Notes under the pieces: generated by a model
Told to the model about the DNA's origin: nothing
Databases searched by the model: none
The model's input: the letters and a program-made list of their open reading frames with translations, nothing else
Translations under genes and position numbers: made by a program
Part shown: positions 1-64,000 of the stretch, one piece after another
Layout of the letters: every line of letters starts with the position of its first letter
Position numbering within the stretch: the first letter of the stretch is position 1
NCBI GenBank assembly: GCA_963698225.1
Contig: CAVOPW010000014.1
Span: forward strand, 78,033 to 142,032
Reading direction: 5' to 3'
Length of the DNA: 64,000 nucleotides
DNA from: an uncultured bacterium
GTDB lineage: Bacteria > Zixibacteria > MSB-5A5 > CAIYYT01

Positions 1-1217
1 ATTTTCTCGATGAGTTCGTTCCCATCATCAAAGACAGTGCTCTTAACGAAGACCCGCTGAGTCCCATCACCAAGGCCTCGAAAAAACAGGCGGCCGAAGC
101 GGGCGACGACCTGGAAATCGCCTGGCTCCCCCGCGCGGAGCGATACCACGAGAAACTGGCAACTCCTGATGTCTCGGTAGCTGACCTGATCGGCGATTTG
201 GATCCGATCAAGGCGGTCAAGGAGCGGCTTGATCTCTCGGATGAAAATGTTATCAACTGGGGCATCATTCCCCGCACGAATCGTGGCATTTTTGCGATCA
301 ATGAACTGCCCGACCTCCAGCCTCGCATCCAGGTTGCCTTGCTGAATATTCTCGAAGAGAACGACTTCCAGATTCGCGGATTTCCGATTCGGCTGCCGCT
401 CGATATGATGTTGGCGTTCACCGCCAACCCGGAAGACTACACCAATCGCGGCAACATCATTACGCCGCTGAAAGACCGTATTGCTTCCCAGATCAATACA
501 CACTATCCGAATGATGCCGAGACTTCCAAGCAGATCACACTGCAAGAGGCCTGGCACGATCGTTCCAATACAGTCACGGTGCCCGAGTTGATTCACGATA
601 TCATCGAACAGATCTCGTTTGAAGCCCGCAAGAGCGAACATGTCGATCAGACTTCCGGCGTATCCGCCCGGCTGACGATCTCGGCGTACGAAAACCTCAT
701 TTCCAACGTTGAACGGCGCGCTGCGCTAAATGATGAGAAGGACTACTTCCCGCGCATATGTGACCTCTATTCCGTAGTTGCCTCGATTGTCGGCAAGGTT
801 GAACTCGTCTACGAAGGCGAACTGGAAGGGCCGAATATTATCGCGATCAACCTGATCGGCGAAGCTACGAAGAAGGTATTCAATCAACACTTCCCGCTGC
901 CGCGCAAGCTCAAAGCCGGAGCTGACCAGCGCCCACAAGAGAATGTCTACGAAGCCGTAACCGATTTTTTCTCAACCGGCAAGCGCTTGGAACTATCCGA
1001 TGAACTTCCCTACAAGGAATACAAGCAATCACTCCTGCAGATTGCGGGACTGAAAGAACTCGCCCGGAAGCACTATCAAACTGACGATGAGCGCGGCGTT
1101 ACACTGGCGATGGAGCTGATTCTCGAAGGATTGCACCGCCACAACTTGATCGCCAAGGAGTCTCCGGATAACAAGTTCATCTATGTGGACATGCTCGAGA
1201 ACATGCTGAAGGACTGA
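1..1217 (+). CDS. AAA+ ATPase, Mg-chelatase ChlI/BchI-like class (5' end cut by window edge)
   Basis: Frame 3 is open from nt 3 to the stop at 1215-1217; the listed ORF only begins at an internal TTG at 198. The AAA+ core region 'RGIFAINELPDLQPRIQVALLNILEE..FQIRGFPIRLPLDMMLAFTANPED' is typical of the ChlI/MoxR class. A vWA partner gene follows after 2 nt. Confidence 0.7.
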   Translation, partial: FLDEFVPIIKDSALNEDPLSPITKASKKQAAEAGDDLEIAWLPRAERYHEKLATPDVSVADLIGDLDPIKAVKERLDLSDENVINWGIIPRTNRGIFAINELPDLQPRIQVALLNILEENDFQIRGFPIRLPLDMMLAFTANPEDYTNRGNIITPLKDRIASQINTHYPNDAETSKQITLQEAWHDRSNTVTVPELIHDIIEQISFEARKSEHVDQTSGVSARLTISAYENLISNVERRAALNDEKDYFPRICDLYSVVASIVGKVELVYEGELEGPNIIAINLIGEATKKVFNQHFPLPRKLKAGADQRPQENVYEAVTDFFSTGKRLELSDELPYKEYKQSLLQIAGLKELARKHYQTDDERGVTLAMELILEGLHRHNLIAKESPDNKFIYVDMLENMLKD

Positions 1218-1219
1218 CG

Positions 1220-2311
1220 GTGCGATTTATCTATTCACAATGGGATGATTCGCTGATCGAGCAGCTGCGCCAAATGCGCGACTTGATGTCGATCTTCAAT
1301 TATCTCCTCTTGCAGGTCAACGGCAACGTCAAGAAGGCGCTCCAGATCATGGAGCAGCTCAAGCGGATGGGATATCTGCCCAAGGATGCCGATCTGGAGG
1401 AGTTCAAGCGGAACTTGGAAGACAATCAAATCATCTCGGTCAATCCGACCGGCACCAATCTGACCCGCAAAGGCGAGCGCAGTCTGCGCAAAGACTCCTT
1501 CGACAAGATCTTTGAACAGCTCAAATCCTCGACCGGCGGCCGACACCCAATTCCACGAGAAGGCGGAAATTCCGAGGAGATTCTCCCCGAGCGGAAGAAA
1601 TACTCCTATGGCGACAACTTGCGCAATATTGACTTCCGCAATTCACTGCTGAACAACATCTCGCGCACCGCTGACCTTGGCCTCAACATGGAAGAGGAAG
1701 ACCTGGAAGTTTACGAAACCGAACAGGCTACCAATTGCTCGACCGTTATGCTGATCGACATTTCCCATTCGATGATTCTCTACGGTGAGGATCGCATCAC
1801 GCCGGCCAAACAGGTGGCGATGGCGTTTACCGAGATGATCTTGACGCGCTTCCCCAAAGACACGCTTAGCATCGTTTTGTTCGGTGATTTCGCCCAGGAG
1901 ATCAAGATCAAGGATCTGCCCTATGTCGGCGTCGGCCCCTATCACACTAATACCAAGGCCGGACTGCAAATGGCACGACAAATCCTGCTTCGCCGGAAAA
2001 GCGCGAACAAGCAGATCTTCATGATTACGGACGGCAAACCTTCTATGATTAACCGCAGCGACGGTACTATCTATAAGAATCCGTTCGGACTCGATCCGGT
2101 AGTCGTGAATCGGACGCTCGATGAGGCAATTATTTGCCGGAAGAAGAAAATTCCGATTACAACCTTCATGATTGCCGAAGACCCCTATTTGCAGCAATTT
2201 GTGCAGAAACTGACGGAACTGAACCACGGCCGCGCCTATTTTGCCTCAGCCCAAAATCTCGGTGAATATGTGTTTTGGGACTTCCTCAAGCATCGCCGCA
2301 AGTCGAACTGA
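1220..2311 (+). CDS. von Willebrand factor type A (vWA) domain protein, partner of the upstream AAA+ ATPase
   Basis: MIDAS-type motif 'VMLIDISHSM' (DxSxS) and a later 'FMITDGKPS'. GTG start lies 2 nt after the upstream stop, so the two genes look like an operon pair. Confidence 0.75.
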   Translation: MRFIYSQWDDSLIEQLRQMRDLMSIFNYLLLQVNGNVKKALQIMEQLKRMGYLPKDADLEEFKRNLEDNQIISVNPTGTNLTRKGERSLRKDSFDKIFEQLKSSTGGRHPIPREGGNSEEILPERKKYSYGDNLRNIDFRNSLLNNISRTADLGLNMEEEDLEVYETEQATNCSTVMLIDISHSMILYGEDRITPAKQVAMAFTEMILTRFPKDTLSIVLFGDFAQEIKIKDLPYVGVGPYHTNTKAGLQMARQILLRRKSANKQIFMITDGKPSMINRSDGTIYKNPFGLDPVVVNRTLDEAIICRKKKIPITTFMIAEDPYLQQFVQKLTELNHGRAYFASAQNLGEYVFWDFLKHRRKSN

Positions 2312-2317
2312 ATTGAG

Positions 2318-4522
2318 TTAGCTGACGGTAATCTTGCCATCGCCGCTGCCGGTGATCTCTCCGACAATTCTGGAATCCGCTACTCCCTTTTGCATCAGCT
2401 CACTTAGCATCGCCTCCGCTTGATCTGATTTGACCGCCATGAGCAGTCCGCCCGATGTCTGCGCATCAGCGAGTACAATTCGCATGACCTTTGATATCGA
2501 GTCGCCCCAGATCACAAACGGCGAGACATAGTCCAGATTGTTCTCACTGCCGCCCGGGACCACACCTGCCGAAGCCAGTGCAACGGCTTCATCGATGAGC
2601 GGCACACTATTGGCATCAATTCGCGCGGTTACGCCGCTACCGACAGTCATTTCCTTGAGATGCCCCAGCAGACCGAAGCCGGTGACGTCGGTGCAGGCCG
2701 AGACATCATAGCGCGACATAACATCGGCCGCCGCCGCATTCAGCGTACTCATGAGCCGGATCACCAGGTCGCGCAACTTGTCGTCCGCCAGCTGACGTTT
2801 GATCGCCGTCGAAATAATCCCGGTTCCGATCGGTTTGGTCAGGATCAACTTGTCGCCAACCCGGGCCGTATTGTTGGCACGGATTTTTGCAGGATGCACC
2901 ACGCCGGTAACGGCGAGACCATACTTCGGTTCGGTGTCATCAATGGTATGCCCCCCGATGATGCTGATTCCGGCCTCGCGGGCCTTGTCCGCGGCTCCCT
3001 GAAGGATACGCTGCAGTACCGACATCGGTAGCCGATTAGAGGGAAAACCGACAATACTCAAGCCAAACAGCGGCTTGCCGCCCATGGCATAGATGTCGCT
3101 CAGCGAATTCGTCGCTGCGATCGCGCCGAAGTGATAAGGGTCATCCACAATTGGCGTGAAGAAATCGACCGTCTGCACAACCGCGATCTCGTCGCTCAAA
3201 CGGTAAACGGCGGCGTCATCTGAAGACTCCGCGCCCACCAGTACATTGACATCATTCGGCCGCGGCAACTGCGCCAGGATCTTCTCGAGCGCCTGCGGAC
3301 GCAACTTGCAGGCACAGCCAAGCCCATGCGTGTACTTGGTGAGACGAATTTCCTCATCATCCTCCGAGACCGCAATTGCTGCTGTGTCCGAGGGCGACAG
3401 GCGGCTGATCGTCTCTTCGATTGCAGAAGCGGCGGCGTCTATTTCTGATTCAGTCGTCATGTAACCGGCAGAGAACCGAATCGTCCCCATGGCATACTCG
3501 ACCGGAACATGCATGGCTTCGAGGACATGCGACATCATGACCTTGTCGGAATGACAAGCCGCGCCCGGCGAGCAGGCGACCTGTTCCAATTCGGAGATTA
3601 TCGTGTTAGCTTCGATTCCCGGAAATGATACCGAAAGTGTATTCGGGAGCCGCTTTTCGCGGTCTCCATTGACCCGGCACAGCGGAAGGCGCGCGGTGAG
3701 TTCTGATTCGAGCCGATCCCGCAGCTTTCGCATCAGCGGCGCTTGCTTTGAGAGCTCGCGCGACACCAGTTCACAAGCCTTGCCAAGCCCGACTATCTCG
3801 AGCACGTTCTCGGTTCCGGCTCGTAGATTTTGCTCATGCGCCGCGCCGTGGATCATCTTCTGCAAGTCGATACCGCGCCGAACATAAAGCGCACCGATGC
3901 CCTTCGGCGCGTAGAGTTTATGCCCGGCAATGGTGATCATGTCCGCGCCGGTCGCAGCGACCGTCACCGGAATCTTTCCGACCGCTTGGGCAGCATCAGT
4001 GTGGACAACAATCCCGTGTTCATGGACAATGGCTGCAATCTCCTTGATCGGCTGGATTGTGCCCACTTCATTGTTCGCCTGCATGATCGACAGCAGAATT
4101 GTGGTCGGCCGGATCGCGCCGCGGACGTCGTCGAGGCTTACCAGACCGACGGAATTTACCGGGAGATAGGTGACTTCGAAGCCCTGCTCCTCCAAGTAGC
4201 GGCAGATCTCCAGCACCGCCGGGTGTTCGATCTGCGAAGTAATAATGTGGTTGCCGCGCGCCCGGTTCTTCAGGGCATAACCCGCAATGGCGAAATTATC
4301 GGACTCGCTGCCGCCGGAGGTGAAGATGATTTCGTCAGGTTTGCAGCCCAGCAATGAAGCCACCTCTGCTCGCGCCGTTTCCACGGCTTTGCGCGTCTGT
4401 ACACCGAACCAGTGCGAACTGGAGGGATTGCCGAAGTGACCGCGCAGGAACGGAATCATGGCCTCGGCGACCTCGGGATGAATCGGCGTCGTGGCGTTGT
4501 AGTCGAGATAGATATGATTCAC
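2318..4522 (-). CDS. selD: Bifunctional NifS-like cysteine desulfurase/selenocysteine lyase fused to selenide,water dikinase (SelD)
   Basis: The N-terminal ~390 aa look like a class-V aminotransferase ('MNHIYLDYNATTPIHPEV', 'TIAGHKLYAPKGIGALYVRRG'). The C-terminal ~340 aa look like SelD ('LTKYTHGLGCACKLRPQALEKIL' Cys/Lys loop, 'GGHTIDD', PurM-like fold motifs). The whole 734-aa ORF is uninterrupted. Confidence 0.85.
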   Translation of the reverse strand: MNHIYLDYNATTPIHPEVAEAMIPFLRGHFGNPSSSHWFGVQTRKAVETARAEVASLLGCKPDEIIFTSGGSESDNFAIAGYALKNRARGNHIITSQIEHPAVLEICRYLEEQGFEVTYLPVNSVGLVSLDDVRGAIRPTTILLSIMQANNEVGTIQPIKEIAAIVHEHGIVVHTDAAQAVGKIPVTVAATGADMITIAGHKLYAPKGIGALYVRRGIDLQKMIHGAAHEQNLRAGTENVLEIVGLGKACELVSRELSKQAPLMRKLRDRLESELTARLPLCRVNGDREKRLPNTLSVSFPGIEANTIISELEQVACSPGAACHSDKVMMSHVLEAMHVPVEYAMGTIRFSAGYMTTESEIDAAASAIEETISRLSPSDTAAIAVSEDDEEIRLTKYTHGLGCACKLRPQALEKILAQLPRPNDVNVLVGAESSDDAAVYRLSDEIAVVQTVDFFTPIVDDPYHFGAIAATNSLSDIYAMGGKPLFGLSIVGFPSNRLPMSVLQRILQGAADKAREAGISIIGGHTIDDTEPKYGLAVTGVVHPAKIRANNTARVGDKLILTKPIGTGIISTAIKRQLADDKLRDLVIRLMSTLNAAAADVMSRYDVSACTDVTGFGLLGHLKEMTVGSGVTARIDANSVPLIDEAVALASAGVVPGGSENNLDYVSPFVIWGDSISKVMRIVLADAQTSGGLLMAVKSDQAEAMLSELMQKGVADSRIVGEITGSGDGKITVS

Positions 4523-4571
4523 TGGCTTCTCCTCAGTTGACTCAATGCGCTTGAGCGTCGGCTGTGCCCGC

Positions 4572-6495
4572 CTACACTTCGGTCAGTACTGGCCGGGCTA
4601 TCCACTGGCGATACCACAATGCCAAGTTGAGCAAATTCCAAATGCGCATTCCCTGATTTTCGCCTCGGCGATGGCGCGCAAAAACGCTCTCGATGTAACC
4701 ACGATTGACGATTTCGCCCAAGAATTCCGACTGCGACATCAGCAACTCATACGCAAATTTATCGACCTTCGGCGAAACCATATTTCTGGCCGAACCACAG
4801 AATCCCACCTTGGGACGATTCAATATCTCGTCCGGAACGATTCCTGTCACGGCTTTTTTCAAGAGATACTTCAAAGTGTTGTCCTTGTAGTGCATCGCGG
4901 ACGGTATCCGCAGTACGTATTCGACCAAGAGATGGTCCAGAAACGGCACCCGGGTTTCAATCGAGTGTGCCATCGCCATCTTATCCACCCGCATCAATAG
5001 CAGCTCCGGCAAACGCTGTTTTAGCTCGAGATAGGTCATGCGCGCGAAGTAGTCACCGCTGCCGTTGAGCGGCCCATAGAGATATTCGATCTGATCGGAC
5101 GTATGGTAGTTGCGGCAAACATCGCGCATGGCGGGCGAGAGCAACTGGTTCTTCTCATATTCGAGAAACGCAATGGCTCCGCCCCAGAAGAGCTCCTCCT
5201 GTCCGCCCAGCCTTCGCAGATGTTCCTTTTCCAGATACCGGCCCATCGATTCCAATAGCCGTCCGGCCATGCGATAACTGGCGCGCCAAAGGGATTTCGG
5301 CAGGGCTTGCAGTTTCTCCCATTTCCCGATTAGCTGCAAAGCGAGCAGGAATTTGGGATATCCGCAAAACAACTCATCCGCACCTTCACCAACTTGAATC
5401 ACCGGCACGCCGTGTTGCCGCGCCAATTGCGAAACATGATAAAGCGGAACGCAGACCGGATCGGCCAGCGGTTCATCCTGCAAATAGCCGAGTTGTTCAA
5501 ACATTGAGATGAAATGCCTGTCGTCGATCTCAACTTCGTGGTGGTCGCAATGGAAATGCTTGGCCATCCGTCGCGCATATTCGAATTCATTGAACTGGTC
5601 CTGCCCGGCGATGCTGACGGAAAACGTTTGCACCGGCCGCTCCATCAGCTCCGACATCAGCGCAACGTTGGTTGTCGAGTCAATTCCGCCCGAAAGGAAC
5701 ACGCCAAACGGCACATCTGAAATCATGTGTGAGCTTCACGGCGTCGCGAAGGTGCGTGAGTATCCCCTGAGAGATGACAGATTCGTCGCTATCCAGCAGC
5801 GGCGCTTCACGAACTGCATCCCACCAGCGATGATAAGTAATCTTGCCGCTGCCGTCGACGCGCATCCAGAAACCGGCCGGCAACTTCTTGACTCCGGCGA
5901 ACATCGTCAGCGGCGCTGGCGCTGCGGCCAGGGTCAAATAGTGATATAAGGCCTCGGGATCGAGTTCAGCCGACACGGCCGGATGCGCAAGAATAGCCTT
6001 AATTTCGGAAGCGAATATCAGCGTGCCATTTTGGATCGTATAGTAAAGCGGCTTGATACCGATGCGGTCGCGTGCCAGAGTCAGCTCGCCCCGCTCTTCA
6101 TCCCAAATCGCCAGGGCAAACATTCCCCGCAACTGCTTGAGCGCATCAATCCCGTATTCGCGATAGAGACGAAGTACCGTCTCCGTATCGGTACGCGAAC
6201 GGAAGTGATGACCTTTCTGCTCAAGAACGCGGCGCAGATCCAAGTGATTATAAATCTCGCCATTGAAGACGATTTGCCGTCTCCCGGACGAATCAGCCAT
6301 CGGTTGACGGCCGAGGGAGCTGAGATCGATAATTGAAAGGCGGCGGTGCGCCAAGCCCAGCTTGCGATCAGGCGAAATGTAATCGCCGGCGTCGTCCGGT
6401 CCGCGATGTACCAGACGGTCGTTCATCAGTCTGAGCTGCTCCGCCTCGACGATCTGATTATTTCTAAAGTGATATATTCCGCAAATTCCGCACAT
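4572..6495 (-). CDS. asnB: Asparagine synthase (glutamine-hydrolysing) family protein, interrupted by a +1 frameshift near 5727-5730
   Basis: ORF 5680..6495 starts 'MCGICGIY' (class-II Gln amidotransferase, Cys2 nucleophile). ORF 4572..5726 starts at 'MISDVPFGVFLSGGIDSTT' (PP-loop of the synthetase domain). The two frames abut at '...AVKLT|H' / 'MISDVP'. Removing one base from 'ctcacac' restores a canonical 'AVKLxMISDVP' junction. Confidence 0.85.
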
Positions 6496-7218
6496 CTAAT
6501 GACTGACCCTTGCCCTCGTTCTAGACTAATCGGTTAATGGCAGATATGCAAACACTACCTGCCCGCAAAATTGAAGCGAGAATCCGGATTGACTCAGCTC
6601 GATACAGCTCGTTATTCCGAAACCGGCAAAATCTGCAGCGATTGAACGACAGTCCGCTCTCTAAACTGGACCGCTATAGTCAATTTGGCCATCGCTCGTT
6701 CAATAATTGTGAAGCAGAAGCAATGCAGAGTCATTCATCGCGCTTGCATTACTTACTACAGCCGGAGGTCTCGCGGTCGCCGGAACAATCATTGGCCCGT
6801 CATCCCTGTCACCGATGCGGGCCGCCCGCCTCCCCGCTCTGCCGCGCTACCGGACGAAACGCGGCCGGCAATGTGACTTTGATTTGCGCAAGCAATCCGC
6901 TCATCAGCTTGTGCTGACGGCGAGCAAGACCAAGGTTACCCATTGAATTGCTTTGAGTTAGACATCGAACGCAAGATCGGTAGAGCTGTCACTCTCAAAG
7001 TAGTTCCCCAAGTCGGGCGGTTATGTGACTACTCGCGACTCGACGACGAAACGGCTGCCGCTCAGCTAACATCCACTCTCCACTAATTGTCTAAGTCGGC
7101 TTGCCTTTTTCAACTTATCCTCGTATATAGGATGACTATATCCGGTTGGTTATTGGCCGGTGACAGTTAAGCGTTTCTTGAGAGACGCGGATTGCATTTT
7201 TGACGCGAGGTGTGAATC

Positions 7219-8094
7219 ATGGATAATCAGGAATATGTGTTGAAGGTCGGCCTGGCAGAGATGCTCAAGGGCGGCGTTATCATGGATGTCACCAATGCCG
7301 AGCAGGCGAAAATTGCCGAGGATGCAGGCGCTGTCGCCGTAATGGCTCTTGAACGCGTTCCCGCCGACATACGGAAGGCAGGCGGCGTTGCACGGATGTC
7401 TCCGGTCGAAAAAATCGAAGAGATTCAGGCGACGGTTCAGATTCCGGTGATGGCCAAATGCCGAATTGGACACTTTGTTGAAGCCGAATTGCTGCAGGAA
7501 CTGAAGGTCGACTACATCGATGAATCGGAAGTTCTCACCCCCGCGGACGAAGAAAACCATATTGACAAGCATCCGTTCAAGATCCCGTTCGTTTGCGGCT
7601 GCCGTAATCTCGGCGAGGCCCTTCGCCGCATCAATGAAGGCGCCGCCATGATTCGCACCAAAGGCGAAGCCGGTTCCGGCAACATCGTCGAAGCTGTTCG
7701 TCACTTGCGCCAGATTTACGGCGAAATACACGCGCTCAAGAAGATGGATAAAGAAAAGCTCAAGAAGATGGCTAAGGAATATCGCGTGCCCGTTGAGTTG
7801 GTCAAGAAGACAGCCGACCTGCAGAATCTTACCGTACCCAACTTCGCGGCCGGCGGAATCGCCACACCGGCCGATGCCGTGCTCTGTATGAAGCTCGGCG
7901 CCCAGGCGGTCTTCGTTGGCTCGGGCATCTTTAAGTCTTCCGATCCAGCCCGACTGGCACGAGCCGTCGTAACTGCAACCACACATTATGACGATCCGGC
8001 GATTGTCCTTCAAGCATCACGGGCTTTGGGTGAAGCGATGCCCGGGCTTGAAATCAGCAAACTTCCCAAGGAAGAACTGCTCCAGTACAGATGA
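7219..8094 (+). CDS. pdxS: Pyridoxal 5'-phosphate synthase, lyase subunit PdxS
   Basis: '[49 protein letters not shown]' is near-invariant PdxS sequence. A pdxT gene overlaps the stop. Confidence 0.95.
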
Positions 8095-8672
8095 TCGCCA
8101 AGCCGATTGTGGGAATACTCGCGTTTCAGGGGGACTTCGCCAAACATCAGCTGGCCTTTGCGAAACTCAAATGCGAGACGCGTCTGGTCAAATCGCCTTC
8201 CCAGCTCGAAGCCTGCGACTATCTCGTCATCCCCGGCGGTGAATCATCAGTCATCGATCGCTTTGTCAAATCGACACACTTAGCCGAACCTATCAAGGCT
8301 TTTGCCTCCTCAAAGCCGGTCTGGGGAACTTGCGCCGGTATGATTCTTCTTGCACGTGATGTAGCCAACGACAAGACAGTATCCCCGCTGTCGCTTCTGG
8401 ACATAACTGTCGAACGTAACGGCTACGGTCGTCAGTTTGAATCGTTTATCGCGGTCGGTGAAGTTTCGTTTGGTCCGCAGCCGGAGCAATTGGAGATGAT
8501 CTTCATCCGCGCACCGAAAATTGCCGACATCGGTGCGAACGTAGAAGTCGTGGCCACTTGTCGCAATCAGACGGTGAGCGTCCGACATGGTAACGTGGTT
8601 GCTACTTCGTTCCATCCCGAGTTGACGGCATCGACGCGTTTTCAGCAGTACTTTTTGTCGCTCAAGCAGTAA
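8091..8672 (+). CDS. pdxT: Pyridoxal 5'-phosphate synthase, glutaminase subunit PdxT
   Basis: '[12 protein letters not shown]', '[12 protein letters not shown]' (catalytic Cys) and 'ATSFHPELT' (His/Glu). There is a 4-nt overlap with pdxS. Confidence 0.9.
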
Positions 8673-8790
8673 GACCGACCATTCGCCGAAGTTTCGGCCG
8701 TGCGAAGCCGATCAGGCCCGCCTCAAAATTTTCCTTGGATACAACTGTCAATATCGATTGTTTAATAGGGGAACAATGAAGGAGATACAA

Positions 8791-9162
8791 ATGCATCGAA
8801 TAATCATCTTACTCGCGCTCGTCCTATTGCCGCTTTCCCAACTGCTTGCCGGGAGGATATTCGGCGATATCAAGCTGGGCGACAAGCCCGTTGCCGAAGG
8901 CGTCAAAGTCACGATTTCTGCTCCGCTCAAGGCGGCAGAGGCCGGAAAACCGGCTCCGGCACCAGTCGTGGCGGATTCCTCCGCCGCCGATAAATTCGGC
9001 GCTTATCGACTCAATGTCAAGGAAGAGGGCAAGTGTATCTTAACAGTCCACATAGATAAACAGACGCCCACACTTGAGGTCTTCTCCTATGCCAATGCGA
9101 CCCGTTATGATCTCGTTCTGGAGAAGGACAAAGACGGCAAGTACGCCTTGAAGAGGAAATAG
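8791..9162 (+). CDS. Small secreted protein, carboxypeptidase-regulatory-like beta-sandwich (hypothetical)
   Basis: AAGGAG lies 6 nt upstream of the ATG at 8791. Signal peptide 'MHRIIILLALVLLPLSQLLAG'. 'GRIFGDIKLGDKPVAEGVKVTI...GAYRLNV' fits the pattern of CarboxypepD_reg-type domains. Confidence 0.5.
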   Translation: MHRIIILLALVLLPLSQLLAGRIFGDIKLGDKPVAEGVKVTISAPLKAAEAGKPAPAPVVADSSAADKFGAYRLNVKEEGKCILTVHIDKQTPTLEVFSYANATRYDLVLEKDKDGKYALKRK

Positions 9163-9165
9163 TCG

Positions 9166-10056
9166 GTGGAGAATAAGCAGCGCGATTTCTGGGACAAACT
9201 GACCATCATACTGCAGCCCCTCGGTGGGCTGTTTACTGCCATTGCAATCACGCTTCTCGGCTTCTTCACCTCGCAATACCTCGAACGCCAGCAGTCACTC
9301 GACGCCAATACCCGGTTGTATTCGGAACTGATGAGCAACCGTGAACAATCCGAAAGCGCTCTGCGCAAGGATATGTTCGTGTCGATCATCGGGACTTTCC
9401 TGCGCCCGCAGGAATCAACAATCGGCGCGGCGGTTCTCAACCTGGAACTGCTCGCCTATAACTTCCACGAGTCGCTCAATCTTAAACCGCTCTTTACCGA
9501 TCTTCGACAAAGCATCGGCGAGCGCTTAAAACATGAGGCACGACCCGATTCTCTGGAACGATACGCGGCTTTCCAGCGCCGCCTCGAGCGCGTCGCCCGG
9601 GAGATAACCAAGAAACAAATGGTGGTACTGGAAGGCGTCGGCGTCAAGAAGGACTGGGCGGTAAGTCTGGAAGGCGAGTTTGAGGGCGTTGCTCTTGAGC
9701 CGGCGGAATTCGATCTCGATAGCGTCACGACCACTTTGGTTGTCGATGTTACCGACGTCGATCGCGAAGCCAAGGAACTGCGCCTCGATGTTACGATTCG
9801 CAGTCAAAACGGACACGGCGATCCCGTCTCCAAGAATGTTTCCTTCAGCACCGGCTTCTATGACTTCCCGATGATCGACAATACGCGCCTCCCCAACGGT
9901 CAGCGCTTCTCCGTCATCATGAACAATTTCTCCGAAATGGGCGCAGAAATCACTATTGTCCTCTTCCCCGGCGCCTACGCCAGTCTCAAAGAGAAGCCCT
10001 ATTACGGCGAAGTCATCGAAAATATCCGCAAGTCCTCACAGAACATGGGAAACTAA
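9166..10056 (+). CDS. Hypothetical membrane-anchored protein (N-terminal TM helix)
   Basis: GTG start 3 nt after the upstream stop. One hydrophobic helix 'LGGLFTAIAITLLGFFT'. The remainder has no motif I recognise. Confidence 0.45.
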   Translation: MENKQRDFWDKLTIILQPLGGLFTAIAITLLGFFTSQYLERQQSLDANTRLYSELMSNREQSESALRKDMFVSIIGTFLRPQESTIGAAVLNLELLAYNFHESLNLKPLFTDLRQSIGERLKHEARPDSLERYAAFQRRLERVAREITKKQMVVLEGVGVKKDWAVSLEGEFEGVALEPAEFDLDSVTTTLVVDVTDVDREAKELRLDVTIRSQNGHGDPVSKNVSFSTGFYDFPMIDNTRLPNGQRFSVIMNNFSEMGAEITIVLFPGAYASLKEKPYYGEVIENIRKSSQNMGN

Positions 10057-10398
10057 TTCCCTTGCTGGTTATTGAACTAGCAATCACATCAGGACTGATC
10101 GGTCTCGCCGTTTGACGACGTCGACACAAACAGCCGGAATTTTGCCGTCGAATACAAGAACCATACTCGCTGAGTGCTGCTAGTTAATCCGCTTGATCCA
10201 CACGACCTCGGCGGTCAGCGCCATGCTGTCGCGTTGACAGCACTGGCTAAACGTGGCTCTGTCAGTTTCGGCTTTTCCAGCCGCGAAGTCCGTAGTAAAT
10301 GTCGATGGATATATGTGCAGACAACTATACTTGAGCAGCTCGACTATGCCTCCTCCCGGAAGCGCGTCAGGACTTTATTAAAGAACGGCCATACTGAA

Positions 10399-11655
10399 TC
10401 AGATCGACAGAATCACCCTCAGAATACCTTCATAAGGGAGCTTCTGTTGTTCAGTCGTCATCATGTTCTTGATCGTGTAGTGCTTGTCCTTCAAATCGTC
10501 AGAGAACACGAAGACCGCAAACCGCGAGTTCTGTCGCGAAGCTTCCTTCATCTGCGATTTTTGCGAACGCTCAAGATAATCGAGATCGACTGACAGTCCG
10601 GCATCACGCAGTTTGCCTGCCAGCGTCGCCGCCTCGACACGCTCATCGGAATTTACGGCTACGACGAAAATATCCAGCGGCCTCTCCACAAAACCTTTGT
10701 TTCCGGTCGCATCCATCGCAAGCAGTGTCCGTTCCATGCCCGCGGCAAACCCGACAGCCGGCGTTGGGTCACCGCCAAGTTCCTGAATCAAGAGGTCATA
10801 TCGCCCACCGCCGGAAAGCGCATCCTGCGCCCCCAGCAGTTGCGATCGGACCTCAAAGGCTGTGCGCGTGTAGTAATCCAGTCCCCGGACCAGGCGGGGA
10901 TCGACAGTATAGGGGATAGCGAGTTTCTCTAAAGTCGCCATGACCAGATCAAAATCGCCCCTGACCTCATCATCATAAAACTGCTCCAACAGCGGCGCAT
11001 CGGTCATCAGCGACTTGGTGACTTGCTCCTTGCTGTCAAACAGCCGCAGCGGATTGCGCTCTATCTTCTCGCGGTCGACCGCCGGAAATTTCTCGGCGAT
11101 CGGTTGCACGAATTTCAAGAGCTCTACGCGATGTTTCGCCCGAATCTCCGGCGTCGCCACAGAGTTGACAGCAACTTCGAACTGGTTCACGCCGCAATCT
11201 CTCAAGATCTGCACACTGATGGCAATAATCTCGGCGTCAATCTTGGGATCGCTCGAGCCAATCGCTTCCGCTCCAAACTGGTGAAACTGACGCTGCCGCC
11301 CTTTCTGCGGTTTCTCCTGTCGGAACATCGGCCCGATATAGAATACTTTGTTGAGAGGCGACTTCTTGCCCAGTGATTCCTCGACAAAGGCCCGTACGAC
11401 CGAAGCTGTGGCTTCCGGACGCAGGGTGAGGTTTCGCCCTCCCATGTCGGTAAAACTGAACATTTCCTTGGAGACGATATCCGTGCCTTCGCCGATGCCG
11501 CGTGCAAACAGTTCGGTCATTTCAAATGCCGGCGGGCGGATCTCCTTGTAATTGAATCGCCGCATGGCGTCGCGGACGATTTCTTCAAGATAAACCCACT
11601 TCGCCGATTCGTCGGGAAGGATATCGAATGTGCCTTTGATTCGTTGGTATTTCAT
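10399..11655 (-). CDS. hisS: Histidine--tRNA ligase
   Basis: 'GTFDILPDESAKW', 'EIRPPAFEMTELFARGIGEGTDIVSKEMFSF.D.GGR.LTLRPEATASVVRAF', 'RQFHQFG.E' and 'GGGRYD' are class-IIa HisRS motifs. Confidence 0.95.
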   Translation of the reverse strand: MKYQRIKGTFDILPDESAKWVYLEEIVRDAMRRFNYKEIRPPAFEMTELFARGIGEGTDIVSKEMFSFTDMGGRNLTLRPEATASVVRAFVEESLGKKSPLNKVFYIGPMFRQEKPQKGRQRQFHQFGAEAIGSSDPKIDAEIIAISVQILRDCGVNQFEVAVNSVATPEIRAKHRVELLKFVQPIAEKFPAVDREKIERNPLRLFDSKEQVTKSLMTDAPLLEQFYDDEVRGDFDLVMATLEKLAIPYTVDPRLVRGLDYYTRTAFEVRSQLLGAQDALSGGGRYDLLIQELGGDPTPAVGFAAGMERTLLAMDATGNKGFVERPLDIFVVAVNSDERVEAATLAGKLRDAGLSVDLDYLERSQKSQMKEASRQNSRFAVFVFSDDLKDKHYTIKNMMTTEQQKLPYEGILRVILSI

Positions 11656-11727
11656 AGTACGCCTAAGATAGAAATCAAGCCGGCAATGTCAACGCAATCT
11701 GATTTTCGGACTGGCCGCGAAGCGAGG

Positions 11728-12153
11728 CTACCGGCGTGTTCGATATAGCAGCACGGACAGTCCCGCCACCGTATAGCCGATGATATCAGCCAGCCAATCC
11801 CCAATCGAGGAATCCCGGTTGGGCACAAACGACTGCACTGTCTCGTCAAGACCGGCATAAACGAACCCGAACACGAACAGCAGCACATAGAATACGACCC
11901 GTCGGGGTGAGGCGTGCACATGGGGGAACGCCCGAAAGATCAGTATCCCGAACATAAAGTATTCCAAACCGTGATAGAATTTATCAATATTGCGGATATC
12001 AAATGAGGGCGCCTGGGCATTCGGGAGGGAAGATAGCAACAGAATCATGCCGGCAAAGAGGATTGGCGGCAATTTATAAATCAGCAGTTTCTTGTCTATT
12101 CGAATCATAAGTGGGTATATATAGTAGGTGAATGGTTCAGCCACAAGCCGCAT
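11728..12153 (-). CDS. VanZ-like family membrane protein
   Basis: Four TM segments. 'DKFYHGLEYFMFGIL' and 'DETVQSFVPNRDSSIGDWLADIIG' match VanZ-family signatures. Confidence 0.6.
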   Translation of the reverse strand: MRLVAEPFTYYIYPLMIRIDKKLLIYKLPPILFAGMILLLSSLPNAQAPSFDIRNIDKFYHGLEYFMFGILIFRAFPHVHASPRRVVFYVLLFVFGFVYAGLDETVQSFVPNRDSSIGDWLADIIGYTVAGLSVLLYRTRR

Positions 12154-12237
12154 TCTTGCGGATAAAGCGAGTTCTTCCTCAAGACTTGACTTCAGGACGG
12201 CTAGTCATATATTCCTCCCAACCCTAATGCGGAGATA

Positions 12238-13209
12238 ATGATGCGCGCATTGATAACCGGTGTTACCGGTCAAGATGGATCGTACCTCGCCGAGTTGCTC
12301 TTGGCAAAGGGCTATGATGTTTACGGCATGGTGCGACGGTCGTCTACCGAAAATTTCGAGCGGATCAACCACATCAAGGACAAGCTGCGTCTGATTCAGG
12401 CCGATCTCTATGATCAAGGCTCCCTTCTCGACATGATCGAGGATGTGCGGCCGAACGAAGTCTACAATCTTGCCGCCCAGTCGTTTGTGCCGACTTCCTG
12501 GACCCAGCCGGTCTTGACGGGAGAGTTCGATGCCATTGGCGTCACTAAGCTGCTCGAAGCCATCCGCAAGGTTGATACGAAAATCAAATTCTATCAGGCG
12601 TCTTCGTCGGAGATGTTCGGCAAAGTGCAGCAAGTGCCGCAAACCGAGAATACACCCTTTTACCCGCGTTCTCCCTACGGCGTCGCCAAGGTCTACGGCC
12701 ATTTCATAACCGTCAACTATCGCGAATCCTACAATATTCACGCGTCTTCCGGCATTTTGTTCAACCACGAATCACCGCGTCGTGGGCTGGAATTCGTTAC
12801 ACGCAAAATCTCCGATGGCGCAGCACGGATCAAACTCGGCCTGGCAAATGCGCTGTATCTGGGCAATCTTGACGCCAAGCGCGACTGGGGCTTTGCGGGA
12901 GACTATGTGGTCGCGATGTGGCTGATGCTCCAACTGGAGAAGCCGGAAAACTTCGTCATTTCTTCAAATGAGAATCACACCGTAAGAGAATTTGCCGAGA
13001 TTGCCTTCTCCCGATTGGATCTCGACTACAAACAATATGTCAAGATCGACCAACGCTTCGTGCGCCCGGCTGAAGTCGATATCCTGCTGGGCGATTCCAC
13101 ACAGGCGCGCAAGAAACTCGGCTGGCAGCCGAAGGTTTCATTCCGCCAGCTGGTGGAAATGATGGTGGACTCTGACTTGGCGGCGCTGAAGAAAAAACAG
13201 AGCATATGA
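12238..13209 (+). CDS. gmd: GDP-mannose 4,6-dehydratase
   Basis: 'MRALITGVTGQDGSYLAELLLAKGYDVYGMVRRSS', 'SSSEMFG', 'SPYGVAKVYG' and 'GILFNHESPRRG' are classic Gmd motifs. Confidence 0.9.
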   Translation: MMRALITGVTGQDGSYLAELLLAKGYDVYGMVRRSSTENFERINHIKDKLRLIQADLYDQGSLLDMIEDVRPNEVYNLAAQSFVPTSWTQPVLTGEFDAIGVTKLLEAIRKVDTKIKFYQASSSEMFGKVQQVPQTENTPFYPRSPYGVAKVYGHFITVNYRESYNIHASSGILFNHESPRRGLEFVTRKISDGAARIKLGLANALYLGNLDAKRDWGFAGDYVVAMWLMLQLEKPENFVISSNENHTVREFAEIAFSRLDLDYKQYVKIDQRFVRPAEVDILLGDSTQARKKLGWQPKVSFRQLVEMMVDSDLAALKKKQSI

Positions 13210-14153
13210 GAGCTTTCGTCACCGGCGTCACCGGCTTTGCCGGTTCGCATCTGGCCGAAAATCTCCTTAAGCACAATATTGAGGTTTTCGGCACTTCCTT
13301 AAAGGGTGAGCGGCGCGACAACATCGCAGCATTCAAGAAAGACGTCACCGTGGTTACGGCGGCGCTTAACGATGTGCGCTCGCTCAAACGGGCAATTGAC
13401 GCGGCAAGACCGCAGTGGGTGTTTCATCTTGCAGCACTGGCGGCGGTCGGGAAGTCCTTTTCTGCGCCGGTTGAGACGATGAACGTCAATTTGATGGGTA
13501 CCCAGAACCTTTACGAGATATTGCGAAAGTCCGCATCGGTGCAGAAAGTCATTTTTGTATCCTCGGCAGATATTTTTGGACCTTTGCCGCCATCCAGGAT
13601 GCCAATTAAACCCGATTACCCGTTGCATCCGGTCTCCCCGTATGGCGCCTCGAAGGCAGCCGCCGATATCCTCTCCTACCAATATTTTCGCGCATACGGA
13701 CTACCAATCGTCCGGATTCGCGCGTTTAATCACACCGGACCGCGCCAGGCAACCGGCTATGTCATACCGGACTTTTGCTCCCAGATTAGCCGAATCGAAC
13801 GGTCCGGAAAGCGGGGAACGATAAGAGTCGGCGACGTGACGGCACGGCGCGATATCAGTGATGTGCGCGATATCGTCAATGGTTACCGCCTGGCGGCGGC
13901 AAAAGGCAGGATCGGCGAGGCATACATTCTTGCCGGCGGGAAAGCTGACAGCATTCGCCATTACCTGAAGCTATTGACAAACATGGCAACTGCCGAAATA
14001 GATATCAAGATAGCCACGGAATTGCTTCGCCCCGTTGAAGTGCCGCTGTTAATCGGCAGCATAGCGAAGTCAAAGAAGGAATTAGGTTACAATCCCAAGT
14101 ATAAGATCGAGCAGACTTTGCTCGACACATTGGATTTCTGGAGGATGAATTGA
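13206..14153 (+). CDS. Extended-SDR NDP-sugar reductase/epimerase, GDP-4-keto-6-deoxy-D-mannose reductase (Rmd)-like
   Basis: 'FVTGVTGFAGSHL' Rossmann motif and 'SPYGASKAAAD' (YxxxK). The gene overlaps the gmd stop, which is typical gmd-rmd synteny. Substrate specificity cannot be proved from sequence. Confidence 0.6.
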   Translation: MRAFVTGVTGFAGSHLAENLLKHNIEVFGTSLKGERRDNIAAFKKDVTVVTAALNDVRSLKRAIDAARPQWVFHLAALAAVGKSFSAPVETMNVNLMGTQNLYEILRKSASVQKVIFVSSADIFGPLPPSRMPIKPDYPLHPVSPYGASKAAADILSYQYFRAYGLPIVRIRAFNHTGPRQATGYVIPDFCSQISRIERSGKRGTIRVGDVTARRDISDVRDIVNGYRLAAAKGRIGEAYILAGGKADSIRHYLKLLTNMATAEIDIKIATELLRPVEVPLLIGSIAKSKKELGYNPKYKIEQTLLDTLDFWRMN

Positions 14154-15466
14154 AGAATCAATTGGCGCAAAAACTGAAGGACCGTACCGCCGTTGTCGGC
14201 ATCATCGGTCTGGGATATGTTGGTTTGCCGCTGGCAATCGAGTATGTGCATGCCGGATATCGCGTCGTCGGCTTTGAAATTTCTGACCGCAAGATCAAGC
14301 TGATCAACTCCGGAGGCTCGGACATCGGTGATGTTCCATCCAAAGAAGTAAAAAAGGCCGTGACCGCCAAGAAATTGCGGGCTACTCGCGACTTCTCTCA
14401 GATGAAGGATTGTGATGTCTGCGCAATCTGCGTTCCCACGCCGCTGTCGAAAACTAAGGACCCGGATGTGTCCTACATCCTGACGGCCGTGATGGAATTG
14501 AAGAAATATCTTCGCAAGGAGATGCTTGTCATTCTCGAGTCGACAACCTATCCGGGCACTACCGAAGAACTAATCCTCCCCGAACTGGAAGAAACCGGCC
14601 TCAAGTGCGGTAAGGATTTCTATCTTGCCTTCAGCCCCGAACGCGTCGATCCGGGAAATGCGATTTATCAGACAAAGAACACGCCTCGCGTCGTCGGCGG
14701 TCATACGCCGCGCTGTCAGCAAATGGCCAAGATTTTCTACGAAGCCGCCATCAACCACGTTCATATGGTCAGCTCGACACAGGCCGCCGAGATGGTAAAA
14801 TTGCTCGAGAATACTTTCCGCTCTGTCAATATCGGCCTGGTCAATGAAGTCGCCCTGATGTGCGATCGTCTGAAACTGAATGTCTGGGAAATCATTGACG
14901 CGGCTTCCTCGAAACCGTTCGGATTCATGCCGTTTTTTCCCGGCCCGGGACTTGGCGGACATTGCATTCCGATCGACCCGCATTACCTCTCCTGGAAGCT
15001 CAAGAGCCTGAACTACTATTCACGATTCATCGAACTCGCCGGTGACGTCAACTCGCACATGCCGGAATACGTTCTCGACCGGATCGCCCGCAATCTTAAC
15101 CGGCGCAAGAAATCGATCAACGGCTCCAAGGTTGTTGTTCTCGGCGTCGCCTACAAGCGCGACATCGCCGATGTTCGCGAGTCACCCGCACTTGACTGTA
15201 TTAATCTGTTGCAGCGGGCCGGCGCCAAAGTTTTCTATAACGATCCGTTCGTTCCTGAGATCCGCTTTGATGAGCATCACAAAATTGACATGAAGTCGAC
15301 CAAACTGACGGCACCGTTAATCAAGGCTGCCGATCTGATCGTTGTCGTTACCGATCACTCCAGCTATGACTATCAGTGGATCGTGGACAATGCCGCCGCC
15401 GTGTTCGACACGCGCAATGCAACCAAGAAAATCAAACGCAACCGCAAGAAGATCGAACGGCTCTAG
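14150..15466 (+). CDS. Nucleotide-sugar 6-dehydrogenase (UDP-N-acetyl-hexosamine dehydrogenase, WbpA/TviB-like)
   Basis: 'VGIIGLGYVGLPLA' NAD motif and a catalytic 'GGHCIPIDP'. The three-domain length (438 aa) fits the family. Confidence 0.8.
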   Translation: MKNQLAQKLKDRTAVVGIIGLGYVGLPLAIEYVHAGYRVVGFEISDRKIKLINSGGSDIGDVPSKEVKKAVTAKKLRATRDFSQMKDCDVCAICVPTPLSKTKDPDVSYILTAVMELKKYLRKEMLVILESTTYPGTTEELILPELEETGLKCGKDFYLAFSPERVDPGNAIYQTKNTPRVVGGHTPRCQQMAKIFYEAAINHVHMVSSTQAAEMVKLLENTFRSVNIGLVNEVALMCDRLKLNVWEIIDAASSKPFGFMPFFPGPGLGGHCIPIDPHYLSWKLKSLNYYSRFIELAGDVNSHMPEYVLDRIARNLNRRKKSINGSKVVVLGVAYKRDIADVRESPALDCINLLQRAGAKVFYNDPFVPEIRFDEHHKIDMKSTKLTAPLIKAADLIVVVTDHSSYDYQWIVDNAAAVFDTRNATKKIKRNRKKIERL

Positions 15467-15496
15467 TTTCCCGAGATTTTCGGCAGAATGACGGAG

Positions 15497-15531
15497 AAGG
15501 CCCCGAATCAAGGATTCGGGGCCTTATTATT
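15497..15531 (+). terminator. Rho-independent terminator after the sugar-nucleotide operon
   Basis: Perfect 13-bp stem AAGGCCCCGAATC / GATTCGGGGCCTT with a 3-nt loop, followed by ATTATT. It lies inside the N-terminal extension of listed ORF 15488, which argues for a later start of the next gene. Confidence 0.7.
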
Positions 15532-15610
15532 GCCTGCGAATGAACCTGGACTCGATGTTGGACAAAATTGTCGCAACTTCCTCTCGCAAGGTTTCGTAAC
15601 CACTTCCATA

Positions 15611-17860
15611 ATGAGATTTGTATTCCCCGGATGGCTTTTCGCCGTTGTGCCCTTTCTCATATCGGCCTCGCTGTGCGCCGAAGCGACCTTTATTCCGAAT
15701 GAGAAACCCATTCTCAATGTTCGGCGTTCAGCCGCATCGATCAATATCGACGGCGAACTTGACGATGCGGGCTGGCAGGGTGCCGCCCGGGCGGATAACT
15801 TTGCCGAAAACACGCCGCGAGAACGAGTCAAACCGGCCGTTGATACGGAAGTGCTCGTCACCTATGACAGCGACAACCTCTACCTGGCGTTCATCTGTCA
15901 TGATGATCCCAACACCGTGCGCGCCTCCATGCGCGACCGCGACGAGATATTCAATGACGACTACGTCGGCATCCTGCTGGACACTTACGGTGACGCCGCC
16001 TGGGCCTATGAGATCTTTGTCAATCCCCTTGGGTTGCAGGGCGACCTGCGCTGGACTCCCAGTGGCGAAGACGACATAAGATTTGACATCGTCTTTTATT
16101 CGCAGGGCGCAATCACCGACAAAGGCTGGCAGGTTGAGGTCGCCATACCGTTCAGCAGTCTGCGTTTTCCCGTCAAGCCTGTTCAAGAATGGCGCGCAAC
16201 GTTCTGGCGCAATCGTCCCCGATCAGATCGTGAGCGCTCAACCTGGGCGGCGATTGACCGCGATCAGCCTTGTTTCCCCTGCCAATTCGGCACACTGATC
16301 GGATTCGAGAATGCCAAACCGGGTAGCCGCCTGGAGGTTCTCCCGGCTGTCATCGGGTTCCAGTCGGCCGCACTGCGTAATCCGGAGAATCCGCGTTCGG
16401 CGCTGGAAAACAGCGATCCGGACGGCGAAGCATCGCTGAACCTCCGCTATCTGCTGAGTTCTGACCTGACTGCCGACGTCACCTACAATCCTGATTTCAG
16501 CCAGGTCGAATCGGATGCCGCCCAGGTGGACGTTAATAACAACTTCGCCTTGTTCTATCCGGAGAAGCGCCCGTTCTTCCAGGAAGGCTCCGATCTCTTC
16601 AACACTTTTTCGAATGTCGTTTACACGAGGTCCATTAACGATCCGCTGTTCGCGGCCAAGCTGACCGGGCGACCGGCCGCTCGCACGACGGTCGGATACA
16701 TCGCTGCCCGCGATGAACACTCAGCAGTGCTGCTTCCGTTTGATGAGCATACGGACTTGTCCGAGGTCGGCAAGAGCATCAGCAATATCGTGCGCGTCAA
16801 GCAAACCGTCGGAGAAGATTCCTATCTCGGCGCGATCGCCACCGACCGCCGACTGGATGACGGCGGCTCTGGATCGGTTCTCGGCGGAGATTTCAACCTT
16901 CGACTCAACAAGAACTATCGAATCGGAGCACAGTTGCTGGCAAGTCATACTGAAGAGCCAGATGACCCCGCTCTCTTCGGCAGTCCATTGAGATTTGACG
17001 AACAGCGGCATACTGCGGCATTCGACGGTGAAAAATATTGGGGAAATACTGTCTATGCCGGACTAGCCCGCGAGGCACGGCTCTGGAATTTTGAGCTGGA
17101 GTATCGCCAGATCAGCCCGACTTTCCGTGCCGACAACGGATTCATCTTTCGCAACAATCAGCGCGAAGGCAGTCTTGAGACCGCGCTCTTCTTTCGACCT
17201 AAGTCAAAAACGTTTCTTGAAGTCACTCCTTCACTGGCCGTTGGCAGAATCTGGAATTTCTCCGGAGCGCGTAAAGACGAATGGGTGTCACCGGAAATGA
17301 GCGTCCTATTGCCCGCGCAAACTGTCGTTCAGGGTGGCTGGCTGTACAGCCGCGAAACCTTCCAGGGCATATTCTTCCCCGGAATTCGGCATTACCGGGT
17401 GTATGTTGAAAGCCGTTTTTCCGAGCCGTTAAGCCTTGGCGGACAGGTCAAACGCATCAAATACATCGCGCGCCGCCTGGAAACCCCGGTACTCGGCCAC
17501 GGATGGGAACTTGAAGCATTCTGCACATTGAAACTATTCCAGTGCCTCATCGTCCGACCCCAGTATAGTTATGAAGAATTGAACGATCCGCAAACCGATG
17601 AGACAATCTACGCCGGGTACATCCTGCGGACGCAGCTGAATTACCAGTTTACTCGCGAATGGTTTCTTCGCTTGATTATTCAATATGATAATTTTGACCG
17701 GGTGATGGGATTGGAGCCTCTGCTAAGTTACAAACTGAATCCATTTACAATCTTCTACCTTGGCTCAACTCATTCCTACCGAAACCTGCGTGATACCCGT
17801 GACCTGATCCAGAGCAATCGCCAGTTCTTTTTCAAGTTCCAGTACCTGCTGCGCGCGTAG
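15611..17860 (+). CDS. DUF5916 / CBM9-like (DOMON-like) outer-membrane-associated protein, paralog 1
   Basis: Start placed at the ATG at 15611 (signal peptide 'MRFVFPGWLFAVVPFLISASLCAEA'). 'IDGELDDAGWQGAARADNF...DSDNLYLAFICHD...DDYVGILLDTYGD' is the carbohydrate-binding-family-9-like N-domain. The long C-terminal part is beta-rich and ends in an aromatic-rich segment. A paralog lies at 31273-33940. Confidence 0.65.
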   Translation: MRFVFPGWLFAVVPFLISASLCAEATFIPNEKPILNVRRSAASINIDGELDDAGWQGAARADNFAENTPRERVKPAVDTEVLVTYDSDNLYLAFICHDDPNTVRASMRDRDEIFNDDYVGILLDTYGDAAWAYEIFVNPLGLQGDLRWTPSGEDDIRFDIVFYSQGAITDKGWQVEVAIPFSSLRFPVKPVQEWRATFWRNRPRSDRERSTWAAIDRDQPCFPCQFGTLIGFENAKPGSRLEVLPAVIGFQSAALRNPENPRSALENSDPDGEASLNLRYLLSSDLTADVTYNPDFSQVESDAAQVDVNNNFALFYPEKRPFFQEGSDLFNTFSNVVYTRSINDPLFAAKLTGRPAARTTVGYIAARDEHSAVLLPFDEHTDLSEVGKSISNIVRVKQTVGEDSYLGAIATDRRLDDGGSGSVLGGDFNLRLNKNYRIGAQLLASHTEEPDDPALFGSPLRFDEQRHTAAFDGEKYWGNTVYAGLAREARLWNFELEYRQISPTFRADNGFIFRNNQREGSLETALFFRPKSKTFLEVTPSLAVGRIWNFSGARKDEWVSPEMSVLLPAQTVVQGGWLYSRETFQGIFFPGIRHYRVYVESRFSEPLSLGGQVKRIKYIARRLETPVLGHGWELEAFCTLKLFQCLIVRPQYSYEELNDPQTDETIYAGYILRTQLNYQFTREWFLRLIIQYDNFDRVMGLEPLLSYKLNPFTIFYLGSTHSYRNLRDTRDLIQSNRQFFFKFQYLLRA

Positions 17861-18000
17861 GAGCAGCCAAGTCATCCTTCCGAATCTTGTATCTCCCGAT
17901 TGCTTCAATAGATACTTGACACTATATTGTAACAGCCCTTGAAGAACTGATTTCGCTTTCCGTTCATCAGCGCCCCGGAAAGGCAGGCACAGGCACGTTT

Positions 18001-19080
18001 GTGGACTCTGCGTTGAAGAGAATTGTCCTCGATTTCCTGCAGAAGCGACCGTCGGGAGCCGCAGCAAATCCGTTCGTCCGCTGGTGCCTCGCAGAAATTC
18101 AATATCATTTGATTCGTCTTCGCGGTGCACGGCACAGACTTCCGCTTGATCTCACCAACCCGGAGCACTCACTCGAGGATTTAGCGATAGATGTGGCCGG
18201 CTTTTATCTGGGTGAAGAGCGCGCGGAGCGATATCACAAGATATTCCACTACTTGGAAGCACACGGATACTCCGAGTTTCGCGACGAAGACCTGACGGAA
18301 ATCATCAGACTTCTGCGCGCCCAGATTGTGCAGTTTACCAACCAACGCGTCTTCAAATTCTCGCGGCAGGAGCATCCAGAATCAGGAAAGTGTAAGAAAG
18401 CCCTTGAAGCCGCCCTTGGAGTAATGGAGTCACGATCGGAAGTTATTGTCACGACTCCTGGAGGAGACCGGAACATTTTGATCGCTGATGTATCTGCAAA
18501 GGAAACGAATTCTCAGCCTCCATTTATTCCCTTTCTTGATCTGGTCGAAATCATCGACAAGATCTATGCCCAGTCACTCAACAAAATTCAGCTCTGCCGA
18601 CTGGTCCTGAAGGCAATGGCGGAACAGAGTCAATACCCGAAACACCTGTACAGGCACGAGTTCATTGAAGCAGTTGTCGTCGTGCTCGCCAGGAGAGCGC
18701 TCTTCGAAGCGCCGCGGCTATCGGCCGATGATAGCCCCATCCAGGTTATCCTCCGCCAAGAGATGGAAAACGACCTGCGCGCGACGCTGGCTGGAGCCAC
18801 GGTCGCAGATCTTGAAGAACAAGTCACAAAGTCCCGGATCAGCCCCGACGAGATCAAGCTGTTGGTGACGGCAGTGGAATGCTATCTGCTTGACAGCATG
18901 AACGGCGGCCCCGACAAGATTACCAAGTATTTCTATGCGACGATGCCGGCGCATGTTCACCGGCATTATCGTACTCAATATAAGTACGCTTTTGAAACGG
19001 TGGTCGCTCGTTCCCGGGACGATTTCCACCGGCGCATCAAAAGAAATCCGACAATCCGGAAACTCTGGGACTATCTGTAG
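18001..19080 (+). CDS. Hypothetical protein, possibly a very divergent sigma-70/ECF-like factor
   Basis: GTG start; 359 aa, helical-looking. The only hints are position (directly upstream of a zf-HC2 anti-sigma gene) and weak region-2/region-4-like strings ('EDLAIDVAGFYLGE', 'ETVVARSRDDFHRRIKRN' versus the ECF consensus 'GTVKSRLHRARKxL'). Confidence 0.25.
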   Translation: MDSALKRIVLDFLQKRPSGAAANPFVRWCLAEIQYHLIRLRGARHRLPLDLTNPEHSLEDLAIDVAGFYLGEERAERYHKIFHYLEAHGYSEFRDEDLTEIIRLLRAQIVQFTNQRVFKFSRQEHPESGKCKKALEAALGVMESRSEVIVTTPGGDRNILIADVSAKETNSQPPFIPFLDLVEIIDKIYAQSLNKIQLCRLVLKAMAEQSQYPKHLYRHEFIEAVVVVLARRALFEAPRLSADDSPIQVILRQEMENDLRATLAGATVADLEEQVTKSRISPDEIKLLVTAVECYLLDSMNGGPDKITKYFYATMPAHVHRHYRTQYKYAFETVVARSRDDFHRRIKRNPTIRKLWDYL

Positions 19081-19105
19081 ACGTGAAAGGATTCGCGGAA
19101 CTGTT

Positions 19106-19969
19106 ATGATGATACACCCGGCCCGAAAACTGCTGGAAGCACTGGCCGACAATGAGTTGAGCCCGACTGAAGGCAGCGGCGAAGTTCGCGGGCATCTCGA
19201 GGTTTGCGAGTTCTGCCGTGAGTATTTCGAGGAGTATCGCGCCCACAGCAAGGCAGTTCGCGAACTGATGGACGCACCGCTATCCGAGCGAATGACGAAC
19301 TTCCTCAGTCGCCTCGCCCGGGAGGATCGCCGCGGGCTTGTCGTCAACCTGTCGGTACTCCCGGTTGAGACAGTGGCACCGCCCAAGTATCTCGCGGCTG
19401 ACAGTCCGACAGCCGAACGATTGGAAAACTTGAGCATCGCGACGCTGTATTCGGAAAACCCTGAAATTATCCTCAAGATGATGCGCAATCAAAGCGACGG
19501 ATCGCGATATCTGCAGTTGATAGCGGAATCGATTGAGCTGACCGCCAATGTCTTGGTGTGTGCTCCGGAAATCGGCGCCGCAATCGCCACAGATGCAGAT
19601 GGTCGCGCAACGCTTCCGGAGGCTGTCACCGACAATCCGTCAAGCCTGCAATGGCAGGTTCGACTTCCCGACGCCAGTTTCGATCTTCAGCCCCTGATCT
19701 ATGCTCCCGACAAAATTGAGTATTTGCGGGAAACGGTACTTGAGTCGGATCGCGGTGATCGCATCAAAGTCACCTTCATTGCAAAGACCGTTGGAAAACA
19801 AGTCGAGATTGAACTCCTGCAACTGGATGGACAGGAGAACTTTGATCGGGTGAGGATACTCCTGGTCGAAGACCGCCGCTTCGAGCTCCAATCTCTTGTT
19901 ACCGGGCAGCGGGTGCTGTTTACACTGCCGGAACGCACTTCAAGCATCAACCTGCGGATATTCCAATAA
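19106..19969 (+). CDS. Anti-sigma factor, zf-HC2 (ZAS) type, apparently soluble
   Basis: N-terminus 'LLEALADNELSPTEGSGEVRGHLEVCEFCREYFEEY' matches the anti-sigma zf-HC2 pattern (H-x3-C-x2-C). I see no hydrophobic TM stretch in the remaining ~240 aa. Confidence 0.6.
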   Translation: MMIHPARKLLEALADNELSPTEGSGEVRGHLEVCEFCREYFEEYRAHSKAVRELMDAPLSERMTNFLSRLAREDRRGLVVNLSVLPVETVAPPKYLAADSPTAERLENLSIATLYSENPEIILKMMRNQSDGSRYLQLIAESIELTANVLVCAPEIGAAIATDADGRATLPEAVTDNPSSLQWQVRLPDASFDLQPLIYAPDKIEYLRETVLESDRGDRIKVTFIAKTVGKQVEIELLQLDGQENFDRVRILLVEDRRFELQSLVTGQRVLFTLPERTSSINLRIFQ

Positions 19970-19973
19970 AGTC

Positions 19974-22299
19974 ATGACTCTGTCGCCGCTTCAATTTGCC
20001 AAGGAATGGGAAAAACTCAAATCCAACGTCGTCAATTCTGCCTCTGGCGACCGCGGCCTGCTGCATCTGTGTGACTTCTGGCCTCACTTGAGCACACACC
20101 TCAACGAGGCTGCCTATTCGTCGTATCTGGATGAGTATTGCTCGATGATGGTTCCGTTACTCGGCGAAGCAACTCTTGCCGACATGACTCCGCCCGAACT
20201 CGAGACCTTGATCAGCATCTTAGCGTCACTTGTAATCTCAAAGAAAGCGACCTCCGAACTTACAAGTTCATTGACCACCGTATATGAGTCTGCGGCGCGG
20301 CTCAGTTTCTATGTAGGCAATCTCGAAAACGGACTTCGGTATCTGGCAAAATCACTGACAACCGAAGCGCCTGACTATCCCGAATCTGAATTCAAAGACT
20401 TAACGGATATTGTCGCGTTGCAGCAATTGACGGATACGATTTCAACCCGGCATGAATCTCTGGGCAAAGCGCTGGGAAGTATCCTCGCCGCCTGGCAGGC
20501 CGAACGCCGGGCGGTCTCAAACGAGAGCTCATATTGTCTCTTGATCGACTCCGGCGGCACATCATTGACTCCGCGCGGGAGACTTATGCTCCTCCAGGGC
20601 GACGTCGAGATTGCCGGCAACCGCTCGTCGACCGACAAAGTGACATTTGCCGACATCGTTGTCGCCCCCGACGATCCAATGATCGGCGGTGCCTATCGAT
20701 CGCTCGAATCGGTCCGCCAGCTATTGCAACGGCAGGGAATCAGCAGTTTGGCAAAAAAGCGCTTCAATGCCAATTTTCGCATGGCCGGCGCCGATCATCG
20801 TCTGACTGGTGAATCAATGGGCCTGGCCTTTGCCCTTGTAGCATACACCCAACTCCTCAAATCCGAGGCCCACCGTGTCGAACGATTCAATTCTGCCGAA
20901 GTGGCCGTCACCGGAGTCTTGGACGACACTGGGACTCTTCTGCCGGTAAATGACAGCACAATCGCCATCAAAATCGCTCGCGCCTTCTTCTCCCACCTTC
21001 GCTATCTGGTGATCCCGGAACCCAATTTCGAATCTGCACGACTCGAATTATCCCGTCTGCAGGCAGAATATCCCCGTCGTCAATTGATTCTGGTCGGAGC
21101 GCGTTCGCTGGGCGATGCCGTGGCCGATCTGAACATCATTCGTTCTGAACGCGTCTGTATTGGCGAATGGGTCGGCAAACAGGCCGTCAAGTACAGCCGC
21201 ATGACCAAGGTTCAGGTTCCGATGCTGGCGATTCTGGCATATCTGATGCTATGCCTCATTCTACCGCAGGCTTGGATCCTCTTCGATGACAATCCGGCAT
21301 TCTTGCGTCCTGACCTGAAAACCGGCACGATTGAAGTATTCAATGCGGACTCGACCCGCCTCTGGACACATCAGTTTCCTCATGCATTCAATGATCACTT
21401 CACTGCGGCGCAGTTTCCAACCATGATGACGGCTTCGGACATAGATGGCGATGGTGACAACGAAGTGCTCGCTATTGCCCTGAATGAAAACGACGTAGAG
21501 GAAAATGCCTGGCTCTGCTGTTTTGACAGCAAGGGGACTCTCCGGTTTCGCCGATATTTGGTTGTGCCCAACGAGTACCCCGGCGATACCGACAGCACAA
21601 CTTACCATGGTTTTGCGGTTTATCCAGTTAGGATGAAGGACACAACTTACATGCTGACGATCGCGACGCAAGTCCTGCCGGCACGTTGTCACATACGCCT
21701 CTGGAATGCTAATGGAGACTCCCTTCTCTGGTTCATTCAGGCGGGCGGTAGCCGAGTTAGGCTGGCAAGAGACATTGACCTTGACGGCTCGGAAGAGATG
21801 GTTTTCTCCGCCTTCAACAATCGCCTTGGATGCGCTACCTTCTTTGCGGTCAATCTTGCGACCAAGAGCGGCTGTTCGCCCCCCTACGAAGATCCTCAAT
21901 ACGATCTTAGCAAATTGAAACGGGCATCTGACTTCTACTATGCGGCATTTCCGCCGACCGACCTTTGTGGACGCGACTGTTCCGCTCGGTATAATCAGCC
22001 GGGCGTCATCGGACTGCGTGACCGCAATGGCGGACTTATCGATGTATACACTTCGGAATCGCATATTCCGAACTGTGAAGCTGTTTATTCTCTCGATCGC
22101 GGCTTCCGCGCCAGGAATGTGGCTTTCACCGACGGCTATGTCGAACGACGGAAGGATCTGATCGACGCGGGCGAATTCCCAGTACCCCGACTCTGCCTAT
22201 TCTGCCAACATCTTGAATGCCGTCCGCTACTGGACAGCCAAAGGCTGGGTCACTGAAGGTGAGCTTCGCGCTCGCGATGGCGGCTCGGCGACTTTCTAA
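19974..22299 (+). CDS. Membrane-anchored Lon-like (S16) Ser-Lys peptidase domain protein with C-terminal FG-GAP/VCBS-like propeller; probable +1 frameshift at C4 run 22185-22188
   Basis: ATG at 19974, 4 nt after the upstream stop. 'LTGESMGLAFALVAYTQLL...VAVTGVLDDTGTLLPVNDSTIAIKIARAF' parallels Lon 'DGPSAG...AMTGE..L.G.V.PIGG..EK..AA' (Ser and Lys retained). TM helix 'VPMLAILAYLMLCLILPQAWILF'. FG-GAP-type 'ASDIDGDGDNEVLA' and 'ARDIDLDGSEEMVFS'. The observed frame ends at 22256 in implausible 'RLCLFCQHLECRPLL'. Deleting one C gives '...VPDSAYSANILNAVRYWTAKGWVTEGELRARDGGSATF*', ending at 22299. Confidence 0.6.
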
Positions 22300-22568
22300 C
22301 AGGACCGTTTCCCCTTATTCTCTTTCAGGATGCCGGAGACATTTCTTGCCGGTAGAGGCACAATTTTCGACAAATCCACTGGATCGGTACTATCTATTTA
22401 AGTGGCGGGATGTGCCAGTCGTTTTCGTTGGCTGTTCCTCAACTCAAGCCGATTGACATTGGCCCGGCCGGATGGCTGTTCGCCGAAGGGCGAAACCTCC
22501 GAAAAGATGTCAAAAGGCGGGGTAACTTCTTCGCCTCTCGGGGGGCGGTGAGAAGATTGAACCTGGAT

Positions 22569-22606
22569 GGCCGGCGGCGCAATGGGCGCTGCCGGCCTTA
22601 CTATTT
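22569..22606 (+). terminator. GC-rich hairpin / probable bidirectional terminator between convergent genes
   Basis: 12-bp stem GGCCGGCGGCGC / GCGCTGCCGGCC (one G.U pair) with a 5-nt loop, followed by TTACTATTTT on the + strand. It lies between the Lon-like gene and the end of the response-regulator gene. Confidence 0.45.
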
Positions 22607-22610
22607 TAGG

Positions 22611-23303
22611 CTAATTTACAATTAGCCGGAACCCTTTGCCATGAATACCCATGATCTCGATGCTGTCATCATCACGAAGATACTTACGCAGTTTGGAAAT
22701 GAACACATCCATGCTGCGGCCAGAGAAGTAGCTCTCGTCGCCCCAAATCTCTCGCAAAGCGACTTCCCGTTCCAAGATCTGATTCTTGTGGATACACAGC
22801 AGCCGCAAGAGGTCGGCCTCTTTGGGGGTCAGCTTGAATTGCTCTCCGTCCTTCGTCAAAAGCTGGCGATTGTAATCAAATGTAAACCTGCCGATCTCAA
22901 ACATCACCGGCAGATCAACCGGTTTTGGTGCCGGCTTGGATCGCCGTAATACCGCCGTTATGCGCAGCATCAATTCTTCCATACTGAAGGGCTTGGTAAG
23001 GTAATCATCACAGCCGATCTTGAAGCCCTCGATCTTGTCTTCTTTCAGCGACTTCGCCGTCAGAAAGATAAGCGGGACCTCCTGGTCACGTTCACGGACC
23101 TTTCGGGCAAACGTAAACCCATCAAGTTTCGGCATCATGACATCGACCAGGCACAAGTCATACTTGCTGCTACGATATGCGTTGAGACCTTCTTCCCCAT
23201 TGACGCAGAGCAGGACTTCGAAACCCTGCATCTGAAGGTGCTCCTGAAGAATGAAACCCAGGTTCGGATCGTCTTCCAGTAGTAATACCCTCTGCTTTGT
23301 CAT
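22611..23303 (-). CDS. OmpR/PhoB-family response regulator
   Basis: Receiver 'VLLLEDDPNLGFIL...DLCLVDVMMPKLDG...FLTAKS' and winged-helix 'LTPKEADLLRLL...VFISKLRKYL...GKGFRL'. Confidence 0.9.
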   Translation of the reverse strand: MTKQRVLLLEDDPNLGFILQEHLQMQGFEVLLCVNGEEGLNAYRSSKYDLCLVDVMMPKLDGFTFARKVRERDQEVPLIFLTAKSLKEDKIEGFKIGCDDYLTKPFSMEELMLRITAVLRRSKPAPKPVDLPVMFEIGRFTFDYNRQLLTKDGEQFKLTPKEADLLRLLCIHKNQILEREVALREIWGDESYFSGRSMDVFISKLRKYLRDDDSIEIMGIHGKGFRLIVN

Positions 23304-25022
23304 GAGTCCAGCTCTGTAGCGTCAACCGTCGGGAACCGAAGTTCAATTCTTGTCCCAACGCCGGGTTTACTCTCAAGACGAATCGATCCGCGGTGTGCTT
23401 CGACCATCATTTTCACGTAACTCAATCCCAGCCCGAATCCCTTGACGTTATGGACATTCCCGGAGGGAACGCGGTAGTATTTTTCGAAGACCAGTCTCTG
23501 CTCGGCCTCGGCAATTCCCAGGCCTTTGTCGGAAATGGTGACCACAAGTTCGGCGGCTTCATTCCTGGTGCGGACTTCAATCTCCGGCACATCCGGTGAG
23601 TACTTGATGGCGTTATCGAGCAGATTGTTGATGATGTTGGTGAGATGAAGATTATCCCCCAGCACAACGAAATGCGTTGCCGCCAAATCGCTGAATAGTC
23701 TGCCCCTGCGATTCTCGATGTGCAGACCGATACCTTCAACCGCGGTACGAACGATCTGATGAAGGTCGATCCGGGAAAGCTTGAGATCGTAGTCGCCCTC
23801 TTCGATAACAGCCAACTGCAGGATCTTTTCAACCTGATGGCGCATTCGCTGGTTTTCATCAAGGATCATCCGGCCATATTTGCCGATCCGCTCCGGTTGT
23901 TGAATTACATCGGGACGCATGATCGCCTCGCACGCCAGCGCCACAGTGGAAATCGGCGTCTTGAATTCGTGAGTCATATTATTGATAAAGTCGACAATGC
24001 GCACGGCAAACCGCTTCTGTGACAACATCACCCGGACAGTATAGGTGAAGACGGCAACAATGACGGCGATAAAAAGCAAATTGGTCAACACCAACATGCT
24101 CATCTGCTTCCACAAATAGACACTGCGTTCAGGGAAGGACACCGCCAAATCACTCCGCGCCGACAACCTGTCGCTGGGGAAGAGGCGCGTGCGAAAGCCG
24201 GCTTTCATCAATCGATCACGTGAGATTGAGGAAGACGCGACTCGTATGGAATCGTTGTCTCCGGAAAAGACGGCATACTCAAATTCAAGATGTATCCCCG
24301 ACTCGTCCAACGCCGTGCGCAGCAGTGTGTCCAGCTGTTCCCTCGTGATGCGTTGTTCAATCGGTTCCAGTTCGGCGACCACCATGTCGCTGACCACCCG
24401 CTTGAGATAGTTCTCTTTGCGCGTGGCCCCGATCATCGGCCCCAGCGGCATCAACTCCGAGCCGTTGTGTATTTGAAAGATCGTCGAAGCCGAATCGGTG
24501 CGAAACATGTACATCATTCGACTGCCGGTTTGCGGCAGATCACTGACGTCGACCTGATACTTGCCGGCGTTGCGAAAGGTGTCCACGACGACGCGATCGG
24601 TGCCTTGCGTCTGGTCATAGATCTTGATCAGGACATGCTGGGGACTCCCGACCTCGTAATTCAAGCACGCCATCAGCAATGGTCAACGGACAGTCCGCCA
24701 TGGCTGCAGAGAAGACACTGCCTTCGTCAATTAGCATGCCATCGACTTCAATCGAATCGTCGCCCGGCGCAGTCGAGTGCGCGACATTCACCTGCCACAG
24801 GGATTGGGTCGGGGCGGCCGTTCCTAACGCAATCGTGAATGTCTCGCTGTTTTCCAGTCGTTGGGAGACAGTAGTCAGCGCCATCAGGACATTGCGCCGG
24901 AAGACTTGCTCTTTCTGCTCAAGTGCCAGCTGCAGCAAGTAAACCTGCAGTGCGACCAGGCCGCCGAGCGAAATCACCATTAGCGCGATCACAACGCCAA
25001 CTGAACGACGCGATAAATTCAT
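23300..25022 (-). CDS. Sensor histidine kinase (HisKA + HATPase_c), split by a +1 frameshift in 24615-24685
   Basis: ORF 24615..25022 supplies the N-terminal TM and sensor part ('VVIALMVISLGGLVALQVYLL'). ORF 23300..24679 carries a second TM, the H-box 'NMTHEFKTPIS', the N-box 'NLLDNAIKYS' and G-boxes 'DKGLGI'/'GFGLGLS'. The two frames overlap by 65 nt and differ by +1. There is a 4-nt overlap with the RR gene. Confidence 0.85.
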
Positions 25023-25060
25023 TGCTACAATATACGCATGGAAACGCCCGGCACCAGAGC

Positions 25061-25110
25061 TCTTAACACTTCTTAACAGCCTATAACAAGCCTTAACTAC
25101 GCCGTTGACA
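25061..25110 (+). promoter_or_regulatory. Four 10-bp-phased direct repeats (TCTTAACA-like) abutting a TTGACA hexamer: candidate OmpR-type binding site/promoter for the 25176 operon
   Basis: TCTTAACACT (25061), TCTTAACAGC (25071), CTATAACAAG (25081) and CCTTAACTAC (25091), then TTGACA at 25105-25110. They sit in the divergent spacer between the HK/RR operon and the PDZ/ABC operon. Confidence 0.4.
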
Positions 25111-25175
25111 ACCTATGGGTTATCGTTGCCGTACGAAGACTATCGACTTTTACCAATCTGAAGAAGAGGTTTGCT

Positions 25176-25994
25176 ATGCTGAAAATCATTTTTGAAATTG
25201 CGCTGACCTTCCTTATCAGCAGCGCCAGTTCCCTGTTGGGTCAACAAGTTTTCGCGGCTGCCGATGGCGAGCCGCAAATGCGCATGTTCGCCTCCGGCGA
25301 AGTTGTCTTTCTCCCCGAAACCGGAGCCGTGATAATGCTCAAGGACAAGTCGTTGGTCATTGATATGGTCAGCCCGTCCGAGCAGCGCGCCAAAGAATAT
25401 CAAACGGTCGACCTGAAGATGAACGATCAGGTCCTGATGATTAACGGCAAGAAGGTTGTGACCATATCCGACCTCAAAACCGTCTATGATTCCGTCGCTA
25501 TCGGCTCCGATGTAAAACTCGGCATCCGCCGCGGCAAGGACATGATGATCGTCGCATTCCCCAAAGCTGATCAAACCAAAATGACACAACACCGGGTAAT
25601 GACCGTTGAGACCGACGATGCCGGTGAAGTCGTCAGTGGTACCGGGAACGGCAAACAAGTGATGACGTTTCGCGCCAGTGAAGGGGGAGTTGCCGTGATA
25701 CCGGAAATCGGACTGATACTTCATGAAGCCGATTCCAAGGTAAAAGTAGCCGGTCTGCTCGAGGCCGAACTCAATCCGGACAAGGACGCCGTGGCCGAAG
25801 GTGACGTGGTCAGCGCAATCATGTCCGGCAAAGTGAAGACGGTCAAAGAATTCACGGACATCTACGACAAAATTGCCGTCGGAGCCGAATTCACCGTTTC
25901 CATAAACCACGGTGGAAAAACCTTGACACTCAAAGCCACGAAAAAGGCCAAACCGGAAGGCACGAAAATTATCAGAACAATCGAGAACAATTAG
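25176..25994 (+). CDS. Secreted protein with two PDZ-like domains
   Basis: Signal peptide 'MLKIIFEIALTFLISSASSLLGQQ'. Two copies of a PDZ-like pattern: 'MNDQVLMINGKKVVTISDLKTVYDSVAIGSDVKLGIRRGKDMMIVAF' and 'EGDVVSAIMSGKVKTVKEFTDIYDKIAVGAEFTVSINHGGKTLTL'. Confidence 0.55.
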   Translation: MLKIIFEIALTFLISSASSLLGQQVFAAADGEPQMRMFASGEVVFLPETGAVIMLKDKSLVIDMVSPSEQRAKEYQTVDLKMNDQVLMINGKKVVTISDLKTVYDSVAIGSDVKLGIRRGKDMMIVAFPKADQTKMTQHRVMTVETDDAGEVVSGTGNGKQVMTFRASEGGVAVIPEIGLILHEADSKVKVAGLLEAELNPDKDAVAEGDVVSAIMSGKVKTVKEFTDIYDKIAVGAEFTVSINHGGKTLTLKATKKAKPEGTKIIRTIENN

Positions 25995-25997
25995 CCG

Positions 25998-27497
25998 ATG
26001 CCGCGCTTAACCGGTCTCATTCTGGCGCTATGCCTGTGCGTAGGATTCAACGGACTGACCGCCTACGGCCAAAGCAACAACTTCAATCAGCGTGATGACA
26101 AATACCGTTTGCTCGGTCTAAAGCGCGCCAAGGAGGCGTATGAAGTCGCACGGGCGGAATATCAACGACAGGAAGAGATGTTTACACGTCAGCTCATCAC
26201 CAAATCCGAACTTGAAAGAGCGCGCAACACCTTTTCCGATGCCGAGGTCAACTACCAGCAGTCCCTGTTGGCCGTCCTGTTTGAAGAGCAATACGTCACT
26301 GTCGAAGGCGCAGTGAAGTATCAGGACCAAAATGGACGCAAGCATGTGCGGCTGACCCTGGTCAATGCTTCCGGCGGCAGCGCGGAATTCTACAAGCTGA
26401 TCGAAATGGAGGATGAACTCTTTCGCTCGCTGCAGCCGGATGTCATCAACAACGTCTATGTGTCGTTGCTTAATGAAAACGGAGCGACCATTAGCCAGCC
26501 ATACGAAGCAAAAATTGAACAGCTCAAGTTCGGCGCGCCCGCCGTAATCGACTTCGCTCTTCTGCAGGACCTCGATGCCGTCACGGTATACCTCATCTAT
26601 GGCAGCGGCACGCAGCGCAATATGAAGATCTTCCTTCAAAAAGATGCTACCGTCAACATGGTCGCAGTGCAGTCAGAACAGTTCTCGCAGGAAGTCGAAC
26701 TTGGCAAGTCCGCCTCCTTTGACCTGACTCTGGAGCTGTATAGCGGCACCGAAAACACTTTCAGCCTCGAAGTCGTAAACCTGCCCGAGCAGATCAGTCG
26801 CTTTTTCAAAGAACCGTCCGGATCAGCTCGCTTGAGCCAGTTGAAGTTCACAGAAAGCACGCACACCAAGAAGGCATCCTTGGAAGTCACACTTCCCGAC
26901 CGCCCGACCGCGGCCGTCGAAATGGATAAGCCAATCGCATTTTACGTGTTGGTCATCCCGCGCGATCGCCTGAATGACCTGCCTGACTTGCGTTCAAAGG
27001 AATGGACGCAGAGCGAAATCGCAGCGCTGGGCGTGGGATTTGCAAGAATGGAAATCCTGCCTCGCGGTAAGGGCAAGTTGCTTGTGCGCGCAACGCAACT
27101 CTATCATGCCATCAAGTCCGACGGTACCGTCGTGATGAGCATCGACTTGGTCAATGAAGGCAGCCATCGGCTTGATAACATCGAGGTCAAGGCTGACATG
27201 CCGCTCAATTGGTCCAAGCAGATTGAACCGGCCATTGTCTCGAAACTGGAAATCGGCGGTGAAACCCGCGTCAATTTGACCTTCACACCGCCGGACAATA
27301 TCTCCGCGGGCAAATATGAAGTCCGCCTGCGAACGACGGCGATGTCCAATTCACAGCCGATTGTCAGTGAAGACAAAAGCGTCACTGTCGAGATACTTCC
27401 CGACTCCAATATTCTCGGAACACTGTTGATCCTGGTGCTGATCATTGGTCTTGTATCCGGCATTGTGATTTTCGGGATCAAACTTTCACGGCGATAG
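25998..27497 (+). CDS. Exported coiled-coil / NEW3-like beta-sandwich protein with C-terminal TM anchor (COG1470-like)
   Basis: Signal peptide. The N-terminal coiled coil 'RAKEAYEVARAEYQRQEEMF...ELERARNTFSDAEVNYQQSL' resembles a periplasmic adaptor hairpin. There are repeated beta-sandwich segments (e.g. 'GKYEVRLRTTAMSNSQPIVSEDKSVTVEI'). C-terminal TM 'LGTLLILVLIIGLVSGIVIFGI'. Confidence 0.45.
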   Translation: MPRLTGLILALCLCVGFNGLTAYGQSNNFNQRDDKYRLLGLKRAKEAYEVARAEYQRQEEMFTRQLITKSELERARNTFSDAEVNYQQSLLAVLFEEQYVTVEGAVKYQDQNGRKHVRLTLVNASGGSAEFYKLIEMEDELFRSLQPDVINNVYVSLLNENGATISQPYEAKIEQLKFGAPAVIDFALLQDLDAVTVYLIYGSGTQRNMKIFLQKDATVNMVAVQSEQFSQEVELGKSASFDLTLELYSGTENTFSLEVVNLPEQISRFFKEPSGSARLSQLKFTESTHTKKASLEVTLPDRPTAAVEMDKPIAFYVLVIPRDRLNDLPDLRSKEWTQSEIAALGVGFARMEILPRGKGKLLVRATQLYHAIKSDGTVVMSIDLVNEGSHRLDNIEVKADMPLNWSKQIEPAIVSKLEIGGETRVNLTFTPPDNISAGKYEVRLRTTAMSNSQPIVSEDKSVTVEILPDSNILGTLLILVLIIGLVSGIVIFGIKLSRR

Positions 27498-27528
27498 ATT
27501 CGAAATTGAATAGCTATGCGAGGTCCAA

Positions 27529-28290
27529 ATGAGTGAAACCCCTCTACCGACATCACAACCGATGCTTGAAGCAGTCAATTTGACCAAGCGTTACGAGGAC
27601 GGTGTGCTCGCACTCGACCGCGTATCGTTCCAGGTGCGGCCTGGCGAGATCTTTGCCATGCTCGGTGGCAACGGCGCCGGCAAGACCACAACGATAAATC
27701 TCTTCCTGAATTTCATCGAGCCGACCGACGGCGAGGCCCGCATCAACGGCATCGTCACGCATCTCTACCCCCTGAAGGCTAAGGAGCAGATCGCCTTCGT
27801 GTCCGAAAACGTGATGCTCTACGCTAATTTCACGGCGATTCAGAATCTTGATTTCTTTGCGCGCCTGGGCGGTCAAACACGCTATACGCGGGAAGACTAT
27901 CACAATGTCCTCTTGCGCGTCGGCCTGGCGAAGGAGGCGCATAACAAGCGCCTGCGGGGATATTCCAAAGGAATGCGACAGAAGTGCGGAATCGCAATCG
28001 CCATTCTCAAGAATGCTCCGGCCATCCTGCTCGATGAACCGACTTCCGGACTCGACCCCAAAGCCGGACACGATTTTATCGAGCTGTTGGGTTCACTGCG
28101 CGCGGAAGGGAAAGCGATACTGATGTCGACTCACGATATTTTCCGGGCCAAGGAAATCGCCGACACCGTGGCGATCATGAACGACGGAAGGATCATTATG
28201 CAGCGACCGGCCGCGGACCTTGTCGATCACAACCTTGAACAACTCTATATGCAGTATATGGCCGGGCGATCATCGGAACTTGTCGGTTGA
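27529..28290 (+). CDS. ABC transporter ATP-binding protein (ABC-2 subfamily)
   Basis: Walker A 'GGNGAGKTTT', signature 'YSKGMRQK', Walker B 'ILLDEPTSGLDP' and H-loop 'STHD'. Confidence 0.9.
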   Translation: MSETPLPTSQPMLEAVNLTKRYEDGVLALDRVSFQVRPGEIFAMLGGNGAGKTTTINLFLNFIEPTDGEARINGIVTHLYPLKAKEQIAFVSENVMLYANFTAIQNLDFFARLGGQTRYTREDYHNVLLRVGLAKEAHNKRLRGYSKGMRQKCGIAIAILKNAPAILLDEPTSGLDPKAGHDFIELLGSLRAEGKAILMSTHDIFRAKEIADTVAIMNDGRIIMQRPAADLVDHNLEQLYMQYMAGRSSELVG

Positions 28291-28302
28291 GCGGAGGAAC
28301 GC

Positions 28303-29724
28303 ATGCTGAAAACCCTGATAGAAAAGGAAATTCGCGACATTATCGGTTCCGCCAAGTTCGCTGTCATCTTTGGCGCCTGCGCTATCCTGATTCTGACCTC
28401 CTTCTATGTGGGAGCCCGCACCTACCAGGCCAATCGCGCCCAATATGAAGCGGCCAAAGCCGAGAATCTGCGCCAGTTCGAGGGCATGACCGAGTGGTTC
28501 AATGTCCAGCAACATCGCATCTTTCTGCCACCGCAACCTCTGGCGTCGCTGGTCAACGGAGTGTCGAACGATATCGGCCGCACGACCGAAGTTTGGGGAC
28601 GCGGCGAACTCTCCGCGCAGGACAGCAAGTTCGGGGACGAACCGATATATGCGGTGTTTCGATTTCTCGACTTGGAGTTCATGTTCCAAGTCGTGCTTTC
28701 ACTTTTCGCCGTACTGCTCGGCTATGATGCCATCAGCGGCGAAAAGGAGCGCGGAACGCTCAAACTCTCGTTTGCCAATGCCGTCCCGCGCGACAAATAC
28801 ATTCTCGGCAAGATCGTCGGCAGCCTGGCGGCGCTCTCGGTACCGCTGTGTGCTGCCCTGGGAATCGGCTGCCTTCTCCTCCCGCTGCTGGGAGTTCCCC
28901 TCTCCGGCGACGACTGGATGCGGCTAATCCTCATCATCCTGACCGGACTGCTGTACTTTGCCGCCTTCCTGACCCTGTCCATATTTGTTTCCGCCCGGAC
29001 CGAACGGTCTTCCAGTTCGTTTCTTGTGCTGCTGGTCGTCTGGATTCTCTGTGTATTGATTGTTCCACGTGCATCAGTTCTAATGGCCGGCCGTGCTGTT
29101 GATGTGCCGTCAGTCGACGAACTGGCTGCCCAGAAGGCTCGCTTCCAGCAGCAGCAGTGGCAGGAAGATCGTGCCAGCTGGTCAAATTTCAAGCCTACCA
29201 AGAGCGACGATCCGGGCGCAATGATGGACGAATTGAATCGCTTTATGGAAGAACAGGCTGATATCCGCGACAAGAAGATGCAGGAACTGACGTCGCGGCT
29301 GAATGAACAGCGCCACAACAAGCAGATCGAACAGCAGGAATTGGCGTTCAGCCTGGCTCGCGTGTCGCCCGCTGCCACGCTTTCGCTGGGAGTGACGAGC
29401 CTGGCCGGAACATCGATCACGCTAAAAAACCATTACAATGATGAAGCCAGGGCCTACCAGACACTTTATGCAAGCTTCATGAAAGAGAAGACCGGCACAA
29501 CTCCCGGCGGGCGCATGTTCATGTTCCGCGCCAGGATCGACGACGGCGAAGAGACCCAGCCCGAGCCGATCAATCCCCAGGAACTCCCGCAGTTTGAGTA
29601 TCACCAGCCCGATCTGGCGCAGTCGATATCGGCAGCCGCACTTGATATGGGGCTCCTGGCTATCTTTAACCTGTTATTCTTCGCCGGAGCGTTTGTTTCG
29701 TTCCTGCGATATGATGTTCGCTGA
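28303..29724 (+). CDS. ABC-2 family permease with long hydrophilic coiled-coil insertion (DUF3526-like), paralog A
   Basis: N-terminal TM, then a 5-TM ABC-2 core ('GEKERGTLKLSFANAVPR' conserved loop). This is followed by ~170 aa of charged coiled coil ('QKARFQQQQWQEDR...EQRHNKQIEQQELAF') and a final TM. The next gene has the same architecture. Confidence 0.7.
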   Translation: MLKTLIEKEIRDIIGSAKFAVIFGACAILILTSFYVGARTYQANRAQYEAAKAENLRQFEGMTEWFNVQQHRIFLPPQPLASLVNGVSNDIGRTTEVWGRGELSAQDSKFGDEPIYAVFRFLDLEFMFQVVLSLFAVLLGYDAISGEKERGTLKLSFANAVPRDKYILGKIVGSLAALSVPLCAALGIGCLLLPLLGVPLSGDDWMRLILIILTGLLYFAAFLTLSIFVSARTERSSSSFLVLLVVWILCVLIVPRASVLMAGRAVDVPSVDELAAQKARFQQQQWQEDRASWSNFKPTKSDDPGAMMDELNRFMEEQADIRDKKMQELTSRLNEQRHNKQIEQQELAFSLARVSPAATLSLGVTSLAGTSITLKNHYNDEARAYQTLYASFMKEKTGTTPGGRMFMFRARIDDGEETQPEPINPQELPQFEYHQPDLAQSISAAALDMGLLAIFNLLFFAGAFVSFLRYDVR

Positions 29725-29748
29725 CAGCCCGGCAAGGAGATTCAGACT

Positions 29749-31215
29749 ATGCTTTCAGTGTTGATACAAAAGGAACTCAAAGCGATTATCTTGAGCCCCA
29801 AATTCACCGCCACGTTCGTCATCTGCTCGCTGTTGATGCTGTTAAGCGTCTTTATCGGAATTCAGGAGTATCAGAATTCGGTCAAGCAATACGACGCCGG
29901 CAAGCAGTTGATTGTCGAGGGCGCCCGCGAAGCAACTTCCTGGAATGCCCTGCGCTATCGGGTTTACCGCGCTCCCGATCCGATGCAGATCTTCGTCTCC
30001 GGGCTCAATTACGACATTGGCCGCTGGTCGGCGATCGACTCGCAGAGCATGGTCAAACTGCGGAACAGTTCATACTCCGACGATCCGATCTTCGCGGTGT
30101 TCCGCTTCATTGATTTCGCCTTCATCGTACTGGTGGTGCTTTCGTTGTTTGCCATCATGTTCACCTACGATGCGGTCAACGGCGAACGCGAGGATGGTAC
30201 GCTGAAACTGGTCTTCGCCAACGCCGTTCCTCGAGCCAGTTACATTCTGGCAAAGTGTATCGGCGGCTGGCTGGGGCTGGTTGTCCCAATATGTCTGCCA
30301 ATACTCTTGAGCATTCTGCTGGTCCAGCTTTTTGGGATTCCGTTTTCTGCCGACCACTGGCTGCGGCTGGCAACCTTGATTGCCGCCGCAATTGCCTTCT
30401 TCACTTTCTTCATCATTCTGGGCGTGCTGATCTCCGCGCTGACCAAACGTCCAAGCGTGTCGTTCCTATTGGCGCTGGTGGCCTGGATTGTGTTCGTGCT
30501 GATCATTCCCCGTGCCGGCGTTATCGTCGCCGGACAGGTACTTCCCGTTCCCAGCACGGCGGAGGTCGAAGGCCAGGTACAGAGTTTTTCGAAGGATCGC
30601 TGGGCAACATTCTATTCTGCCCAGGAAGAACGCTGGCGGGCAAGAAGCCTTCATGACAACCGATCTGAAGGAGATGTATCGTCCGTAGATGAAGAACAGC
30701 TGTGGAAGTATATGGAAGAAGATGATGCCGCGCGCAAGGCCGTGCAGGAAGAAATCGATGAGTTCGACCGCAAGCTCAATGACGACCTGCGGCACCGCCG
30801 TGCCGCGCAAGAACGCCTGGCTTTTTCATTGTCGCGTTTCTCGCCGGCCTCCGCATTCCAGCTCGCGGCGATGGACCTGGCCGGATCGGACATTGCCCTC
30901 AAGTCCCGCAATGAAGAGGCCATGGACGCCTATCGGACACAGTACACGCAGTTCGTTCAGTCGAAACAGGCCGAATCCGGTCCCGGTGCCGGAGCATTTA
31001 CCATTCAAATCGACACAGAAAAAGGCGTCTCGATCGGCACTCCGCGCGATCAGGCCGCCATTGATGCGACACAACTGCCGGCATTCGTACCGCCGTCATT
31101 TAGTTTCGCCGATGCCGCGGCTGCGTTTCTCCTCGATCTGGGGTTGCTGCTGGTCTTCTCAATTGTCGCGTTTGGCGGAGCGTTTGCCGCATTTCTCCGT
31201 TATGATGTCAGATGA
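29749..31215 (+). CDS. ABC-2 family permease with coiled-coil insertion (DUF3526-like), paralog B
   Basis: Collinear with the previous gene ('GEREDGTLKLVFANAVPR', 'LAFSLSRFSPA', C-terminal 'FLRYDVR' in both). Confidence 0.7.
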   Translation: MLSVLIQKELKAIILSPKFTATFVICSLLMLLSVFIGIQEYQNSVKQYDAGKQLIVEGAREATSWNALRYRVYRAPDPMQIFVSGLNYDIGRWSAIDSQSMVKLRNSSYSDDPIFAVFRFIDFAFIVLVVLSLFAIMFTYDAVNGEREDGTLKLVFANAVPRASYILAKCIGGWLGLVVPICLPILLSILLVQLFGIPFSADHWLRLATLIAAAIAFFTFFIILGVLISALTKRPSVSFLLALVAWIVFVLIIPRAGVIVAGQVLPVPSTAEVEGQVQSFSKDRWATFYSAQEERWRARSLHDNRSEGDVSSVDEEQLWKYMEEDDAARKAVQEEIDEFDRKLNDDLRHRRAAQERLAFSLSRFSPASAFQLAAMDLAGSDIALKSRNEEAMDAYRTQYTQFVQSKQAESGPGAGAFTIQIDTEKGVSIGTPRDQAAIDATQLPAFVPPSFSFADAAAAFLLDLGLLLVFSIVAFGGAFAAFLRYDVR

Positions 31216-31236
31216 AAAACCAGCAGGCCGGCCTGC
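31214..31236 (-). terminator. Palindromic hairpin with T-tract (minus-strand sense) between convergent genes
   Basis: GCAGGCCGGCCTGC (31223-31236), followed on the minus strand by TGGTTTTTC. It lies downstream of the DUF5916 paralog and overlaps the last bases of the permease gene. Confidence 0.4.
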
Positions 31237-31272
31237 CCCCGCTGTTCCGGGTGCCCGCTTATATTCGCCTGA

Positions 31273-33940
31273 TCATGATATCGGGATCCAATACGCGATC
31301 TTGAATGCGATGAAATCTTCGCCTTTTGCGCCAAAGGAATCAAAGAGCGCCCCGGGATCCACGGTTTTCCCGATGTTCTTGTCCTCGCCCAGATTCCTTT
31401 GCCAGACGAGATAGAGCGTGCTTCCCGGATGAAATTCCCATCGCAGCACGACATTACTCCTGAATGATCGCACGCCAAAATCAAGAAACGGCAAGGTAAA
31501 CGACTCTTCTCCGTCCGTAACGGCGTAGTATTCATCTCCCGTCTCTTCATCCTGGACGAGCTCAATGGCGGCGCCTTCGGTACTCTCATAGTATCGCAAG
31601 TCGTGACTTCGCGCCTTGATTAATTCGCCGTGTTGATGAAACTTGCCACTCGCTGCATATGGTTCGGCATACACTTCCAGACTGAAATCTGAAGTGAAGT
31701 AGTAGTTCATTCGGACTGTCGCCGAAATCGTTGTGCGGGCAATTCTCGACAAGACGTGACGCACACCATAAGTGCCTTCGCCGCCTCCGTGGCCGGCCAC
31801 CGACGTCACATATTGCCTTGGCTGGTCTTCGCGAGTGTAACGCGGATTGAGGGCAAATTCCATACGCTTGCCCACCCGAGTCGACAAGGAAGTGCCTAGC
31901 GTCCAGAGCCAGCCATCAAGTTCATCCACGCCATAGTTGAAGGACGAGCTGAAACGGGTGGTTCCGGTGCGATTGGTGCCAAATCCGAGTATCCGTCGAG
32001 TAGCCGGCCTCGTTCTGCATCGATGGCCCGCCACGGGTGCGTGAATCGTCCTGCCCTGGAAACTGGCGTTTGACGCCCCAATAGAAGTTCAGGTAATTGG
32101 GTAGGATAAACTCGGAATAGAGTCCGCCTTCGCTGAATTGCCGGTGCCCGCCATAGTTCCAGTTGGCATAGCCGTAGGCTTCGACGTAGTAACTGCGGAA
32201 TATCTTGCCCGGCTTGTTTTCGCTATAACCTATGTTTGCATCAGCGTCAAGGTCATCTGCCTGTCCAAGTCGACCGGCATCGTTCAATTCGAAGTTCGGC
32301 GATTCGGCATTGAAGGACATATTCCAGGTCCAATGCTTACCCCCGGACTTGCGCAGCCCGAGGCCCGAAGAGTAACCTGTCAAGGCTGTCCGAGTCGAAT
32401 CGAATTCAAGGTAGTCTGCGTCCGGCCGCTGGAAATATCTTGCGCTCGACCGCTGGGCCCGGACGATGGCATGCTGCGAACCTCGAATATGACTGAAGCC
32501 GGTGTGCCCGTAAAGCTCGTAAAGACCCTGCTTGAACTTCAGGCGCCAGTCCGCGCCGCCGGTCATGGCGCTCTTGCGCAATCTCTCTTCCAGGCGAGCA
32601 ACATCGTTGAGATCTCGGCCCACCGCAGTTAGTGAAAATCCGACGGTCGATCGTTCCTTGCCGAATTGCTGTTCCACCCGGGCGACCGAGTAGAAAGTCA
32701 TCGGCTCAATTTGCGTCTCATAAGTGGAATCAGTGTCGCGATCGTAGTTTTGCGCGTACTCGCGCTGCGTTAATGCCGTCAGGAACCCGATAGAAGTTCC
32801 GGACTTCAACTTCCCGGTGATCTTGGCAGCTCCCAGAATCGTCGAGTTCGACGGCTGGTGAACTATGTCGCCGATACCATTGTCTCGCGGCGGACCGCCA
32901 ATGCGGCGGGAATAGAAGTAGCCCGGTCCGTTGCCCTCCAGCAGTGACCCGCCTTCAGTGAAGAACGGGCGCTTCTCACTGTAGATTGTTTCGAACGCGC
33001 TAAGATTGATGACGGCCGGATCAGCTTCAACCTGGCCAAAGTCCGGATTGAATGTCGCATCAATCGTCAGATTCGGGCCGAGCCCCATTTTCACATCGCC
33101 GCCGATTCGGGGATCAATGTCCTTTCCGTCCTCGAAAGGATTTCCGGTAAAGTCGCCGTCGACAAAACTCGCATCAGAGGCGAAATAAGGAAGTGCTTCG
33201 ATGCGCCGCGACGGCTTGATACCGACAATTCCCGTTAAGTCGCCGAAGCGAGAAACAAATCCCGTTTCTTCGCGCGGAGTGTAAACCCAGTACGTGTCCT
33301 CGTTGCGCTCGGGAATCCAGCGATTGAAGTTGACGCCCCAAACCTGCTCCGGTTCGGCAGTAAAACGCAGTTGTGAAAACGGAATGGCGAACTCCGCGAC
33401 CCAGCCTTTGTCGTCGACACTTGTGTGAGCATGCCAGACCGGGTTGAACGAATAATCGGCACTGCCTTCAGAATCTTCCGGATAATATCGATCAAACCGA
33501 ACACCGGACGTGTTCACGCCGAAACCGAATCCGGTGCGGCGATCATGATAAGAATCAATCGAAACGATGAACTGCTCGGCCGGACCCTGATTGTCCCGGC
33601 GTTCAAGGTGCATTCGCAGTCTCTCCGGTGAATCGCAGTACAGCCGCGCTCCGATATAGAGCGTATTCTCGTCATACGCGACTGCGACCTCGGTCCTTTC
33701 GAGCGGTTCGGCACCTTCATTGGGAACGCGCTGCAGGAAATCAGAATGAAACTCAGCTTGCTGCCACACTGGATCATCCAGTTTCCCGTCAATCTTGGGA
33801 GCGTGCGGATTGGCCTTGACCGCCCTGATTGTCTTCCTCATTGAATTTGGAATCGTCTGCGCATTGCCAACCGCGCCACCGCTGAACACGAACAATCCCA
33901 GCAGCAAGAGAGTCAAAATGCTACTTCCTATCGAACACAT
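31273..33940 (-). CDS. DUF5916 / CBM9-like outer-membrane-associated protein, paralog 2, split by a +1 frameshift in 31922-32034
   Basis: N-terminus has a signal peptide plus 'IDGKLDDPVWQQAEFHSDFLQ..P..G...ERTEVAVAYDENTLYIGARLY', homologous to 15611-17860. The reading frame switches by +1 between ORF 31922..33940 and ORF 31273..32034; both parts are beta-rich. Confidence 0.65.
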
Positions 33941-34135
33941 AAACGCCGTTCCTCATTTTCAGCAAAAGTACGCACCTGGTTGTCATTCAAGTAGGCTGCA
34001 GGTGTATTTCTTTCCCACTCTGGACATGAATTATTCAAAGATTACGAGAGGCTTCCGCGATTGTTTCGCAATTTTTCTTGTTGCTCCGCTATAACATCCA
34101 TTGATTGGCGGCGACTGAAAATTAACCAAGCAAGT

Positions 34136-35225
34136 ATGAGTACGAAGAGACCATCAAATCGCATTTCGAACAAGCTCGGAAAGATGCCGGGGGCTCTGAT
34201 CTATGTCGGTGTCGAGCGGCAGAATCCGGTTACAATCGATGTTTTGCTCTACTCGGATGATCACCACAGCGAATTTCGCGCCGCGTCGGTTGACGACATT
34301 GTCATGCCGGCTGACCAATCACAGGTGGCCTGGATCAACATCGAGGGTGTACACGATATCAATATCATTGAGAAGATGGGTCAGAAATTCGGCATTCACC
34401 CGTTGATGCTCGAGGATATCGTCAATACCAATAAGCGTCCGAAATTTGAAGATATGGGCGAATACATCCTGACCATGTTCAAAATGCTCTATATCAAGCC
34501 GGGCGGGGAGGAAATTCTGGCCGAGCAGGTGAGTCTGGTCATCGGTAAAAACTACGTCATCTCCTTCCAGGAGGTCGAGGGTGATGTCTTTGAACCGATA
34601 CGCGACCGCATCCGAAAAACCGTTCCCCGCCAGAAATTCCTCGGACCTGATTATCTGGCCCATGCCTTGATTGACGCCGTCGTCGACCACTATTTTATCG
34701 TAATGGAAAGTATCGGAGACAAAATCGAGGCGGCTCAAGACCACCTGATTCAAAACCCGCGGCCCGATAACCTGAACGCCATCTATGCAATCAAGCGCAA
34801 GTTGATCGAGCTGCGCCGTTCGATCTGGCCGCTCCGGGAAGTTCTGGGGTGCTTTTGAGCGCAGCGATTCGCCGCTCATTCACGACTATACCCGGCTTTA
34901 CATGCGCGATTTGTATGAACACGTCGTACAGGTCGCCGATACAGTCGAGACAAACCGCGAGATGGCTTCCGGACTACTGGAGATATACCTGACAAGTATC
35001 AGTAACCGGACCAATGAGATCATGCGATTGTTAACGGTGATCTCTACGATTTTCATCCCCCTGACCTTCCTCGCCGGTGTTTACGGGATGAACTTCGACA
35101 CCCAGGCCGGGCCGCTCAACATGCCGGAACTGGGATCTCCACTGGGATATGTCGGTTTCTGGATCGTGGCGGTTCTGATAGTTGTCGCTTTGTTGTGGTT
35201 CTTCCGCCGACGAAAATGGTTATGA
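34136..35225 (+). CDS. corA: Magnesium/cobalt transporter CorA, split by a +1 frameshift at G4 run 34846-34849
   Basis: 'WINIEGVHD...IHPLMLEDIVN' and a C-terminal 'GVYGMNF' (GMN motif) with two TM helices. Deleting one G gives continuous '...LREVLGAFERSDSPLIHDYTRLYMRDLYEHV'. Confidence 0.9.
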
Positions 35226-35264
35226 CAACAAGACTGTTCTTCGCAACCACCGCTGCTTTCTGAT

Positions 35265-36128
35265 ATGTCGTCTTTCTATCTGCTCTTTGCTGTCGTCGTT
35301 TGGGGCTGGTCCTTCGTAGCTACCAAGATCTGTCTCGAATCACTATCCCCGGTCGATCTGCTGGGCCTGCGCGTCTTCATTGCTCTGCCAATTCTGCTTA
35401 TCTTGGCACGGTTCAGGGGTGCTAAACTTGTCCGCCACCCGCAAGTCTTCAAACAGCTCGCGATCGGATCCGCCGTCATCACCGCACACTTCCTGATCCA
35501 AATCACCGGCCTGCGGTACACCTCTGCGACCAACACCGGCTGGATAATTTCGATCACTCCGCTGGTGACCGTGGCGCTTTCCTACGTCTTCCTCAAAGAA
35601 CAAATCAGCCGCTTCACGATCATCGGAATCCTCGTCGCGACGACCGGAATCCTGCTGTTGGTCTCGCACGGCAACTTGATGAACTTTGCCTGGCTCAAAA
35701 GTATCGGCGATTGGATGATTTTGATTTCCGCGCACACCTGGGCAATATATACCGTCGTTACCCGCGACCTGACCCGCTCACAATCGCCGGTCATTGTCAC
35801 CATCGGCGTGCTGATTCCCACTGCCGCATTGATGCTCACCTACATGCTTGTCACTTCGGATTGGAGCAGTTTCTTGCACTTGCCGGCCAAAGTCTACGCC
35901 GCGCTGGGAGTGTTGGCGGTCTTAGCGACCGCCCTGGCCCATTGGTTCTGGCAGGAAGGTGTTCGCGGCGTGGGTGCGGCGCGAGCCGGAATCTTCCTCT
36001 ATCTTGAGCCGATCGCAACAACAACGCTGGCCGTACCGATGCTCAATGAGGACTTCGGCGTGTTTACCGCAGTCGGCGGATCGCTGGTTTTGGCCGGAGT
36101 CTACATCGCACAAAGAAAGTCTGCATGA
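35265..36128 (+). CDS. DMT-superfamily (EamA-like) transporter
   Basis: Ten predicted TM helices in a 5+5 arrangement with EamA-type repeats ('WGWSFVATK', 'FLYLEPI'). Confidence 0.75.
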   Translation: MSSFYLLFAVVVWGWSFVATKICLESLSPVDLLGLRVFIALPILLILARFRGAKLVRHPQVFKQLAIGSAVITAHFLIQITGLRYTSATNTGWIISITPLVTVALSYVFLKEQISRFTIIGILVATTGILLLVSHGNLMNFAWLKSIGDWMILISAHTWAIYTVVTRDLTRSQSPVIVTIGVLIPTAALMLTYMLVTSDWSSFLHLPAKVYAALGVLAVLATALAHWFWQEGVRGVGAARAGIFLYLEPIATTTLAVPMLNEDFGVFTAVGGSLVLAGVYIAQRKSA

Positions 36129-36619
36129 GCCGTACAAACAGCTTCGTCGTCCGGGAAATAGGACCTGAAGATTCCCAATGGCTTGCGGGCATCCTGATCG
36201 AACATTGGAGTGCTGTGGTAATTGCCCGCTGCGGTCAGCTAATTGACGCCTCGTTGCTGCCCGGATTCGTTGCTGAAGCCGGGGGAGAACCCATCGGATT
36301 ATTGACTTATCGCATCGACGGGGATCAATGCGAAGTAGTCACACTGAATTCTCTTCAAGAAGGCTCGGGAGTCGGATCCGCGCTTCTTGAACGCGCCGTA
36401 CAGGCAGCCCGCCGGAATGGCTGCACTCGCCTCTGGCTAATCACGACGAATGACAATCTCGATGCCATCCGATTCTATTCCAGGCGCGGAATGCGACTTG
36501 TCGCCGTTCATCTGAATGCGCTCGATGAATCGCGCAAGCTGAAGCCGACGATTCCTCGATTCGGCCACTATGACCTGCCGATCCAGGATGAGCTTGAATT
36601 CGAATTTATCTTAGGATAG
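36125..36619 (+). CDS. GNAT-family N-acetyltransferase
   Basis: Acetyl-CoA motif A 'QEGSGVGSALLERAVQAARRNGCTRLWL.T...N..A..FY...G'. Confidence 0.75.
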   Translation: MSRTNSFVVREIGPEDSQWLAGILIEHWSAVVIARCGQLIDASLLPGFVAEAGGEPIGLLTYRIDGDQCEVVTLNSLQEGSGVGSALLERAVQAARRNGCTRLWLITTNDNLDAIRFYSRRGMRLVAVHLNALDESRKLKPTIPRFGHYDLPIQDELEFEFILG

Positions 36620-37418
36620 CCTCTCTACGTTGTATCGGACTTTCCGACGGCCGTTGCTTCACTTCATACTCGTTAAGAGCTACAACTCCGGAACGCGAAA
36701 CAGTGACATAAGTTGGGGCATGGCGGCCGGTCCAGCATCCGGTATTGAAGTACTGCACTTTGCTTCCGGGAAACTGAATCTCTTCAGCGATATGCGTATG
36801 TCCACAGAACGCGGCATCAATGTCGAGACCTTTGCGTGCGGCGTAACTGACGATGCCTCTGGCAACTTCGCCGTTAATTCTAAGCCAGGTTTTGCTCTTT
36901 TCCTTAACGAATCGGCTGATGCGTTGTTTTGATCCGTCGAGGGCCTGTATTGCGTCATATATCCAGGAAGGCACCTTGGAGATATTGGGATAGTTAATGA
37001 TCCACTTGTCGAACTGCTGACCGTGCATTGCGAAAAAGCGTTTGTTTCCGACGCTCCATACAAACTCTTCATGTACCCGGATCCCGACCAGATGCGCCAT
37101 CAGCGGCACCAGTAACTCATCGTGATTGCCCAGTATCCAGACGACTTTGGCACTGCACTCTTCATCAGTGATCTCGCGGAATAGGCTGACCAACTTCCAG
37201 GCATACTTGTCGAGTCGATTGAAATTGAGATCATCAAAGATATCACCGAGCAGGATCAATTGTTGGAATCTCCAGCGCCGCTTGTCGATGCGATACGATT
37301 CGATAAGCTGCAAACATTCCTTGGCCCGGCTGACGCGCGAGCCCAAGTGCACATCGGAGATGATCAAAGTGTGAATCGGCTCAGGTGGATCGTCGTGTTC
37401 GTCAGTTGCGTAATTCAT
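36606..37418 (-). CDS. Calcineurin-like metallophosphoesterase (LpxH-like)
   Basis: 'LIISDVHLG', 'LILLGDIFDD', 'ILGNHD' and 'GHTH' are the canonical metallophosphoesterase motifs. Confidence 0.75.
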   Translation of the reverse strand: MNYATDEHDDPPEPIHTLIISDVHLGSRVSRAKECLQLIESYRIDKRRWRFQQLILLGDIFDDLNFNRLDKYAWKLVSLFREITDEECSAKVVWILGNHDELLVPLMAHLVGIRVHEEFVWSVGNKRFFAMHGQQFDKWIINYPNISKVPSWIYDAIQALDGSKQRISRFVKEKSKTWLRINGEVARGIVSYAARKGLDIDAAFCGHTHIAEEIQFPGSKVQYFNTGCWTGRHAPTYVTVSRSGVVALNEYEVKQRPSESPIQRREAILR

Positions 37419-37556
37419 CGTGTTCTCCCATTATCAGTCGAAAGCATTCGTTACACTGATAACGGGGGATCGCAAAGGATATGGTCAGTTTTTGGTTAAA
37501 AATCGGTTAGTTTGCGCGAAGAACCGCAATGCGTCATGCCGCTGTCCGCCAGCAAC

Positions 37557-39236
37557 TTACAGCTCAGAATTTACAAACAGCTCCGGAGCAACCTTCTGCG
37601 TACAGTGAATTATCTCGCGATCCTGCTCGGAAAGAGCGCCGCGTTCAATCAATCCCTGAACGGATTTCTGCAAAAGCACCATCTTGTCATGAATCGGAAT
37701 CAGTGCCGGATAGTACTCGTTATTGAAGAAGATCAAGTAACGTTCACGCGTGCGTTGATCATTGAGCATTCCGCCGATCGCCTGTTCCAGTTCAATACCC
37801 GTCAGGCTTTCGAGCTCCGATTTGGGTGATCTCATCAGCGCCCCCGTCTGGTCAAGGCTGCTTAGACAACGAAAGACCAATTGCCAGACATCAACCATTC
37901 CAATTGAGTTAACGACTAAAACATTGGCGCTGATCCGCCCGCTTTCGGCATCGGCACGAACACCCTGAAGATAAGGTATGAAATAGTTGTCGGTAATGGC
38001 GCCAAAAGCACTGATGCCTCCCGCCATCGGATCGTCGAGGATGTCTTTGATCGTGAAGTATGGCTTACGCTGGAAACGGGCATCCTGAATCAACATGAAT
38101 TCTTCTTCGGTAAAATGAAACCGTTCCTTCCATAGTTCTTCTGGCGCCAAATCCTTGCGCGTCAAAGAGGATTGGCTGGTGAGCATGCCGATCGCCTGCC
38201 CGCCTCGCCAGACTAAAGGAAGAACTCCGACCGCCCATTCGGCGGAACCGCCGATCTCGCCGATCATTGTCGACAAGGAGCGGCTGTCAGGGAAATTCAA
38301 TCCTTCCAATCCCAGCACGATACCGGGCATTAAATCGCCATCTTTGTCAAACGGCGTCGCGACTCCGGCTTTATTGAGAGTCTCCATCGCAAATGTGTGC
38401 CGGGGACGATCGAGGAAGAATGTGCTCAATTTGTCGACAGACGAGAATCCGTGAGCCGCTGACATTATCTCGGCAATCTCGACCAGCTTGGTCTCGCGCG
38501 GATTGAACTCTTCGAAGTGCACCCCGGCCATCCATCGTTGCACATACGTGTCGGGCAGGTGACGCTTCACTCCGGACTCGGTTATCACCATCGCCGTAAA
38601 TGAGGAATGCGATCCTTCGACCGACTTGGTCGTGCCGTCGATGACGTCATTGCCTAGCGACAGAAGCGACACATTTTGGGGCAACTTGAGTCCATACTTG
38701 GCGCGATGTTCCGGTTTTCCGAAAACTGCGCCGACCGCGATCGTCGGATTGCCGCCCGCCTCGACTCCCGGCTTGACGCGGACACCTTCGGTGATCGCGG
38801 ACTCAATGATGATTTCCTCGCCCACCGGCAATGTTTCGGTTGTCGTCTGCAGAACCTCGGACATGACTTGCGCCGCCGTGCGGTCATTGGCACGCTTGAG
38901 GTTATTCTTGAGTTCATTTGTGATCAGGTGCTTGGGCACTGCATTCAAACTGCCTCTGCCGTGCAAACCGACCGAAATCGCCGACAACGCCGCAGAAACG
39001 ATCACGGACTGACGAACTTGCCTATTTCGCAACGCTCCCAAGTTCGATTTGGGATTGATTCGATTGGAGAGGTTGAGAATTGCGCAGGATTCCAGTTCCA
39101 AGTCATAGTTGGCCAACACGGCACGATGGCGGTGATTGAATTCAATGACCCGGTCCTTTTCAAACCCGAATTCCGTCATCGGACCGGTATATTTAAGTCT
39201 CTGATCTGCTACATCATAGCGCAGGTTGTTACCCAT
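37557..39236 (-). CDS. GlpX-family (class II fructose-1,6-bisphosphatase-like) protein with ~200-aa extra C-terminal region
   Basis: Collinear matches to GlpX: 'NDVIDGTTKSVEGSHSSFTAMVI' (versus 'VDPIEGTRMTA.GQANA.AVLA'), 'DRPRHTFAMETLNKAGV' (versus 'KPRH...I.E....GV') and 'EIGGSAEWAVGV' (versus 'GIGGAPEGV'). Total length is 559 aa against ~330 aa for typical GlpX. Confidence 0.55.
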   Translation of the reverse strand: MGNNLRYDVADQRLKYTGPMTEFGFEKDRVIEFNHRHRAVLANYDLELESCAILNLSNRINPKSNLGALRNRQVRQSVIVSAALSAISVGLHGRGSLNAVPKHLITNELKNNLKRANDRTAAQVMSEVLQTTTETLPVGEEIIIESAITEGVRVKPGVEAGGNPTIAVGAVFGKPEHRAKYGLKLPQNVSLLSLGNDVIDGTTKSVEGSHSSFTAMVITESGVKRHLPDTYVQRWMAGVHFEEFNPRETKLVEIAEIMSAAHGFSSVDKLSTFFLDRPRHTFAMETLNKAGVATPFDKDGDLMPGIVLGLEGLNFPDSRSLSTMIGEIGGSAEWAVGVLPLVWRGGQAIGMLTSQSSLTRKDLAPEELWKERFHFTEEEFMLIQDARFQRKPYFTIKDILDDPMAGGISAFGAITDNYFIPYLQGVRADAESGRISANVLVVNSIGMVDVWQLVFRCLSSLDQTGALMRSPKSELESLTGIELEQAIGGMLNDQRTRERYLIFFNNEYYPALIPIHDKMVLLQKSVQGLIERGALSEQDREIIHCTQKVAPELFVNSEL

Positions 39237-39321
39237 ATTAACCTGTCCTTCTCAATGGCATGTTTGAATTGGGAATCGTACAATCAACATCGAGCTTATG
39301 ATACAGCTTAATTTCGGGCAA

Positions 39322-40717
39322 TCAAGCACTATCTCCTTCGGGTGGTCGTATCATATTTTCCGGGGTCAATAGCCGGTCCAGTTGCTCGGTCGAAAGCAAC
39401 CCTCTCTCCAACACCAGATCATAAACACTGCGATTGGTCCGCAGCGCCTCCTTCGCCAGGTCCGTCGCTACCTCGTAACCCAGCACCGGATTGAGCGCCG
39501 TGACCAATCCAATCGAGTTCTGCACCATCCGGCGGCAGTTCTCGACATTGGCCGTAATACCGTCGATACAGCGGTGTCTCAGCGTGAACATGCCGTTTTT
39601 GAGAACTTCAATCGATTCGAAAATGCTGTGGGCAATAATCGGCTCCATGACATTCAGCTGCAATTGTCCCGCTTCAGCGGCCAGCGTGACCGTAAGATCG
39701 TTGCCGATAACCAGGAACGCGATCTGATTGACCACCTCGGGAATAACCGGATTCACTTTTCCCGGCATGATTGTCGATCCCGGCTGCATTGGCGGCAGGT
39801 TTATTTCATTGAGACCGGCCCGCGGACCGGATGACAAGAGGCGCAGGTCGTTTGCGATCTTTGACAGTTTGATTGCCAGACGCTTGATTGCCGAAGAGTA
39901 CATCACAAACGCGCCGGTATCCTGCGTCGCTTCGACAAGATTCTTCGCCAGCTTGATTTCGAGGCCGGTGATGTCCCGCAGGTGGGTAATTACCAATTTT
40001 GAATAGCGGGGATCGGCGTTGATGCCGGTGCCGATGGCCGTGCCACCCATGTTGACCTCGAGAAACAGGCGACACATTCTGTTCGAGCCGGTCGATCTCT
40101 TCCTCAAGCATCACCGCATACGCTTCAAATTCCTGACCCAATGTCATCGGCACTGCATCTTGCAGCTGCGTTCGACCCATCTTGATAACGGTCTTGAACT
40201 CCTCAGCTTTGGCATGGAACGACGATATCAATTGCTTCAGCACTGCGATAAGTTTGCCGTTGGCGCTGATCAGCGCGATTTTGAGCGCGGTCGGATAGGC
40301 ATCATTGGTCGATTGCGATAGATTGACATGGTTATTGGGGTGGCAGTATTTGTATTCGCCGCGCTCATACCCGAGAATCTCCAGCGCCCGGTTCGCTATC
40401 ACTTCGTTGGCATTCATGTTCGTCGATGTACCGGCACCGCCTTGAATCATGTCGACAACAAACTGCGTGTGCCAGCGGCCATTAGTGATTTCACTGCACG
40501 CCTGAACTATCGCTTCCCCTATTGGACGGGGCAGCAGATCCAATTCCATATTTGCCCGCGCCGCACCCATTTTGACCATAGCCAGCGACTTGATAAAATC
40601 GGGATAGTACGCCAGCGAGATGCCGCTGATATTGAAATTCTCCAGGGCGCGCATCGTCTGGATACCGTAGAGATATTCCGCAGGAACCTCGCGATCACCG
40701 AGCAGGTCGTGCTCCAT
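39322..40717 (-). CDS. aspA: Aspartate ammonia-lyase, split by a +1 frameshift near 40060-40080
   Basis: 'EHDLLGDREVPAEYLYGIQTMRALENF', 'GGAGTSTNMNANEVIANRALE', 'SQSTNDAYPTA', 'GRTQLQDAVPMTLGQEF' and 'GSSIMPGKVNP' (SS loop). Deleting one base of a T3/A3 run (40063-40065) gives '...RLEQNVSPVLEVNMGGTAIGTG'. Confidence 0.9.
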
Positions 40718-41196
40718 CGCGTCCGTCCGGACACATATTGAGCCGCAACGTTGACCACTCTGGTGCTCGCCTGACGCATCCGGCGCGAGATGACACGGGC
40801 AATTCGCGAGATGAGCTTAAAACCAATCGTCGGTCGCTCATTCGACAACTTATAGAAGCGTTCACGGCTGATCGTCAACAGCGTCGACCTGACCAGGGTA
40901 CGTGCTGATGTGTTGTGCGGATAATCTTCCATCAGGGCACCCTCGCCCAGAAAGTCGTACTTCGAAAATACGGTTAGCCGGGTTTCCTCATCATAGGGAG
41001 TTCGCTTGAATAACTCGACCTCGCCCTCAAAAATGATGAACAACCGCTCGCGGGTCGTATTTTCTTCAAATAGCAACTCCCCGCCGGCAAGGGTCAATAC
41101 TACGATTTCGGCAAGCAGCAGTTCGCGCTCAATGTCATCGAGGTCTTTGAATAGCTCGATATGACCCAGAAATTCTCTAATTATGGCCTGGTCCAT
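40519..41196 (-). CDS. Cyclic-nucleotide-binding (CAP_ED) domain protein; 3' end unreliable
   Basis: AAGGAG lies 7 nt upstream of the ATG at 41196. 'IELFKDLDDIERELLL...LFEE.....LFIIFEGEVELFK......E..L..F...DFLGEGAL......SARTL..S.LL.ISRE.F' fits the cNMP-binding fold pattern. Beyond ~aa 150 the frame runs 199 nt into aspA with R/W/S/C-rich, non-protein-like sequence. Confidence 0.6.
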   Translation of the reverse strand: MDQAIIREFLGHIELFKDLDDIERELLLAEIVVLTLAGGELLFEENTTRERLFIIFEGEVELFKRTPYDEETRLTVFSKYDFLGEGALMEDYPHNTSARTLVRSTLLTISRERFYKLSNERPTIGFKLISRIARVISRRMRQASTRVVNVAAQYVSGRTRWSTTCSVIARFLRNISTVSRRCAPWRISISAASRWRTIPILSSRWLWSKWVRRGQIWNWICCPVQ

Positions 41197-41334
41197 CTTT
41201 ACTCTCCTTGTGGCCGCCGTCAATATTGCGGTTCGGCAGCTTGTCGACCGGAAAGGTACTCCGAAGCCGGCCGGCGGCCAACGAAATTGTGTTTGCCGCC
41301 GCGCCAAAAGCGCACATATTGATATCGAGAATCT

Positions 41335-41967
41335 ATGCTTGAATGGCACCAATATCTTGAGATACTGACGGCAATCCTCGTTATTGTCGATCCCTTCGGG
41401 GCGATCCCGATATTTATCAGTATCACATCCGACGAAACGCCCAAACAGCGTGCCAACACTGCCCGGATCGCCTCGTTCACCTTGGCTGTCGTATTGATTG
41501 CTGCTGCCCTGGCCGGCGAACCGCTGCTGAAACTGCTCGGTATCCGTCTCGCTTCGTTTCAAGTCGGCGGCGGAATTCTGATCTTGCTAATGGCGCTTTC
41601 CATGCTCAATGCCAAGGTCAGTCCGGCAAAACAGACTCCGGAGGAAGAAATCGAAGCGGTCGCCAAAGAAAACGTCGCCGTCGTACCGCTCGCCATCCCC
41701 TTATTAGCCGGCCCGGCCGCCATCAGCACCGTAATCGTGTTTGCACATCGCAGCGATGACTGGTCGGCCAAAGGCTTCGTCATTTTTTCTGTTGTCCTTG
41801 TCGCTTTGCTGACATGGATATTATTGCGGCTCTCGATTCCTCTAAGTCACAAATTGGGGCGCACCGGTATCAACACCTTCACCCGTGCCATGGGAATGGT
41901 ACTTTCGGCAATCGCGATCGAGTTCATTGCCACTGGACTGCTACAGCTCTTCCCCGGATTGGGCTAG
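41335..41967 (+). CDS. MarC-family (UPF0056/NAAT) integral membrane protein
   Basis: 'LTAILVIVDPFGAIPIFISIT' N-terminal signature and six TM segments. Confidence 0.8.
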   Translation: MLEWHQYLEILTAILVIVDPFGAIPIFISITSDETPKQRANTARIASFTLAVVLIAAALAGEPLLKLLGIRLASFQVGGGILILLMALSMLNAKVSPAKQTPEEEIEAVAKENVAVVPLAIPLLAGPAAISTVIVFAHRSDDWSAKGFVIFSVVLVALLTWILLRLSIPLSHKLGRTGINTFTRAMGMVLSAIAIEFIATGLLQLFPGLG

Positions 41968-41989
41968 GCAAATTCCTCCACCAGAAGCA

Positions 41990-42017
41990 ATAAGACCCCG
42001 ACGAATCAGGGTCTTAT
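41990..42017. terminator. Intergenic hairpin between convergent genes
   Basis: 9-bp stem ATAAGACCC / GGGTCTTAT with a 10-nt loop and no strong T-tract on either strand. Confidence 0.3.
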
Positions 42018-42051
42018 CAAGACTAACCAATATTAGCAGTATTGAATTATC

Positions 42052-42597
42052 TTACGGCTTGCCGTTGATCGACATGAATAACACGATGTCGGTCACATCG
42101 ATATCAAACGGTGTTTCTGCCGCGATGAAGTAGTAGTGGAACTGCTCACCAAAGACGACTTTCTTGACCTCCTCGAAGTTCTGCAGATAGTCGTATGATT
42201 CCTGCCACTTGATGTTGCGCGTCTGACCCGCCGGTACAACGATGCCATCGAGCACCAGAATTCCGTTCGCCCGAATTGCCGCCTCGGTCGTGTAATCCTT
42301 GTCGTTGGGCGAGACATACAGCTGGCCGGAGGCAGGAGCATTGGAATTGTTCTTAATCCGGCAGGCAAAGCCAAGATCGTCGATCCCGATGATATCTGCC
42401 TTGTGTTCCTGCCAATCGCTGTTGTCCTCGAGATTGATATCGCCGGAAGTGATCGTCTGTCCCGATTGTGCGCTTAAATCATCCAGATACTCAACGACCA
42501 TCACATTGCCGGTAGTGATGCAGCTCGCCCCCATCGCAAAAAACGCTATCAGTGCGACAGCCAGTGTCCTAAGTCCTATTAGCATTATGTTTTTCAT
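42052..42597 (-). CDS. Hypothetical lipoprotein
   Basis: Signal peptide with a lipobox-like 'FFAMGASC'. No recognisable domain. The gene lies 6 nt downstream of the beta-barrel gene. Confidence 0.5.
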   Translation of the reverse strand: MKNIMLIGLRTLAVALIAFFAMGASCITTGNVMVVEYLDDLSAQSGQTITSGDINLEDNSDWQEHKADIIGIDDLGFACRIKNNSNAPASGQLYVSPNDKDYTTEAAIRANGILVLDGIVVPAGQTRNIKWQESYDYLQNFEEVKKVVFGEQFHYYFIAAETPFDIDVTDIVLFMSINGKP

Positions 42598-42603
42598 TGT
42601 CGC

Positions 42604-43195
42604 TTACTCCGTGAAACCAAAGTAATAGTTGAGTCCGACCGTAACCAGACCATTCTTGCGGGATCCTTTGTCATCGCTATTCGGATTGGAATCATCCTTG
42701 TATGGAAAAATGAATGCCTTGCCGCGAATATCAAGTGAGATCTGATCGGTGAAGCCGTACTCGAATCCCAGTCCAAACCAATATGTCCCCTTGGTCAGGT
42801 CGGGAATTCCTTTCTTTTCAAATTTCGAGGATGAGAGCCCCAGAATACCGTAGACGCCAAAACCCTTGTAGCCCATGATACCCCCGAAAACCAGATCGAC
42901 GCCGAAACTCGTGTACTTGCCGCCTTCATGCGTCATGGTCTCGTTCCATCCGCCTTCAACATCATATTCGGCATCGCCATTCTTCGGCGAAAAGGATATT
43001 CGGCTCAATGGCGAGCGAGCCCATGAGCGGAATCCTTGCCTTGGCCCCGAACGCGGTGCCGGACTTGGTGTCCTCTTGAGCAACTGGCATGTTTAGACCA
43101 CCAAATCCGCCGACCGAGAAACGAAAGGCGTAGCCGGACGTGCTCAACATCATCACACACATCAACGCTACCAACACCTTAGCCTTTAGGTTCAT
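42604..43195 (-). CDS. Small outer-membrane beta-barrel protein (OmpW/OMP_b-brl-like), split by a +1 frameshift at T4 run (plus-strand A4 42990-42993)
   Basis: GGAGG RBS and the ATG at 43195. Signal peptide 'MNLKAKVLVALMCVMMLSTSGYA'. Alternating beta-strand pattern and a C-terminal '...GLVTVGLNYYFGFTE' (terminal aromatic motif). Deleting one T gives continuous '...SLAIEPNILSPKNGDAEYDVEGGW'. Confidence 0.65.
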
Positions 43196-43386
43196 CTTAC
43201 CTCCAATTGGTTTGAAACCTTCGACTCCCATACTTGTAGACTGTTGATAGAAAATAGGGACGAAAATCGTCCCCGTCAACAAAAATCGTGGACAAGTTGT
43301 CCTGAAACTTGTTGCGCTCAAGACTGCGTTTCTATAGAATCACCGTAGATGGCTAATTACTTTGACGAACCCAAGGAGTACCTCTG

Positions 43387-44154
43387 ATGAAGAAAATTTT
43401 TGCCTTAATCCTCGCCCTCATGATCGCTTCAGCGATTCCGGCTATGGCCGAGATGACCGGCGACGAAATCATCGCCAAGCATATCGAAGCCTATGGCGGC
43501 GCAAAAGCAATGAGTGAAGTGAAGACCATGACCATGAAGGGCAGCATGTTCGCTCAGGGTATGCCGCTTGACCTCGCAGCGTTTATGATCCTCCCCAACA
43601 AGAGCTATATGCAAGTTTCGACCAATAACATGGTCCTGTACGCCGGCGGCGCCAACGGCAAGGAAGCCTGGGCCACGCAGATGGGCGAAAGCTATATTCT
43701 TGAGGGCAAGGAAAAGGCCGACCTGGAAACCCAGGCTCAACAGTTCCCACTGTTGGATTATAAGAAGAAGGGCGGTACCGCCAAGTATCTTGGCGAAGAT
43801 CTGGTCAAGGGCGCCAAGGCCTATAAGGTCGAATATGTGTCGGCAAGTCATGACACGACTACCTATTTCTTCGATGCAACCACGTTTTACATTGTTCGCG
43901 AAAAAAGCGCTCGGTCGAACACCAGTTTTTCAAATCACAAGGCTGTCAATGGTATAGTCTTCCCGTTCAAGATCAACTCACAGGTTGAAATGGGCGGGCA
44001 ATCAGCCCAGCAGATGCTTACAATTGATTCAATCGGAATCAATGTACCGGTTGCCGATTCGTTGTTTGTCATGCCCAAGGGTGCCAAGCCAATGCCGAAG
44101 GCCCCGGCTCCCGCAGATACCGGCGGAGCACCGGCCGAGGGTTCCGGCAAGTAG
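43387..44154 (+). CDS. Secreted LolA-like / outer-membrane lipoprotein-sorting-like protein (hypothetical)
   Basis: Signal peptide 'MKKIFALILALMIASAIPAMA'. 'GDEIIAKHIEAYGGAKAM..VKTMTMKGSM' and 'YKVEYV......TYFFDATTFYIVREK' resemble LolA-fold DUF families. The C-terminal tail is P/A/G-rich. Confidence 0.45.
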   Translation: MKKIFALILALMIASAIPAMAEMTGDEIIAKHIEAYGGAKAMSEVKTMTMKGSMFAQGMPLDLAAFMILPNKSYMQVSTNNMVLYAGGANGKEAWATQMGESYILEGKEKADLETQAQQFPLLDYKKKGGTAKYLGEDLVKGAKAYKVEYVSASHDTTTYFFDATTFYIVREKSARSNTSFSNHKAVNGIVFPFKINSQVEMGGQSAQQMLTIDSIGINVPVADSLFVMPKGAKPMPKAPAPADTGGAPAEGSGK

Positions 44155-44190
44155 TCTGCCAAACACCTGACCATTCTGGATTTAATTGCG

Positions 44191-44221
44191 GGACCGCCTG
44201 CTGTGCAGGCGGTCTTTCTTT
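44191..44221 (+). terminator. Rho-independent terminator
   Basis: 10-bp stem GACCGCCTGC / GCAGGCGGTC with a 3-nt loop, followed by TTTCTTTTG. Confidence 0.75.
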
Positions 44222-44392
44222 TGCTCTATTCCGAAATAAAAAGACTCTGCAATAATTATCAAAATTGCTCCACGATACGTACATTTCTTGTTAACTCAAA
44301 TATCGAGGGCCTGATGGCTGTCCGGTTTAGGATCGGTCCCAGCAGGAAGGTCAACGCAATATTACTTCACAGCCGTCTCCTGGAGGATTCTG

Positions 44393-45905
44393 ATGCCGTT
44401 TCGAAATCTGCTTACGTTCACATCTTCTTGCGCTATTGACATTCCTGTTTCTGGGCTCGACTCGGCTGACCGCACAGACGCCGATTCGCGCTGACTTGAT
44501 CGTTAGCGGACTCTCGCGTCCTGTCTTCGCAACATCGCCAACTGGTGATTTTGGACGACTCTTCATCGCCGAGCAACGCGGCTCGGCGGGTACGGCCAAT
44601 CGCGCCGATATCCGCATCATGGATCTGAACACACAATTGATGCGCGCCAAGCCGTTCTTAACGATCAGTCCGGTACGAACCTCCAGTGAAGAAGGGTTGC
44701 TCGGTTTGGCGTTTCATCCCGATTATGCGAACAACGGCTATTTTTTCACCTACCACACCAATACCAGCGGTGATAACGTAGTCACCCGCTGGCAGGTATC
44801 AGGCACCAACCCGGACAGCGCCAATCCCGCGAGTGCTTCAGTCGTGTTGACTCTGAATCACCCGGTTGAGACGAATCACAACGGCGGCTGGATCGGATTC
44901 GGTCCGGATGGCTACCTCTACATCGCCGTGGGCGACGGCGGTGGCGGCGGCGATCCAAACAACAACGGGCAGACTCTCACTTCCCTGCTTGGCAAGATGC
45001 TGCGAATCGATGTCGACTCGGGTACACCTTACGGCATCCCCCCAACCAACCCTTTTGTCGGCGGCCCGCAGAGAGAAGAAATTTACTACTGGGGATTGCG
45101 CAACCCCTGGCGAAACAGCTTTGATCGTTTGACCGGTGATTTCTTCATCGCCGATGTTGGGCAATCACAGTACGAAGAGATTAACTGGCGACCTGCCGGT
45201 GATTCCGGAAATGTGAATTTCGGCTGGCGGCTGCGCGAAGGCGCACACTGTTACAATCCGTCGGTAAATTGCGATCCGCTGGGAATTACTACCGATCCAA
45301 TCCATGAATACACGCATAGCTTCGGCTGTTCGGTAACTGGTGGTTACAGCTACAGCGGCTGTGCCATCCCCGATCTTCAAGGCACTTACTTCTTCGGCGA
45401 CTATTGCGATGGCACGGTGTGGTCTTTCAAGTACGATGGAGTCACAAAGACTGACTTCCAGGACCGAACTGCCGAACTCGGGCTTAGCGGTATCTCATCA
45501 CTGTTCTCATTTGGCGAGGACAACTACGGCGAGATCTACCTCCTGTATCAGAGTGGGCAGATCCGCAAAATTGTCCCGGACCTCACGATCACTGATTGCA
45601 ACGGCAATGAAATCCCCGATAGCTGCGAAATCGCACTCGGGGTCGTCCCGGATCTCAACTTAAACGGTGTCCCTGATAGTTGCGATCCGCCCGGATATAT
45701 CTGCGGTGATGCGGACGCCAGCGGTACCGTCACGATCTCCGATGCGGTCTTCTTGATAAACTATATCTTTGCCGGCGGCCCCGCTCCGAATCCGCTTCAA
45801 TCCGGCGACGCCGATTGCAGCGGTTCGCTGACCATATCGGACGCGGTATTGTTGATTAACTACATCTTTGCCGGCGGAGTGGCCCCTTGTTCGTCTTGCC
45901 CTTAG
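44393..45905 (+). CDS. PQQ-dependent sugar (glucose/sorbosone) dehydrogenase-like beta-propeller with two C-terminal dockerin-type repeats; probable +1 frameshift in the signal-peptide codons (44396-44436)
   Basis: 'EGLLGLAFHPDYANNGYFFTYHT', 'NHNGGWIGFGPDGYLYIAVGDGG' and 'WGLRNPWR.SFD..TGDFFIADVGQ...EEIN' are GSDH family motifs. The C-terminus carries 'CGDADASGTVTISDAVFLINYIFAGG' and 'SGDADCSGSLTISDAVLLINYIFAGG'. GGAGG lies 6 nt upstream of the ATG at 44393, which is in the +1-shifted frame. Removing one base (e.g. from TTT 44399-44401) yields the signal peptide 'MPFEICLRSHLLALLTFLFLGSTRLTAQ'. Confidence 0.75.
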
Positions 45906-45932
45906 GACTCTGGTGATCTCGATAATAGTTGA

Positions 45933-45967
45933 GGCAGAGGTCGGAAAAACGGCCTCTGCCTTTTTTC
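45933..45967 (+). terminator. Rho-independent terminator (possibly bidirectional)
   Basis: Stem GGCAGAGGTCG / CGGCCTCTGCC (one G.U pair) with loop GAAAAA, followed by TTTTTTCT. An A-tract lies on the other side, facing the end of the flippase gene. Confidence 0.75.
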
Positions 45968-45976
45968 TGAAGCGCA

Positions 45977-47278
45977 CTAACGGGCGGCATCCGTAAATTC
46001 AATCTGACGGAAGTGATTCCTGAGCACAACTCTCGTCATCAGCACAACGATAATCAGGATTACCAGATACGATACCACCTGGGCGAATGCTGCGCCCTGC
46101 AAGCCGCTTTGCAGAATGAAAGTGTAGCTCAATGCGGTCGAGATCACCAGAGAGACAAGCACGCTGTAGAAACTGAATTTCATCTTGCCGATGCCGAGAA
46201 TGGCGACACCCGGAAGAGCATAACAGCTCCAGAGAAAGTACTTGATGGCCAGAATCCGAAAATACTCGCCGGCCGGCGCATAACTCTCACCGTAAAGCAT
46301 AACGATTAGCGACGGCACGACCAGCACTGCGGCTATTGTCAGTCCCAGAGCAAGCGCCACCAGCATTTTCTGATACTTCTTTAGTACTCTCATAAACTGT
46401 GACTTGTCATTGCTGTATTCAGAAAAATACGGCGTGGCGATGGCCTGCACGGTCGTCGTAACCTGATTGAGGCCGAGTACGAAAATTGTGGCTATGCTGT
46501 AATACCCCAGCCCGACGCGATCTTCAATTAAGTAATTGAGCATCAAGATATCGAGATAGCTGATTATGGCGGCCGCCAGATTCCCCGCCAGGCTCCAGCG
46601 CGCATAATGCCAGATTTCCGGATGCTTCGCCGTTGCGACAGCCTTCAATCCAGTCAGGTCGCTGCGAACTATTTTGATCAGAGGCATAAGAGCCGCGAAT
46701 GCGACGATTGTGCTGGCGACGACGAATCCGCCGAATCCGTATAGATAGGCGGACAAAACGACAACTGTCAGTCCACCCACGCGAATCACCGTCTGCATGA
46801 CTGCCATCAGTTTGATTCGCTTCCGCGCCTGGAGATACATCATGAGAATCGAGCCTAATGCCGTCGCCGGAACGGAAAACATGAACAGATACATCCAGCG
46901 ATTCACCGTTGGCGCCGGCGAGAAGAAGCCAAACTTGGCGGCGATAGCCATTGCCATGAGAACCAACACAATCGGCAAGAAGGTGTATCGCAGACTTTGC
47001 CATAGTATCTCCGCCCGCCCGGCATCAGTTCGCTGTTCCGAGCACATCTTGAGCACCGCCGTGTTCAGCCCGAAACCGGCGATGACCACAGCGATCCCGA
47101 CAAACGACTGCATGGTTTTGATGTCCGCCATTTCGGCCGGCGAAAGGAACTTAATTACCAGAAGCTGCGAACCGAACGCCAGAAGGCCAATCGCCAGATT
47201 GGCCGTCAAGAGATGAAAAAAGCCCTTCGCGGAAGCGTTTCGAAATGCGGATTTGATTGTCTCCGAAACCGACACCAT
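45977..47278 (-). CDS. MOP-superfamily polysaccharide/oligosaccharide flippase (Wzx-like)
   Basis: 433 aa with ~12 TM helices. N-terminal 'FFHLLTANLAIGLLAFGSQLLVIKFLSPAEMADIK' is typical of polysaccharide-biosynthesis flippases. Confidence 0.75.
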   Translation of the reverse strand: MVSVSETIKSAFRNASAKGFFHLLTANLAIGLLAFGSQLLVIKFLSPAEMADIKTMQSFVGIAVVIAGFGLNTAVLKMCSEQRTDAGRAEILWQSLRYTFLPIVLVLMAMAIAAKFGFFSPAPTVNRWMYLFMFSVPATALGSILMMYLQARKRIKLMAVMQTVIRVGGLTVVVLSAYLYGFGGFVVASTIVAFAALMPLIKIVRSDLTGLKAVATAKHPEIWHYARWSLAGNLAAAIISYLDILMLNYLIEDRVGLGYYSIATIFVLGLNQVTTTVQAIATPYFSEYSNDKSQFMRVLKKYQKMLVALALGLTIAAVLVVPSLIVMLYGESYAPAGEYFRILAIKYFLWSCYALPGVAILGIGKMKFSFYSVLVSLVISTALSYTFILQSGLQGAAFAQVVSYLVILIIVVLMTRVVLRNHFRQIEFTDAAR

Positions 47279-48393
47279 TAGAGCGTTCCGTTTCCGGAGA
47301 TCGCAAGTTTCGACGTGCCAGCAAGTTTGTGATAGAGCTCAATCAACTGCCCGGCGTTATCGGGTAGCTTCAAATCGACCAACTTCTTGCGATTGATGGC
47401 CAATTCACCAAGCACCGTCTTGCAGACCGCCGAGAGACTATCTGAACTGCGGTCGACAAAAAGGTGTGCTGCGGCGTTTCTGATCACGCAGTCGCTGGCA
47501 ATCGCCGGTGTCCCGCACGCGAGCGCTTCCAATACGGTCAGCGAATCGCCGGCGTCGGTATTGGTGGCCCGAATGACAATGTCGGCGTTCTGCCAGAGCA
47601 CCGCCGTCTCCGCCAATGGCTCACAATAAAAGATGCAGCGCTCTGTTAAGTTAAGTTCCGCCACCCGGGCACGAAGACGGTCCAAGTATCCGGTATCTCC
47701 GGCATCCGGGAGCAGTACCACGGCCGCTACATCCAGCCTGGACTCGTTTACCAATCGCCCGGTCGCTTCGACAACCAGATCAATACCATAGAGATCTTCG
47801 CCGCGGTGAAATGCCAATCGAAAGGCATTTGTGGCAAGCAAGTACTGATGTTTCTTGCGTAGCGCCGAAATCGTTGCCGGAAGATTCTGACCGGTTAAAT
47901 CGACGGGGGCAGGCGGAATGAAGGGCGCAATTGTCCGTAGTTTCTGCGCCGGCATGCCGACCTTCAGTGCCCGCTCCCGGGACGATTCACTGTGGACGAT
48001 AATTGCCGCGAGTGAATCAAAGAGTCGCACCAGAAGCCGCTGTTCGAGTGGCGAATACTTCTGCAGGTCGGCGTCGAATCGCTCATTGTGAAGCGAAAGC
48101 ACGGTCAGGTGCCGGGTGCTCAAGAGAGCATAGAGGTAGAGATTTCGCACAGAGAAATTGTGGAAATGGACGATACCGGGCTCGCAGCGCAGCAAATGGA
48201 GAAACGCCCTACGCCAGCCGAGCGACCGCACGCCGGGCGCGGACTTGGGAATAGCGCTGATGTCAATTAGCTCGCACCACAATCCATCAGAGGCTAGCCG
48301 CGCCATCAGCCTCTTGGTATGTACCGACACGCCGCCGAAAGGCGGCGGTACGGCACCAACCTGGATAATTTTGAGCGGAGTACCGGCGTTCAT
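47278..48393 (-). CDS. GT-B fold glycosyltransferase (GT4-like)
   Basis: 'IIQVGAVPPPFGGVSVHTKRL' N-terminal motif and a C-terminal 'GDSLTVLEALACGTPAIASD' (E-x7-E region). The stop overlaps the flippase start. Confidence 0.75.
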   Translation of the reverse strand: MNAGTPLKIIQVGAVPPPFGGVSVHTKRLMARLASDGLWCELIDISAIPKSAPGVRSLGWRRAFLHLLRCEPGIVHFHNFSVRNLYLYALLSTRHLTVLSLHNERFDADLQKYSPLEQRLLVRLFDSLAAIIVHSESSRERALKVGMPAQKLRTIAPFIPPAPVDLTGQNLPATISALRKKHQYLLATNAFRLAFHRGEDLYGIDLVVEATGRLVNESRLDVAAVVLLPDAGDTGYLDRLRARVAELNLTERCIFYCEPLAETAVLWQNADIVIRATNTDAGDSLTVLEALACGTPAIASDCVIRNAAAHLFVDRSSDSLSAVCKTVLGELAINRKKLVDLKLPDNAGQLIELYHKLAGTSKLAISGNGTL

Positions 48394-48445
48394 CTCGCTG
48401 GCATGATGCGATATTGAGACAAGTTTCGCGACAGAAAATCAAGTG

Positions 48446-48841
48446 CTACAGCTTGGCGGCAACTTGCTGGAGCAGATCGCGGACCCGTTGTGCCTGTTGT
48501 GTCAGTTCCTTGTTGCCGGTCAAACTCAGCGCCGCCAGCGGATCCATGAACGACACGTTAGTGCCGCCCTTATCATTTTCGTAAACGATAACATTGCAGG
48601 GCAGTAAGGAGCCGATCTCCAGTTCGAGCTTGAAAGCTTCATGGGCTATCTTGGGATTGCATGCACCGAGAATGACATAGGGCCGAAATTCAGCATCGAG
48701 CTTCTTCTTCATCGTGGCTCTGACATCGATCTCGGTCAAAATGCCGAATCCGACTTCTCTTAAGAGTTCCTCGACGAGTTGCCGTGCCTCCGCAAATGAT
48801 TTGGTCGTCTCAACACCGAAAGTGTAGCTGGTCGTATACAT
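48446..48841 (-). CDS. DUF302 domain protein
   Basis: 'FGILTEIDVRATMKKKLDAEFRPYVILGACNP..A..A........G.LLPCNV.VYE' is the characteristic DUF302 pattern. Confidence 0.7.
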   Translation of the reverse strand: MYTTSYTFGVETTKSFAEARQLVEELLREVGFGILTEIDVRATMKKKLDAEFRPYVILGACNPKIAHEAFKLELEIGSLLPCNVIVYENDKGGTNVSFMDPLAALSLTGNKELTQQAQRVRDLLQQVAAKL

Positions 48842-48903
48842 GGGGTTTCCCTCTAATTAATTAGGATGTACGGCGGGTCGGAATTCTGAACCGCCGTAAG
48901 AGC

Positions 48904-50076
48904 CTAAACGTGGCTGAAACCGGTGTCAAGAGCCCGCTTGAGGTCTTCATAAGCCTCAATACCGGCCGAGATGCGAATAAGGCCATCGGAGATGCCGTTG
49001 GCGTCACGAACTTCCTTGGGTACCGAAGCGTGAGTCATCAGCGCCGGGTGCTGAATCAACGACTCAACGCCGCCGAGCGACTCCGCCAGTCCAAAAACTG
49101 GTGTGTTGGCCAGCATCTTCTTGGCGGACTCCAATCCTCCCTTGATTACGAACGAGATCATTCCGCCAAAAAGCCGCATCTGGCGCTCGGCGATCTTATG
49201 CTGCGGGAACGATTCCAGGCCGGGGTAGATAACCCGTTCCACCTTGGGATGGCTTTCCAGGTAAACCGCCAGATTCATGGCGTTGTCGCACTGACGCTCC
49301 ATCCGTAATGATAGTGTCTTGACACCACGCATCGTCAGAAAAGCGTCAAACGGCCCCATTATGGCGCCGGCAGCATTCTGGCAATACTTCATTCTTTCGT
49401 GATATTTTTCGTTCGAAGTCAGAATTGCACCGCCAACCGAATCGGCATGTCCATCGATGTACTTGGTCGTTGAGTGCACGATAATATCAGCTCCCAAATC
49501 GAGCGGCCGCTGTAAGAACGGCGATGCAAAGGTGTTGTCCACTACCAGGATCAGATTCTTGCGCTTCGTCAGCGTCGCTACCGCACGAATTTCCGTGATC
49601 TTGAGCATCGGATTAGTCGGCGTCTCAATAAAGACCATCTTCGTGTTCGGCTTGATCGCGGCCTCGATACGATCGGTAAATGAAGTGTCAACATAGGTAA
49701 ACTCGATCCCATAATCGGCGTAAACGCGATTAAAAACCCGAGGAGTGCCGCCATAGAGGTCATCGGAACAGACGACGTGATCGCCGGCCTTGAGTAGTGT
49801 CATCACATTCGAGGTCGCGGCCATCCCGGAAGCAAAACAAAGTCCGTACTTGGCCCCTTCGAGCGCCGCCAAACACTGCTCAAGCGCACAGCGGGTCGGG
49901 TTGGCTGTACGGGAATACTCAAACCCCTTGTGGCCGCCGATCCCCTCCTGTACGTAGGTCGAAGTCTGGTAGATCGGAAAAGCAATGGCGCCGGTCGCCG
50001 GATCAGGGGGTTGACCGGCATGAATTGCATTGGTCTCGAACTGATGTTTGCTCGGATCGTAGTCTTTCAAAATCAA
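48904..50076 (-). CDS. Cystathionine gamma-lyase / gamma-synthase family PLP enzyme
   Basis: 'FETNAIHAGQ', 'YSRTANPT' and 'HSTTKYIDGHAD' (PLP-lysine motif) are Cys/Met-metabolism PLP family motifs. The gene overlaps the CBS stop, so it is probably the lyase of reverse transsulfuration. Confidence 0.85.
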   Translation of the reverse strand: MILKDYDPSKHQFETNAIHAGQPPDPATGAIAFPIYQTSTYVQEGIGGHKGFEYSRTANPTRCALEQCLAALEGAKYGLCFASGMAATSNVMTLLKAGDHVVCSDDLYGGTPRVFNRVYADYGIEFTYVDTSFTDRIEAAIKPNTKMVFIETPTNPMLKITEIRAVATLTKRKNLILVVDNTFASPFLQRPLDLGADIIVHSTTKYIDGHADSVGGAILTSNEKYHERMKYCQNAAGAIMGPFDAFLTMRGVKTLSLRMERQCDNAMNLAVYLESHPKVERVIYPGLESFPQHKIAERQMRLFGGMISFVIKGGLESAKKMLANTPVFGLAESLGGVESLIQHPALMTHASVPKEVRDANGISDGLIRISAGIEAYEDLKRALDTGFSHV

Positions 50077-51440
50077 GCTCCTGCAAGAAAGTCGATTAAA
50101 TCAATTTTGGTTAAGATACCGACCAGTTTGCGGTTATCAACCGCAAAAACGACATCGGCGTTGGATTTTGAGAATAACTCCGCCAGACGCGAAATCGGCA
50201 TCTCCCGGGCGGCCGTATGATATTCACGCACGACCGCACTTTTTATTGACTGCGACGGCGAATAACGGCCCGCAACCATCAGGCTCAACAGGTCCGATTC
50301 ACGGATCAGACCAACAAGTTCATCGTTTTCCAGAACGGGCAATTGCGATATATCATACTTCTTCATCTTGTCGATGACATTATGCAGCGTATCGTCGGCA
50401 CTGGCCGAAATAATCTCTTTGCCGTTCTTGCGTTCAAGGATTCGCTGAACTGATCCGAGTTCCGGGCGCTCCTCCAGAAAGCCATAGTCGCGCATCCAGG
50501 TTTCATTAAACATCTTGGAGAGATACCGCGTGCCGCTGTCCGGCAGAACGACCACAATACGCTTCCCTGGGCCGACTTTCATGGCAACTTGCATCGCTCC
50601 CCAGACCGCGGCGCCCGAGGACCCGCCGGCAAAAATGCCTTCCTTCGTCGCCAAATCACGGCCAGTGAGGAAACAGTCTCGGTCATTCACCTGAAGCATG
50701 TCATCCACGATCGAAAAATCCATCGCTTGCGTGATCATGTCTTCACCAATTCCCTCGACTTTGTACACTTCCGGTTTTCCCGGCTTGCCGGTCTTGAAGA
50801 AATCGTAGAACACCGAACCATAGGGATCAACAGCAATAATCTTGATGTTCTTGTCCTGCTCCTTGAGATACTTCCCCGCTCCGGAGAGCGTTCCGCCGGT
50901 ACCGATGCCGGCGACGAAGTAGTCAATCTTGCCGTCCATATCCTTCCAGATCTCCGGACCGGTGAGATTGTAGTGCGCTTCAATATTCTTGGGATTGTGA
51001 TACTGGTTCAGATAGAACGAGCCGGGATTTTCACGATGGATCCGTTTGGCTGTCTCGTAATACGACTCGGGGCTGTCGGCCGGAACATTGGTCTTGGTGA
51101 CTACGACCTTGGCGCCAAATGCCTTAAGCAGATTGATCTTCTCATCGGACATCTTGTCGGGAATCGTGAAGATGGCTTTGTAACCCTTGACGGCGGCGAC
51201 AATCGCCACTCCGACGCCGGTGTTGCCCGAAGTGTTTTCGACGATCATTCCGGACTTGAGCTCGCCCCGGCGCTCGGCGTCTTCGATAATGTATCGTGCC
51301 ATGCGGTCCTTGATCGAACCACCCGGGTTCATGAACTCGAGCTTGGCATAAACTTCACCGGCTCCCTCCGGCACCATCCGTTGAAGTCGCACCAACGGCG
51401 TATTGCCGATGGCATCGAGTATGTTATTGAGCTTAGGCAT
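50073..51440 (-). CDS. Cystathionine beta-synthase (CysK-fold domain + tandem CBS domains)
   Basis: 'IGNTPLVRL', 'NPGGSIKDR' (PLP lysine) and 'GTGGTLSG'. The C-terminal ~130 aa contain two CBS repeats. Confidence 0.85.
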   Translation of the reverse strand: MPKLNNILDAIGNTPLVRLQRMVPEGAGEVYAKLEFMNPGGSIKDRMARYIIEDAERRGELKSGMIVENTSGNTGVGVAIVAAVKGYKAIFTIPDKMSDEKINLLKAFGAKVVVTKTNVPADSPESYYETAKRIHRENPGSFYLNQYHNPKNIEAHYNLTGPEIWKDMDGKIDYFVAGIGTGGTLSGAGKYLKEQDKNIKIIAVDPYGSVFYDFFKTGKPGKPEVYKVEGIGEDMITQAMDFSIVDDMLQVNDRDCFLTGRDLATKEGIFAGGSSGAAVWGAMQVAMKVGPGKRIVVVLPDSGTRYLSKMFNETWMRDYGFLEERPELGSVQRILERKNGKEIISASADDTLHNVIDKMKKYDISQLPVLENDELVGLIRESDLLSLMVAGRYSPSQSIKSAVVREYHTAAREMPISRLAELFSKSNADVVFAVDNRKLVGILTKIDLIDFLAGA

Positions 51441-51637
51441 TGATTTCCTCTATCATATGTAGATATTACTTTTCCAAACAATAATTCGAGCAAGATTGTA
51501 TTCAACTGAAGCGGTGAGACGCTCTTGGAACATAAACAAATCCGTTCCACTTTGCAACCGTGACGCTGCAATTCTGTTCCGGCCAAAGTCGATAAGAGCC
51601 ATTGCCAAACGAGGATGTTTTTCGTTATTTGCTGAAG

Positions 51638-52375
51638 ATGAAGACGGAAAAACCACTATCGGGAAGGACGGCCCTGATTTCCGGCGCCGGCCGCGGCGTG
51701 GGTCGCGCCATTGCCGAAACCTTCGCGGCAGCGGGAGCCGATTTGGTGTTGATTGCTCGCTCCAAGGATGAGTTGAGTGCAACCGCACTTGAGTGTGGGA
51801 GAGCCGGCGCCAGAGTGCTTGCCGAGACCGTCGACCTGGCGGACATCAAGCAGATCGACAGGCTGTTTACGTCGCTTGTCGGCCAGAGGCTCAAGCTTAA
51901 CATCCTCGTCAACAATGCGGCAATTCTCATTAAGAGCCTCCTGGAAGAATACGATCTTGCGGACTTCGACAAGATGTTCGCTATTAATGTCACAGCGCCC
52001 CTCGCCCTTAGCCAACGAGCTATTCCGATAATGAAGGAACTCGGGGGCGGAACGATCGTGAACATCTCTTCGCTCTCCGGCTGCTTCGGTGTACAGAAAT
52101 TTCCCGGTTTCGGTGCTTACGATATTACCAAGTATGCCCTGTGGGGGCTGACCGAAATGCTGGCCATCGAGAACATGAAGCACAATATCCGCGTCAACCA
52201 ACTCTCTCTCTCCGCAGTCGATACTGCAATGTTCCGCTCGGCCGCGCCGCCGGGGCTCAAAGCCGCTCTCAAGGCGGAGGACGTCGGCAGGCACGTGCTC
52301 TATCTCGCTTCGGAAGATTCTGCACCGCTGACCGGAGAGAATGTCATCTTAACCGGAATGGCTCCAGCGAGATAA
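51638..52375 (+). CDS. Short-chain dehydrogenase/reductase (SDR), sepiapterin-reductase-like by context
   Basis: 'TALISGAGRGVGRAIA' (TGxxxGxG), 'NNAA' and 'YDITKYAL' (YxxxK). Start placed at the ATG at 51638. A PTPS gene follows immediately. Confidence 0.75.
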   Translation: MKTEKPLSGRTALISGAGRGVGRAIAETFAAAGADLVLIARSKDELSATALECGRAGARVLAETVDLADIKQIDRLFTSLVGQRLKLNILVNNAAILIKSLLEEYDLADFDKMFAINVTAPLALSQRAIPIMKELGGGTIVNISSLSGCFGVQKFPGFGAYDITKYALWGLTEMLAIENMKHNIRVNQLSLSAVDTAMFRSAAPPGLKAALKAEDVGRHVLYLASEDSAPLTGENVILTGMAPAR

Positions 52376-52378
52376 ACG

Positions 52379-52786
52379 ATGAAAACGACCATCACCAAGA
52401 GAATGACCTTCTGCGCCGGGCACCGCCTCTTCAGACCTGACCTCTCGGATGACGAAAACCTGAAAATCTTCGGAGAATGCTCCAATCCGAACGGTCACGG
52501 CCACAACTATGTCCTCGAGGTCAGCGTCTCCGGTGATATCGATCCGACAACCGGTATGATTATCAACCTCAAAGCACTCAAGCAGGTCATCGAACGTGAG
52601 GTTGTCGCTAAGGTCGACCACAAGAATCTCAATGTCGACGTGGAATTCATGAAAGGTCAAGTTCCAACCACCGAGGTCTTTGCTGCCAGGATCTTCGACA
52701 TTCTGGACAAAGCTCTCGGAAAAGGATTATTGGCGCGCGTAGTTTTGTGGGAGTCCGAAAACAACCGATTTGAAGTCTCGCGCTAG
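52379..52786 (+). CDS. 6-pyruvoyl-tetrahydropterin synthase, animal-type (PTPS-I-like; QueD superfamily)
   Basis: '[48 protein letters not shown]..LK' is almost collinear with mammalian PTPS ('[35 protein letters not shown]'). It includes the catalytic Cys and the Zn-binding His residues. Confidence 0.85.
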   Translation: [135 protein letters not shown]

Positions 52787-52834
52787 TAATGTCCGCGGGA
52801 AGTTACTATTAACGGCAAGGCCGGAGGAATAGTC

Positions 52835-53563
52835 TTGGAAAGAGTAGCTCTGATTACAGGCGGGTCAAGGGGACTTGGATTGGCAACCGCAAAAGAACTG
52901 CAGGCGCGCGGATTCAGACTCCTTCTGGTTGGGTTGGAAACACAATTGACCCAGAACGCTCTGAGAATTCTTACCGATCGCCCTGAAGTCAAGTACATCT
53001 CCGGCGATATTACCAAATCGGGCACCTGTATCGAAGCTGCCCGCATTTGCCGTGAGGCTTTCGGACGCCTCGACGTTCTCGTCAATAATGCCGGCATTTA
53101 CCTGGGCGGAAACATCGAGGAATTTCCCGAAAGTTCGTGGGATCAGATTATTGGAGTCAATCTTACTTCGCATTTTCTCATGACCAAGGCAGCAACGCCA
53201 TTGCTCAAGGAGTCGCAAGGTCAGATCGTTTTCATTAATTCAGTTGGCGGCAAACAGGGGCAGGCGAACAACTCCGCCTATTGCGCTTCGAAATTCGGTC
53301 TTCAAGGGCTGGCCGACTCGATACGGATCGAACTGAAACCGTTCAAAATTCGCGTGACAAGCATCTTCCCGAATAATATGAACTCTGTCGGTGAAGTAAT
53401 CTCATCCGGAGACCCAAAGCGTCTTCAGCTATTGGAAACGGCCGACGTTGCCCGCCTGATTGGCGACGTTGCCGACGCTCCGGCATATGCACAGATCCCG
53501 GAAATTCAGATCTACCCGCTCTCTACCGAAGTATCGAAGAGCGAGCGTAACAAATTCCAGTAA
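52835..53563 (+). CDS. Short-chain dehydrogenase/reductase (SDR), second copy flanking PTPS
   Basis: TTG start. 'ALITGGSRGLGLATA', 'NNAG' and 'YCASKFGL' (YxxxK). Confidence 0.75.
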   Translation: MERVALITGGSRGLGLATAKELQARGFRLLLVGLETQLTQNALRILTDRPEVKYISGDITKSGTCIEAARICREAFGRLDVLVNNAGIYLGGNIEEFPESSWDQIIGVNLTSHFLMTKAATPLLKESQGQIVFINSVGGKQGQANNSAYCASKFGLQGLADSIRIELKPFKIRVTSIFPNNMNSVGEVISSGDPKRLQLLETADVARLIGDVADAPAYAQIPEIQIYPLSTEVSKSERNKFQ

Positions 53564-53595
53564 TCTGATTCAGGAGATACCGCCCGACCGTCGCT

Positions 53596-54795
53596 TTATG
53601 GCCCGACCTGCGTGCTGTCGCCAACCCAGCCACACGATAATGTATCGCTGATCCGCGTGATAAATAGCGGCTCCGCAACCGGCAATGGTACGCGAATCGC
53701 TACCGTCGGCTGAAGTGCTGCTCCATTCCCGACTGCCGGGCATTCGTCTCCCGGTATCATTACGGAATATTGGACAATCGTTCCCGCAGAGCCCGGTTCA
53801 AACTTGTCGAGCCAGATTCCGCCTCCCCATGACGTCTGGATGTCGGTCCGTAGTATCAACACCGCATGAGTGGTGAAATCAACCATATTGTCAAGTGGCG
53901 GAACCGGACGGTCTCCAACGACCGTGGAGTCGGTGCCCCAAAGCGTGTCGACCGGCGTACCCCAGCGGCTGACGTCGCACTCCCAGGCGGCCTCAACCCA
54001 GGCAGTAAACTCCTCGGATGTCCGGATCAATTGTCCAGATTCTCCCAGGGCCGGGCAGATGGCGTCGGTATAATACAGTGTCAGCGGCAACGATGGATCG
54101 GGCACCCAGGAACAACTGTAAGTAACATCGCTGCGATTCCAGGCAAATGTCATCACTCCGGGGCGCGGCACAATAAACGCGGCAACGGGGTTGGTGAAGA
54201 TATTCGGATCCACGAGCGGACCGAAACAGTCATCTGCCGGAGAGGATACCTCGTAACTGACTACGGTTTCATTCTCCTTCTCCTCCAGGCTCCTGATCCA
54301 GATATACCGTCCGGCGAGACCCTGTTCGAGTTTAAGGATCAGGATGATGTGTGTTCCAAAATCAACAGGCGGCGCTTCCCCCGGCCAGAGGCTGTCTGGT
54401 CCCACCACGACGGTGTCGGAAACAGTCGAGTCGGAAAGCGGAATGAAATTGCGTTTGAAATTTCCGTTGGCACAGTCAATGGCCCCGTCCCACCACTCCT
54501 CCCAGTTGGCCGAGTCGACTACGGTCTCGAACTGCATCTGCTGTGGACAGCCGTTATCGGTGAAGAACACCGGGAAGTACTGAATGCCGGTATCGAATCC
54601 CGGAAGACCCGGTAGTGTGTCATTGGGTCCGGAGATACCGGGTCCGCCGATAAACGGGTCGCTATCATTTTCGCGGCCGCCGCCCGCAAGACGCTGCGAT
54701 TCCGGTTTGTCCGGTTCCGTCGGTTTGTCGCTCCCGCAGCCTGTGAACAGCCAGAAACCAACCGCCAGCCATAGCAAAGTGACGATTCTCATCAT
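53596..54795 (-). CDS. Hypothetical lipoprotein with an internal tandem duplication of a ~150-aa Cys-containing domain
   Basis: GGAGG RBS and ATG-ATG at 54795/54792. Lipobox 'WLFTGC'. Two collinear repeats each have 'TD..CP...W...W.C....VDF.TH..LIL...G..IW......V.Y.V..P.D.C......P..A..VP.P......SC.W'. The listed ORF start at 54924 would overlap the tRNA. Confidence 0.6.
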   Translation of the reverse strand: MMRIVTLLWLAVGFWLFTGCGSDKPTEPDKPESQRLAGGGRENDSDPFIGGPGISGPNDTLPGLPGFDTGIQYFPVFFTDNGCPQQMQFETVVDSANWEEWWDGAIDCANGNFKRNFIPLSDSTVSDTVVVGPDSLWPGEAPPVDFGTHIILILKLEQGLAGRYIWIRSLEEKENETVVSYEVSSPADDCFGPLVDPNIFTNPVAAFIVPRPGVMTFAWNRSDVTYSCSWVPDPSLPLTLYYTDAICPALGESGQLIRTSEEFTAWVEAAWECDVSRWGTPVDTLWGTDSTVVGDRPVPPLDNMVDFTTHAVLILRTDIQTSWGGGIWLDKFEPGSAGTIVQYSVMIPGDECPAVGNGAALQPTVAIRVPLPVAEPLFITRISDTLSCGWVGDSTQVGP

Positions 54796-54897
54796 ACTAT
54801 TCAACCTCCAAGGATATTCTCCTTCGCTTTGTAGACGACTAATGAACAATGTCTGTGCAGAAATATCGGGGAAGCTGCGCATGCACCCAAGGAAAAA

Positions 54898-54971
<74 letters not shown>

Positions 54972-55780
54972 ATTAGCAGCTTCAAGAAATTCCTCCGGCG
55001 GCTGATTGTCAAGGGATTTCTTGCCGCCATCCCGGCGTTGCCGGACCGATTCAAGTCACCGGCAACAATTCGCCCCGAATAGCCGGGCGTGTTCGATCGC
55101 CGGCAGGAAGAATCTCTTTGGCTACTCCGCCGTTGCCGATAATCAGACCGCAAGGCATTTCAAAATGAGTCATCCGGCGGTTCCCGGCGGACCGCAACGG
55201 CAATCAGCGCCGTACTTTTTTGGCAAATCAAATTGTTGTCAAGTGTTCACATGCAAAAAACATAAAATATTTTTCGTTCGACGAAGATGTGGATGCGCGA
55301 CCAATATTCCGCTTCATGCGACGGCCGCATTTATCGCACTACATATCCACGTTCCGGCGCCATCCGCAAATTTACAGCATAAAATCACTCAAGAGGATCA
55401 AGATGATTTCAAAAATTCCGATTAAGAAATGGAGAGGACGATTCAGGGAATGAACAAGTCGATGTCTGAACAGATGATTTTCGCGGAAGAACAAAAAGTT
55501 TTTGTTGATTTAGTTTGCTCCGACATTCACTCTTACATGCAACTGATTTAAAAACCGGCAGAGATGCTGAAGACACGAGTTCAAGAATGAGCAACAGAGA
55601 AAATTTTCAGGTCAACAGGACAGCAGATGCTCGCACCGAGATCGTCTCTTCGGCATTGGCACGGACCCCCGCGGCTGATGTTGACTCCTTGCAAACAGAA
55701 ATGGGTAGATCATTTGATCGTCCCGGTTTGAAGATAAATTCGAATGATCAACCATTCAATATTTGTGAGAGGAGATCGTA

Positions 55781-56098
55781 GTGGCAGCTAAGAAAGCTAC
55801 AGCGAAGAAGAAAGCAACGAAGAAATCAACTAATAAAAAGTCAACAAAGAAGGGTGCGAACGAGTGGTCGGCTGTCAGTGTCGCTTATCTGAAGGCGAAC
55901 TACAAATCGAAAACCGCACGCGAGATCGCCAAGCGATTGGGCAGATCGATCGACGCCGTTCGTGCTAAAGCCGCAACCTTAAACCTAAAGAAGGGTCCCG
56001 TGAAGAAAAAAGCAGCAGCTAAAAAGAGCACGGCCAAGAAGTCGCCTGCAAAGAAGACGACTGCCAAGAAGGGTACCAAGAAAGCCGGCAAGAAGTAA
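55781..56098 (+). CDS. Histone-H1-like lysine/alanine-rich DNA-binding protein with a central helical (Myb/SANT- or HTH-like) core
   Basis: GAGGAG lies 6 nt upstream of the GTG at 55781. N- and C-terminal tails are KKAT/AKKS repeats ('AAKKATAKKKATKKSTNKKSTKK', 'KKKAAAKKSTAKKSPAKKTTAKKGTKKAGKK'). They flank 'EWSAVSVAYLKANYKSKTAREIAKRLGRSIDAVRAKAATLNL'. A strong terminator follows. Confidence 0.65.
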   Translation: MAAKKATAKKKATKKSTNKKSTKKGANEWSAVSVAYLKANYKSKTAREIAKRLGRSIDAVRAKAATLNLKKGPVKKKAAAKKSTAKKSPAKKTTAKKGTKKAGKK

Positions 56099-56157
56099 TC
56101 TTGCCACCCTTATACTTCGCGCGGGCGAACAGCCTGGTAGCGGGGTAGAATTCTTGC

Positions 56158-56191
56158 AACCCGTGTCTGCAAAGACACGGGTTGATTTTTT
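56158..56191 (+). terminator. Rho-independent terminator
   Basis: Perfect 11-bp stem AACCCGTGTCT / AGACACGGGTT with a GCAA tetraloop, followed by GATTTTTTG. Confidence 0.85.
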
Positions 56192-56214
56192 GTGTTCGAT
56201 TTGCCAAATTGTTC

Positions 56215-57393
56215 ATGCCGGTTCGGCAGTTCGGATATGTGGGCATAAAAATGGGCGTCCTAATCAATCGCGAACAGTTCCAAATGATAGTCTCTGGCGA
56301 TGAGACCTGTCTTGTCCTTAACTCCCGCCAATCCAAACGCCCGTGCCGGGCAGATAAATGGGTGACTGCCACTGAACAGGCGATCCGTCACTACTGCTCC
56401 CGAAACTGCCTCTTTCTCACATCGATTGGGATGAATAGCTGGGAACTGGCCGTTCATCTGGTCAACATCTACGGTGGCCGGCAGATCGTCGTCATCCCTT
56501 CTGATCTGACCGAATACGGCTACGATACGACCGACGATGTGCTGCGAAAGTTCAGACTCGATGACCGACGCACCCGTTTGACCGCCCTCCACGAATCCGA
56601 ATCTTCGGATCAAGAAAGCTGGCCGCAACGTCGCGATGAATTCCTGATCGCCAACGCTCAAATTCTCGTTCCTGTCGCGGTTCGGCCCTCTGGCCGCCTT
56701 CAATCGCTCCTCGATCAGTCGAATGCCATGTTTGACGACTCGTTTCGTATCCCCTATCACAGATCGGTCGACCGGGTGCGCTACGACTGGAACCGGGTAA
56801 AGCTCAATTTGCCGGTCAGCTATGGCTGGAACGGCCTGACCCACTGGACCAGATCCGCCTTCGGACCATTCGATTCGGAAGACCATTGCGATTACTACAG
56901 CGCCATACTGAAATCGAACTCTTACCCCTATTCTGCGATTCATATCCTTGAGCAGATCATGAGAGATCGGCGAATCCGTGCCTCCGGTCGATTTATCCGC
57001 GGCGGATACCGGGTCGTATCGTTGACCGCACTGAAACCTACTGAAGCCATCGAGTTGATGCGCTGGCGGAAACGGTACGCCTATTACAGTTTCGAACCTT
57101 ACGGGATCGCTCTCGACGCCGCGTTCGCCTCCCACCTTGGTTGCCGGCCGGTACAGTATGGGACGCCTTCAGAATTCAACTCGCTCGGCGAACTCGATCG
57201 GCCCTTCTTCCAGAACGCCGGTTCGGAGGTGGCCGAATGGCGGCCGGAGGCCGAATGGCGACATATTGGCGATCTGAACCTGCAGGACGTTCCTGCGGAA
57301 ATGATGCGGATCTATACTTACCGGGAAAGCGAGATGGAGAAATTGCAGCGAATGGCCCCCTGCCAGGTCATCACTCTCACTGTCGGCGATTAA
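56215..57393 (+). CDS. Hypothetical fusion protein: N-terminal DprA/Smf-like (SLOG-superfamily) Rossmann domain + C-terminal AbiGi-like domain
   Basis: Start uncertain: candidate ATGs at 56215, 56251 and 56284, all after the terminator and none with a clear SD. N-domain: 'FLTSIGMNSWELAVHLVNIYGGRQIVVIP' and 'WPQRRDEFLIANAQILVPVAVRPSGRLQSLL' parallel DprA 'SGlA.GID..AH......GG.TIAVLg' and 'FP.RNRII.gLs..vlVvEa...SGsLiTa'. C-domain: 'LTHWTRS', 'RVVSLTAL', 'YSFEPYGIALDAAFASHLGCRPVQYG' and 'PEAEWRHIGDLNL' resemble AbiGi-type signatures as I remember them. Confidence 0.45.
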   Translation: MPVRQFGYVGIKMGVLINREQFQMIVSGDETCLVLNSRQSKRPCRADKWVTATEQAIRHYCSRNCLFLTSIGMNSWELAVHLVNIYGGRQIVVIPSDLTEYGYDTTDDVLRKFRLDDRRTRLTALHESESSDQESWPQRRDEFLIANAQILVPVAVRPSGRLQSLLDQSNAMFDDSFRIPYHRSVDRVRYDWNRVKLNLPVSYGWNGLTHWTRSAFGPFDSEDHCDYYSAILKSNSYPYSAIHILEQIMRDRRIRASGRFIRGGYRVVSLTALKPTEAIELMRWRKRYAYYSFEPYGIALDAAFASHLGCRPVQYGTPSEFNSLGELDRPFFQNAGSEVAEWRPEAEWRHIGDLNLQDVPAEMMRIYTYRESEMEKLQRMAPCQVITLTVGD

Positions 57394-57869
57394 CGCTTGC
57401 CGTGAATGTCCGGCCGCGCGAACTTGTCGCCGTCTTTCGGCATCAAAGGAGAGCTCTGTTGGTAATCTGACTTGCCCACCTGGGAATTGTAAATCCGCAT
57501 ACGAACCGTAAAATCCTGACATGACTGGCAACGGCTGATGTTGCCGGCTTTGTCCTTCGGCACCCGGCGGGTCTTGGTGTGATTGGGAGCGAAAATCTGT
57601 TTGCCGATGACTTCATAACCCTTGGCATGGTCGCGATCGTCATTCCATTTGACGCCCTGGACGACGCGTTGATTGGTCTCGTCGTAAATTGTCACGCCCG
57701 GACAGTCAATGATGACATATTCCTTTTCCTCGTGATAGTCCCGCGAGGCCGAATTGAAAAACCCGTAGAAATCGCCATACCTCTCGTTGCATGGCAAACA
57801 CAGGTAAACCCCTTTGTATTCGCGCATCACCTTGCCGCAGATGTGGCAGCGCTGGGACTTGTCGTCCAT
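57390..57869 (-). CDS. Hypothetical protein with N-terminal zinc ribbon (last gene of a four-gene minus-strand operon)
   Basis: The ATG at 57869 lies 5 nt after the stop of the upstream mini-gene. 'CHICGKVM...YLCLPCNERYG' (CxxC...CxxC) and a second 'CQSCQ' pair near the C-terminus. The listed N-terminal extension to 57971 overlaps the 58-aa gene in another frame. Confidence 0.5.
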   Translation of the reverse strand: MDDKSQRCHICGKVMREYKGVYLCLPCNERYGDFYGFFNSASRDYHEEKEYVIIDCPGVTIYDETNQRVVQGVKWNDDRDHAKGYEVIGKQIFAPNHTKTRRVPKDKAGNISRCQSCQDFTVRMRIYNSQVGKSDYQQSSPLMPKDGDKFARPDIHGKR

Positions 57870-57874
57870 ATCGC

Positions 57875-58051
57875 CTATCCCTTGCCGCCGTCGACCACGC
57901 CATGAACTGAAGACGGCAGATTGAGGAATCGGCAGGAATCGCCGACGACCTCGATGCGGCATGCGGGACAATGCATCGTTCCGTGTGCCTTGATCAGCTT
58001 TCCGCTACAGAGCGGACAGTTCGTTCGTTTACGGCGCTTGAATGGCCTCAT
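57875..58051 (-). CDS. Unlisted 58-aa zinc-ribbon mini-protein
   Basis: Not in the ORF track (<60 aa). GGGAGGGAG lies directly upstream of the ATG at 58051. Translation: MRPFKRRKRTNCPLCSGKLIKAHGTMHCPACRIEVVGDSCRFLNLPSSVHGVVDGGKG* (CPLC...CPAC ribbon, basic N-terminus). Its stop lies 5 nt from the next start. Confidence 0.55.
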   Translation of the reverse strand: MRPFKRRKRTNCPLCSGKLIKAHGTMHCPACRIEVVGDSCRFLNLPSSVHGVVDGGKG

Positions 58052-58120
58052 ACTCCCTCCCCGTCGGGCGCTGCGCCCGCCTTCGAAGTTCTTTGACTCC
58101 AGCGGTCTGCCAGAACGTGC

Positions 58121-58444
58121 TTACCCTCGCAGCAACATCAAGCCGGCAAACAGCGCTGCTGCAACCGGCAGAATGTGCATAAAGCTAAGTGGCGATAACC
58201 ACGCCCCTACCAGGGCAACTGCCATCGATGGTATAGCCACACAGCGAACCACATCGAACGAGAGCTTAACCAGCCGCCAGAGCACGAGCACCGTCAGGGC
58301 CGCCGCAGCCAGATACACCGCCCACGCCGTTATTGGCCCATACTGTGCCGTCAAATAGCCGTGGAACGCTACTGCCGTTTCCGACAGCCGCCCCGGAACA
58401 TCTGATGCCAATTGCGACAGTTGCGCTTTCCACCCTGCGAGCAT
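58121..58444 (-). CDS. Hypothetical small membrane protein (2-3 TM helices)
   Basis: GGGGAGAA RBS upstream of the ATG at 58444. Hydrophobic helices 'ITAWAVYLAAAALTVLVLW', 'VAIPSMAVALVGAWL' and 'ILPVAAALFAGLMLL'. Confidence 0.55.
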   Translation of the reverse strand: MLAGWKAQLSQLASDVPGRLSETAVAFHGYLTAQYGPITAWAVYLAAAALTVLVLWRLVKLSFDVVRCVAIPSMAVALVGAWLSPLSFMHILPVAAALFAGLMLLRG

Positions 58445-58456
58445 TGCTTTTCTCCC

Positions 58457-58693
58457 CTACTCGTAGTCTGAAGAAATCGTCTCGTCCATCGGTTCGATCG
58501 TCAGTGACGATTCCCCAACGCGCTGCAACCCGATCATGCGCCGGGTAAGAAAGTTCTGTGATGTAATCCACTTCTGCGACAAGTCCAGAACCTCTTGCTG
58601 CTCGACCTCGGTGATCCAGTCAATCACGACGGAATCGTAATGCTGGTCGTCAACCGTCAGGTCATCCATCGTCAGTGTGAACTTCACGCGCAT
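58457..58693 (-). CDS. Hypothetical small acidic protein (first gene of the four-gene operon)
   Basis: AAGGAGGAAG RBS upstream of the ATG at 58693. 78 aa, D/E-rich ('LTMDDLTVDDQHYDSVVIDWITEVEQQEVLD'). No recognised domain. Confidence 0.5.
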   Translation of the reverse strand: MRVKFTLTMDDLTVDDQHYDSVVIDWITEVEQQEVLDLSQKWITSQNFLTRRMIGLQRVGESSLTIEPMDETISSDYE

Positions 58694-58857
58694 CGAGCTT
58701 CCTCCTTGGGCAGTTTGTCTGACATCTCTCTGTGCAGATACATTGCCGAGCTGTTCTGAAGTTTTCGACGGGGGTTATGCTGTTGGCAGATTTGGGTTTG
58801 AGTGCCTGTTCAAAAGGAAACAGCCGTTGCGCGACTATTTTGCATGCGTGTTTTTGT

Positions 58858-58869
58858 GGGGAGCTCCCC
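58858..58869. promoter_or_regulatory. Perfect 12-bp palindrome GGGGAGCTCCCC in the divergent spacer (candidate operator)
   Basis: Located between the minus-strand four-gene operon (start 58693) and the plus-strand Cys/His-rich gene (start 58927). A half-site-like GTGGGGAG recurs 8 nt downstream. Confidence 0.3.
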
Positions 58870-58926
58870 ATATCGTGGGGAGAAAGTCCTTATGTCACTT
58901 CCGGATATCGCGTATATACTCTTGTT

Positions 58927-59767
58927 ATGCAGACCGAATGGCGCAATCTCTACAAGCGGTCCGACATCTTCTTCTGTCCGCATCGACTGCACAAGCACCG
59001 CGAAAGCGGCACTTCCGCATGGCACATCCTCAAGCACAAGGGCTGCTTCCCGCAAGGCTGTATGTCGTTTCGCTGGCGCTGCCAGAAATTCGAAAACGGC
59101 CAGAAATGCCACCGCGACAAGAAGCATGTCGGTAAGGACTGCTTCTCCTGCCCTTTTTTCTTCGACCTCAAGGAAGCGCACCAGCCGGAGTTGCAGATCG
59201 ATCGGACCGAGTATGACACTTTCGTGCGACAATTTGAGGAGTTCGAGGATTGGGTAAACGACATCAGGGGCAAACGAATCGAAGTGCGCGGGGCGGTGAA
59301 GTCAATTAATCCATTGCTGGTGAACCACGGTGAGAATGGCAACCTGCGAATTGCCGGGCGCGGCGTGCTGCTCTATTTCCGCAACGGCATCTTCGGCTAC
59401 GACAAATTCCTCGATCCGTTCTACGCACGGCTGTCGTTTGACGTCTACGAACGTTCCGAGATCGCTGTCGGCGACGAAATCGATATGAAGGGGCAATTGG
59501 AGATCGACCGGGGCAGATTTGTCTTCGAGCGGGTTGGTTCAATCGAAAAATTGCACGACGCCGGCAATGACCCGGTCGCGACCGGCCAATTTTCGTCAGG
59601 CGAAATTCACCGGTACATTAATCGAGGGCCAGCCGGCAAAGTGCCTGCGCTGCCAGCACGGCCTCTTGATTGATTCTGTTAATGGAGATGGTCGTTCCCA
59701 GCCGCGCCGGCTGATGTACTGCACCAAAGGCGTGGCCGACTATCGCTATTGCCCCTACAACGTCTGA
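58927..59767 (+). CDS. Hypothetical Cys/His-rich protein with central OB-fold-like region and C-terminal zinc-ribbon-like motif; +1 frameshift at T4 run 59590-59593
   Basis: N-terminus 'FFCPHRLHKHRESGTSAWHILKHKGCFPQGCMSFRWRCQKFENGQKCHRDKKHVGKDCFSCPFF'. The middle 'GKRIEVRGAVKSI......GNLRIAGRGVLLYF......IAVGDEIDMKGQLEIDRGRFVFERV' fits an OB-fold pattern. Deleting one T joins it to '...QFRQAKFTGTLIEGQPAKCLRCQHGLLIDSVNGDGRSQPRRLMYCTKGVADYRYCPYNV*'. Start is uncertain because no SD is evident. Confidence 0.5.
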
Positions 59768-59811
59768 TTCAAGCTATTTGATGGGACGGATATTCTGTCT
59801 CTTCACGTTTC

Positions 59812-60813
59812 TTACGCCAGCGGCAGATACGGCACCGCAACCAGCGAATGATCTGCCTGCTCGCCCCGCGCTAACCTGAAATAACCCGCCGAGGCAATCA
59901 TCGCGGCATTGTCGGTGCAGTACTTGAATGCAGGGAACAAGACTCGGATGCCCTTTTCAGCAGCACGCTCGACAAACGCCTCCCGCAGCCGCGAATTGGC
60001 GGCTACGCCTCCCCCGACTGCAACCAGGTCAATTCCGTGGTCAAGCGCCGCATTGAGCGACGGCGTCACCAGCATATCGATGACTCGCTCCTGAAACGAG
60101 GCGCAGATGTCATTGAGATATTGACTGCGAAAGTCATCCGACTTGTCACGCAAATAGACGGCAACTGACGTTTTCAACCCTGAAAACGAAAACTGATACT
60201 CCCCCTTCTTGAAATGAGACCTCGGAAACCGATGAAACTCGCGATCGCCGACTTTCGCCAGTTGATCAATCAAGTATCCGCCCGGATATCCGAGCCCGAG
60301 CAACTTGGCGACTTTGTCGAATGCCTCCCCCGCGGCATCGTCGCGCGTCGATCCAAGAATCGTGTACTGGCACCAATCTTCGACTTTTACTAGCAATGTG
60401 TGTCCGCCGGAAACAATCAGCGTCAGGAAAGGCGGCTTGAGGGAGTTATCAGCCAGCAGATTGGCAAAGATATGCCCTTCCAGATGATTGACGCCGATCA
60501 GCGGCAAATTCCATCCATACGCGAGCGCCTTCGCAAAGTTCAGTCCGACCATCAGCGAGCCGATCAAGCCCGGTCCTCTGGTTACGGCAATTGCATCGAT
60601 CGATGAGGGCGAGATATCGTAGGCTTTCTTGCAGGTTTCAAACACCGGTGTAATCTTACGCAATTGTTGGCGCGAGGCGATTTCCGGTACAATGCCGCCA
60701 AATTCTGAATGCTCGACCTGCGAATAGACGAAATCGGCAAGCACGCGCTTGCCGTCTTCAACAACGGCAACCGCGGTTTCATCGCACGAGGTTTCAATTC
60801 CCAGGATCTTCAT
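59812..60813 (-). CDS. tsaD: tRNA N6-adenosine threonylcarbamoyltransferase TsaD
   Basis: 'MKILGIETSCDETAVAVV', 'GGIVPE.ASR.H', 'GPGL.G.L.VG...AK' and 'NHLEGH' are canonical Kae1/TsaD motifs. Confidence 0.95.
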   Translation of the reverse strand: MKILGIETSCDETAVAVVEDGKRVLADFVYSQVEHSEFGGIVPEIASRQQLRKITPVFETCKKAYDISPSSIDAIAVTRGPGLIGSLMVGLNFAKALAYGWNLPLIGVNHLEGHIFANLLADNSLKPPFLTLIVSGGHTLLVKVEDWCQYTILGSTRDDAAGEAFDKVAKLLGLGYPGGYLIDQLAKVGDREFHRFPRSHFKKGEYQFSFSGLKTSVAVYLRDKSDDFRSQYLNDICASFQERVIDMLVTPSLNAALDHGIDLVAVGGGVAANSRLREAFVERAAEKGIRVLFPAFKYCTDNAAMIASAGYFRLARGEQADHSLVAVPYLPLA

Positions 60814-61733
60814 CAGCGATGGTGGATCTGTACCGAATCTAAGGGATTGCCAACTAAGACCACGTTCGCGGGGAGAATATACTTTACTGCAGCACGACTT
60901 GAATCCCGATAATCGCCGTTCGATTCAAAACTGGCTCGCACTTGCCGCCAGTTGAGAGAATCACGCATCGACGACGGAAAACCAACTCGCACTGACGTGA
61001 GCCTGGGGTAATAGGTAAACCGGGAAGCATCAAAGTCGGCCGGGGCATGGATTACCAGGCTATCCAGCAGTCGTTCTGCCATTGGTTCTACGTTGAACGA
61101 AATAGTAACCGAAGAGTCGCTAAAAGATAGATGCAGCGAGTCGGGAACGACCAATTTCACCTTGTGTGAGGTAGATGTCGTCAGTCCGTTGAGCTCCACT
61201 CCTGCCGTCGCAACCTTTTTGAGATTTCGCACAGTGCTCGCCGGACCCGACACACGAATCATTTCCGGCTCAATCCGTGGACGGTCGACGATCAAGAAGC
61301 CCTCCGACGGCTTCGCTCTGACTTCGTTCTCAACCAACACATTCTTTTCTGAAACGCGCTCAAAACGCAGGAAGAGCTTTCTCGGAAAGGCTATTTCGAC
61401 CCGCTCATAAACCTGGTCGAAGGCGGCCGCCGCGAGACGATCGGTCAAGTCATGCTCGACCGGGCCTTCGCGAAACTCGGCAGCATCAACTTGAACCATC
61501 ACATCCCTGGCTGCGAGCGCAATCAATTGTTTACCGGTCGCCTTGACACGAAGTGTCACGGTCGAGGGAAAGTCGCTAACCAGGATCAGTCCTGCAGGAA
61601 CATTGACTAACCGCAAGGCGGCATCCACCTGATATTCGTACGCCTTGTTTGTCGCGACGTGTACCCAGAGCAAGAGGGCAAGCAAAACAGCCCCGATTTT
61701 CAAGGTCAGATTCTTGAAAGGATTAAAGCGCAT
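60813..61733 (-). CDS. YbbR-like domain protein (CdaR-like)
   Basis: N-terminal TM 'LKIGAVLLALLLWVHV', followed by repeated ~80-aa beta-rich modules ('V.V.G....L......V.V.VD'). The stop overlaps the tsaD start. Confidence 0.55.
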   Translation of the reverse strand: MRFNPFKNLTLKIGAVLLALLLWVHVATNKAYEYQVDAALRLVNVPAGLILVSDFPSTVTLRVKATGKQLIALAARDVMVQVDAAEFREGPVEHDLTDRLAAAAFDQVYERVEIAFPRKLFLRFERVSEKNVLVENEVRAKPSEGFLIVDRPRIEPEMIRVSGPASTVRNLKKVATAGVELNGLTTSTSHKVKLVVPDSLHLSFSDSSVTISFNVEPMAERLLDSLVIHAPADFDASRFTYYPRLTSVRVGFPSSMRDSLNWRQVRASFESNGDYRDSSRAAVKYILPANVVLVGNPLDSVQIHHR

Positions 61734-61758
61734 GTCACCTCACGCGCGGCGGAAACGA

Positions 61759-61950
61759 CTACTTGTTGGACGGCAGAATCGTCTTGCCGAATGAAATTTC
61801 ACCGTTATCAATCCGCAGATTAAAGCCACACTCCGGGTTTGAACAGGCCCAGGCTTTGAAGCGAATCGCGGCGCCTTCACGCCCGTAATCGGAAAGCGGG
61901 AGCAGGCGGCCAACCTTGCATTTGAGACATTCCGGAAGCTGAGTGTCCAT
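61759..61950 (-). CDS. Small (63-aa) zinc-ribbon protein
   Basis: 'CLKC...' and '...CSNPEC' give a four-Cys ribbon. It lies in the same orientation, tightly packed between the FG-GAP and YbbR-like genes. Confidence 0.45.
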   Translation of the reverse strand: MDTQLPECLKCKVGRLLPLSDYGREGAAIRFKAWACSNPECGFNLRIDNGEISFGKTILPSNK

Positions 61951-62039
61951 AACGCTACATTCCTTTGGCGGTTGCAGTTGCTCTTCTTTGAGTCACGCCG
62001 CAAATTAACTGCGGCCGTCGATGAAGTCAAATGAATTGA

Positions 62040-63560
62040 TTATTTTGACCACAGCAGGGTCGCCACGTCGCGGCCGGTTTCATCGACCGAGTGCAGAATC
62101 AAGTCGGCTTTGCCGTCAAGATTCAGGTCGGTCGCATCAAGCCAGTTGCAGCGCCCGGCTTGTCGTGACAAGACCGGCTTATCGGAGAATTGCGGATTCT
62201 GCGCACCCTTGAAAATTTCGATCTCGTCGTCATCGTTTAGACTGATCAGGTCGTTCATACGATCTCTGTCAAAGTCACCATGCAGACAACCAATCAGCCG
62301 CGTCGGAACTCCGCTGCCGAAATAGTCGATGGCACAGCTTATCCTCTTGACCGAGGTCGGCTGCTCCGACAGCACTCCCCCTTCAGGCTGGTAAATATTC
62401 AGATCTACCTGCATCCGTTTAACCAGCAGCGACTTCATCAAACTGGTCGGGCTGACATTGACGGTCGCCAATATCGCCGAAGCGACACCGTCAGCATTCA
62501 GATCGGCGACAACCAGCCCAAGGCAGTATTGATCGAGAACGATCCTCTTTGATGGTCTCTGCGCAAAACCAGCCTGTCCGCCAGAAAGATAAATCTCCAG
62601 TACCGTCTTGAATTCGTCCTGCCCGCCCTGGGTAAAAACGCGACAGTAATCTACTGTCTTGTCATTGTTCAGATCGCCAAAGCCCCACGACATGAACTTG
62701 AGATTGTCAAGAAAAGCTGCGCGCACTTCCAAAAGTTGACTCGGACCTTCGGAAAACTGCAGATCGCCAATTTGATAACAAACGGCCAGTCCGCTCCCGG
62801 ATGCAACCAGAATATCTTGAGCTCTGTCGGTATTCAAGTCGGCGACGGTTATGGTCGGAAGGGCTACGCCAAGTCCGCACGTCGCGCCTGCCGCCAGAAG
62901 ATTTCGGCCCAAATTGGCAATGGAGCCGTGTTCAATCTTGACCTGACGGACGGAAGAAAAACCGGTCCGGTCGCGCTTGAGAATCCGGACTCCGTCCCAA
63001 CACGGCAATATCGCATCGAAGTTCCGGTCTCCATTGAGATCAAAGAGAAACTCATATTCGACCACAAAATCGGGGCGCGGTATGGCGAATAGACGATCAA
63101 AGTGAGCGAGCTCCTTTGCCTGGGCGGCAAATCCCCCATCGTCAAAATCAACAACATAGAGCGCTTCCAGACCAAGCAAAGCCAATTCCGTGCGATTGTC
63201 GCCGTCAAGATCGACAGCCTGTACTGCAAAGACCGATGTCGGGAGGTCAATCGATAGCGCCGCAATTCCGTCATAATTCCGTGTCGCCGATTCCTTGTGG
63301 ACCAGCAGCCGCAATCCCCGTTGCTCGTGACTGGTGATTATTGCCAATTCGCGGGCGCCGACGCCGTCAAACTGGAGCGGAATCGTCGCGAGGATCCTGC
63401 CTTCGGCTACGATTGACTGCACAGAAAAATTATCGGTGTCTGCAGCATCAATTCTGCCAAATATCGCCAGACCAAGGAACAGCGCCATCGTCGCGACGGC
63501 CCTTAGAAATTTCGAGATTTCGGCCGCTCTGCGGAGGTCGGCCTGCAATTGAACGTTCAC
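62040..63560 (-). CDS. FG-GAP/VCBS-repeat beta-propeller protein (N-terminal signal/anchor)
   Basis: There are seven Ca-binding-loop-like repeats: 'VDLDGDNRTELA', 'FDLNGDRNFDAI', 'ADLNTDRAQDIL', 'GDLNNDKTVDY', 'ADLNADGVASAI', 'GDFDRDRMNDLI' and 'TDLNLDGKADLI'. Confidence 0.75.
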   Translation of the reverse strand: MNVQLQADLRRAAEISKFLRAVATMALFLGLAIFGRIDAADTDNFSVQSIVAEGRILATIPLQFDGVGARELAIITSHEQRGLRLLVHKESATRNYDGIAALSIDLPTSVFAVQAVDLDGDNRTELALLGLEALYVVDFDDGGFAAQAKELAHFDRLFAIPRPDFVVEYEFLFDLNGDRNFDAILPCWDGVRILKRDRTGFSSVRQVKIEHGSIANLGRNLLAAGATCGLGVALPTITVADLNTDRAQDILVASGSGLAVCYQIGDLQFSEGPSQLLEVRAAFLDNLKFMSWGFGDLNNDKTVDYCRVFTQGGQDEFKTVLEIYLSGGQAGFAQRPSKRIVLDQYCLGLVVADLNADGVASAILATVNVSPTSLMKSLLVKRMQVDLNIYQPEGGVLSEQPTSVKRISCAIDYFGSGVPTRLIGCLHGDFDRDRMNDLISLNDDDEIEIFKGAQNPQFSDKPVLSRQAGRCNWLDATDLNLDGKADLILHSVDETGRDVATLLWSK

Positions 63561-63706
63561 TTATCCTGCCTTCAGGTGATTACCCGCGGACAGTGGGGTT
63601 CTTTCCACTCGCCCTGTTAGGTTATAATTTACTCAAAAGCGAGTGAAGAGGTTGCTTATTTTTTGGAAGATCTGTTTCGGCGGATCAGCGCGAGCCGAAC
63701 ACGCGC

Positions 63707-64000
63707 CTATTGCAGCCAATCGCTGCGGTCGAAATCGTTCCAATGGAACCTGCTGACGCCGCGATCGGTGCCAATCCACACAAAGTCGCCGTCTGCGATA
63801 ATCGACCTGACCCGGATTCCAATCAGACCATCGTTGGTCGTATAACGATACCAGTTGTCCTTGCGACTGTTGTAGCGATAAAGCCCGCTGACTCCGCCGG
63901 CCCAAATAACATTGTCATGGACCAGCAGCGCAGTCAGATCGGCATTCTTGAACACCGTGTTCCGGTCAAATATGGTGCTCTGCAGGGTTTTCAAATTCAC
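63707..64000 (-). CDS. C-terminal fragment of a two-component-regulator-propeller (Reg_prop)-repeat protein (continues beyond window)
   Basis: The frame is open to the window edge. Repeats 'VIWAGGVSGLYRYN...W..YT..DGL....V.SI..DGDFVWIGTDRGVSRF' match the Reg_prop pattern. Confidence 0.5.
   Translation of the reverse strand: MNLKTLQSTIFDRNTVFKNADLTALLVHDNVIWAGGVSGLYRYNSRKDNWYRYTTNDGLIGIRVRSIIADGDFVWIGTDRGVSRFHWNDFDRSDWLQ

Follow-up and report, generated by a model that had tools for sequence, protein, structure and literature searches.

The window analysed here, a 64,000-nucleotide stretch of DNA from an uncultured member of the Zixibacteria, contains three co-directional genes on the forward strand, which we refer to as A, B and C. 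Gene A (18001..19080) encodes a soluble, all-alpha protein of 359 amino acids that belongs to an unannotated family and is the presumed partner, or output, of B; gene B (19106..19969) encodes a soluble 287-amino-acid protein with a zf-HC2 anti-sigma domain and an uncharacterised C-terminal domain; and gene C (19974..22299) encodes a membrane Lon-like sensor peptidase of ~775 amino acids. As read in a preliminary description of the locus and borne out by the list of open reading frames, 25 nt (19081-19105) separate A from B and 4 nt (19970-19973) separate B from C. A candidate sigma-70-type promoter for the triad, read by eye as a match to the consensus only (TTGCTT-17 nt-TATATT, forward strand), is found at 17900..17928 and is kept in five related genomes; gene A is preceded by the same layout (TTGnnn-17-TATnTT) in the distant loci L014, L015, L004 and L001. 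Across five lineages the promoters upstream of A have an ordinary sigma-70-type look, and none resembles an autoregulated ECF promoter. The 22-nt forward-strand block GGCAGGCACAGGCACGTTTGTG (17982..18003), the 3' end of which is the GTG start codon of gene A, is identical in five related genomes and almost unchanged in L006, whereas the intergenic sequence around it varies. Downstream of C, a terminator scan detected a strong GC-rich hairpin (12-bp stem) with a T-run at 22569..22597, unassigned as to strand, that sits between C and a convergent response-regulator gene.

The annotated reading frame of C stops at 22256 and comprises 760 amino acids, and to arrive at the end at 22299 given in the preliminary description, an apparent frameshift (22175..22188) has to be read through. 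Alignment of the DNA with three related genomes (L005, L012 and L009) and three-frame translation revealed two 1-nt gaps in the window, at ~22177 and ~22186, and the C-terminus conserved in homologues is encoded in the shifted frame, to 22299. Since both gaps adjoin runs of cytosine, the apparent frameshift is likely to be an indel error in the assembly, although it may alternatively be a recent mutation.

We compared the arrangement of the genes in 34 loci, of which 14 were anchored on C and 20, from metagenomes, on A. As far as the contigs reached, the order A-B-C was kept in all 34, in agreement with the view that the genes form a module: it was identical in 14/14 of the C-anchored loci, and in the A-anchored loci B followed A in 19/19 with room for it and C followed B in 16/16. 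The co-occurrence spans proteins with as little as about 15-30% identity, and the distance from the stop of B to the start of C ranges from -4 to +4 nt, which fits translational coupling. These observations bear on an explanation in which C serves as a membrane peptidase for housekeeping or quality control, or else processes its own chain or exported proteins, and A and B are functionally unrelated neighbours. ATPase-less Lon-like peptidases with other roles do exist (LonC and the PDZ-Lon proteins). However, the strict order over such low identities and the overlapping reading frames of B and C are incompatible with chance neighbours, and the protease domain of C is predicted to be cytoplasmic, apart from exported substrates; we regard this explanation as very improbable.

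In the clade of the window, the triad lies in a syntenic housekeeping setting, with genes for sugar-nucleotide enzymes and a two-component system on its sides, and this setting is retained among genomes with C proteins that are 57-78% identical. In five of five distant loci, the triad is followed by a co-directional gene whose large product, a secreted or T9SS protein, bears glycan-binding domains; this pattern may be due to chance, as T9SS cargo genes are probably widespread in such genomes. Integrase and transposase genes occur near L001 and L002, a weak Cas_csx3 ORF lies nearby in L002, and one MAG holds two paralogous triads. None of the triad neighbourhoods examined contained cas, CBASS or other defence genes, and no recognisable sigma gene was found within about 8 kb at any examined locus.

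The N-terminal part of protein C (~aa 1-182, 19974..20520) is an all-helical domain in the AlphaFold model (helices H6-H180, pLDDT about 80-90) that is predicted to be cytoplasmic and, by analogy with the protease CalpL, may dock substrate. It is followed by a Lon-fold (S16-type) protease domain that comes without an ATPase module (20526..21150). The model of C matched Lon P-domains in Foldseek (E about 1e-8; TM-score 0.75-0.80, normalised to the E. coli Lon P-domain as target), and HHalign (88.8% probability) aligned Ser281 of 'GESMG' (20814-20816) with S679 and Lys333 of 'IAIKIA' (20970-20972) with K722 of E. coli Lon. Both residues are invariant in 17/17 full-length C homologues, with identity as low as 28%. 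The Pfam Lon_C model did not match C, which scored below every Pfam Lon model, and none of the 50 best Foldseek matches of the C model was a solved CalpL structure; a Walker A motif was looked for and is absent. Overall, the alignments and the structural model confirm that C carries an ATPase-less Lon-fold protease domain with its catalytic Ser-Lys dyad, as had been proposed. Among the PADLOC defence models, C-family proteins touched those of the CRISPR-Lon type only, and weakly: CARF_LON matched 5/9 members (best E 8.8e-5), and CRISPR-Lon and SAVED_LON_TM one member each.

Hydropathy (Kyte-Doolittle maximum 2.24) places a single transmembrane helix of C at aa 413-436 (21210..21281), where AlphaFold models a helix at 409-430. 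Five basic and one acidic residues flank it on the N-terminal side and two basic and four acidic residues on the C-terminal side, a positive-inside bias from which an N-in/C-out topology is predicted, with the protease domain in the cytoplasm and the FG-GAP domain outside. The latter, a beta-rich domain (21282..22296) with about 22 strands in the AlphaFold model, contains FG-GAP-type DxDxDG loops at 21438-21464 and 21771-21797. FG-GAP_3 matched 11/15 C-terminal domains of the family (best E 1.5e-5), and the top PDB matches of the family profile for this domain were the FG-GAP beta-propellers YesW, YesX, PL11, 6mlt and CRTAC1, from which we infer a complete propeller fold. The one-helix topology and periplasm-facing repeats of the preliminary description are thus upheld as predictions.

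Protein B carries the sequence 'GHLEVCEFC', and the residues H30, C34 and C37 of its H-x3-C-x2-C zinc motif (HLEVCEFC, aa 30-37, 19193..19216) are invariant in 33/33 homologues. Although the protein in the window scored 19.6 bits against Pfam zf-HC2, just under the gathering cut-off of 22.2, the model matched 10/23 members of the B family (best E 6.8e-6). The best PDB matches of the family profile were anti-sigma domains, with RsiW first (E 1e-3, aa 14-78), and the solved anti-sigma domains of DdvA, RslA and ChrR were also matched. A hydropathy scan revealed no segment at transmembrane level. The sequence evidence therefore confirms B as a soluble zf-HC2 anti-sigma-domain protein, as the preliminary description had it. 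Directly after the anti-sigma domain, in an otherwise variable linker, all 33 homologues contain the motif [L/M]AA[D/E/K] (LAA in 29, MAA in 4), which in the window is L-A-A-D (aa 96-99, 19391..19402). Its likeness to the LAA site of CalpT makes it a candidate cleavage site and C-terminal degron, but it could instead be a structural motif.

Protein A belongs to a large family (1,012 clusters at 50% identity, E<=1e-3), and searches with it against Pfam, NCBIfam, PDB profiles and Foldseek gave no significant match. The AlphaFold model of A has a pLDDT of 73 (about 50 in the N-terminal and about 90 in the C-terminal half), and no transmembrane segment was found. The preliminary description took A to be sigma-like, and we considered whether it is a true but extremely divergent sigma-70/ECF factor, in which case the triad would be a new ECF group with a membrane Lon-like protease that removes the anti-sigma. 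The anti-sigma domain of B is complete and class-I-like, aligned to RsiW over aa 14-78, and the characterised binding partners of such domains are ECF sigmas; the ~8 kb around the triad contained no gene recognisable as a sigma factor at any locus, which leaves A as the sole candidate partner of B. Further, the best HHalign probability of A against a 17-sequence ECF profile (3.4%) exceeds that of the negative controls (0.1-0.3%), and its two highest-scoring local alignments run collinearly with sigma region 2 (residues 94-136 with regions 2.1-2.2 and 188-266 with regions 2.3-2.4); sigma and TFIIB chains also recur among the non-significant Foldseek matches. However, a probability of 3.4% is non-significant where real divergent ECFs reach 99% in leave-one-out controls, and Foldseek returned nothing below E 0.1. 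None of 123 A-family members matched any sigma model of Pfam or NCBIfam, including Sigma70_r2 and Sigma70_r4, the 123-sequence profile retrieved no PDB sigma chain even at E<=10, no region 4.2-type HTH was recognised, and the promoters of the triad are sigma-70-like, not ECF-like. Overall, no test identified A as a sigma factor, and profile and structure searches detected no kinship to any DNA-binding family and no transcription-factor signature; a divergent sigma factor therefore seems unlikely, albeit with some real chance of being correct.

The preliminary description did not recognise the triad as a described signalling architecture, but an analogue exists in CalpL/CalpT/CalpS, a characterised type III CRISPR-associated cascade that links a Lon-type sensor protease to a sigma factor through a soluble anti-sigma. 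CalpL cuts CalpT at LAA|A, thereby exposing an LAA degron that is required for the release of CalpS. Like this system, the triad is a three-gene module in which C, an ATPase-less Lon-type Ser-Lys protease whose N-terminal domain is helical and whose C-terminal domain serves as sensor, corresponds to CalpL, and B, the presumed soluble anti-sigma-type substrate with [L/M]AA at the equivalent place directly after its inhibitory domain, to CalpT. Set against the Calp system, the gene order of the triad is partner, inhibitor, protease, and there is no CRISPR association; the sensor of C is a transmembrane helix with an extracytoplasmic FG-GAP domain, whereas that of CalpL is a cytoplasmic SAVED domain that binds cA4; the inhibitory domain of B is zf-HC2, whereas the N-terminal fragment of CalpT carries a MazF domain; and A, unlike the ECF-like CalpS, is not recognisable as an ECF sigma.

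Freed CalpS reportedly arrests the growth of E. coli, and the same proteolytic logic could serve anti-phage or stress defence as a CalpL-like abortive-infection switch, with C sensing envelope damage or phage attachment and freed A acting as a toxic effector or growth-arrest factor instead of regulating genes nearby. The restriction of the PADLOC matches of C to CRISPR-Lon-type models, the lack of a transcription-factor signature in A, the pairing of an acidic B (pI 4.9) with a basic A (pI 8.2) as in some antitoxin/toxin pairs, the mobile-element genes and Cas_csx3 ORF at L001 and L002 and the paralogous triads in one MAG all point this way. Against it stand the neighbourhoods free of defence genes, the housekeeping setting in the window's clade and the lack of PADLOC matches to A and B, and an FG-GAP ligand-binding sensor with secreted glycan-binding neighbours suits nutrient or envelope sensing better. 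We consider a defence role distinctly unlikely.

Other known systems share parts of the architecture. As proposed for the triad, an extracytoplasmic signal leads to proteolytic loss of a ZAS/anti-sigma domain in RseA/DegS/RseP/ClpXP and RsiW/PrsW/RasP, and the C-terminal Ala-Ala degron passed to ClpXP (VAA in RseA) would have its counterpart in B. In those systems, however, the anti-sigma itself is the membrane-spanning sensor or substrate and is attacked by two different proteases one after the other, whereas B is soluble, C unites sensor and protease in one membrane protein and the triad has no site-2 metalloprotease. With the Lon family (LonA, LonB and LonC), C shares the protease-domain fold and Ser-Lys dyad, as well as membrane anchoring with archaeal LonB and the lack of ATPase activity with LonC; unlike the family, it has no AAA+ module of any kind, its N-domain is different, and a C-terminal transmembrane helix and external sensor domain are added. 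In architecture and context, the predicted periplasmic repeat domain of C and the secreted glycan-binding neighbours also resemble the hybrid two-component sensors of Bacteroidota, which are inner-membrane proteins of the FCB group with a periplasmic repeat or propeller domain, probably reading glycans, and adjoin genes for secreted glycan-active proteins; where C has a protease, their output runs through a kinase phosphorelay and an AraC-type DNA-binding domain.

Our best model, which we give about an even chance, is that the triad works as a CalpL/CalpT/CalpS-type switch, in which regulated proteolysis transmits a signal across the membrane in one step and a transmembrane extracytoplasmic sensor would replace the SAVED sensor. 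C would reside in the inner membrane, with its FG-GAP-repeat domain in the periplasm and its helical and Lon-type domains in the cytoplasm. The zf-HC2 domain of soluble B would keep A inactive, and contact with the helical N-domain of C would probably be made through the C-terminal domain of B. Binding of an extracytoplasmic ligand, for which the secreted glycan-binding neighbours make a glycan or envelope component conceivable, would shift the oligomeric state or conformation of C, and its Lon domain would then cut the linker of B after the invariant [L/M]-A-A. The new ...LAA C-terminus would act as an ssrA-like degron, such that ClpXP-type proteases clear the anti-sigma domain and A, once released, would act, most likely on transcription. 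The core of the logic put forward in the preliminary description, from sensor to Lon-like domain to anti-sigma, is thus plausible, because Calp-type regulated proteolysis is the best model, and it fits the domain architecture, the predicted topology, the invariant dyad, the strict linkage and the [L/M]AA motif of the kind cut by CalpL; what did not hold are the sigma-like nature of A and the view that the architecture lacks a described analogue. Compared with the Calp cascade, the triad would bring to this type of switch a transmembrane extracytoplasmic sensor, a zf-HC2 substrate and an output protein, A, from an unannotated family.

The triad lies on the plus strand as three co-directional open reading frames: gene A at 18001-19080 (359 aa, with a GTG start), gene B at 19106-19969 (287 aa) and gene C, annotated at 19974-22256 (760 aa, with an ATG start). 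The intergenic gaps are 25 nt (A/B) and 4 nt (B/C), as a preliminary description had stated for the region 18001-22299. The same description ended gene C at 22299 and gave it ~775 aa, which is right insofar as the conserved C-terminus is encoded up to that position, but the annotated frame stops at 22256 and a frameshift intervenes. Homologues of C are 775-777 aa long and end in ...PDSAYSANILNAVRYWT..GW.TEGELR, and translation of the other frames of the window yields a C-terminus of this type in a different frame, with its stop codon at 22297-22299. A DNA alignment with three related genomes reveals two 1-nt gaps in window C, at ~22177 and ~22186 (within 22175-22188), beside runs of C, which put the last ~30 codons out of frame; this apparent frameshift accounts for the end point and length first proposed. 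It is probably an assembly indel at the C-runs, with a recent mutation as the less likely explanation.

C had been described as containing an ATPase-less Lon-type S16 domain that retains the Ser (in 'GESMG') and Lys (in 'IAIKIA') of the catalytic dyad. The Pfam Lon_C profile did not match window C even at E<=1, no AAA Pfam domain matched it, and the Pfam and NCBIfam scan returned only a sub-threshold FG-GAP_3 match; a PDB search with the single C sequence likewise gave nothing above threshold. The fold was recovered from the AlphaFold model of C (mean pLDDT 77.5): the best 50 Foldseek matches in the PDB are all Lon proteases (E 8e-9 to 3e-7), and the model superimposes on the isolated E. coli Lon P-domain with a TM-score, normalised to that domain, of 0.75-0.80 (rmsd ~3.2 Å, ~200 columns). 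HHalign of C against the E. coli Lon proteolytic domain (88.8% probability, E 2.5e-6) places Ser281 (282 in alignment numbering) on Lon S679 and Lys333 (334) on K722, and all 17 full-length C homologues retain the two residues. Among the homologues retrieved by a word-indexed search (nine at 30-81% identity, plus one identical entry), G-x-S-x-G-x-A (Ser282), K334, R337 and S341, in alignment numbering, are invariant, and the C family profile gives weak PDB matches to archaeal and bacterial Lon proteases at VAxTG...LPV...K...IP.N (E 0.01-0.05). A Walker A motif is absent from 17/17 family members. Model and sequence comparisons thus confirm the identity of the domain as an ATPase-less, putatively active Lon-fold protease domain, with the dyad where it had been read. 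The C homologue of L025, one of the related loci carrying triad homologues, is longer (6947-9640, 898 aa) and has a ~120-aa insertion that follows the N-terminal part and precedes the Lon Ser motif, mapping to family profile positions 252-259.

In the model, the Lon domain (~aa 185-395) follows an all-helical N-terminal region (aa 1-180) and precedes the sole hydrophobic helix of C, a transmembrane (TM) helix at aa 413-436, after which the remainder of the protein is beta-rich. The charges flanking the TM helix (+5/-1 on the N side, +2/-4 on the C side) predict a cytoplasmic N-terminus and an external C-terminus, in line with the single TM helix and outward-facing FG-GAP region originally envisaged. 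The FG-GAP-type Ca-loop repeats are also borne out: FG-GAP_3 matches 11 of 15 family C-terminal domains (best E 1.5e-5; window C alone, E 0.05), and two DxDxDG..E loops are conserved in the external domain. When the profile of this domain was compared with the PDB, the top matches were all FG-GAP beta-propellers (E 3.5e-5 to 3e-3), led by YesW (3.5e-5) and followed by a PL11 lyase, 6mlt, YesX and CRTAC1; one match is a Vibrio hemolysin-related protein. The model contains ~22 strands in ~300 residues here (pLDDT 55-90), and the external domain probably forms a closed multi-blade propeller. No SAVED or CARF Pfam domain was matched in C. Overall, the Lon fold, the dyad, the topology and the FG-GAP data indicate that C was described correctly at the outset.

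B had been read as a soluble protein with a zf-HC2 anti-sigma N-terminus, and the family data uphold this. The H-x3-C-x2-C motif (H30, C34 and C37) is invariant in 33/33 homologues, and no stretch of B approaches the hydrophobicity of a TM segment. Window B scores 19.6 bits on Pfam zf-HC2 (gathering cut-off, 22.2), and the same model matches 10 of 23 family members at E<=0.1 (best 6.8e-6). Beyond the zinc motif, the likeness of B to solved anti-sigma domains is weak but consistent at the level of sequence profiles: the B family profile matches RsiW (5wuq; E 1e-3 over aa 14-78), and DdvA, RslA and ChrR also appear in its very short list of PDB matches. The C-terminal 190 residues of B match no known family. 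The anti-sigma domain is followed by a variable linker, at whose end all of the first 14 homologues collected carry L96-A97-A98; 19 further homologues have LAA (15) or, within one clade, MAA (4), so that [L/M]AA is present in 33/33, followed by D, E or K. By analogy with the CalpL system discussed below, this motif may be a cleavage site and degron.

The suggestion that A is sigma-like was not confirmed: none of our tests supports A as a sigma factor. Searches of Pfam, NCBIfam and the PDB with the single A sequence returned nothing, nor did a PDB search with an 8-sequence A profile or a Pfam scan of those 8 members. With 123 full-length members in hand, Sigma70_r2, Sigma70_r4 and every other sigma model of Pfam and NCBIfam matched 0/123, and the 123-sequence profile found no sigma chain in the PDB at E<=10. 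HHalign of A gave a probability of 0.5% against a 5-sequence ECF profile and 3.4% against a 17-sequence one, with controls of 99% for left-out divergent ECF sigmas and 0.1-0.3% for unrelated families. The larger profile combined 12 plasmid-encoded sigma genes with five ECF sigma sequences, RpoE and SigW among them; the five match one another as such, RpoE is 100% identical to a database entry and SigW is 73% identical to Lysinibacillus SigW. A homologue search with E. coli RpoE returned near-identical orthologues only. The AlphaFold model of A, built from a 10-sequence alignment, is of medium quality (pLDDT 73, with only ~50 in the N-terminal half), and comparison of this model with the PDB and BFVD by Foldseek gave no match below E 0.1. 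Sigma and TFIIB chains recur in these Foldseek lists at noise level, and the two best HHalign segments of A are collinear with sigma region 2, which we regard as a lead and not as evidence. Elsewhere in the window, the ORF at 7216-8094 gave a marginal phmmer match to RpoE, which we rejected as spurious because its translation reads as what is presumably a PdxS-type pyridoxal-5'-phosphate synthase.

A is a mildly basic protein without TM segments, and its family is large. The word-indexed search brought up just 8-10 relatives of A and C; for A these counts are misleading, since searching 1.84 billion representatives exhaustively with a profile yielded 1,012 clusters (defined at 50% identity) at E<=1e-3 and 521 at E<=1e-10. 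Members are nearly all 320-390 aa long and fall into two subfamilies at the most conserved C-terminal motif (alignment A6, window A residues 292-336), one with P.YFRE.MP...YL..YKY.FET and the other with GGPAQSYY.YL...YR..YR..FEYLAE. Both subfamilies, the second represented by L007 and L017, retain B and C partners. We rejected paralogy between A and the N-domain of C (HHalign probability 0.2%).

The three genes travel together. The order A-B-C is found in all loci anchored on C (the window, L001, L002, L004-L009, L012 and L014-L016) and in L017, which was anchored on a distant A homologue. In a separate set of 20 metagenome loci located by a conserved motif in A, B follows A in 19/19 loci with room for it and C follows B in 16/16. 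The stop codon of B either overlaps the start codon of C or comes within 4 nt of it. The named genomes with a triad are Zixibacteria MAGs, some of them labelled 'uncultured Ignavibacteria', and one Zixibacteria MAG (CAZKIH01) has two paralogous triads (L011 and L015), whose C proteins share 59% and 32% identity with window C; the second of these triads has LamG/T9SS proteins on both sides. None of the sources we looked at gives a name to an A, B or C protein. No recognisable ECF sigma gene stands beside B, and no Sigma70 Pfam match was found among the neighbours.

In the window clade, the triad sits between a DUF5916/CBM9 gene and a convergent two-component system, and this synteny is conserved. 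The former (15488-17860, 790 aa) lies immediately 5' of the triad and keeps this place in all close relatives. Between the triad and the latter there is a strong hairpin with a T-run (22569-22597). The two-component system belongs to a downstream block (22611-31215) of convergent response regulator and histidine kinase, PDZ, NPCBM_assoc and ABC-transporter genes, also syntenic in close relatives; the domain assignments of the block are taken from the related loci. In 5/5 distant loci the next co-directional gene after C encodes a large secreted protein: a Peptidase_C10 protein with a T9SS tail (L001), a T9SS-tailed protein followed by a beta-helix protein (L002), a BACON/PKD/CBM96 protein (L014), a LamG/dockerin/T9SS protein (L015) and an FG-GAP protein (L004). 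These genes are candidates for the regulon.

Upstream of A, a 22-nt block at 17982-18003, GGCAGGCACAGGCACGTTTGTG, ends with the GTG start codon of A and contains no obvious Shine-Dalgarno sequence. Five related genomes share it exactly and L006 nearly so, and in L006 its position indicates that the gene call for A (317 aa) begins too late; the nearby intergenic DNA is variable. A sigma-70-like element of the form TTGnnn-17 nt-TATnTT lies 5' of A in five lineages (window 17900-17928; L014, L015, L004 and L001), in none of which did we find an ECF-type promoter there. This recurrent layout argues for an ordinary promoter over an autoregulated ECF-type one, and we rejected autoregulation of the triad from an ECF-type promoter, having looked for a motif common to the region 5' of A and the downstream neighbour genes and found, apart from one shared 10-mer, only ordinary sigma-70-like promoters. 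In L004, the 10-mer GTTCCTATCT occurs both ~75 nt 5' of A and ~130 nt 5' of the FG-GAP gene downstream of C; about 0.04 matches of this type are expected by chance per locus, five loci were examined, and the pair may mark a common regulatory site or be coincidental.

We found no published description of the A-B-C triad in the literature. The closest characterised system is the type III CRISPR-associated CalpL/CalpT/CalpS cascade, which is a described analogue of the kind that the preliminary description did not recognise. CalpL joins a Lon-type protease that lacks an ATPase module to a SAVED sensor; cA4 drives its oligomerisation, whereupon the soluble anti-sigma CalpT is cut at LAA|A. The two systems differ in several respects. 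Whereas the sensor of CalpL is SAVED, C has a TM helix and FG-GAP repeats, and whereas the CalpL system is tied to type III CRISPR-Cas, no cas genes were found within +/-8 kb in 8 annotated triad loci. The sole CRISPR trace is a weak Cas_csx3 match on a 63-aa ORF in L002/L003. The cut in CalpT leaves a C-terminus ending ...LAA; B has [L/M]AA after its inhibitory domain in 33/33 homologues, at which cleavage may occur by analogy. The CalpL system has an ECF sigma partner, in contrast to A, which has no recognisable sigma signature. Among nine C family members, the PADLOC model CARF_LON matches five (best E 8.8e-5), and CRISPR-Lon and SAVED_LON_TM match one each; all of these matches are weak and confined to the Lys-motif region, and no other PADLOC model matched.

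The CalpL precedent, together with the PADLOC CRISPR-Lon matches, led us to propose that C is a receptor-protease. What we observe is which domains B and C contain, a dyad that aligns with that of Lon and is invariant, the predicted topology, the linkage of the three genes and the B motif; what we infer (how the proteins contact one another, that B is cleaved, its degron, the ligand and what A does) would combine as follows. A ligand binding to the periplasmic FG-GAP domain would switch on the cytoplasmic Lon domain of C, which would cleave B after [L/M]AA; the anti-sigma domain of B would then be cleared by housekeeping proteases, and A would be set free. The proteolytic logic first suggested for these genes, in which the Lon-like domain degrades the soluble anti-sigma, is therefore plausible, with a precedent and a specific predicted site, but its sigma-like output is not sustained.

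Known proteolytic routes from the envelope to transcription use a membrane-spanning anti-sigma and a protease relay, and CalpL established, solely for a cytoplasmic second messenger of CRISPR, that a Lon-type protease can itself be a ligand-gated switch. If our model holds, a switch of the CalpL type is coupled in C to an extracytoplasmic sensor, making a single-polypeptide receptor-protease, one of a large family found in uncultured bacteria and annotated in no database. The predictions are directly testable at the dyad (Ser281/Lys333) and at the candidate cleavage site and degron, [L/M]AA at aa 96-98 of B. A represents a sizeable dark family that is always tied to an anti-sigma domain and is not recognisable as sigma; identifying its function would either enlarge the sigma family or reveal that proteins other than sigma factors are controlled by anti-sigma domains. 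The interest of the triad thus lies in its outward-looking sensor-protease, in a large and wholly unannotated protein family and in the testable predictions. Tentatively, and with somewhat less than even confidence, we suggest that the triad represents a widespread, undescribed class of transmembrane signalling system in which the receptor is a Lon-type protease, carrying the CalpL principle to the cell envelope, and in which A, as the output, would represent an effector of a new kind, either a sigma-like factor too divergent to be recognised or a protein that is not a sigma yet is controlled by an anti-sigma domain.

Follow-up and report, generated by a model that had tools for sequence, protein, structure and literature searches.

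A SLOG/DprA-like domain joined to an AbiGi/DarT-like domain in a vertically inherited protein family of the Zixibacteria

In the lactococcal abortive-infection pair AbiG, AbiGi is the first component and, to our knowledge, is among the oldest known abortive-infection proteins without a mechanism. It is labelled an antitoxin in Pfam, is not reported to have any enzymatic activity, and no structural relatives had been found by a 2026 review. The proposal that it is an ADP-ribosyltransferase (ART) comes from bioinformatics only, AbiGi and DUF2971 having been classed as ART-like families (bioRxiv 10.1101/2024.07.30.605764). DarT of the DarTG system is an ART that modifies thymidine in single-stranded DNA, with R51, Y71, H119 and E160 as its catalytic residues. 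To date, most known examples of DNA and RNA ADP-ribosylation come from toxins (DarT, the pierisins and RhsP2) and from Tpt1. The SLOG superfamily includes DprA and ShosA, which bind single-stranded DNA and act by binding rather than by catalysis, and YpsA and ThsA of Thoeris (SIR2-SLOG), in which the SLOG domain is joined to, or works with, an NAD+-consuming module. In the searchable literature, no paper was found in which AbiGi is mentioned along with SLOG or DprA.

The window, a 64,000-nucleotide stretch of DNA from an uncultured bacterium of the Zixibacteria, contains a gene in which a SLOG/DprA-like fold and an ART-like fold appear to be joined in one polypeptide (Table 1). The gene is real and well conserved in Zixibacteria, and it belongs to a large, uncharacterised family. 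There are 205 full-length homologs by a word-indexed search. By profile search the family comprises 2059 clusters at 50% identity (E<=1e-3), 1308 of them with E<=1e-30. The family is encoded by 153 species-level genomes, mostly of Zixibacteria. A single relative of 659 aa (P0237) carries a 290-aa N-terminal extension that has no Pfam match.

Table 1. Positions of the two-domain gene, its domains and motifs, and flanking features. Residue 1 is the Gly after the start Met.
Feature	Position in window	Strand	Basis or remark
tRNA-Arg(ACG)	54897-54972	-	
Intrinsic terminator of upstream Lys-rich protein gene	56157..56192	+	12-bp stem, 7 G-C pairs, 4-nt loop, T run
CDS of two-domain protein	56251..57393	+	380 aa + stop; translation checked
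Rossmann-like alpha/beta domain, SLOG/DprA-like fold (residues ~17-158)	56302..56727	+	AF2 model and Foldseek
NSRQSK, loop after first strand	56320..56337	+	S24, R25, Q26 (near-)invariant in alignments
TSIGMNSWE, second strand-loop-helix junction	56419..56445	+	S57, G59 >90%; W63, E64 85% conserved
GRQIVVIP	from 56476	+	String of the sequence-only reading, present
R127-D128 (RD 56632-56637), then PV(S/A)xRPxG(N/R) (PVAVRPSGR 56671-56697)	56632..56697	+	Alignment
Inter-domain linker	56728..56823	+	Least conserved part of protein; DSSP of AF2 model
ART-fold-like domain, distant relative of AbiGi, DUF2971 and DarT	56824..57390	+	Separate AF2 model, pLDDT 87.9; Foldseek; AbiGi HMM matches in relatives
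HWTR, candidate ART motif I (H-x-T)	56842..56853	+	H197 invariant, T199 97%; putative motif assignment
VVSLT	57013-57027	+	String of the sequence-only reading, present
FEPYG...PV.Y (FEPYG 57091-57105), candidate ART motif II	57091..57159	+	E281, P282, Y302 invariant; Y283, G284 >=90%
E-x-E-W-R (EAEWR), candidate catalytic ExE motif III	57247..57261	+	E332 98%; E334, R336 invariant

Conservation was assessed in an alignment of 127 diverse members, including members only 26–39% identical to the window protein. The (near-)invariant columns are S24, R25, Q26, W36, S57, G59, R127, D128, P140 and G147 on the N-terminal side and H197, T199, E281, P282, Y283, G284, Y302, W329, E332, E334 and R336 on the C-terminal side, with H197, E281, P282, Y302, E334 and R336 being invariant across all of the members. 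Mean majority-residue frequency is 0.41 in the N-terminal domain and 0.51 in the C-terminal domain, and falls to 0.29 in the linker. All of the strings on which the sequence-only reading had based its two domain calls are present at the checked coordinates. They coincide with (near-)invariant alignment columns and are therefore not chance occurrences.

The window protein itself has no matches in Pfam, PADLOC, NCBIfam or PHROGs at E<=10 and passes no curated model. Sequence searches of the PDB gave noise only, whether the query was the protein alone, a profile of its full length or one of the C-terminal domain, and the majority-consensus sequences of the separate domains matched nothing relevant in Pfam. 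In BFVD, Foldseek matched only phage proteins that are uncharacterised (E>=8e-3). AlphaFold2 predicts a protein of two domains (pLDDT 91.6, pTM 0.89), which in the model are packed tightly together. The SLOG/DprA and AbiGi calls thus hold at the level of fold or remote homology for both of the domains, but the protein falls under every curated threshold and should be seen as a distant relative, rather than a member, of those families.

The best 14 Foldseek matches of the N-terminal domain in the PDB are all from the SLOG superfamily (DprA, YpsA, ShosA and MCP), with probabilities of 0.99–1.00 and E-values of 2e-3 to 1.2e-2; target-normalised TM for the top matches is 0.29–0.52. LOG and the SLOG domain of ThsA come next below these. 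DprA/Smf and ShosA are the best structures (4ljk, 3uqz, 5mll, 3maj and 8zva; probability ~1.0). By its predicted fold the domain belongs to the SLOG superfamily, as had been proposed from the sequence, at structural E-values that are modest (best 2e-3). There are weak echoes of SLOG in sequence searches, with PsyrA matched by 2 members (E 0.02) and LDcluster4 by 1 member (E 0.19). None of the 127 members matches the DprA models (Pfam PF02481 DNA_processg_A and TIGR00732 dprA) at E<=10. In hhalign the N-domain profile matched neither E. coli Smf nor a DprA profile built from 16 enterobacterial sequences (probability <1% for the enterobacterial profile), the latter profile being of low diversity (Neff 2.2) and too shallow to decide, since the Smf-seeded homolog search had given only close enterobacterial DprA proteins.

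A conserved pocket in the N-terminal domain is made up of NSRQ, TSxG..WE, RD and PVSxRxxG. The RD pair is invariant and, in the helix-strand-loop element that it belongs to, P140, S142, R144 and G147 are conserved. Read by eye, the order of the motifs resembles that of DprA and ShosA, as G/N-S-R, (T/S)SxG and R-(N/D)...S-G, and NSRQSK may be the counterpart of the DprA GSR motif, a correspondence drawn without statistical support. The LOG clade, which comprises cytokinin riboside 5'-monophosphate phosphoribohydrolases, is defined by the motifs PGGxGTxxE and GGGxxGxMG. Both are absent from the alignment consensus, and the domain looks nearer to the DprA/YpsA branch than to LOG. In contrast to DprA, the zixibacterial protein has no SAM-like or winged-helix domain and no competence or RecA context, and a dprA gene is absent from the family loci examined. 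In ThsA the partner of the SLOG domain is SIR2, whereas here the SLOG domain is N-terminal and its partner has a putative ART-like fold.

The best Foldseek match of the C-terminal domain in the PDB is DarT (7omx), with an E-value of 0.019, a probability of 0.94, 220 aligned columns and a TM of ~0.45, but only 10% identity. An acidic residue of catalytic type is found late in the domain in both proteins. KptA/Tpt1, PltA, Arr and pertussis S1 are among the lower matches, all with E>1. These matches favour an ART fold, with a best E-value that is modest and falls short of a stringent cut-off. AbiGi is the only HMM family matched repeatedly by the members, in Pfam (PF10899; 23/127, best E 3.2e-4), PADLOC (PDLC02331; 26/127, best 2.6e-5) and NCBIfam (NF042957; 2/127). 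All of these matches are sub-threshold, with three inspected relatives scoring 14.5–16.6 bits against a PF10899 gathering threshold of 22.4 bits, and they fall on the strings from which an AbiGi-like domain had originally been recognised. DUF2971 is matched by 7 of the 127 members, and the E-x-E region also aligns to its C-terminal end. The PADLOC candidate system PDC-S31, on which nothing published was found in the searchable literature, is matched by up to 9 members.

The alignment to AbiGi is colinear, window residues 282–311 corresponding to profile positions 50–78 and residues 328–365 to positions 128–162. That independent HMM libraries give colinear matches across the conserved core points to remote homology. 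The pattern shared with AbiGi is H-x-T...(F/Y)G.YGI...PV.Y...E.EWR. The three-motif set of ARTs (H or R; Y or S-x-S; E or E-x-E) can be placed in order on H197-x-T199, Y283 or Y302, and E332-x-E334. This H-Y-E/ExE assignment is a candidate one, based on motif order and conservation. The zixibacterial protein differs from AbiGi in the addition of a SLOG domain of ~160 aa at the N-terminus, and the window protein lacks an AbiGi match. It differs also in its genetic setting, being chromosomal, vertically transmitted and confined to Zixibacteria and relatives rather than plasmid-borne, and in the lack of the AbiGii partner that is present in the abiGi-abiGii operon.

The gene is passed on vertically, its surroundings are ordinary chromosomal genes, and it does not lie in a phage-defence island. 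The sequence-only reading had placed it in a block of orphan genes, but the flanking genes are strongly conserved and lineage-specific, and their order is kept in related genomes. Genes neighbouring the family loci include those for TsaD, YbbR, SpoIID, AnmK, GT4, OmpA, EndoV and an M20 peptidase, which are housekeeping-type chromosomal contexts. There is one copy of the gene per locus. Across ~80–84 loci there is no conserved partner gene, the most frequent neighbour family being found in 22 of them at most. Pairwise identity correlates with that of the adjacent TsaD (r 0.89), YbbR (0.92) and an FG-GAP protein (0.90), in a comparison limited to loci where the neighbouring gene is retained and therefore biased towards vertical descent. 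The composition of the gene is host-like, with a GC of 0.556 and a GC3 of 0.656 against 0.546 and 0.632 for TsaD. Host-like composition and co-divergence with the neighbours make recent horizontal transfer unlikely.

On balance, this fusion of a SLOG fold to an ART-like fold is probably a lineage-specific, NAD+-using enzyme with an endogenous role, a reading that we hold with moderate confidence. The C-terminal domain would bind NAD+ and transfer or release ADP-ribose. The DprA-like domain might, by analogy with the single-stranded DNA binding of DprA and ShosA, hold a single-stranded nucleic-acid substrate for the C-terminal domain, and the single-stranded DNA substrate of DarT would fit such a partner. 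As a second option, it might gate the activity through a bound ligand, either a nucleotide or a derivative of ADP-ribose. A function in the cell's own nucleic-acid metabolism or stress response is likelier than a mobile abortive-infection role because the gene is single, without a conserved partner, syntenic and absent from mobile elements.

The protein was originally put forward as a candidate for conflict or defence. Under this explanation it would be a stand-alone abortive-infection protein fixed in the zixibacterial chromosome, in which a toxic effector domain of the AbiGi type is activated once the SLOG domain detects a nucleotide signal or single-stranded phage DNA. Each of the two domain superfamilies is frequent in conflict systems (the SLOG of ThsA, ShosA, DarT and AbiG), the PADLOC AbiGi and PDC-S31 models find some of the relatives, and the gene is a self-contained unit with a convergent gene usually next. 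However, no AbiGii, TIR or PRTase partner and no nearby defence gene was found in the annotated contexts or by neighbour clustering, nor was a DarG macrodomain or NADAR antitoxin found in six annotated contexts or by neighbour clustering. The locus differs in this from Thoeris and DarTG, there being no TIR (ThsB) gene or defence island around the gene and no macrodomain or NADAR protein nearby. PADLOC matches none of the 10 neighbours in the window. Searches of IMG/VR, PLSDB and INPHARED, which cover viruses, plasmids and phages, gave no relatives. Sequence divergence of the family is about as fast as that of YbbR and GT4, two ordinary neighbours, with no sign of the acceleration expected in an arms race. 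Homologs do not cluster with defence genes or mobile elements. They sit instead beside the TsaD, YbbR, SpoIID and AnmK genes and others of that kind, a context that the sequence-only reading had itself named as speaking against its proposal. With inheritance and synteny as described above, nothing in the genomic context argues for a chromosomally fixed single-gene immune function, and the defence explanation is unlikely.

A bolder form of the endogenous reading is rather doubtful. In this form the family would be a phylum-wide, chromosomally fixed and antitoxin-free nucleic-acid ART of the DarT/AbiGi type, recruited to single-stranded DNA or RNA by its DprA-like module. If it were true, these cells would ADP-ribosylate their own nucleic acids in a regulated way as part of housekeeping, and not as an activity of toxins or defence.

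A role in the processing of RNA ends or of ADP-ribose metabolites is improbable. Here the substrates of a KptA/Tpt1-like ART would be the phosphorylated ends of RNA or DNA, and the SLOG domain would process the ADP-ribose-derived product, as housekeeping repair or clean-up. This would fit the housekeeping-type context and the vertical inheritance, and SLOG domains have been predicted to process ADP-ribose derivatives (PMC9503650). The KptA/Tpt1 structures among the matches of the C-terminal domain are nevertheless non-significant (E>=1.9, probability <=0.13), and the catalytic R-H-R-R/H-H-h signature of Tpt1 is not evident among the invariant residues. On the SLOG side the catalytic PGGxGTxxE motif is absent, and the characterised members of the DprA/YpsA branch are binding proteins. 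Least probable of all is a non-catalytic regulator or scaffold that keeps both folds as binding modules, for example to respond to nucleotides, for while the antitoxin label of AbiGi, its lack of reported activity and the binding action of DprA and ShosA would agree with it, the invariance of polar residues (H197, E281, E332, E334, R336, R127 and D128) at 26–39% identity is more typical of an active site.

The SLOG-plus-ART architecture adds to the network of NAD+-centred and nucleotide-centred domains. The family represents a conserved, single-polypeptide and apparently non-toxic relative of AbiGi for which there is a confident model and clear candidate catalytic residues. These provide a workable entry point for asking if AbiGi-type domains use NAD+. 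An ART that is inherited vertically and linked to a DprA-like module would suggest that nucleic-acid ADP-ribosylation has an endogenous use.

The open reading frame extends from 56182 to 57393 on the + strand. The ATG at 56215, taken previously as the start of the gene, is in frame and is used by the NCBI protein (P0001, 392 aa). The ATG at 56251 is most likely the conserved start of the zixibacterial two-domain gene, since the closest homologs are of 380 aa and begin with MGV[VL]I. The strong terminator reported upstream was found again, its stem-loop covering 56157-56184. It separates the gene from that of the Lys-rich protein, a neighbour in only ~6 loci, and an operon of the two was rejected. 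The nearby tRNA gene was also recognised correctly. Of 9 related loci, 7 keep this tRNA-Arg gene as part of the conserved gene order, and it was rejected as an island junction. Downstream of the gene, the family loci usually have a convergent gene.

The sequence-only reading had described a two-domain ORF here, and that observation is confirmed, with every string it quoted from the protein found at the coordinates checked. The ORF listing gives an end at 57393 (+) and three possible starts (TTG 56182, ATG 56215 and ATG 56251). The start proposed in that reading, 56215, is the one used by the database entry for the protein (P0001, 392 aa, 100% identical). Since the closest homologs (58–69% identity) are nearly all 380 aa long, with MGV[VL]I at the N-terminus of those aligned, the conserved start predicted from them is instead ATG 56251, yielding 380 aa. 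The quoted strings form invariant or near-invariant columns in an alignment of 127 diverse relatives that are just 26–39% identical to the window protein. The gene product is a real, conserved two-domain protein with an invariant set of polar motifs.

No match to the window protein at E≤10 was found in Pfam, PADLOC, NCBIfam or PHROGs, nor any among PDB sequences, whether the single sequence or a profile was used. Word-indexed searching yielded 205 relatives, full-length and labelled 'hypothetical'; all that carry a phylum-level name are from Zixibacteria MAGs and two bear just 'bacterium'. Exhaustive profile searching identified 2059 cluster representatives (50% identity) at E≤1e-3, with 1308 at E≤1e-30. 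Among the 150 best representatives, most span the full length at about 360–400 aa, some are shorter fragments and one has 659 aa. In the 659-aa representative (P0237) the family match covers residues 291–658; the 290-aa N-terminal extension, which has no Pfam match, could result from fusion of gene calls or be a genuine additional domain. When one genome per GTDB species was scanned, the gene was present in 153, mostly Zixibacteria by title with a few named Latescibacter, UBP14 or Tariuqbacter, and the taxon labels of some of these MAGs look unreliable. Annotation of the family is absent from all sources among the homologs found.

An AlphaFold2 model built on a 40-sequence alignment (pLDDT 91.6, pTM 0.89) has two domains joined by a short, poorly conserved linker. 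Foldseek matches of the whole model to the PDB are mainly to the N-terminal domain, the 14 best being DprA from three species, YpsA, ShosA and a molybdenum-cofactor carrier protein, followed by LOG and ThsA-SLOG (probability 0.85–1.0, E 2e-3 to 7e-2, 140–190 aligned columns). Because these are all members of the SLOG superfamily, the earlier assignment of this domain to DprA/SLOG stands at the level of fold. Sequence support for SLOG is very weak, with PsyrA matched by 2 of the 127 relatives (E 0.02) and LDcluster4 by one (E 0.19). DprA models were matched by none of them, and hhalign of the domain against a shallow enterobacterial DprA profile was negative. By eye, the order of motifs appears to resemble that of DprA, with NSR corresponding to GSR, TSxG..WE to SGxAxGID, and RD…PVSxRxxG to RNR…VEA..SGS.

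The C-terminal domain, modelled separately (pLDDT 87.9), has Thermus DarT (7omx) as its top PDB match across all 220 columns (E 0.019, probability 0.94). Lower matches, with non-significant E-values, are enriched in the ADP-ribosyltransferase (ART) fold proteins KptA/Tpt1, PltA, Arr and pertussis toxin S1. The predicted folds are SLOG/DprA-like in the N-terminal domain and AbiGi-related and DarT-like in the C-terminal one. Scanned one by one against Pfam, 23 of the 127 relatives match AbiGi (best 3.2e-4) and seven match DUF2971, any other family being matched by one or two. The independent PADLOC AbiGi model is matched by 26 (best 2.6e-5), and NCBIfam AbiGI, by two, is the sole NCBIfam family matched more than once. 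Protein and AbiGi profile are collinear, PYGIAI…GIRPVIYG aligning with profile positions 50–78 and DW..E.EWR..GD with 128–162. These matches fall on the strings that had been flagged as AbiGi-like, and that assignment holds as one of remote homology. AbiGi is included in a published list of ART-like families, in which DUF2971 is linked to AbiGi and DarT (bioRxiv 10.1101/2024.07.30.605764). The invariant residues H197-x-T, F-E281-P282-Y283-G with Y302, and E332-x-E334-W-R336 are ordered as the three ART motifs are, and are putatively assigned to the NAD+ site. Up to nine relatives also have weak matches (best 2e-4) to PADLOC PDC-S31 (PDLC04990, PDLC04991, PDLC04994), an untested single-gene 'phage defence candidate' for which a literature search gave nothing and which could be one more family resembling AbiGi or DUF2971.

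Six annotated contexts of the gene were inspected. Two relatives (50% and 43% identical) keep the gene order of the window: tRNA-Arg, the Lys-rich 105-aa protein, the two-domain gene, the convergent zinc-ribbon gene, then the 107-aa, 78-aa and Cys/His-rich (~280 aa) proteins. In one of the two, as in the window, this block runs on into TsaD, YbbR, FG-GAP and M20 peptidase genes; in the other these four genes are found on the other flank. GT4, OmpA, EndoV, M20 and FG-GAP genes follow the two-domain gene in two long chromosome records from Zixibacteria (2.8 and 3.5 Mb). One further relative adjoins a transposase, and another lies amid glycosyltransferase, LPG-synthase and SNF-transporter genes. 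Clustering of all ORFs from 84 loci shows a single copy per locus and a mostly convergent downstream gene. Since the commonest neighbour family is present in at most 22 loci and the upstream neighbour varies by clade (SpoIID, LPG synthase or the Lys-rich protein), the gene has no obligate partner.

Pairwise identity correlates with that of the adjacent TsaD (r 0.89), YbbR (0.92) and FG-GAP (0.90), mean divergence is near that of YbbR and GT4, and GC and GC3 agree with host values. The tRNA-Arg gene is 0.9–1.8 kb upstream in seven of nine related loci. Searches of IMG/VR viral contigs, PLSDB plasmids and INPHARED phages gave no relative, and PADLOC matched none of ten neighbouring proteins in the window. 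The gene is vertically inherited without a partner. The sequence-only reading is upheld in its domain calls and not in its defence context, and on present evidence an endogenous enzymatic role ranks over a mobile defence role. An immune function that is chromosomally fixed and encoded by this single gene is unlikely; less likely still are repair or clean-up of the KptA kind and a role in regulation only.

For that enzymatic role, the biochemistry, which we infer throughout, would have the C-terminal domain use NAD+ as an ART, with the N-terminal domain presenting single-stranded nucleic acid. DprA and ShosA, which bind ssDNA, and DarT, which modifies it, are precedents. Alternatively, the N-terminal domain would bind a nucleotide or an ADP-ribose-derived ligand, as SLOG sensor domains do. 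The protein is most like a DprA/ShosA-type module fused to a DarT/AbiGi-type module; by curated models it lies outside the AbiGi, DprA and DarT families, and the defining partner genes of AbiG, DarTG, Thoeris and Shosta are missing beside it. No paper naming AbiGi together with SLOG or DprA was found in the literature searched. It is rated as a new family and domain architecture inside known superfamilies: clean, testable, previously undescribed and conserved across a candidate phylum.

Features surrounding the two-domain gene (window positions)
Feature	Position	Strand
Long ORF	53596-54924	-
Rfam 'Plastid-ycf2 5'UTR' match (rejected)	54897-54971	+
tRNA-Arg(ACG), confirmed	54897-54972	
Conserved region	55515-55781	+
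Lys-rich protein, 105 aa	55781-56098	+
Terminator (12-bp stem and T run), upstream of the two-domain gene, confirmed	56157-56184	
Two-domain protein	56251-57393	+
Zinc-ribbon protein, ~159 aa (CHICGK…CLPC)	57390-57869	-
Predicted membrane protein, 107 aa	58121-58444	-
78-aa protein, very strongly conserved (KVKFTLTMDDLTVDD…SQNFLTRRMIGLQRVGESSLTIEP)	58457-58693	-
Cys/His-rich protein, ~280 aa	~58830-59673	+

The last four genes, previously regarded as orphans, are lineage-specific conserved unknowns that retain their order in 14–15 related loci; Pfam gave nothing significant for them, the zinc-ribbon protein alone having a sub-threshold C1_2 match. The stop codons of the two-domain and zinc-ribbon genes overlap tail to tail at 57390–57393, and in nine related loci, from seven distinct contigs, about 30 nt at most separates the pair. 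As there is no terminator between them, convergent transcription could couple their expression.

The 105-aa protein has Lys/Ala-rich, histone-H1-like tails flanking a short helical segment at its centre (EWSAVSVAYLKANYKSKTAREIAKRLGRSIDAVRAKAATLNL). Neither Pfam nor PADLOC gives a match for this protein, which by eye differs at just a few positions from counterparts in loci where the two-domain protein is just ~50% identical, and which may be a nucleoid protein. The region just 5' of its gene is conserved in four related loci (three distinct contigs) and has no Rfam match. It reads as an 84–88-aa ORF ('…AADVDSLQ.EMGRSFD.P…NDQP.N.CER') and could encode a small protein or be a conserved leader or regulatory region. 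The Rfam match, which scores 32 bits (gathering score 65.7) and lies antisense to tRNA-Arg, is an artefact caused by the sequence of the tRNA. The long ORF, without a Pfam or PADLOC match, has a listed TTG start that runs into the tRNA-Arg gene; its true start is probably internal, at the lipobox-containing, lipoprotein-type signal MMRIVTLLWLAVGFWLFTGC.
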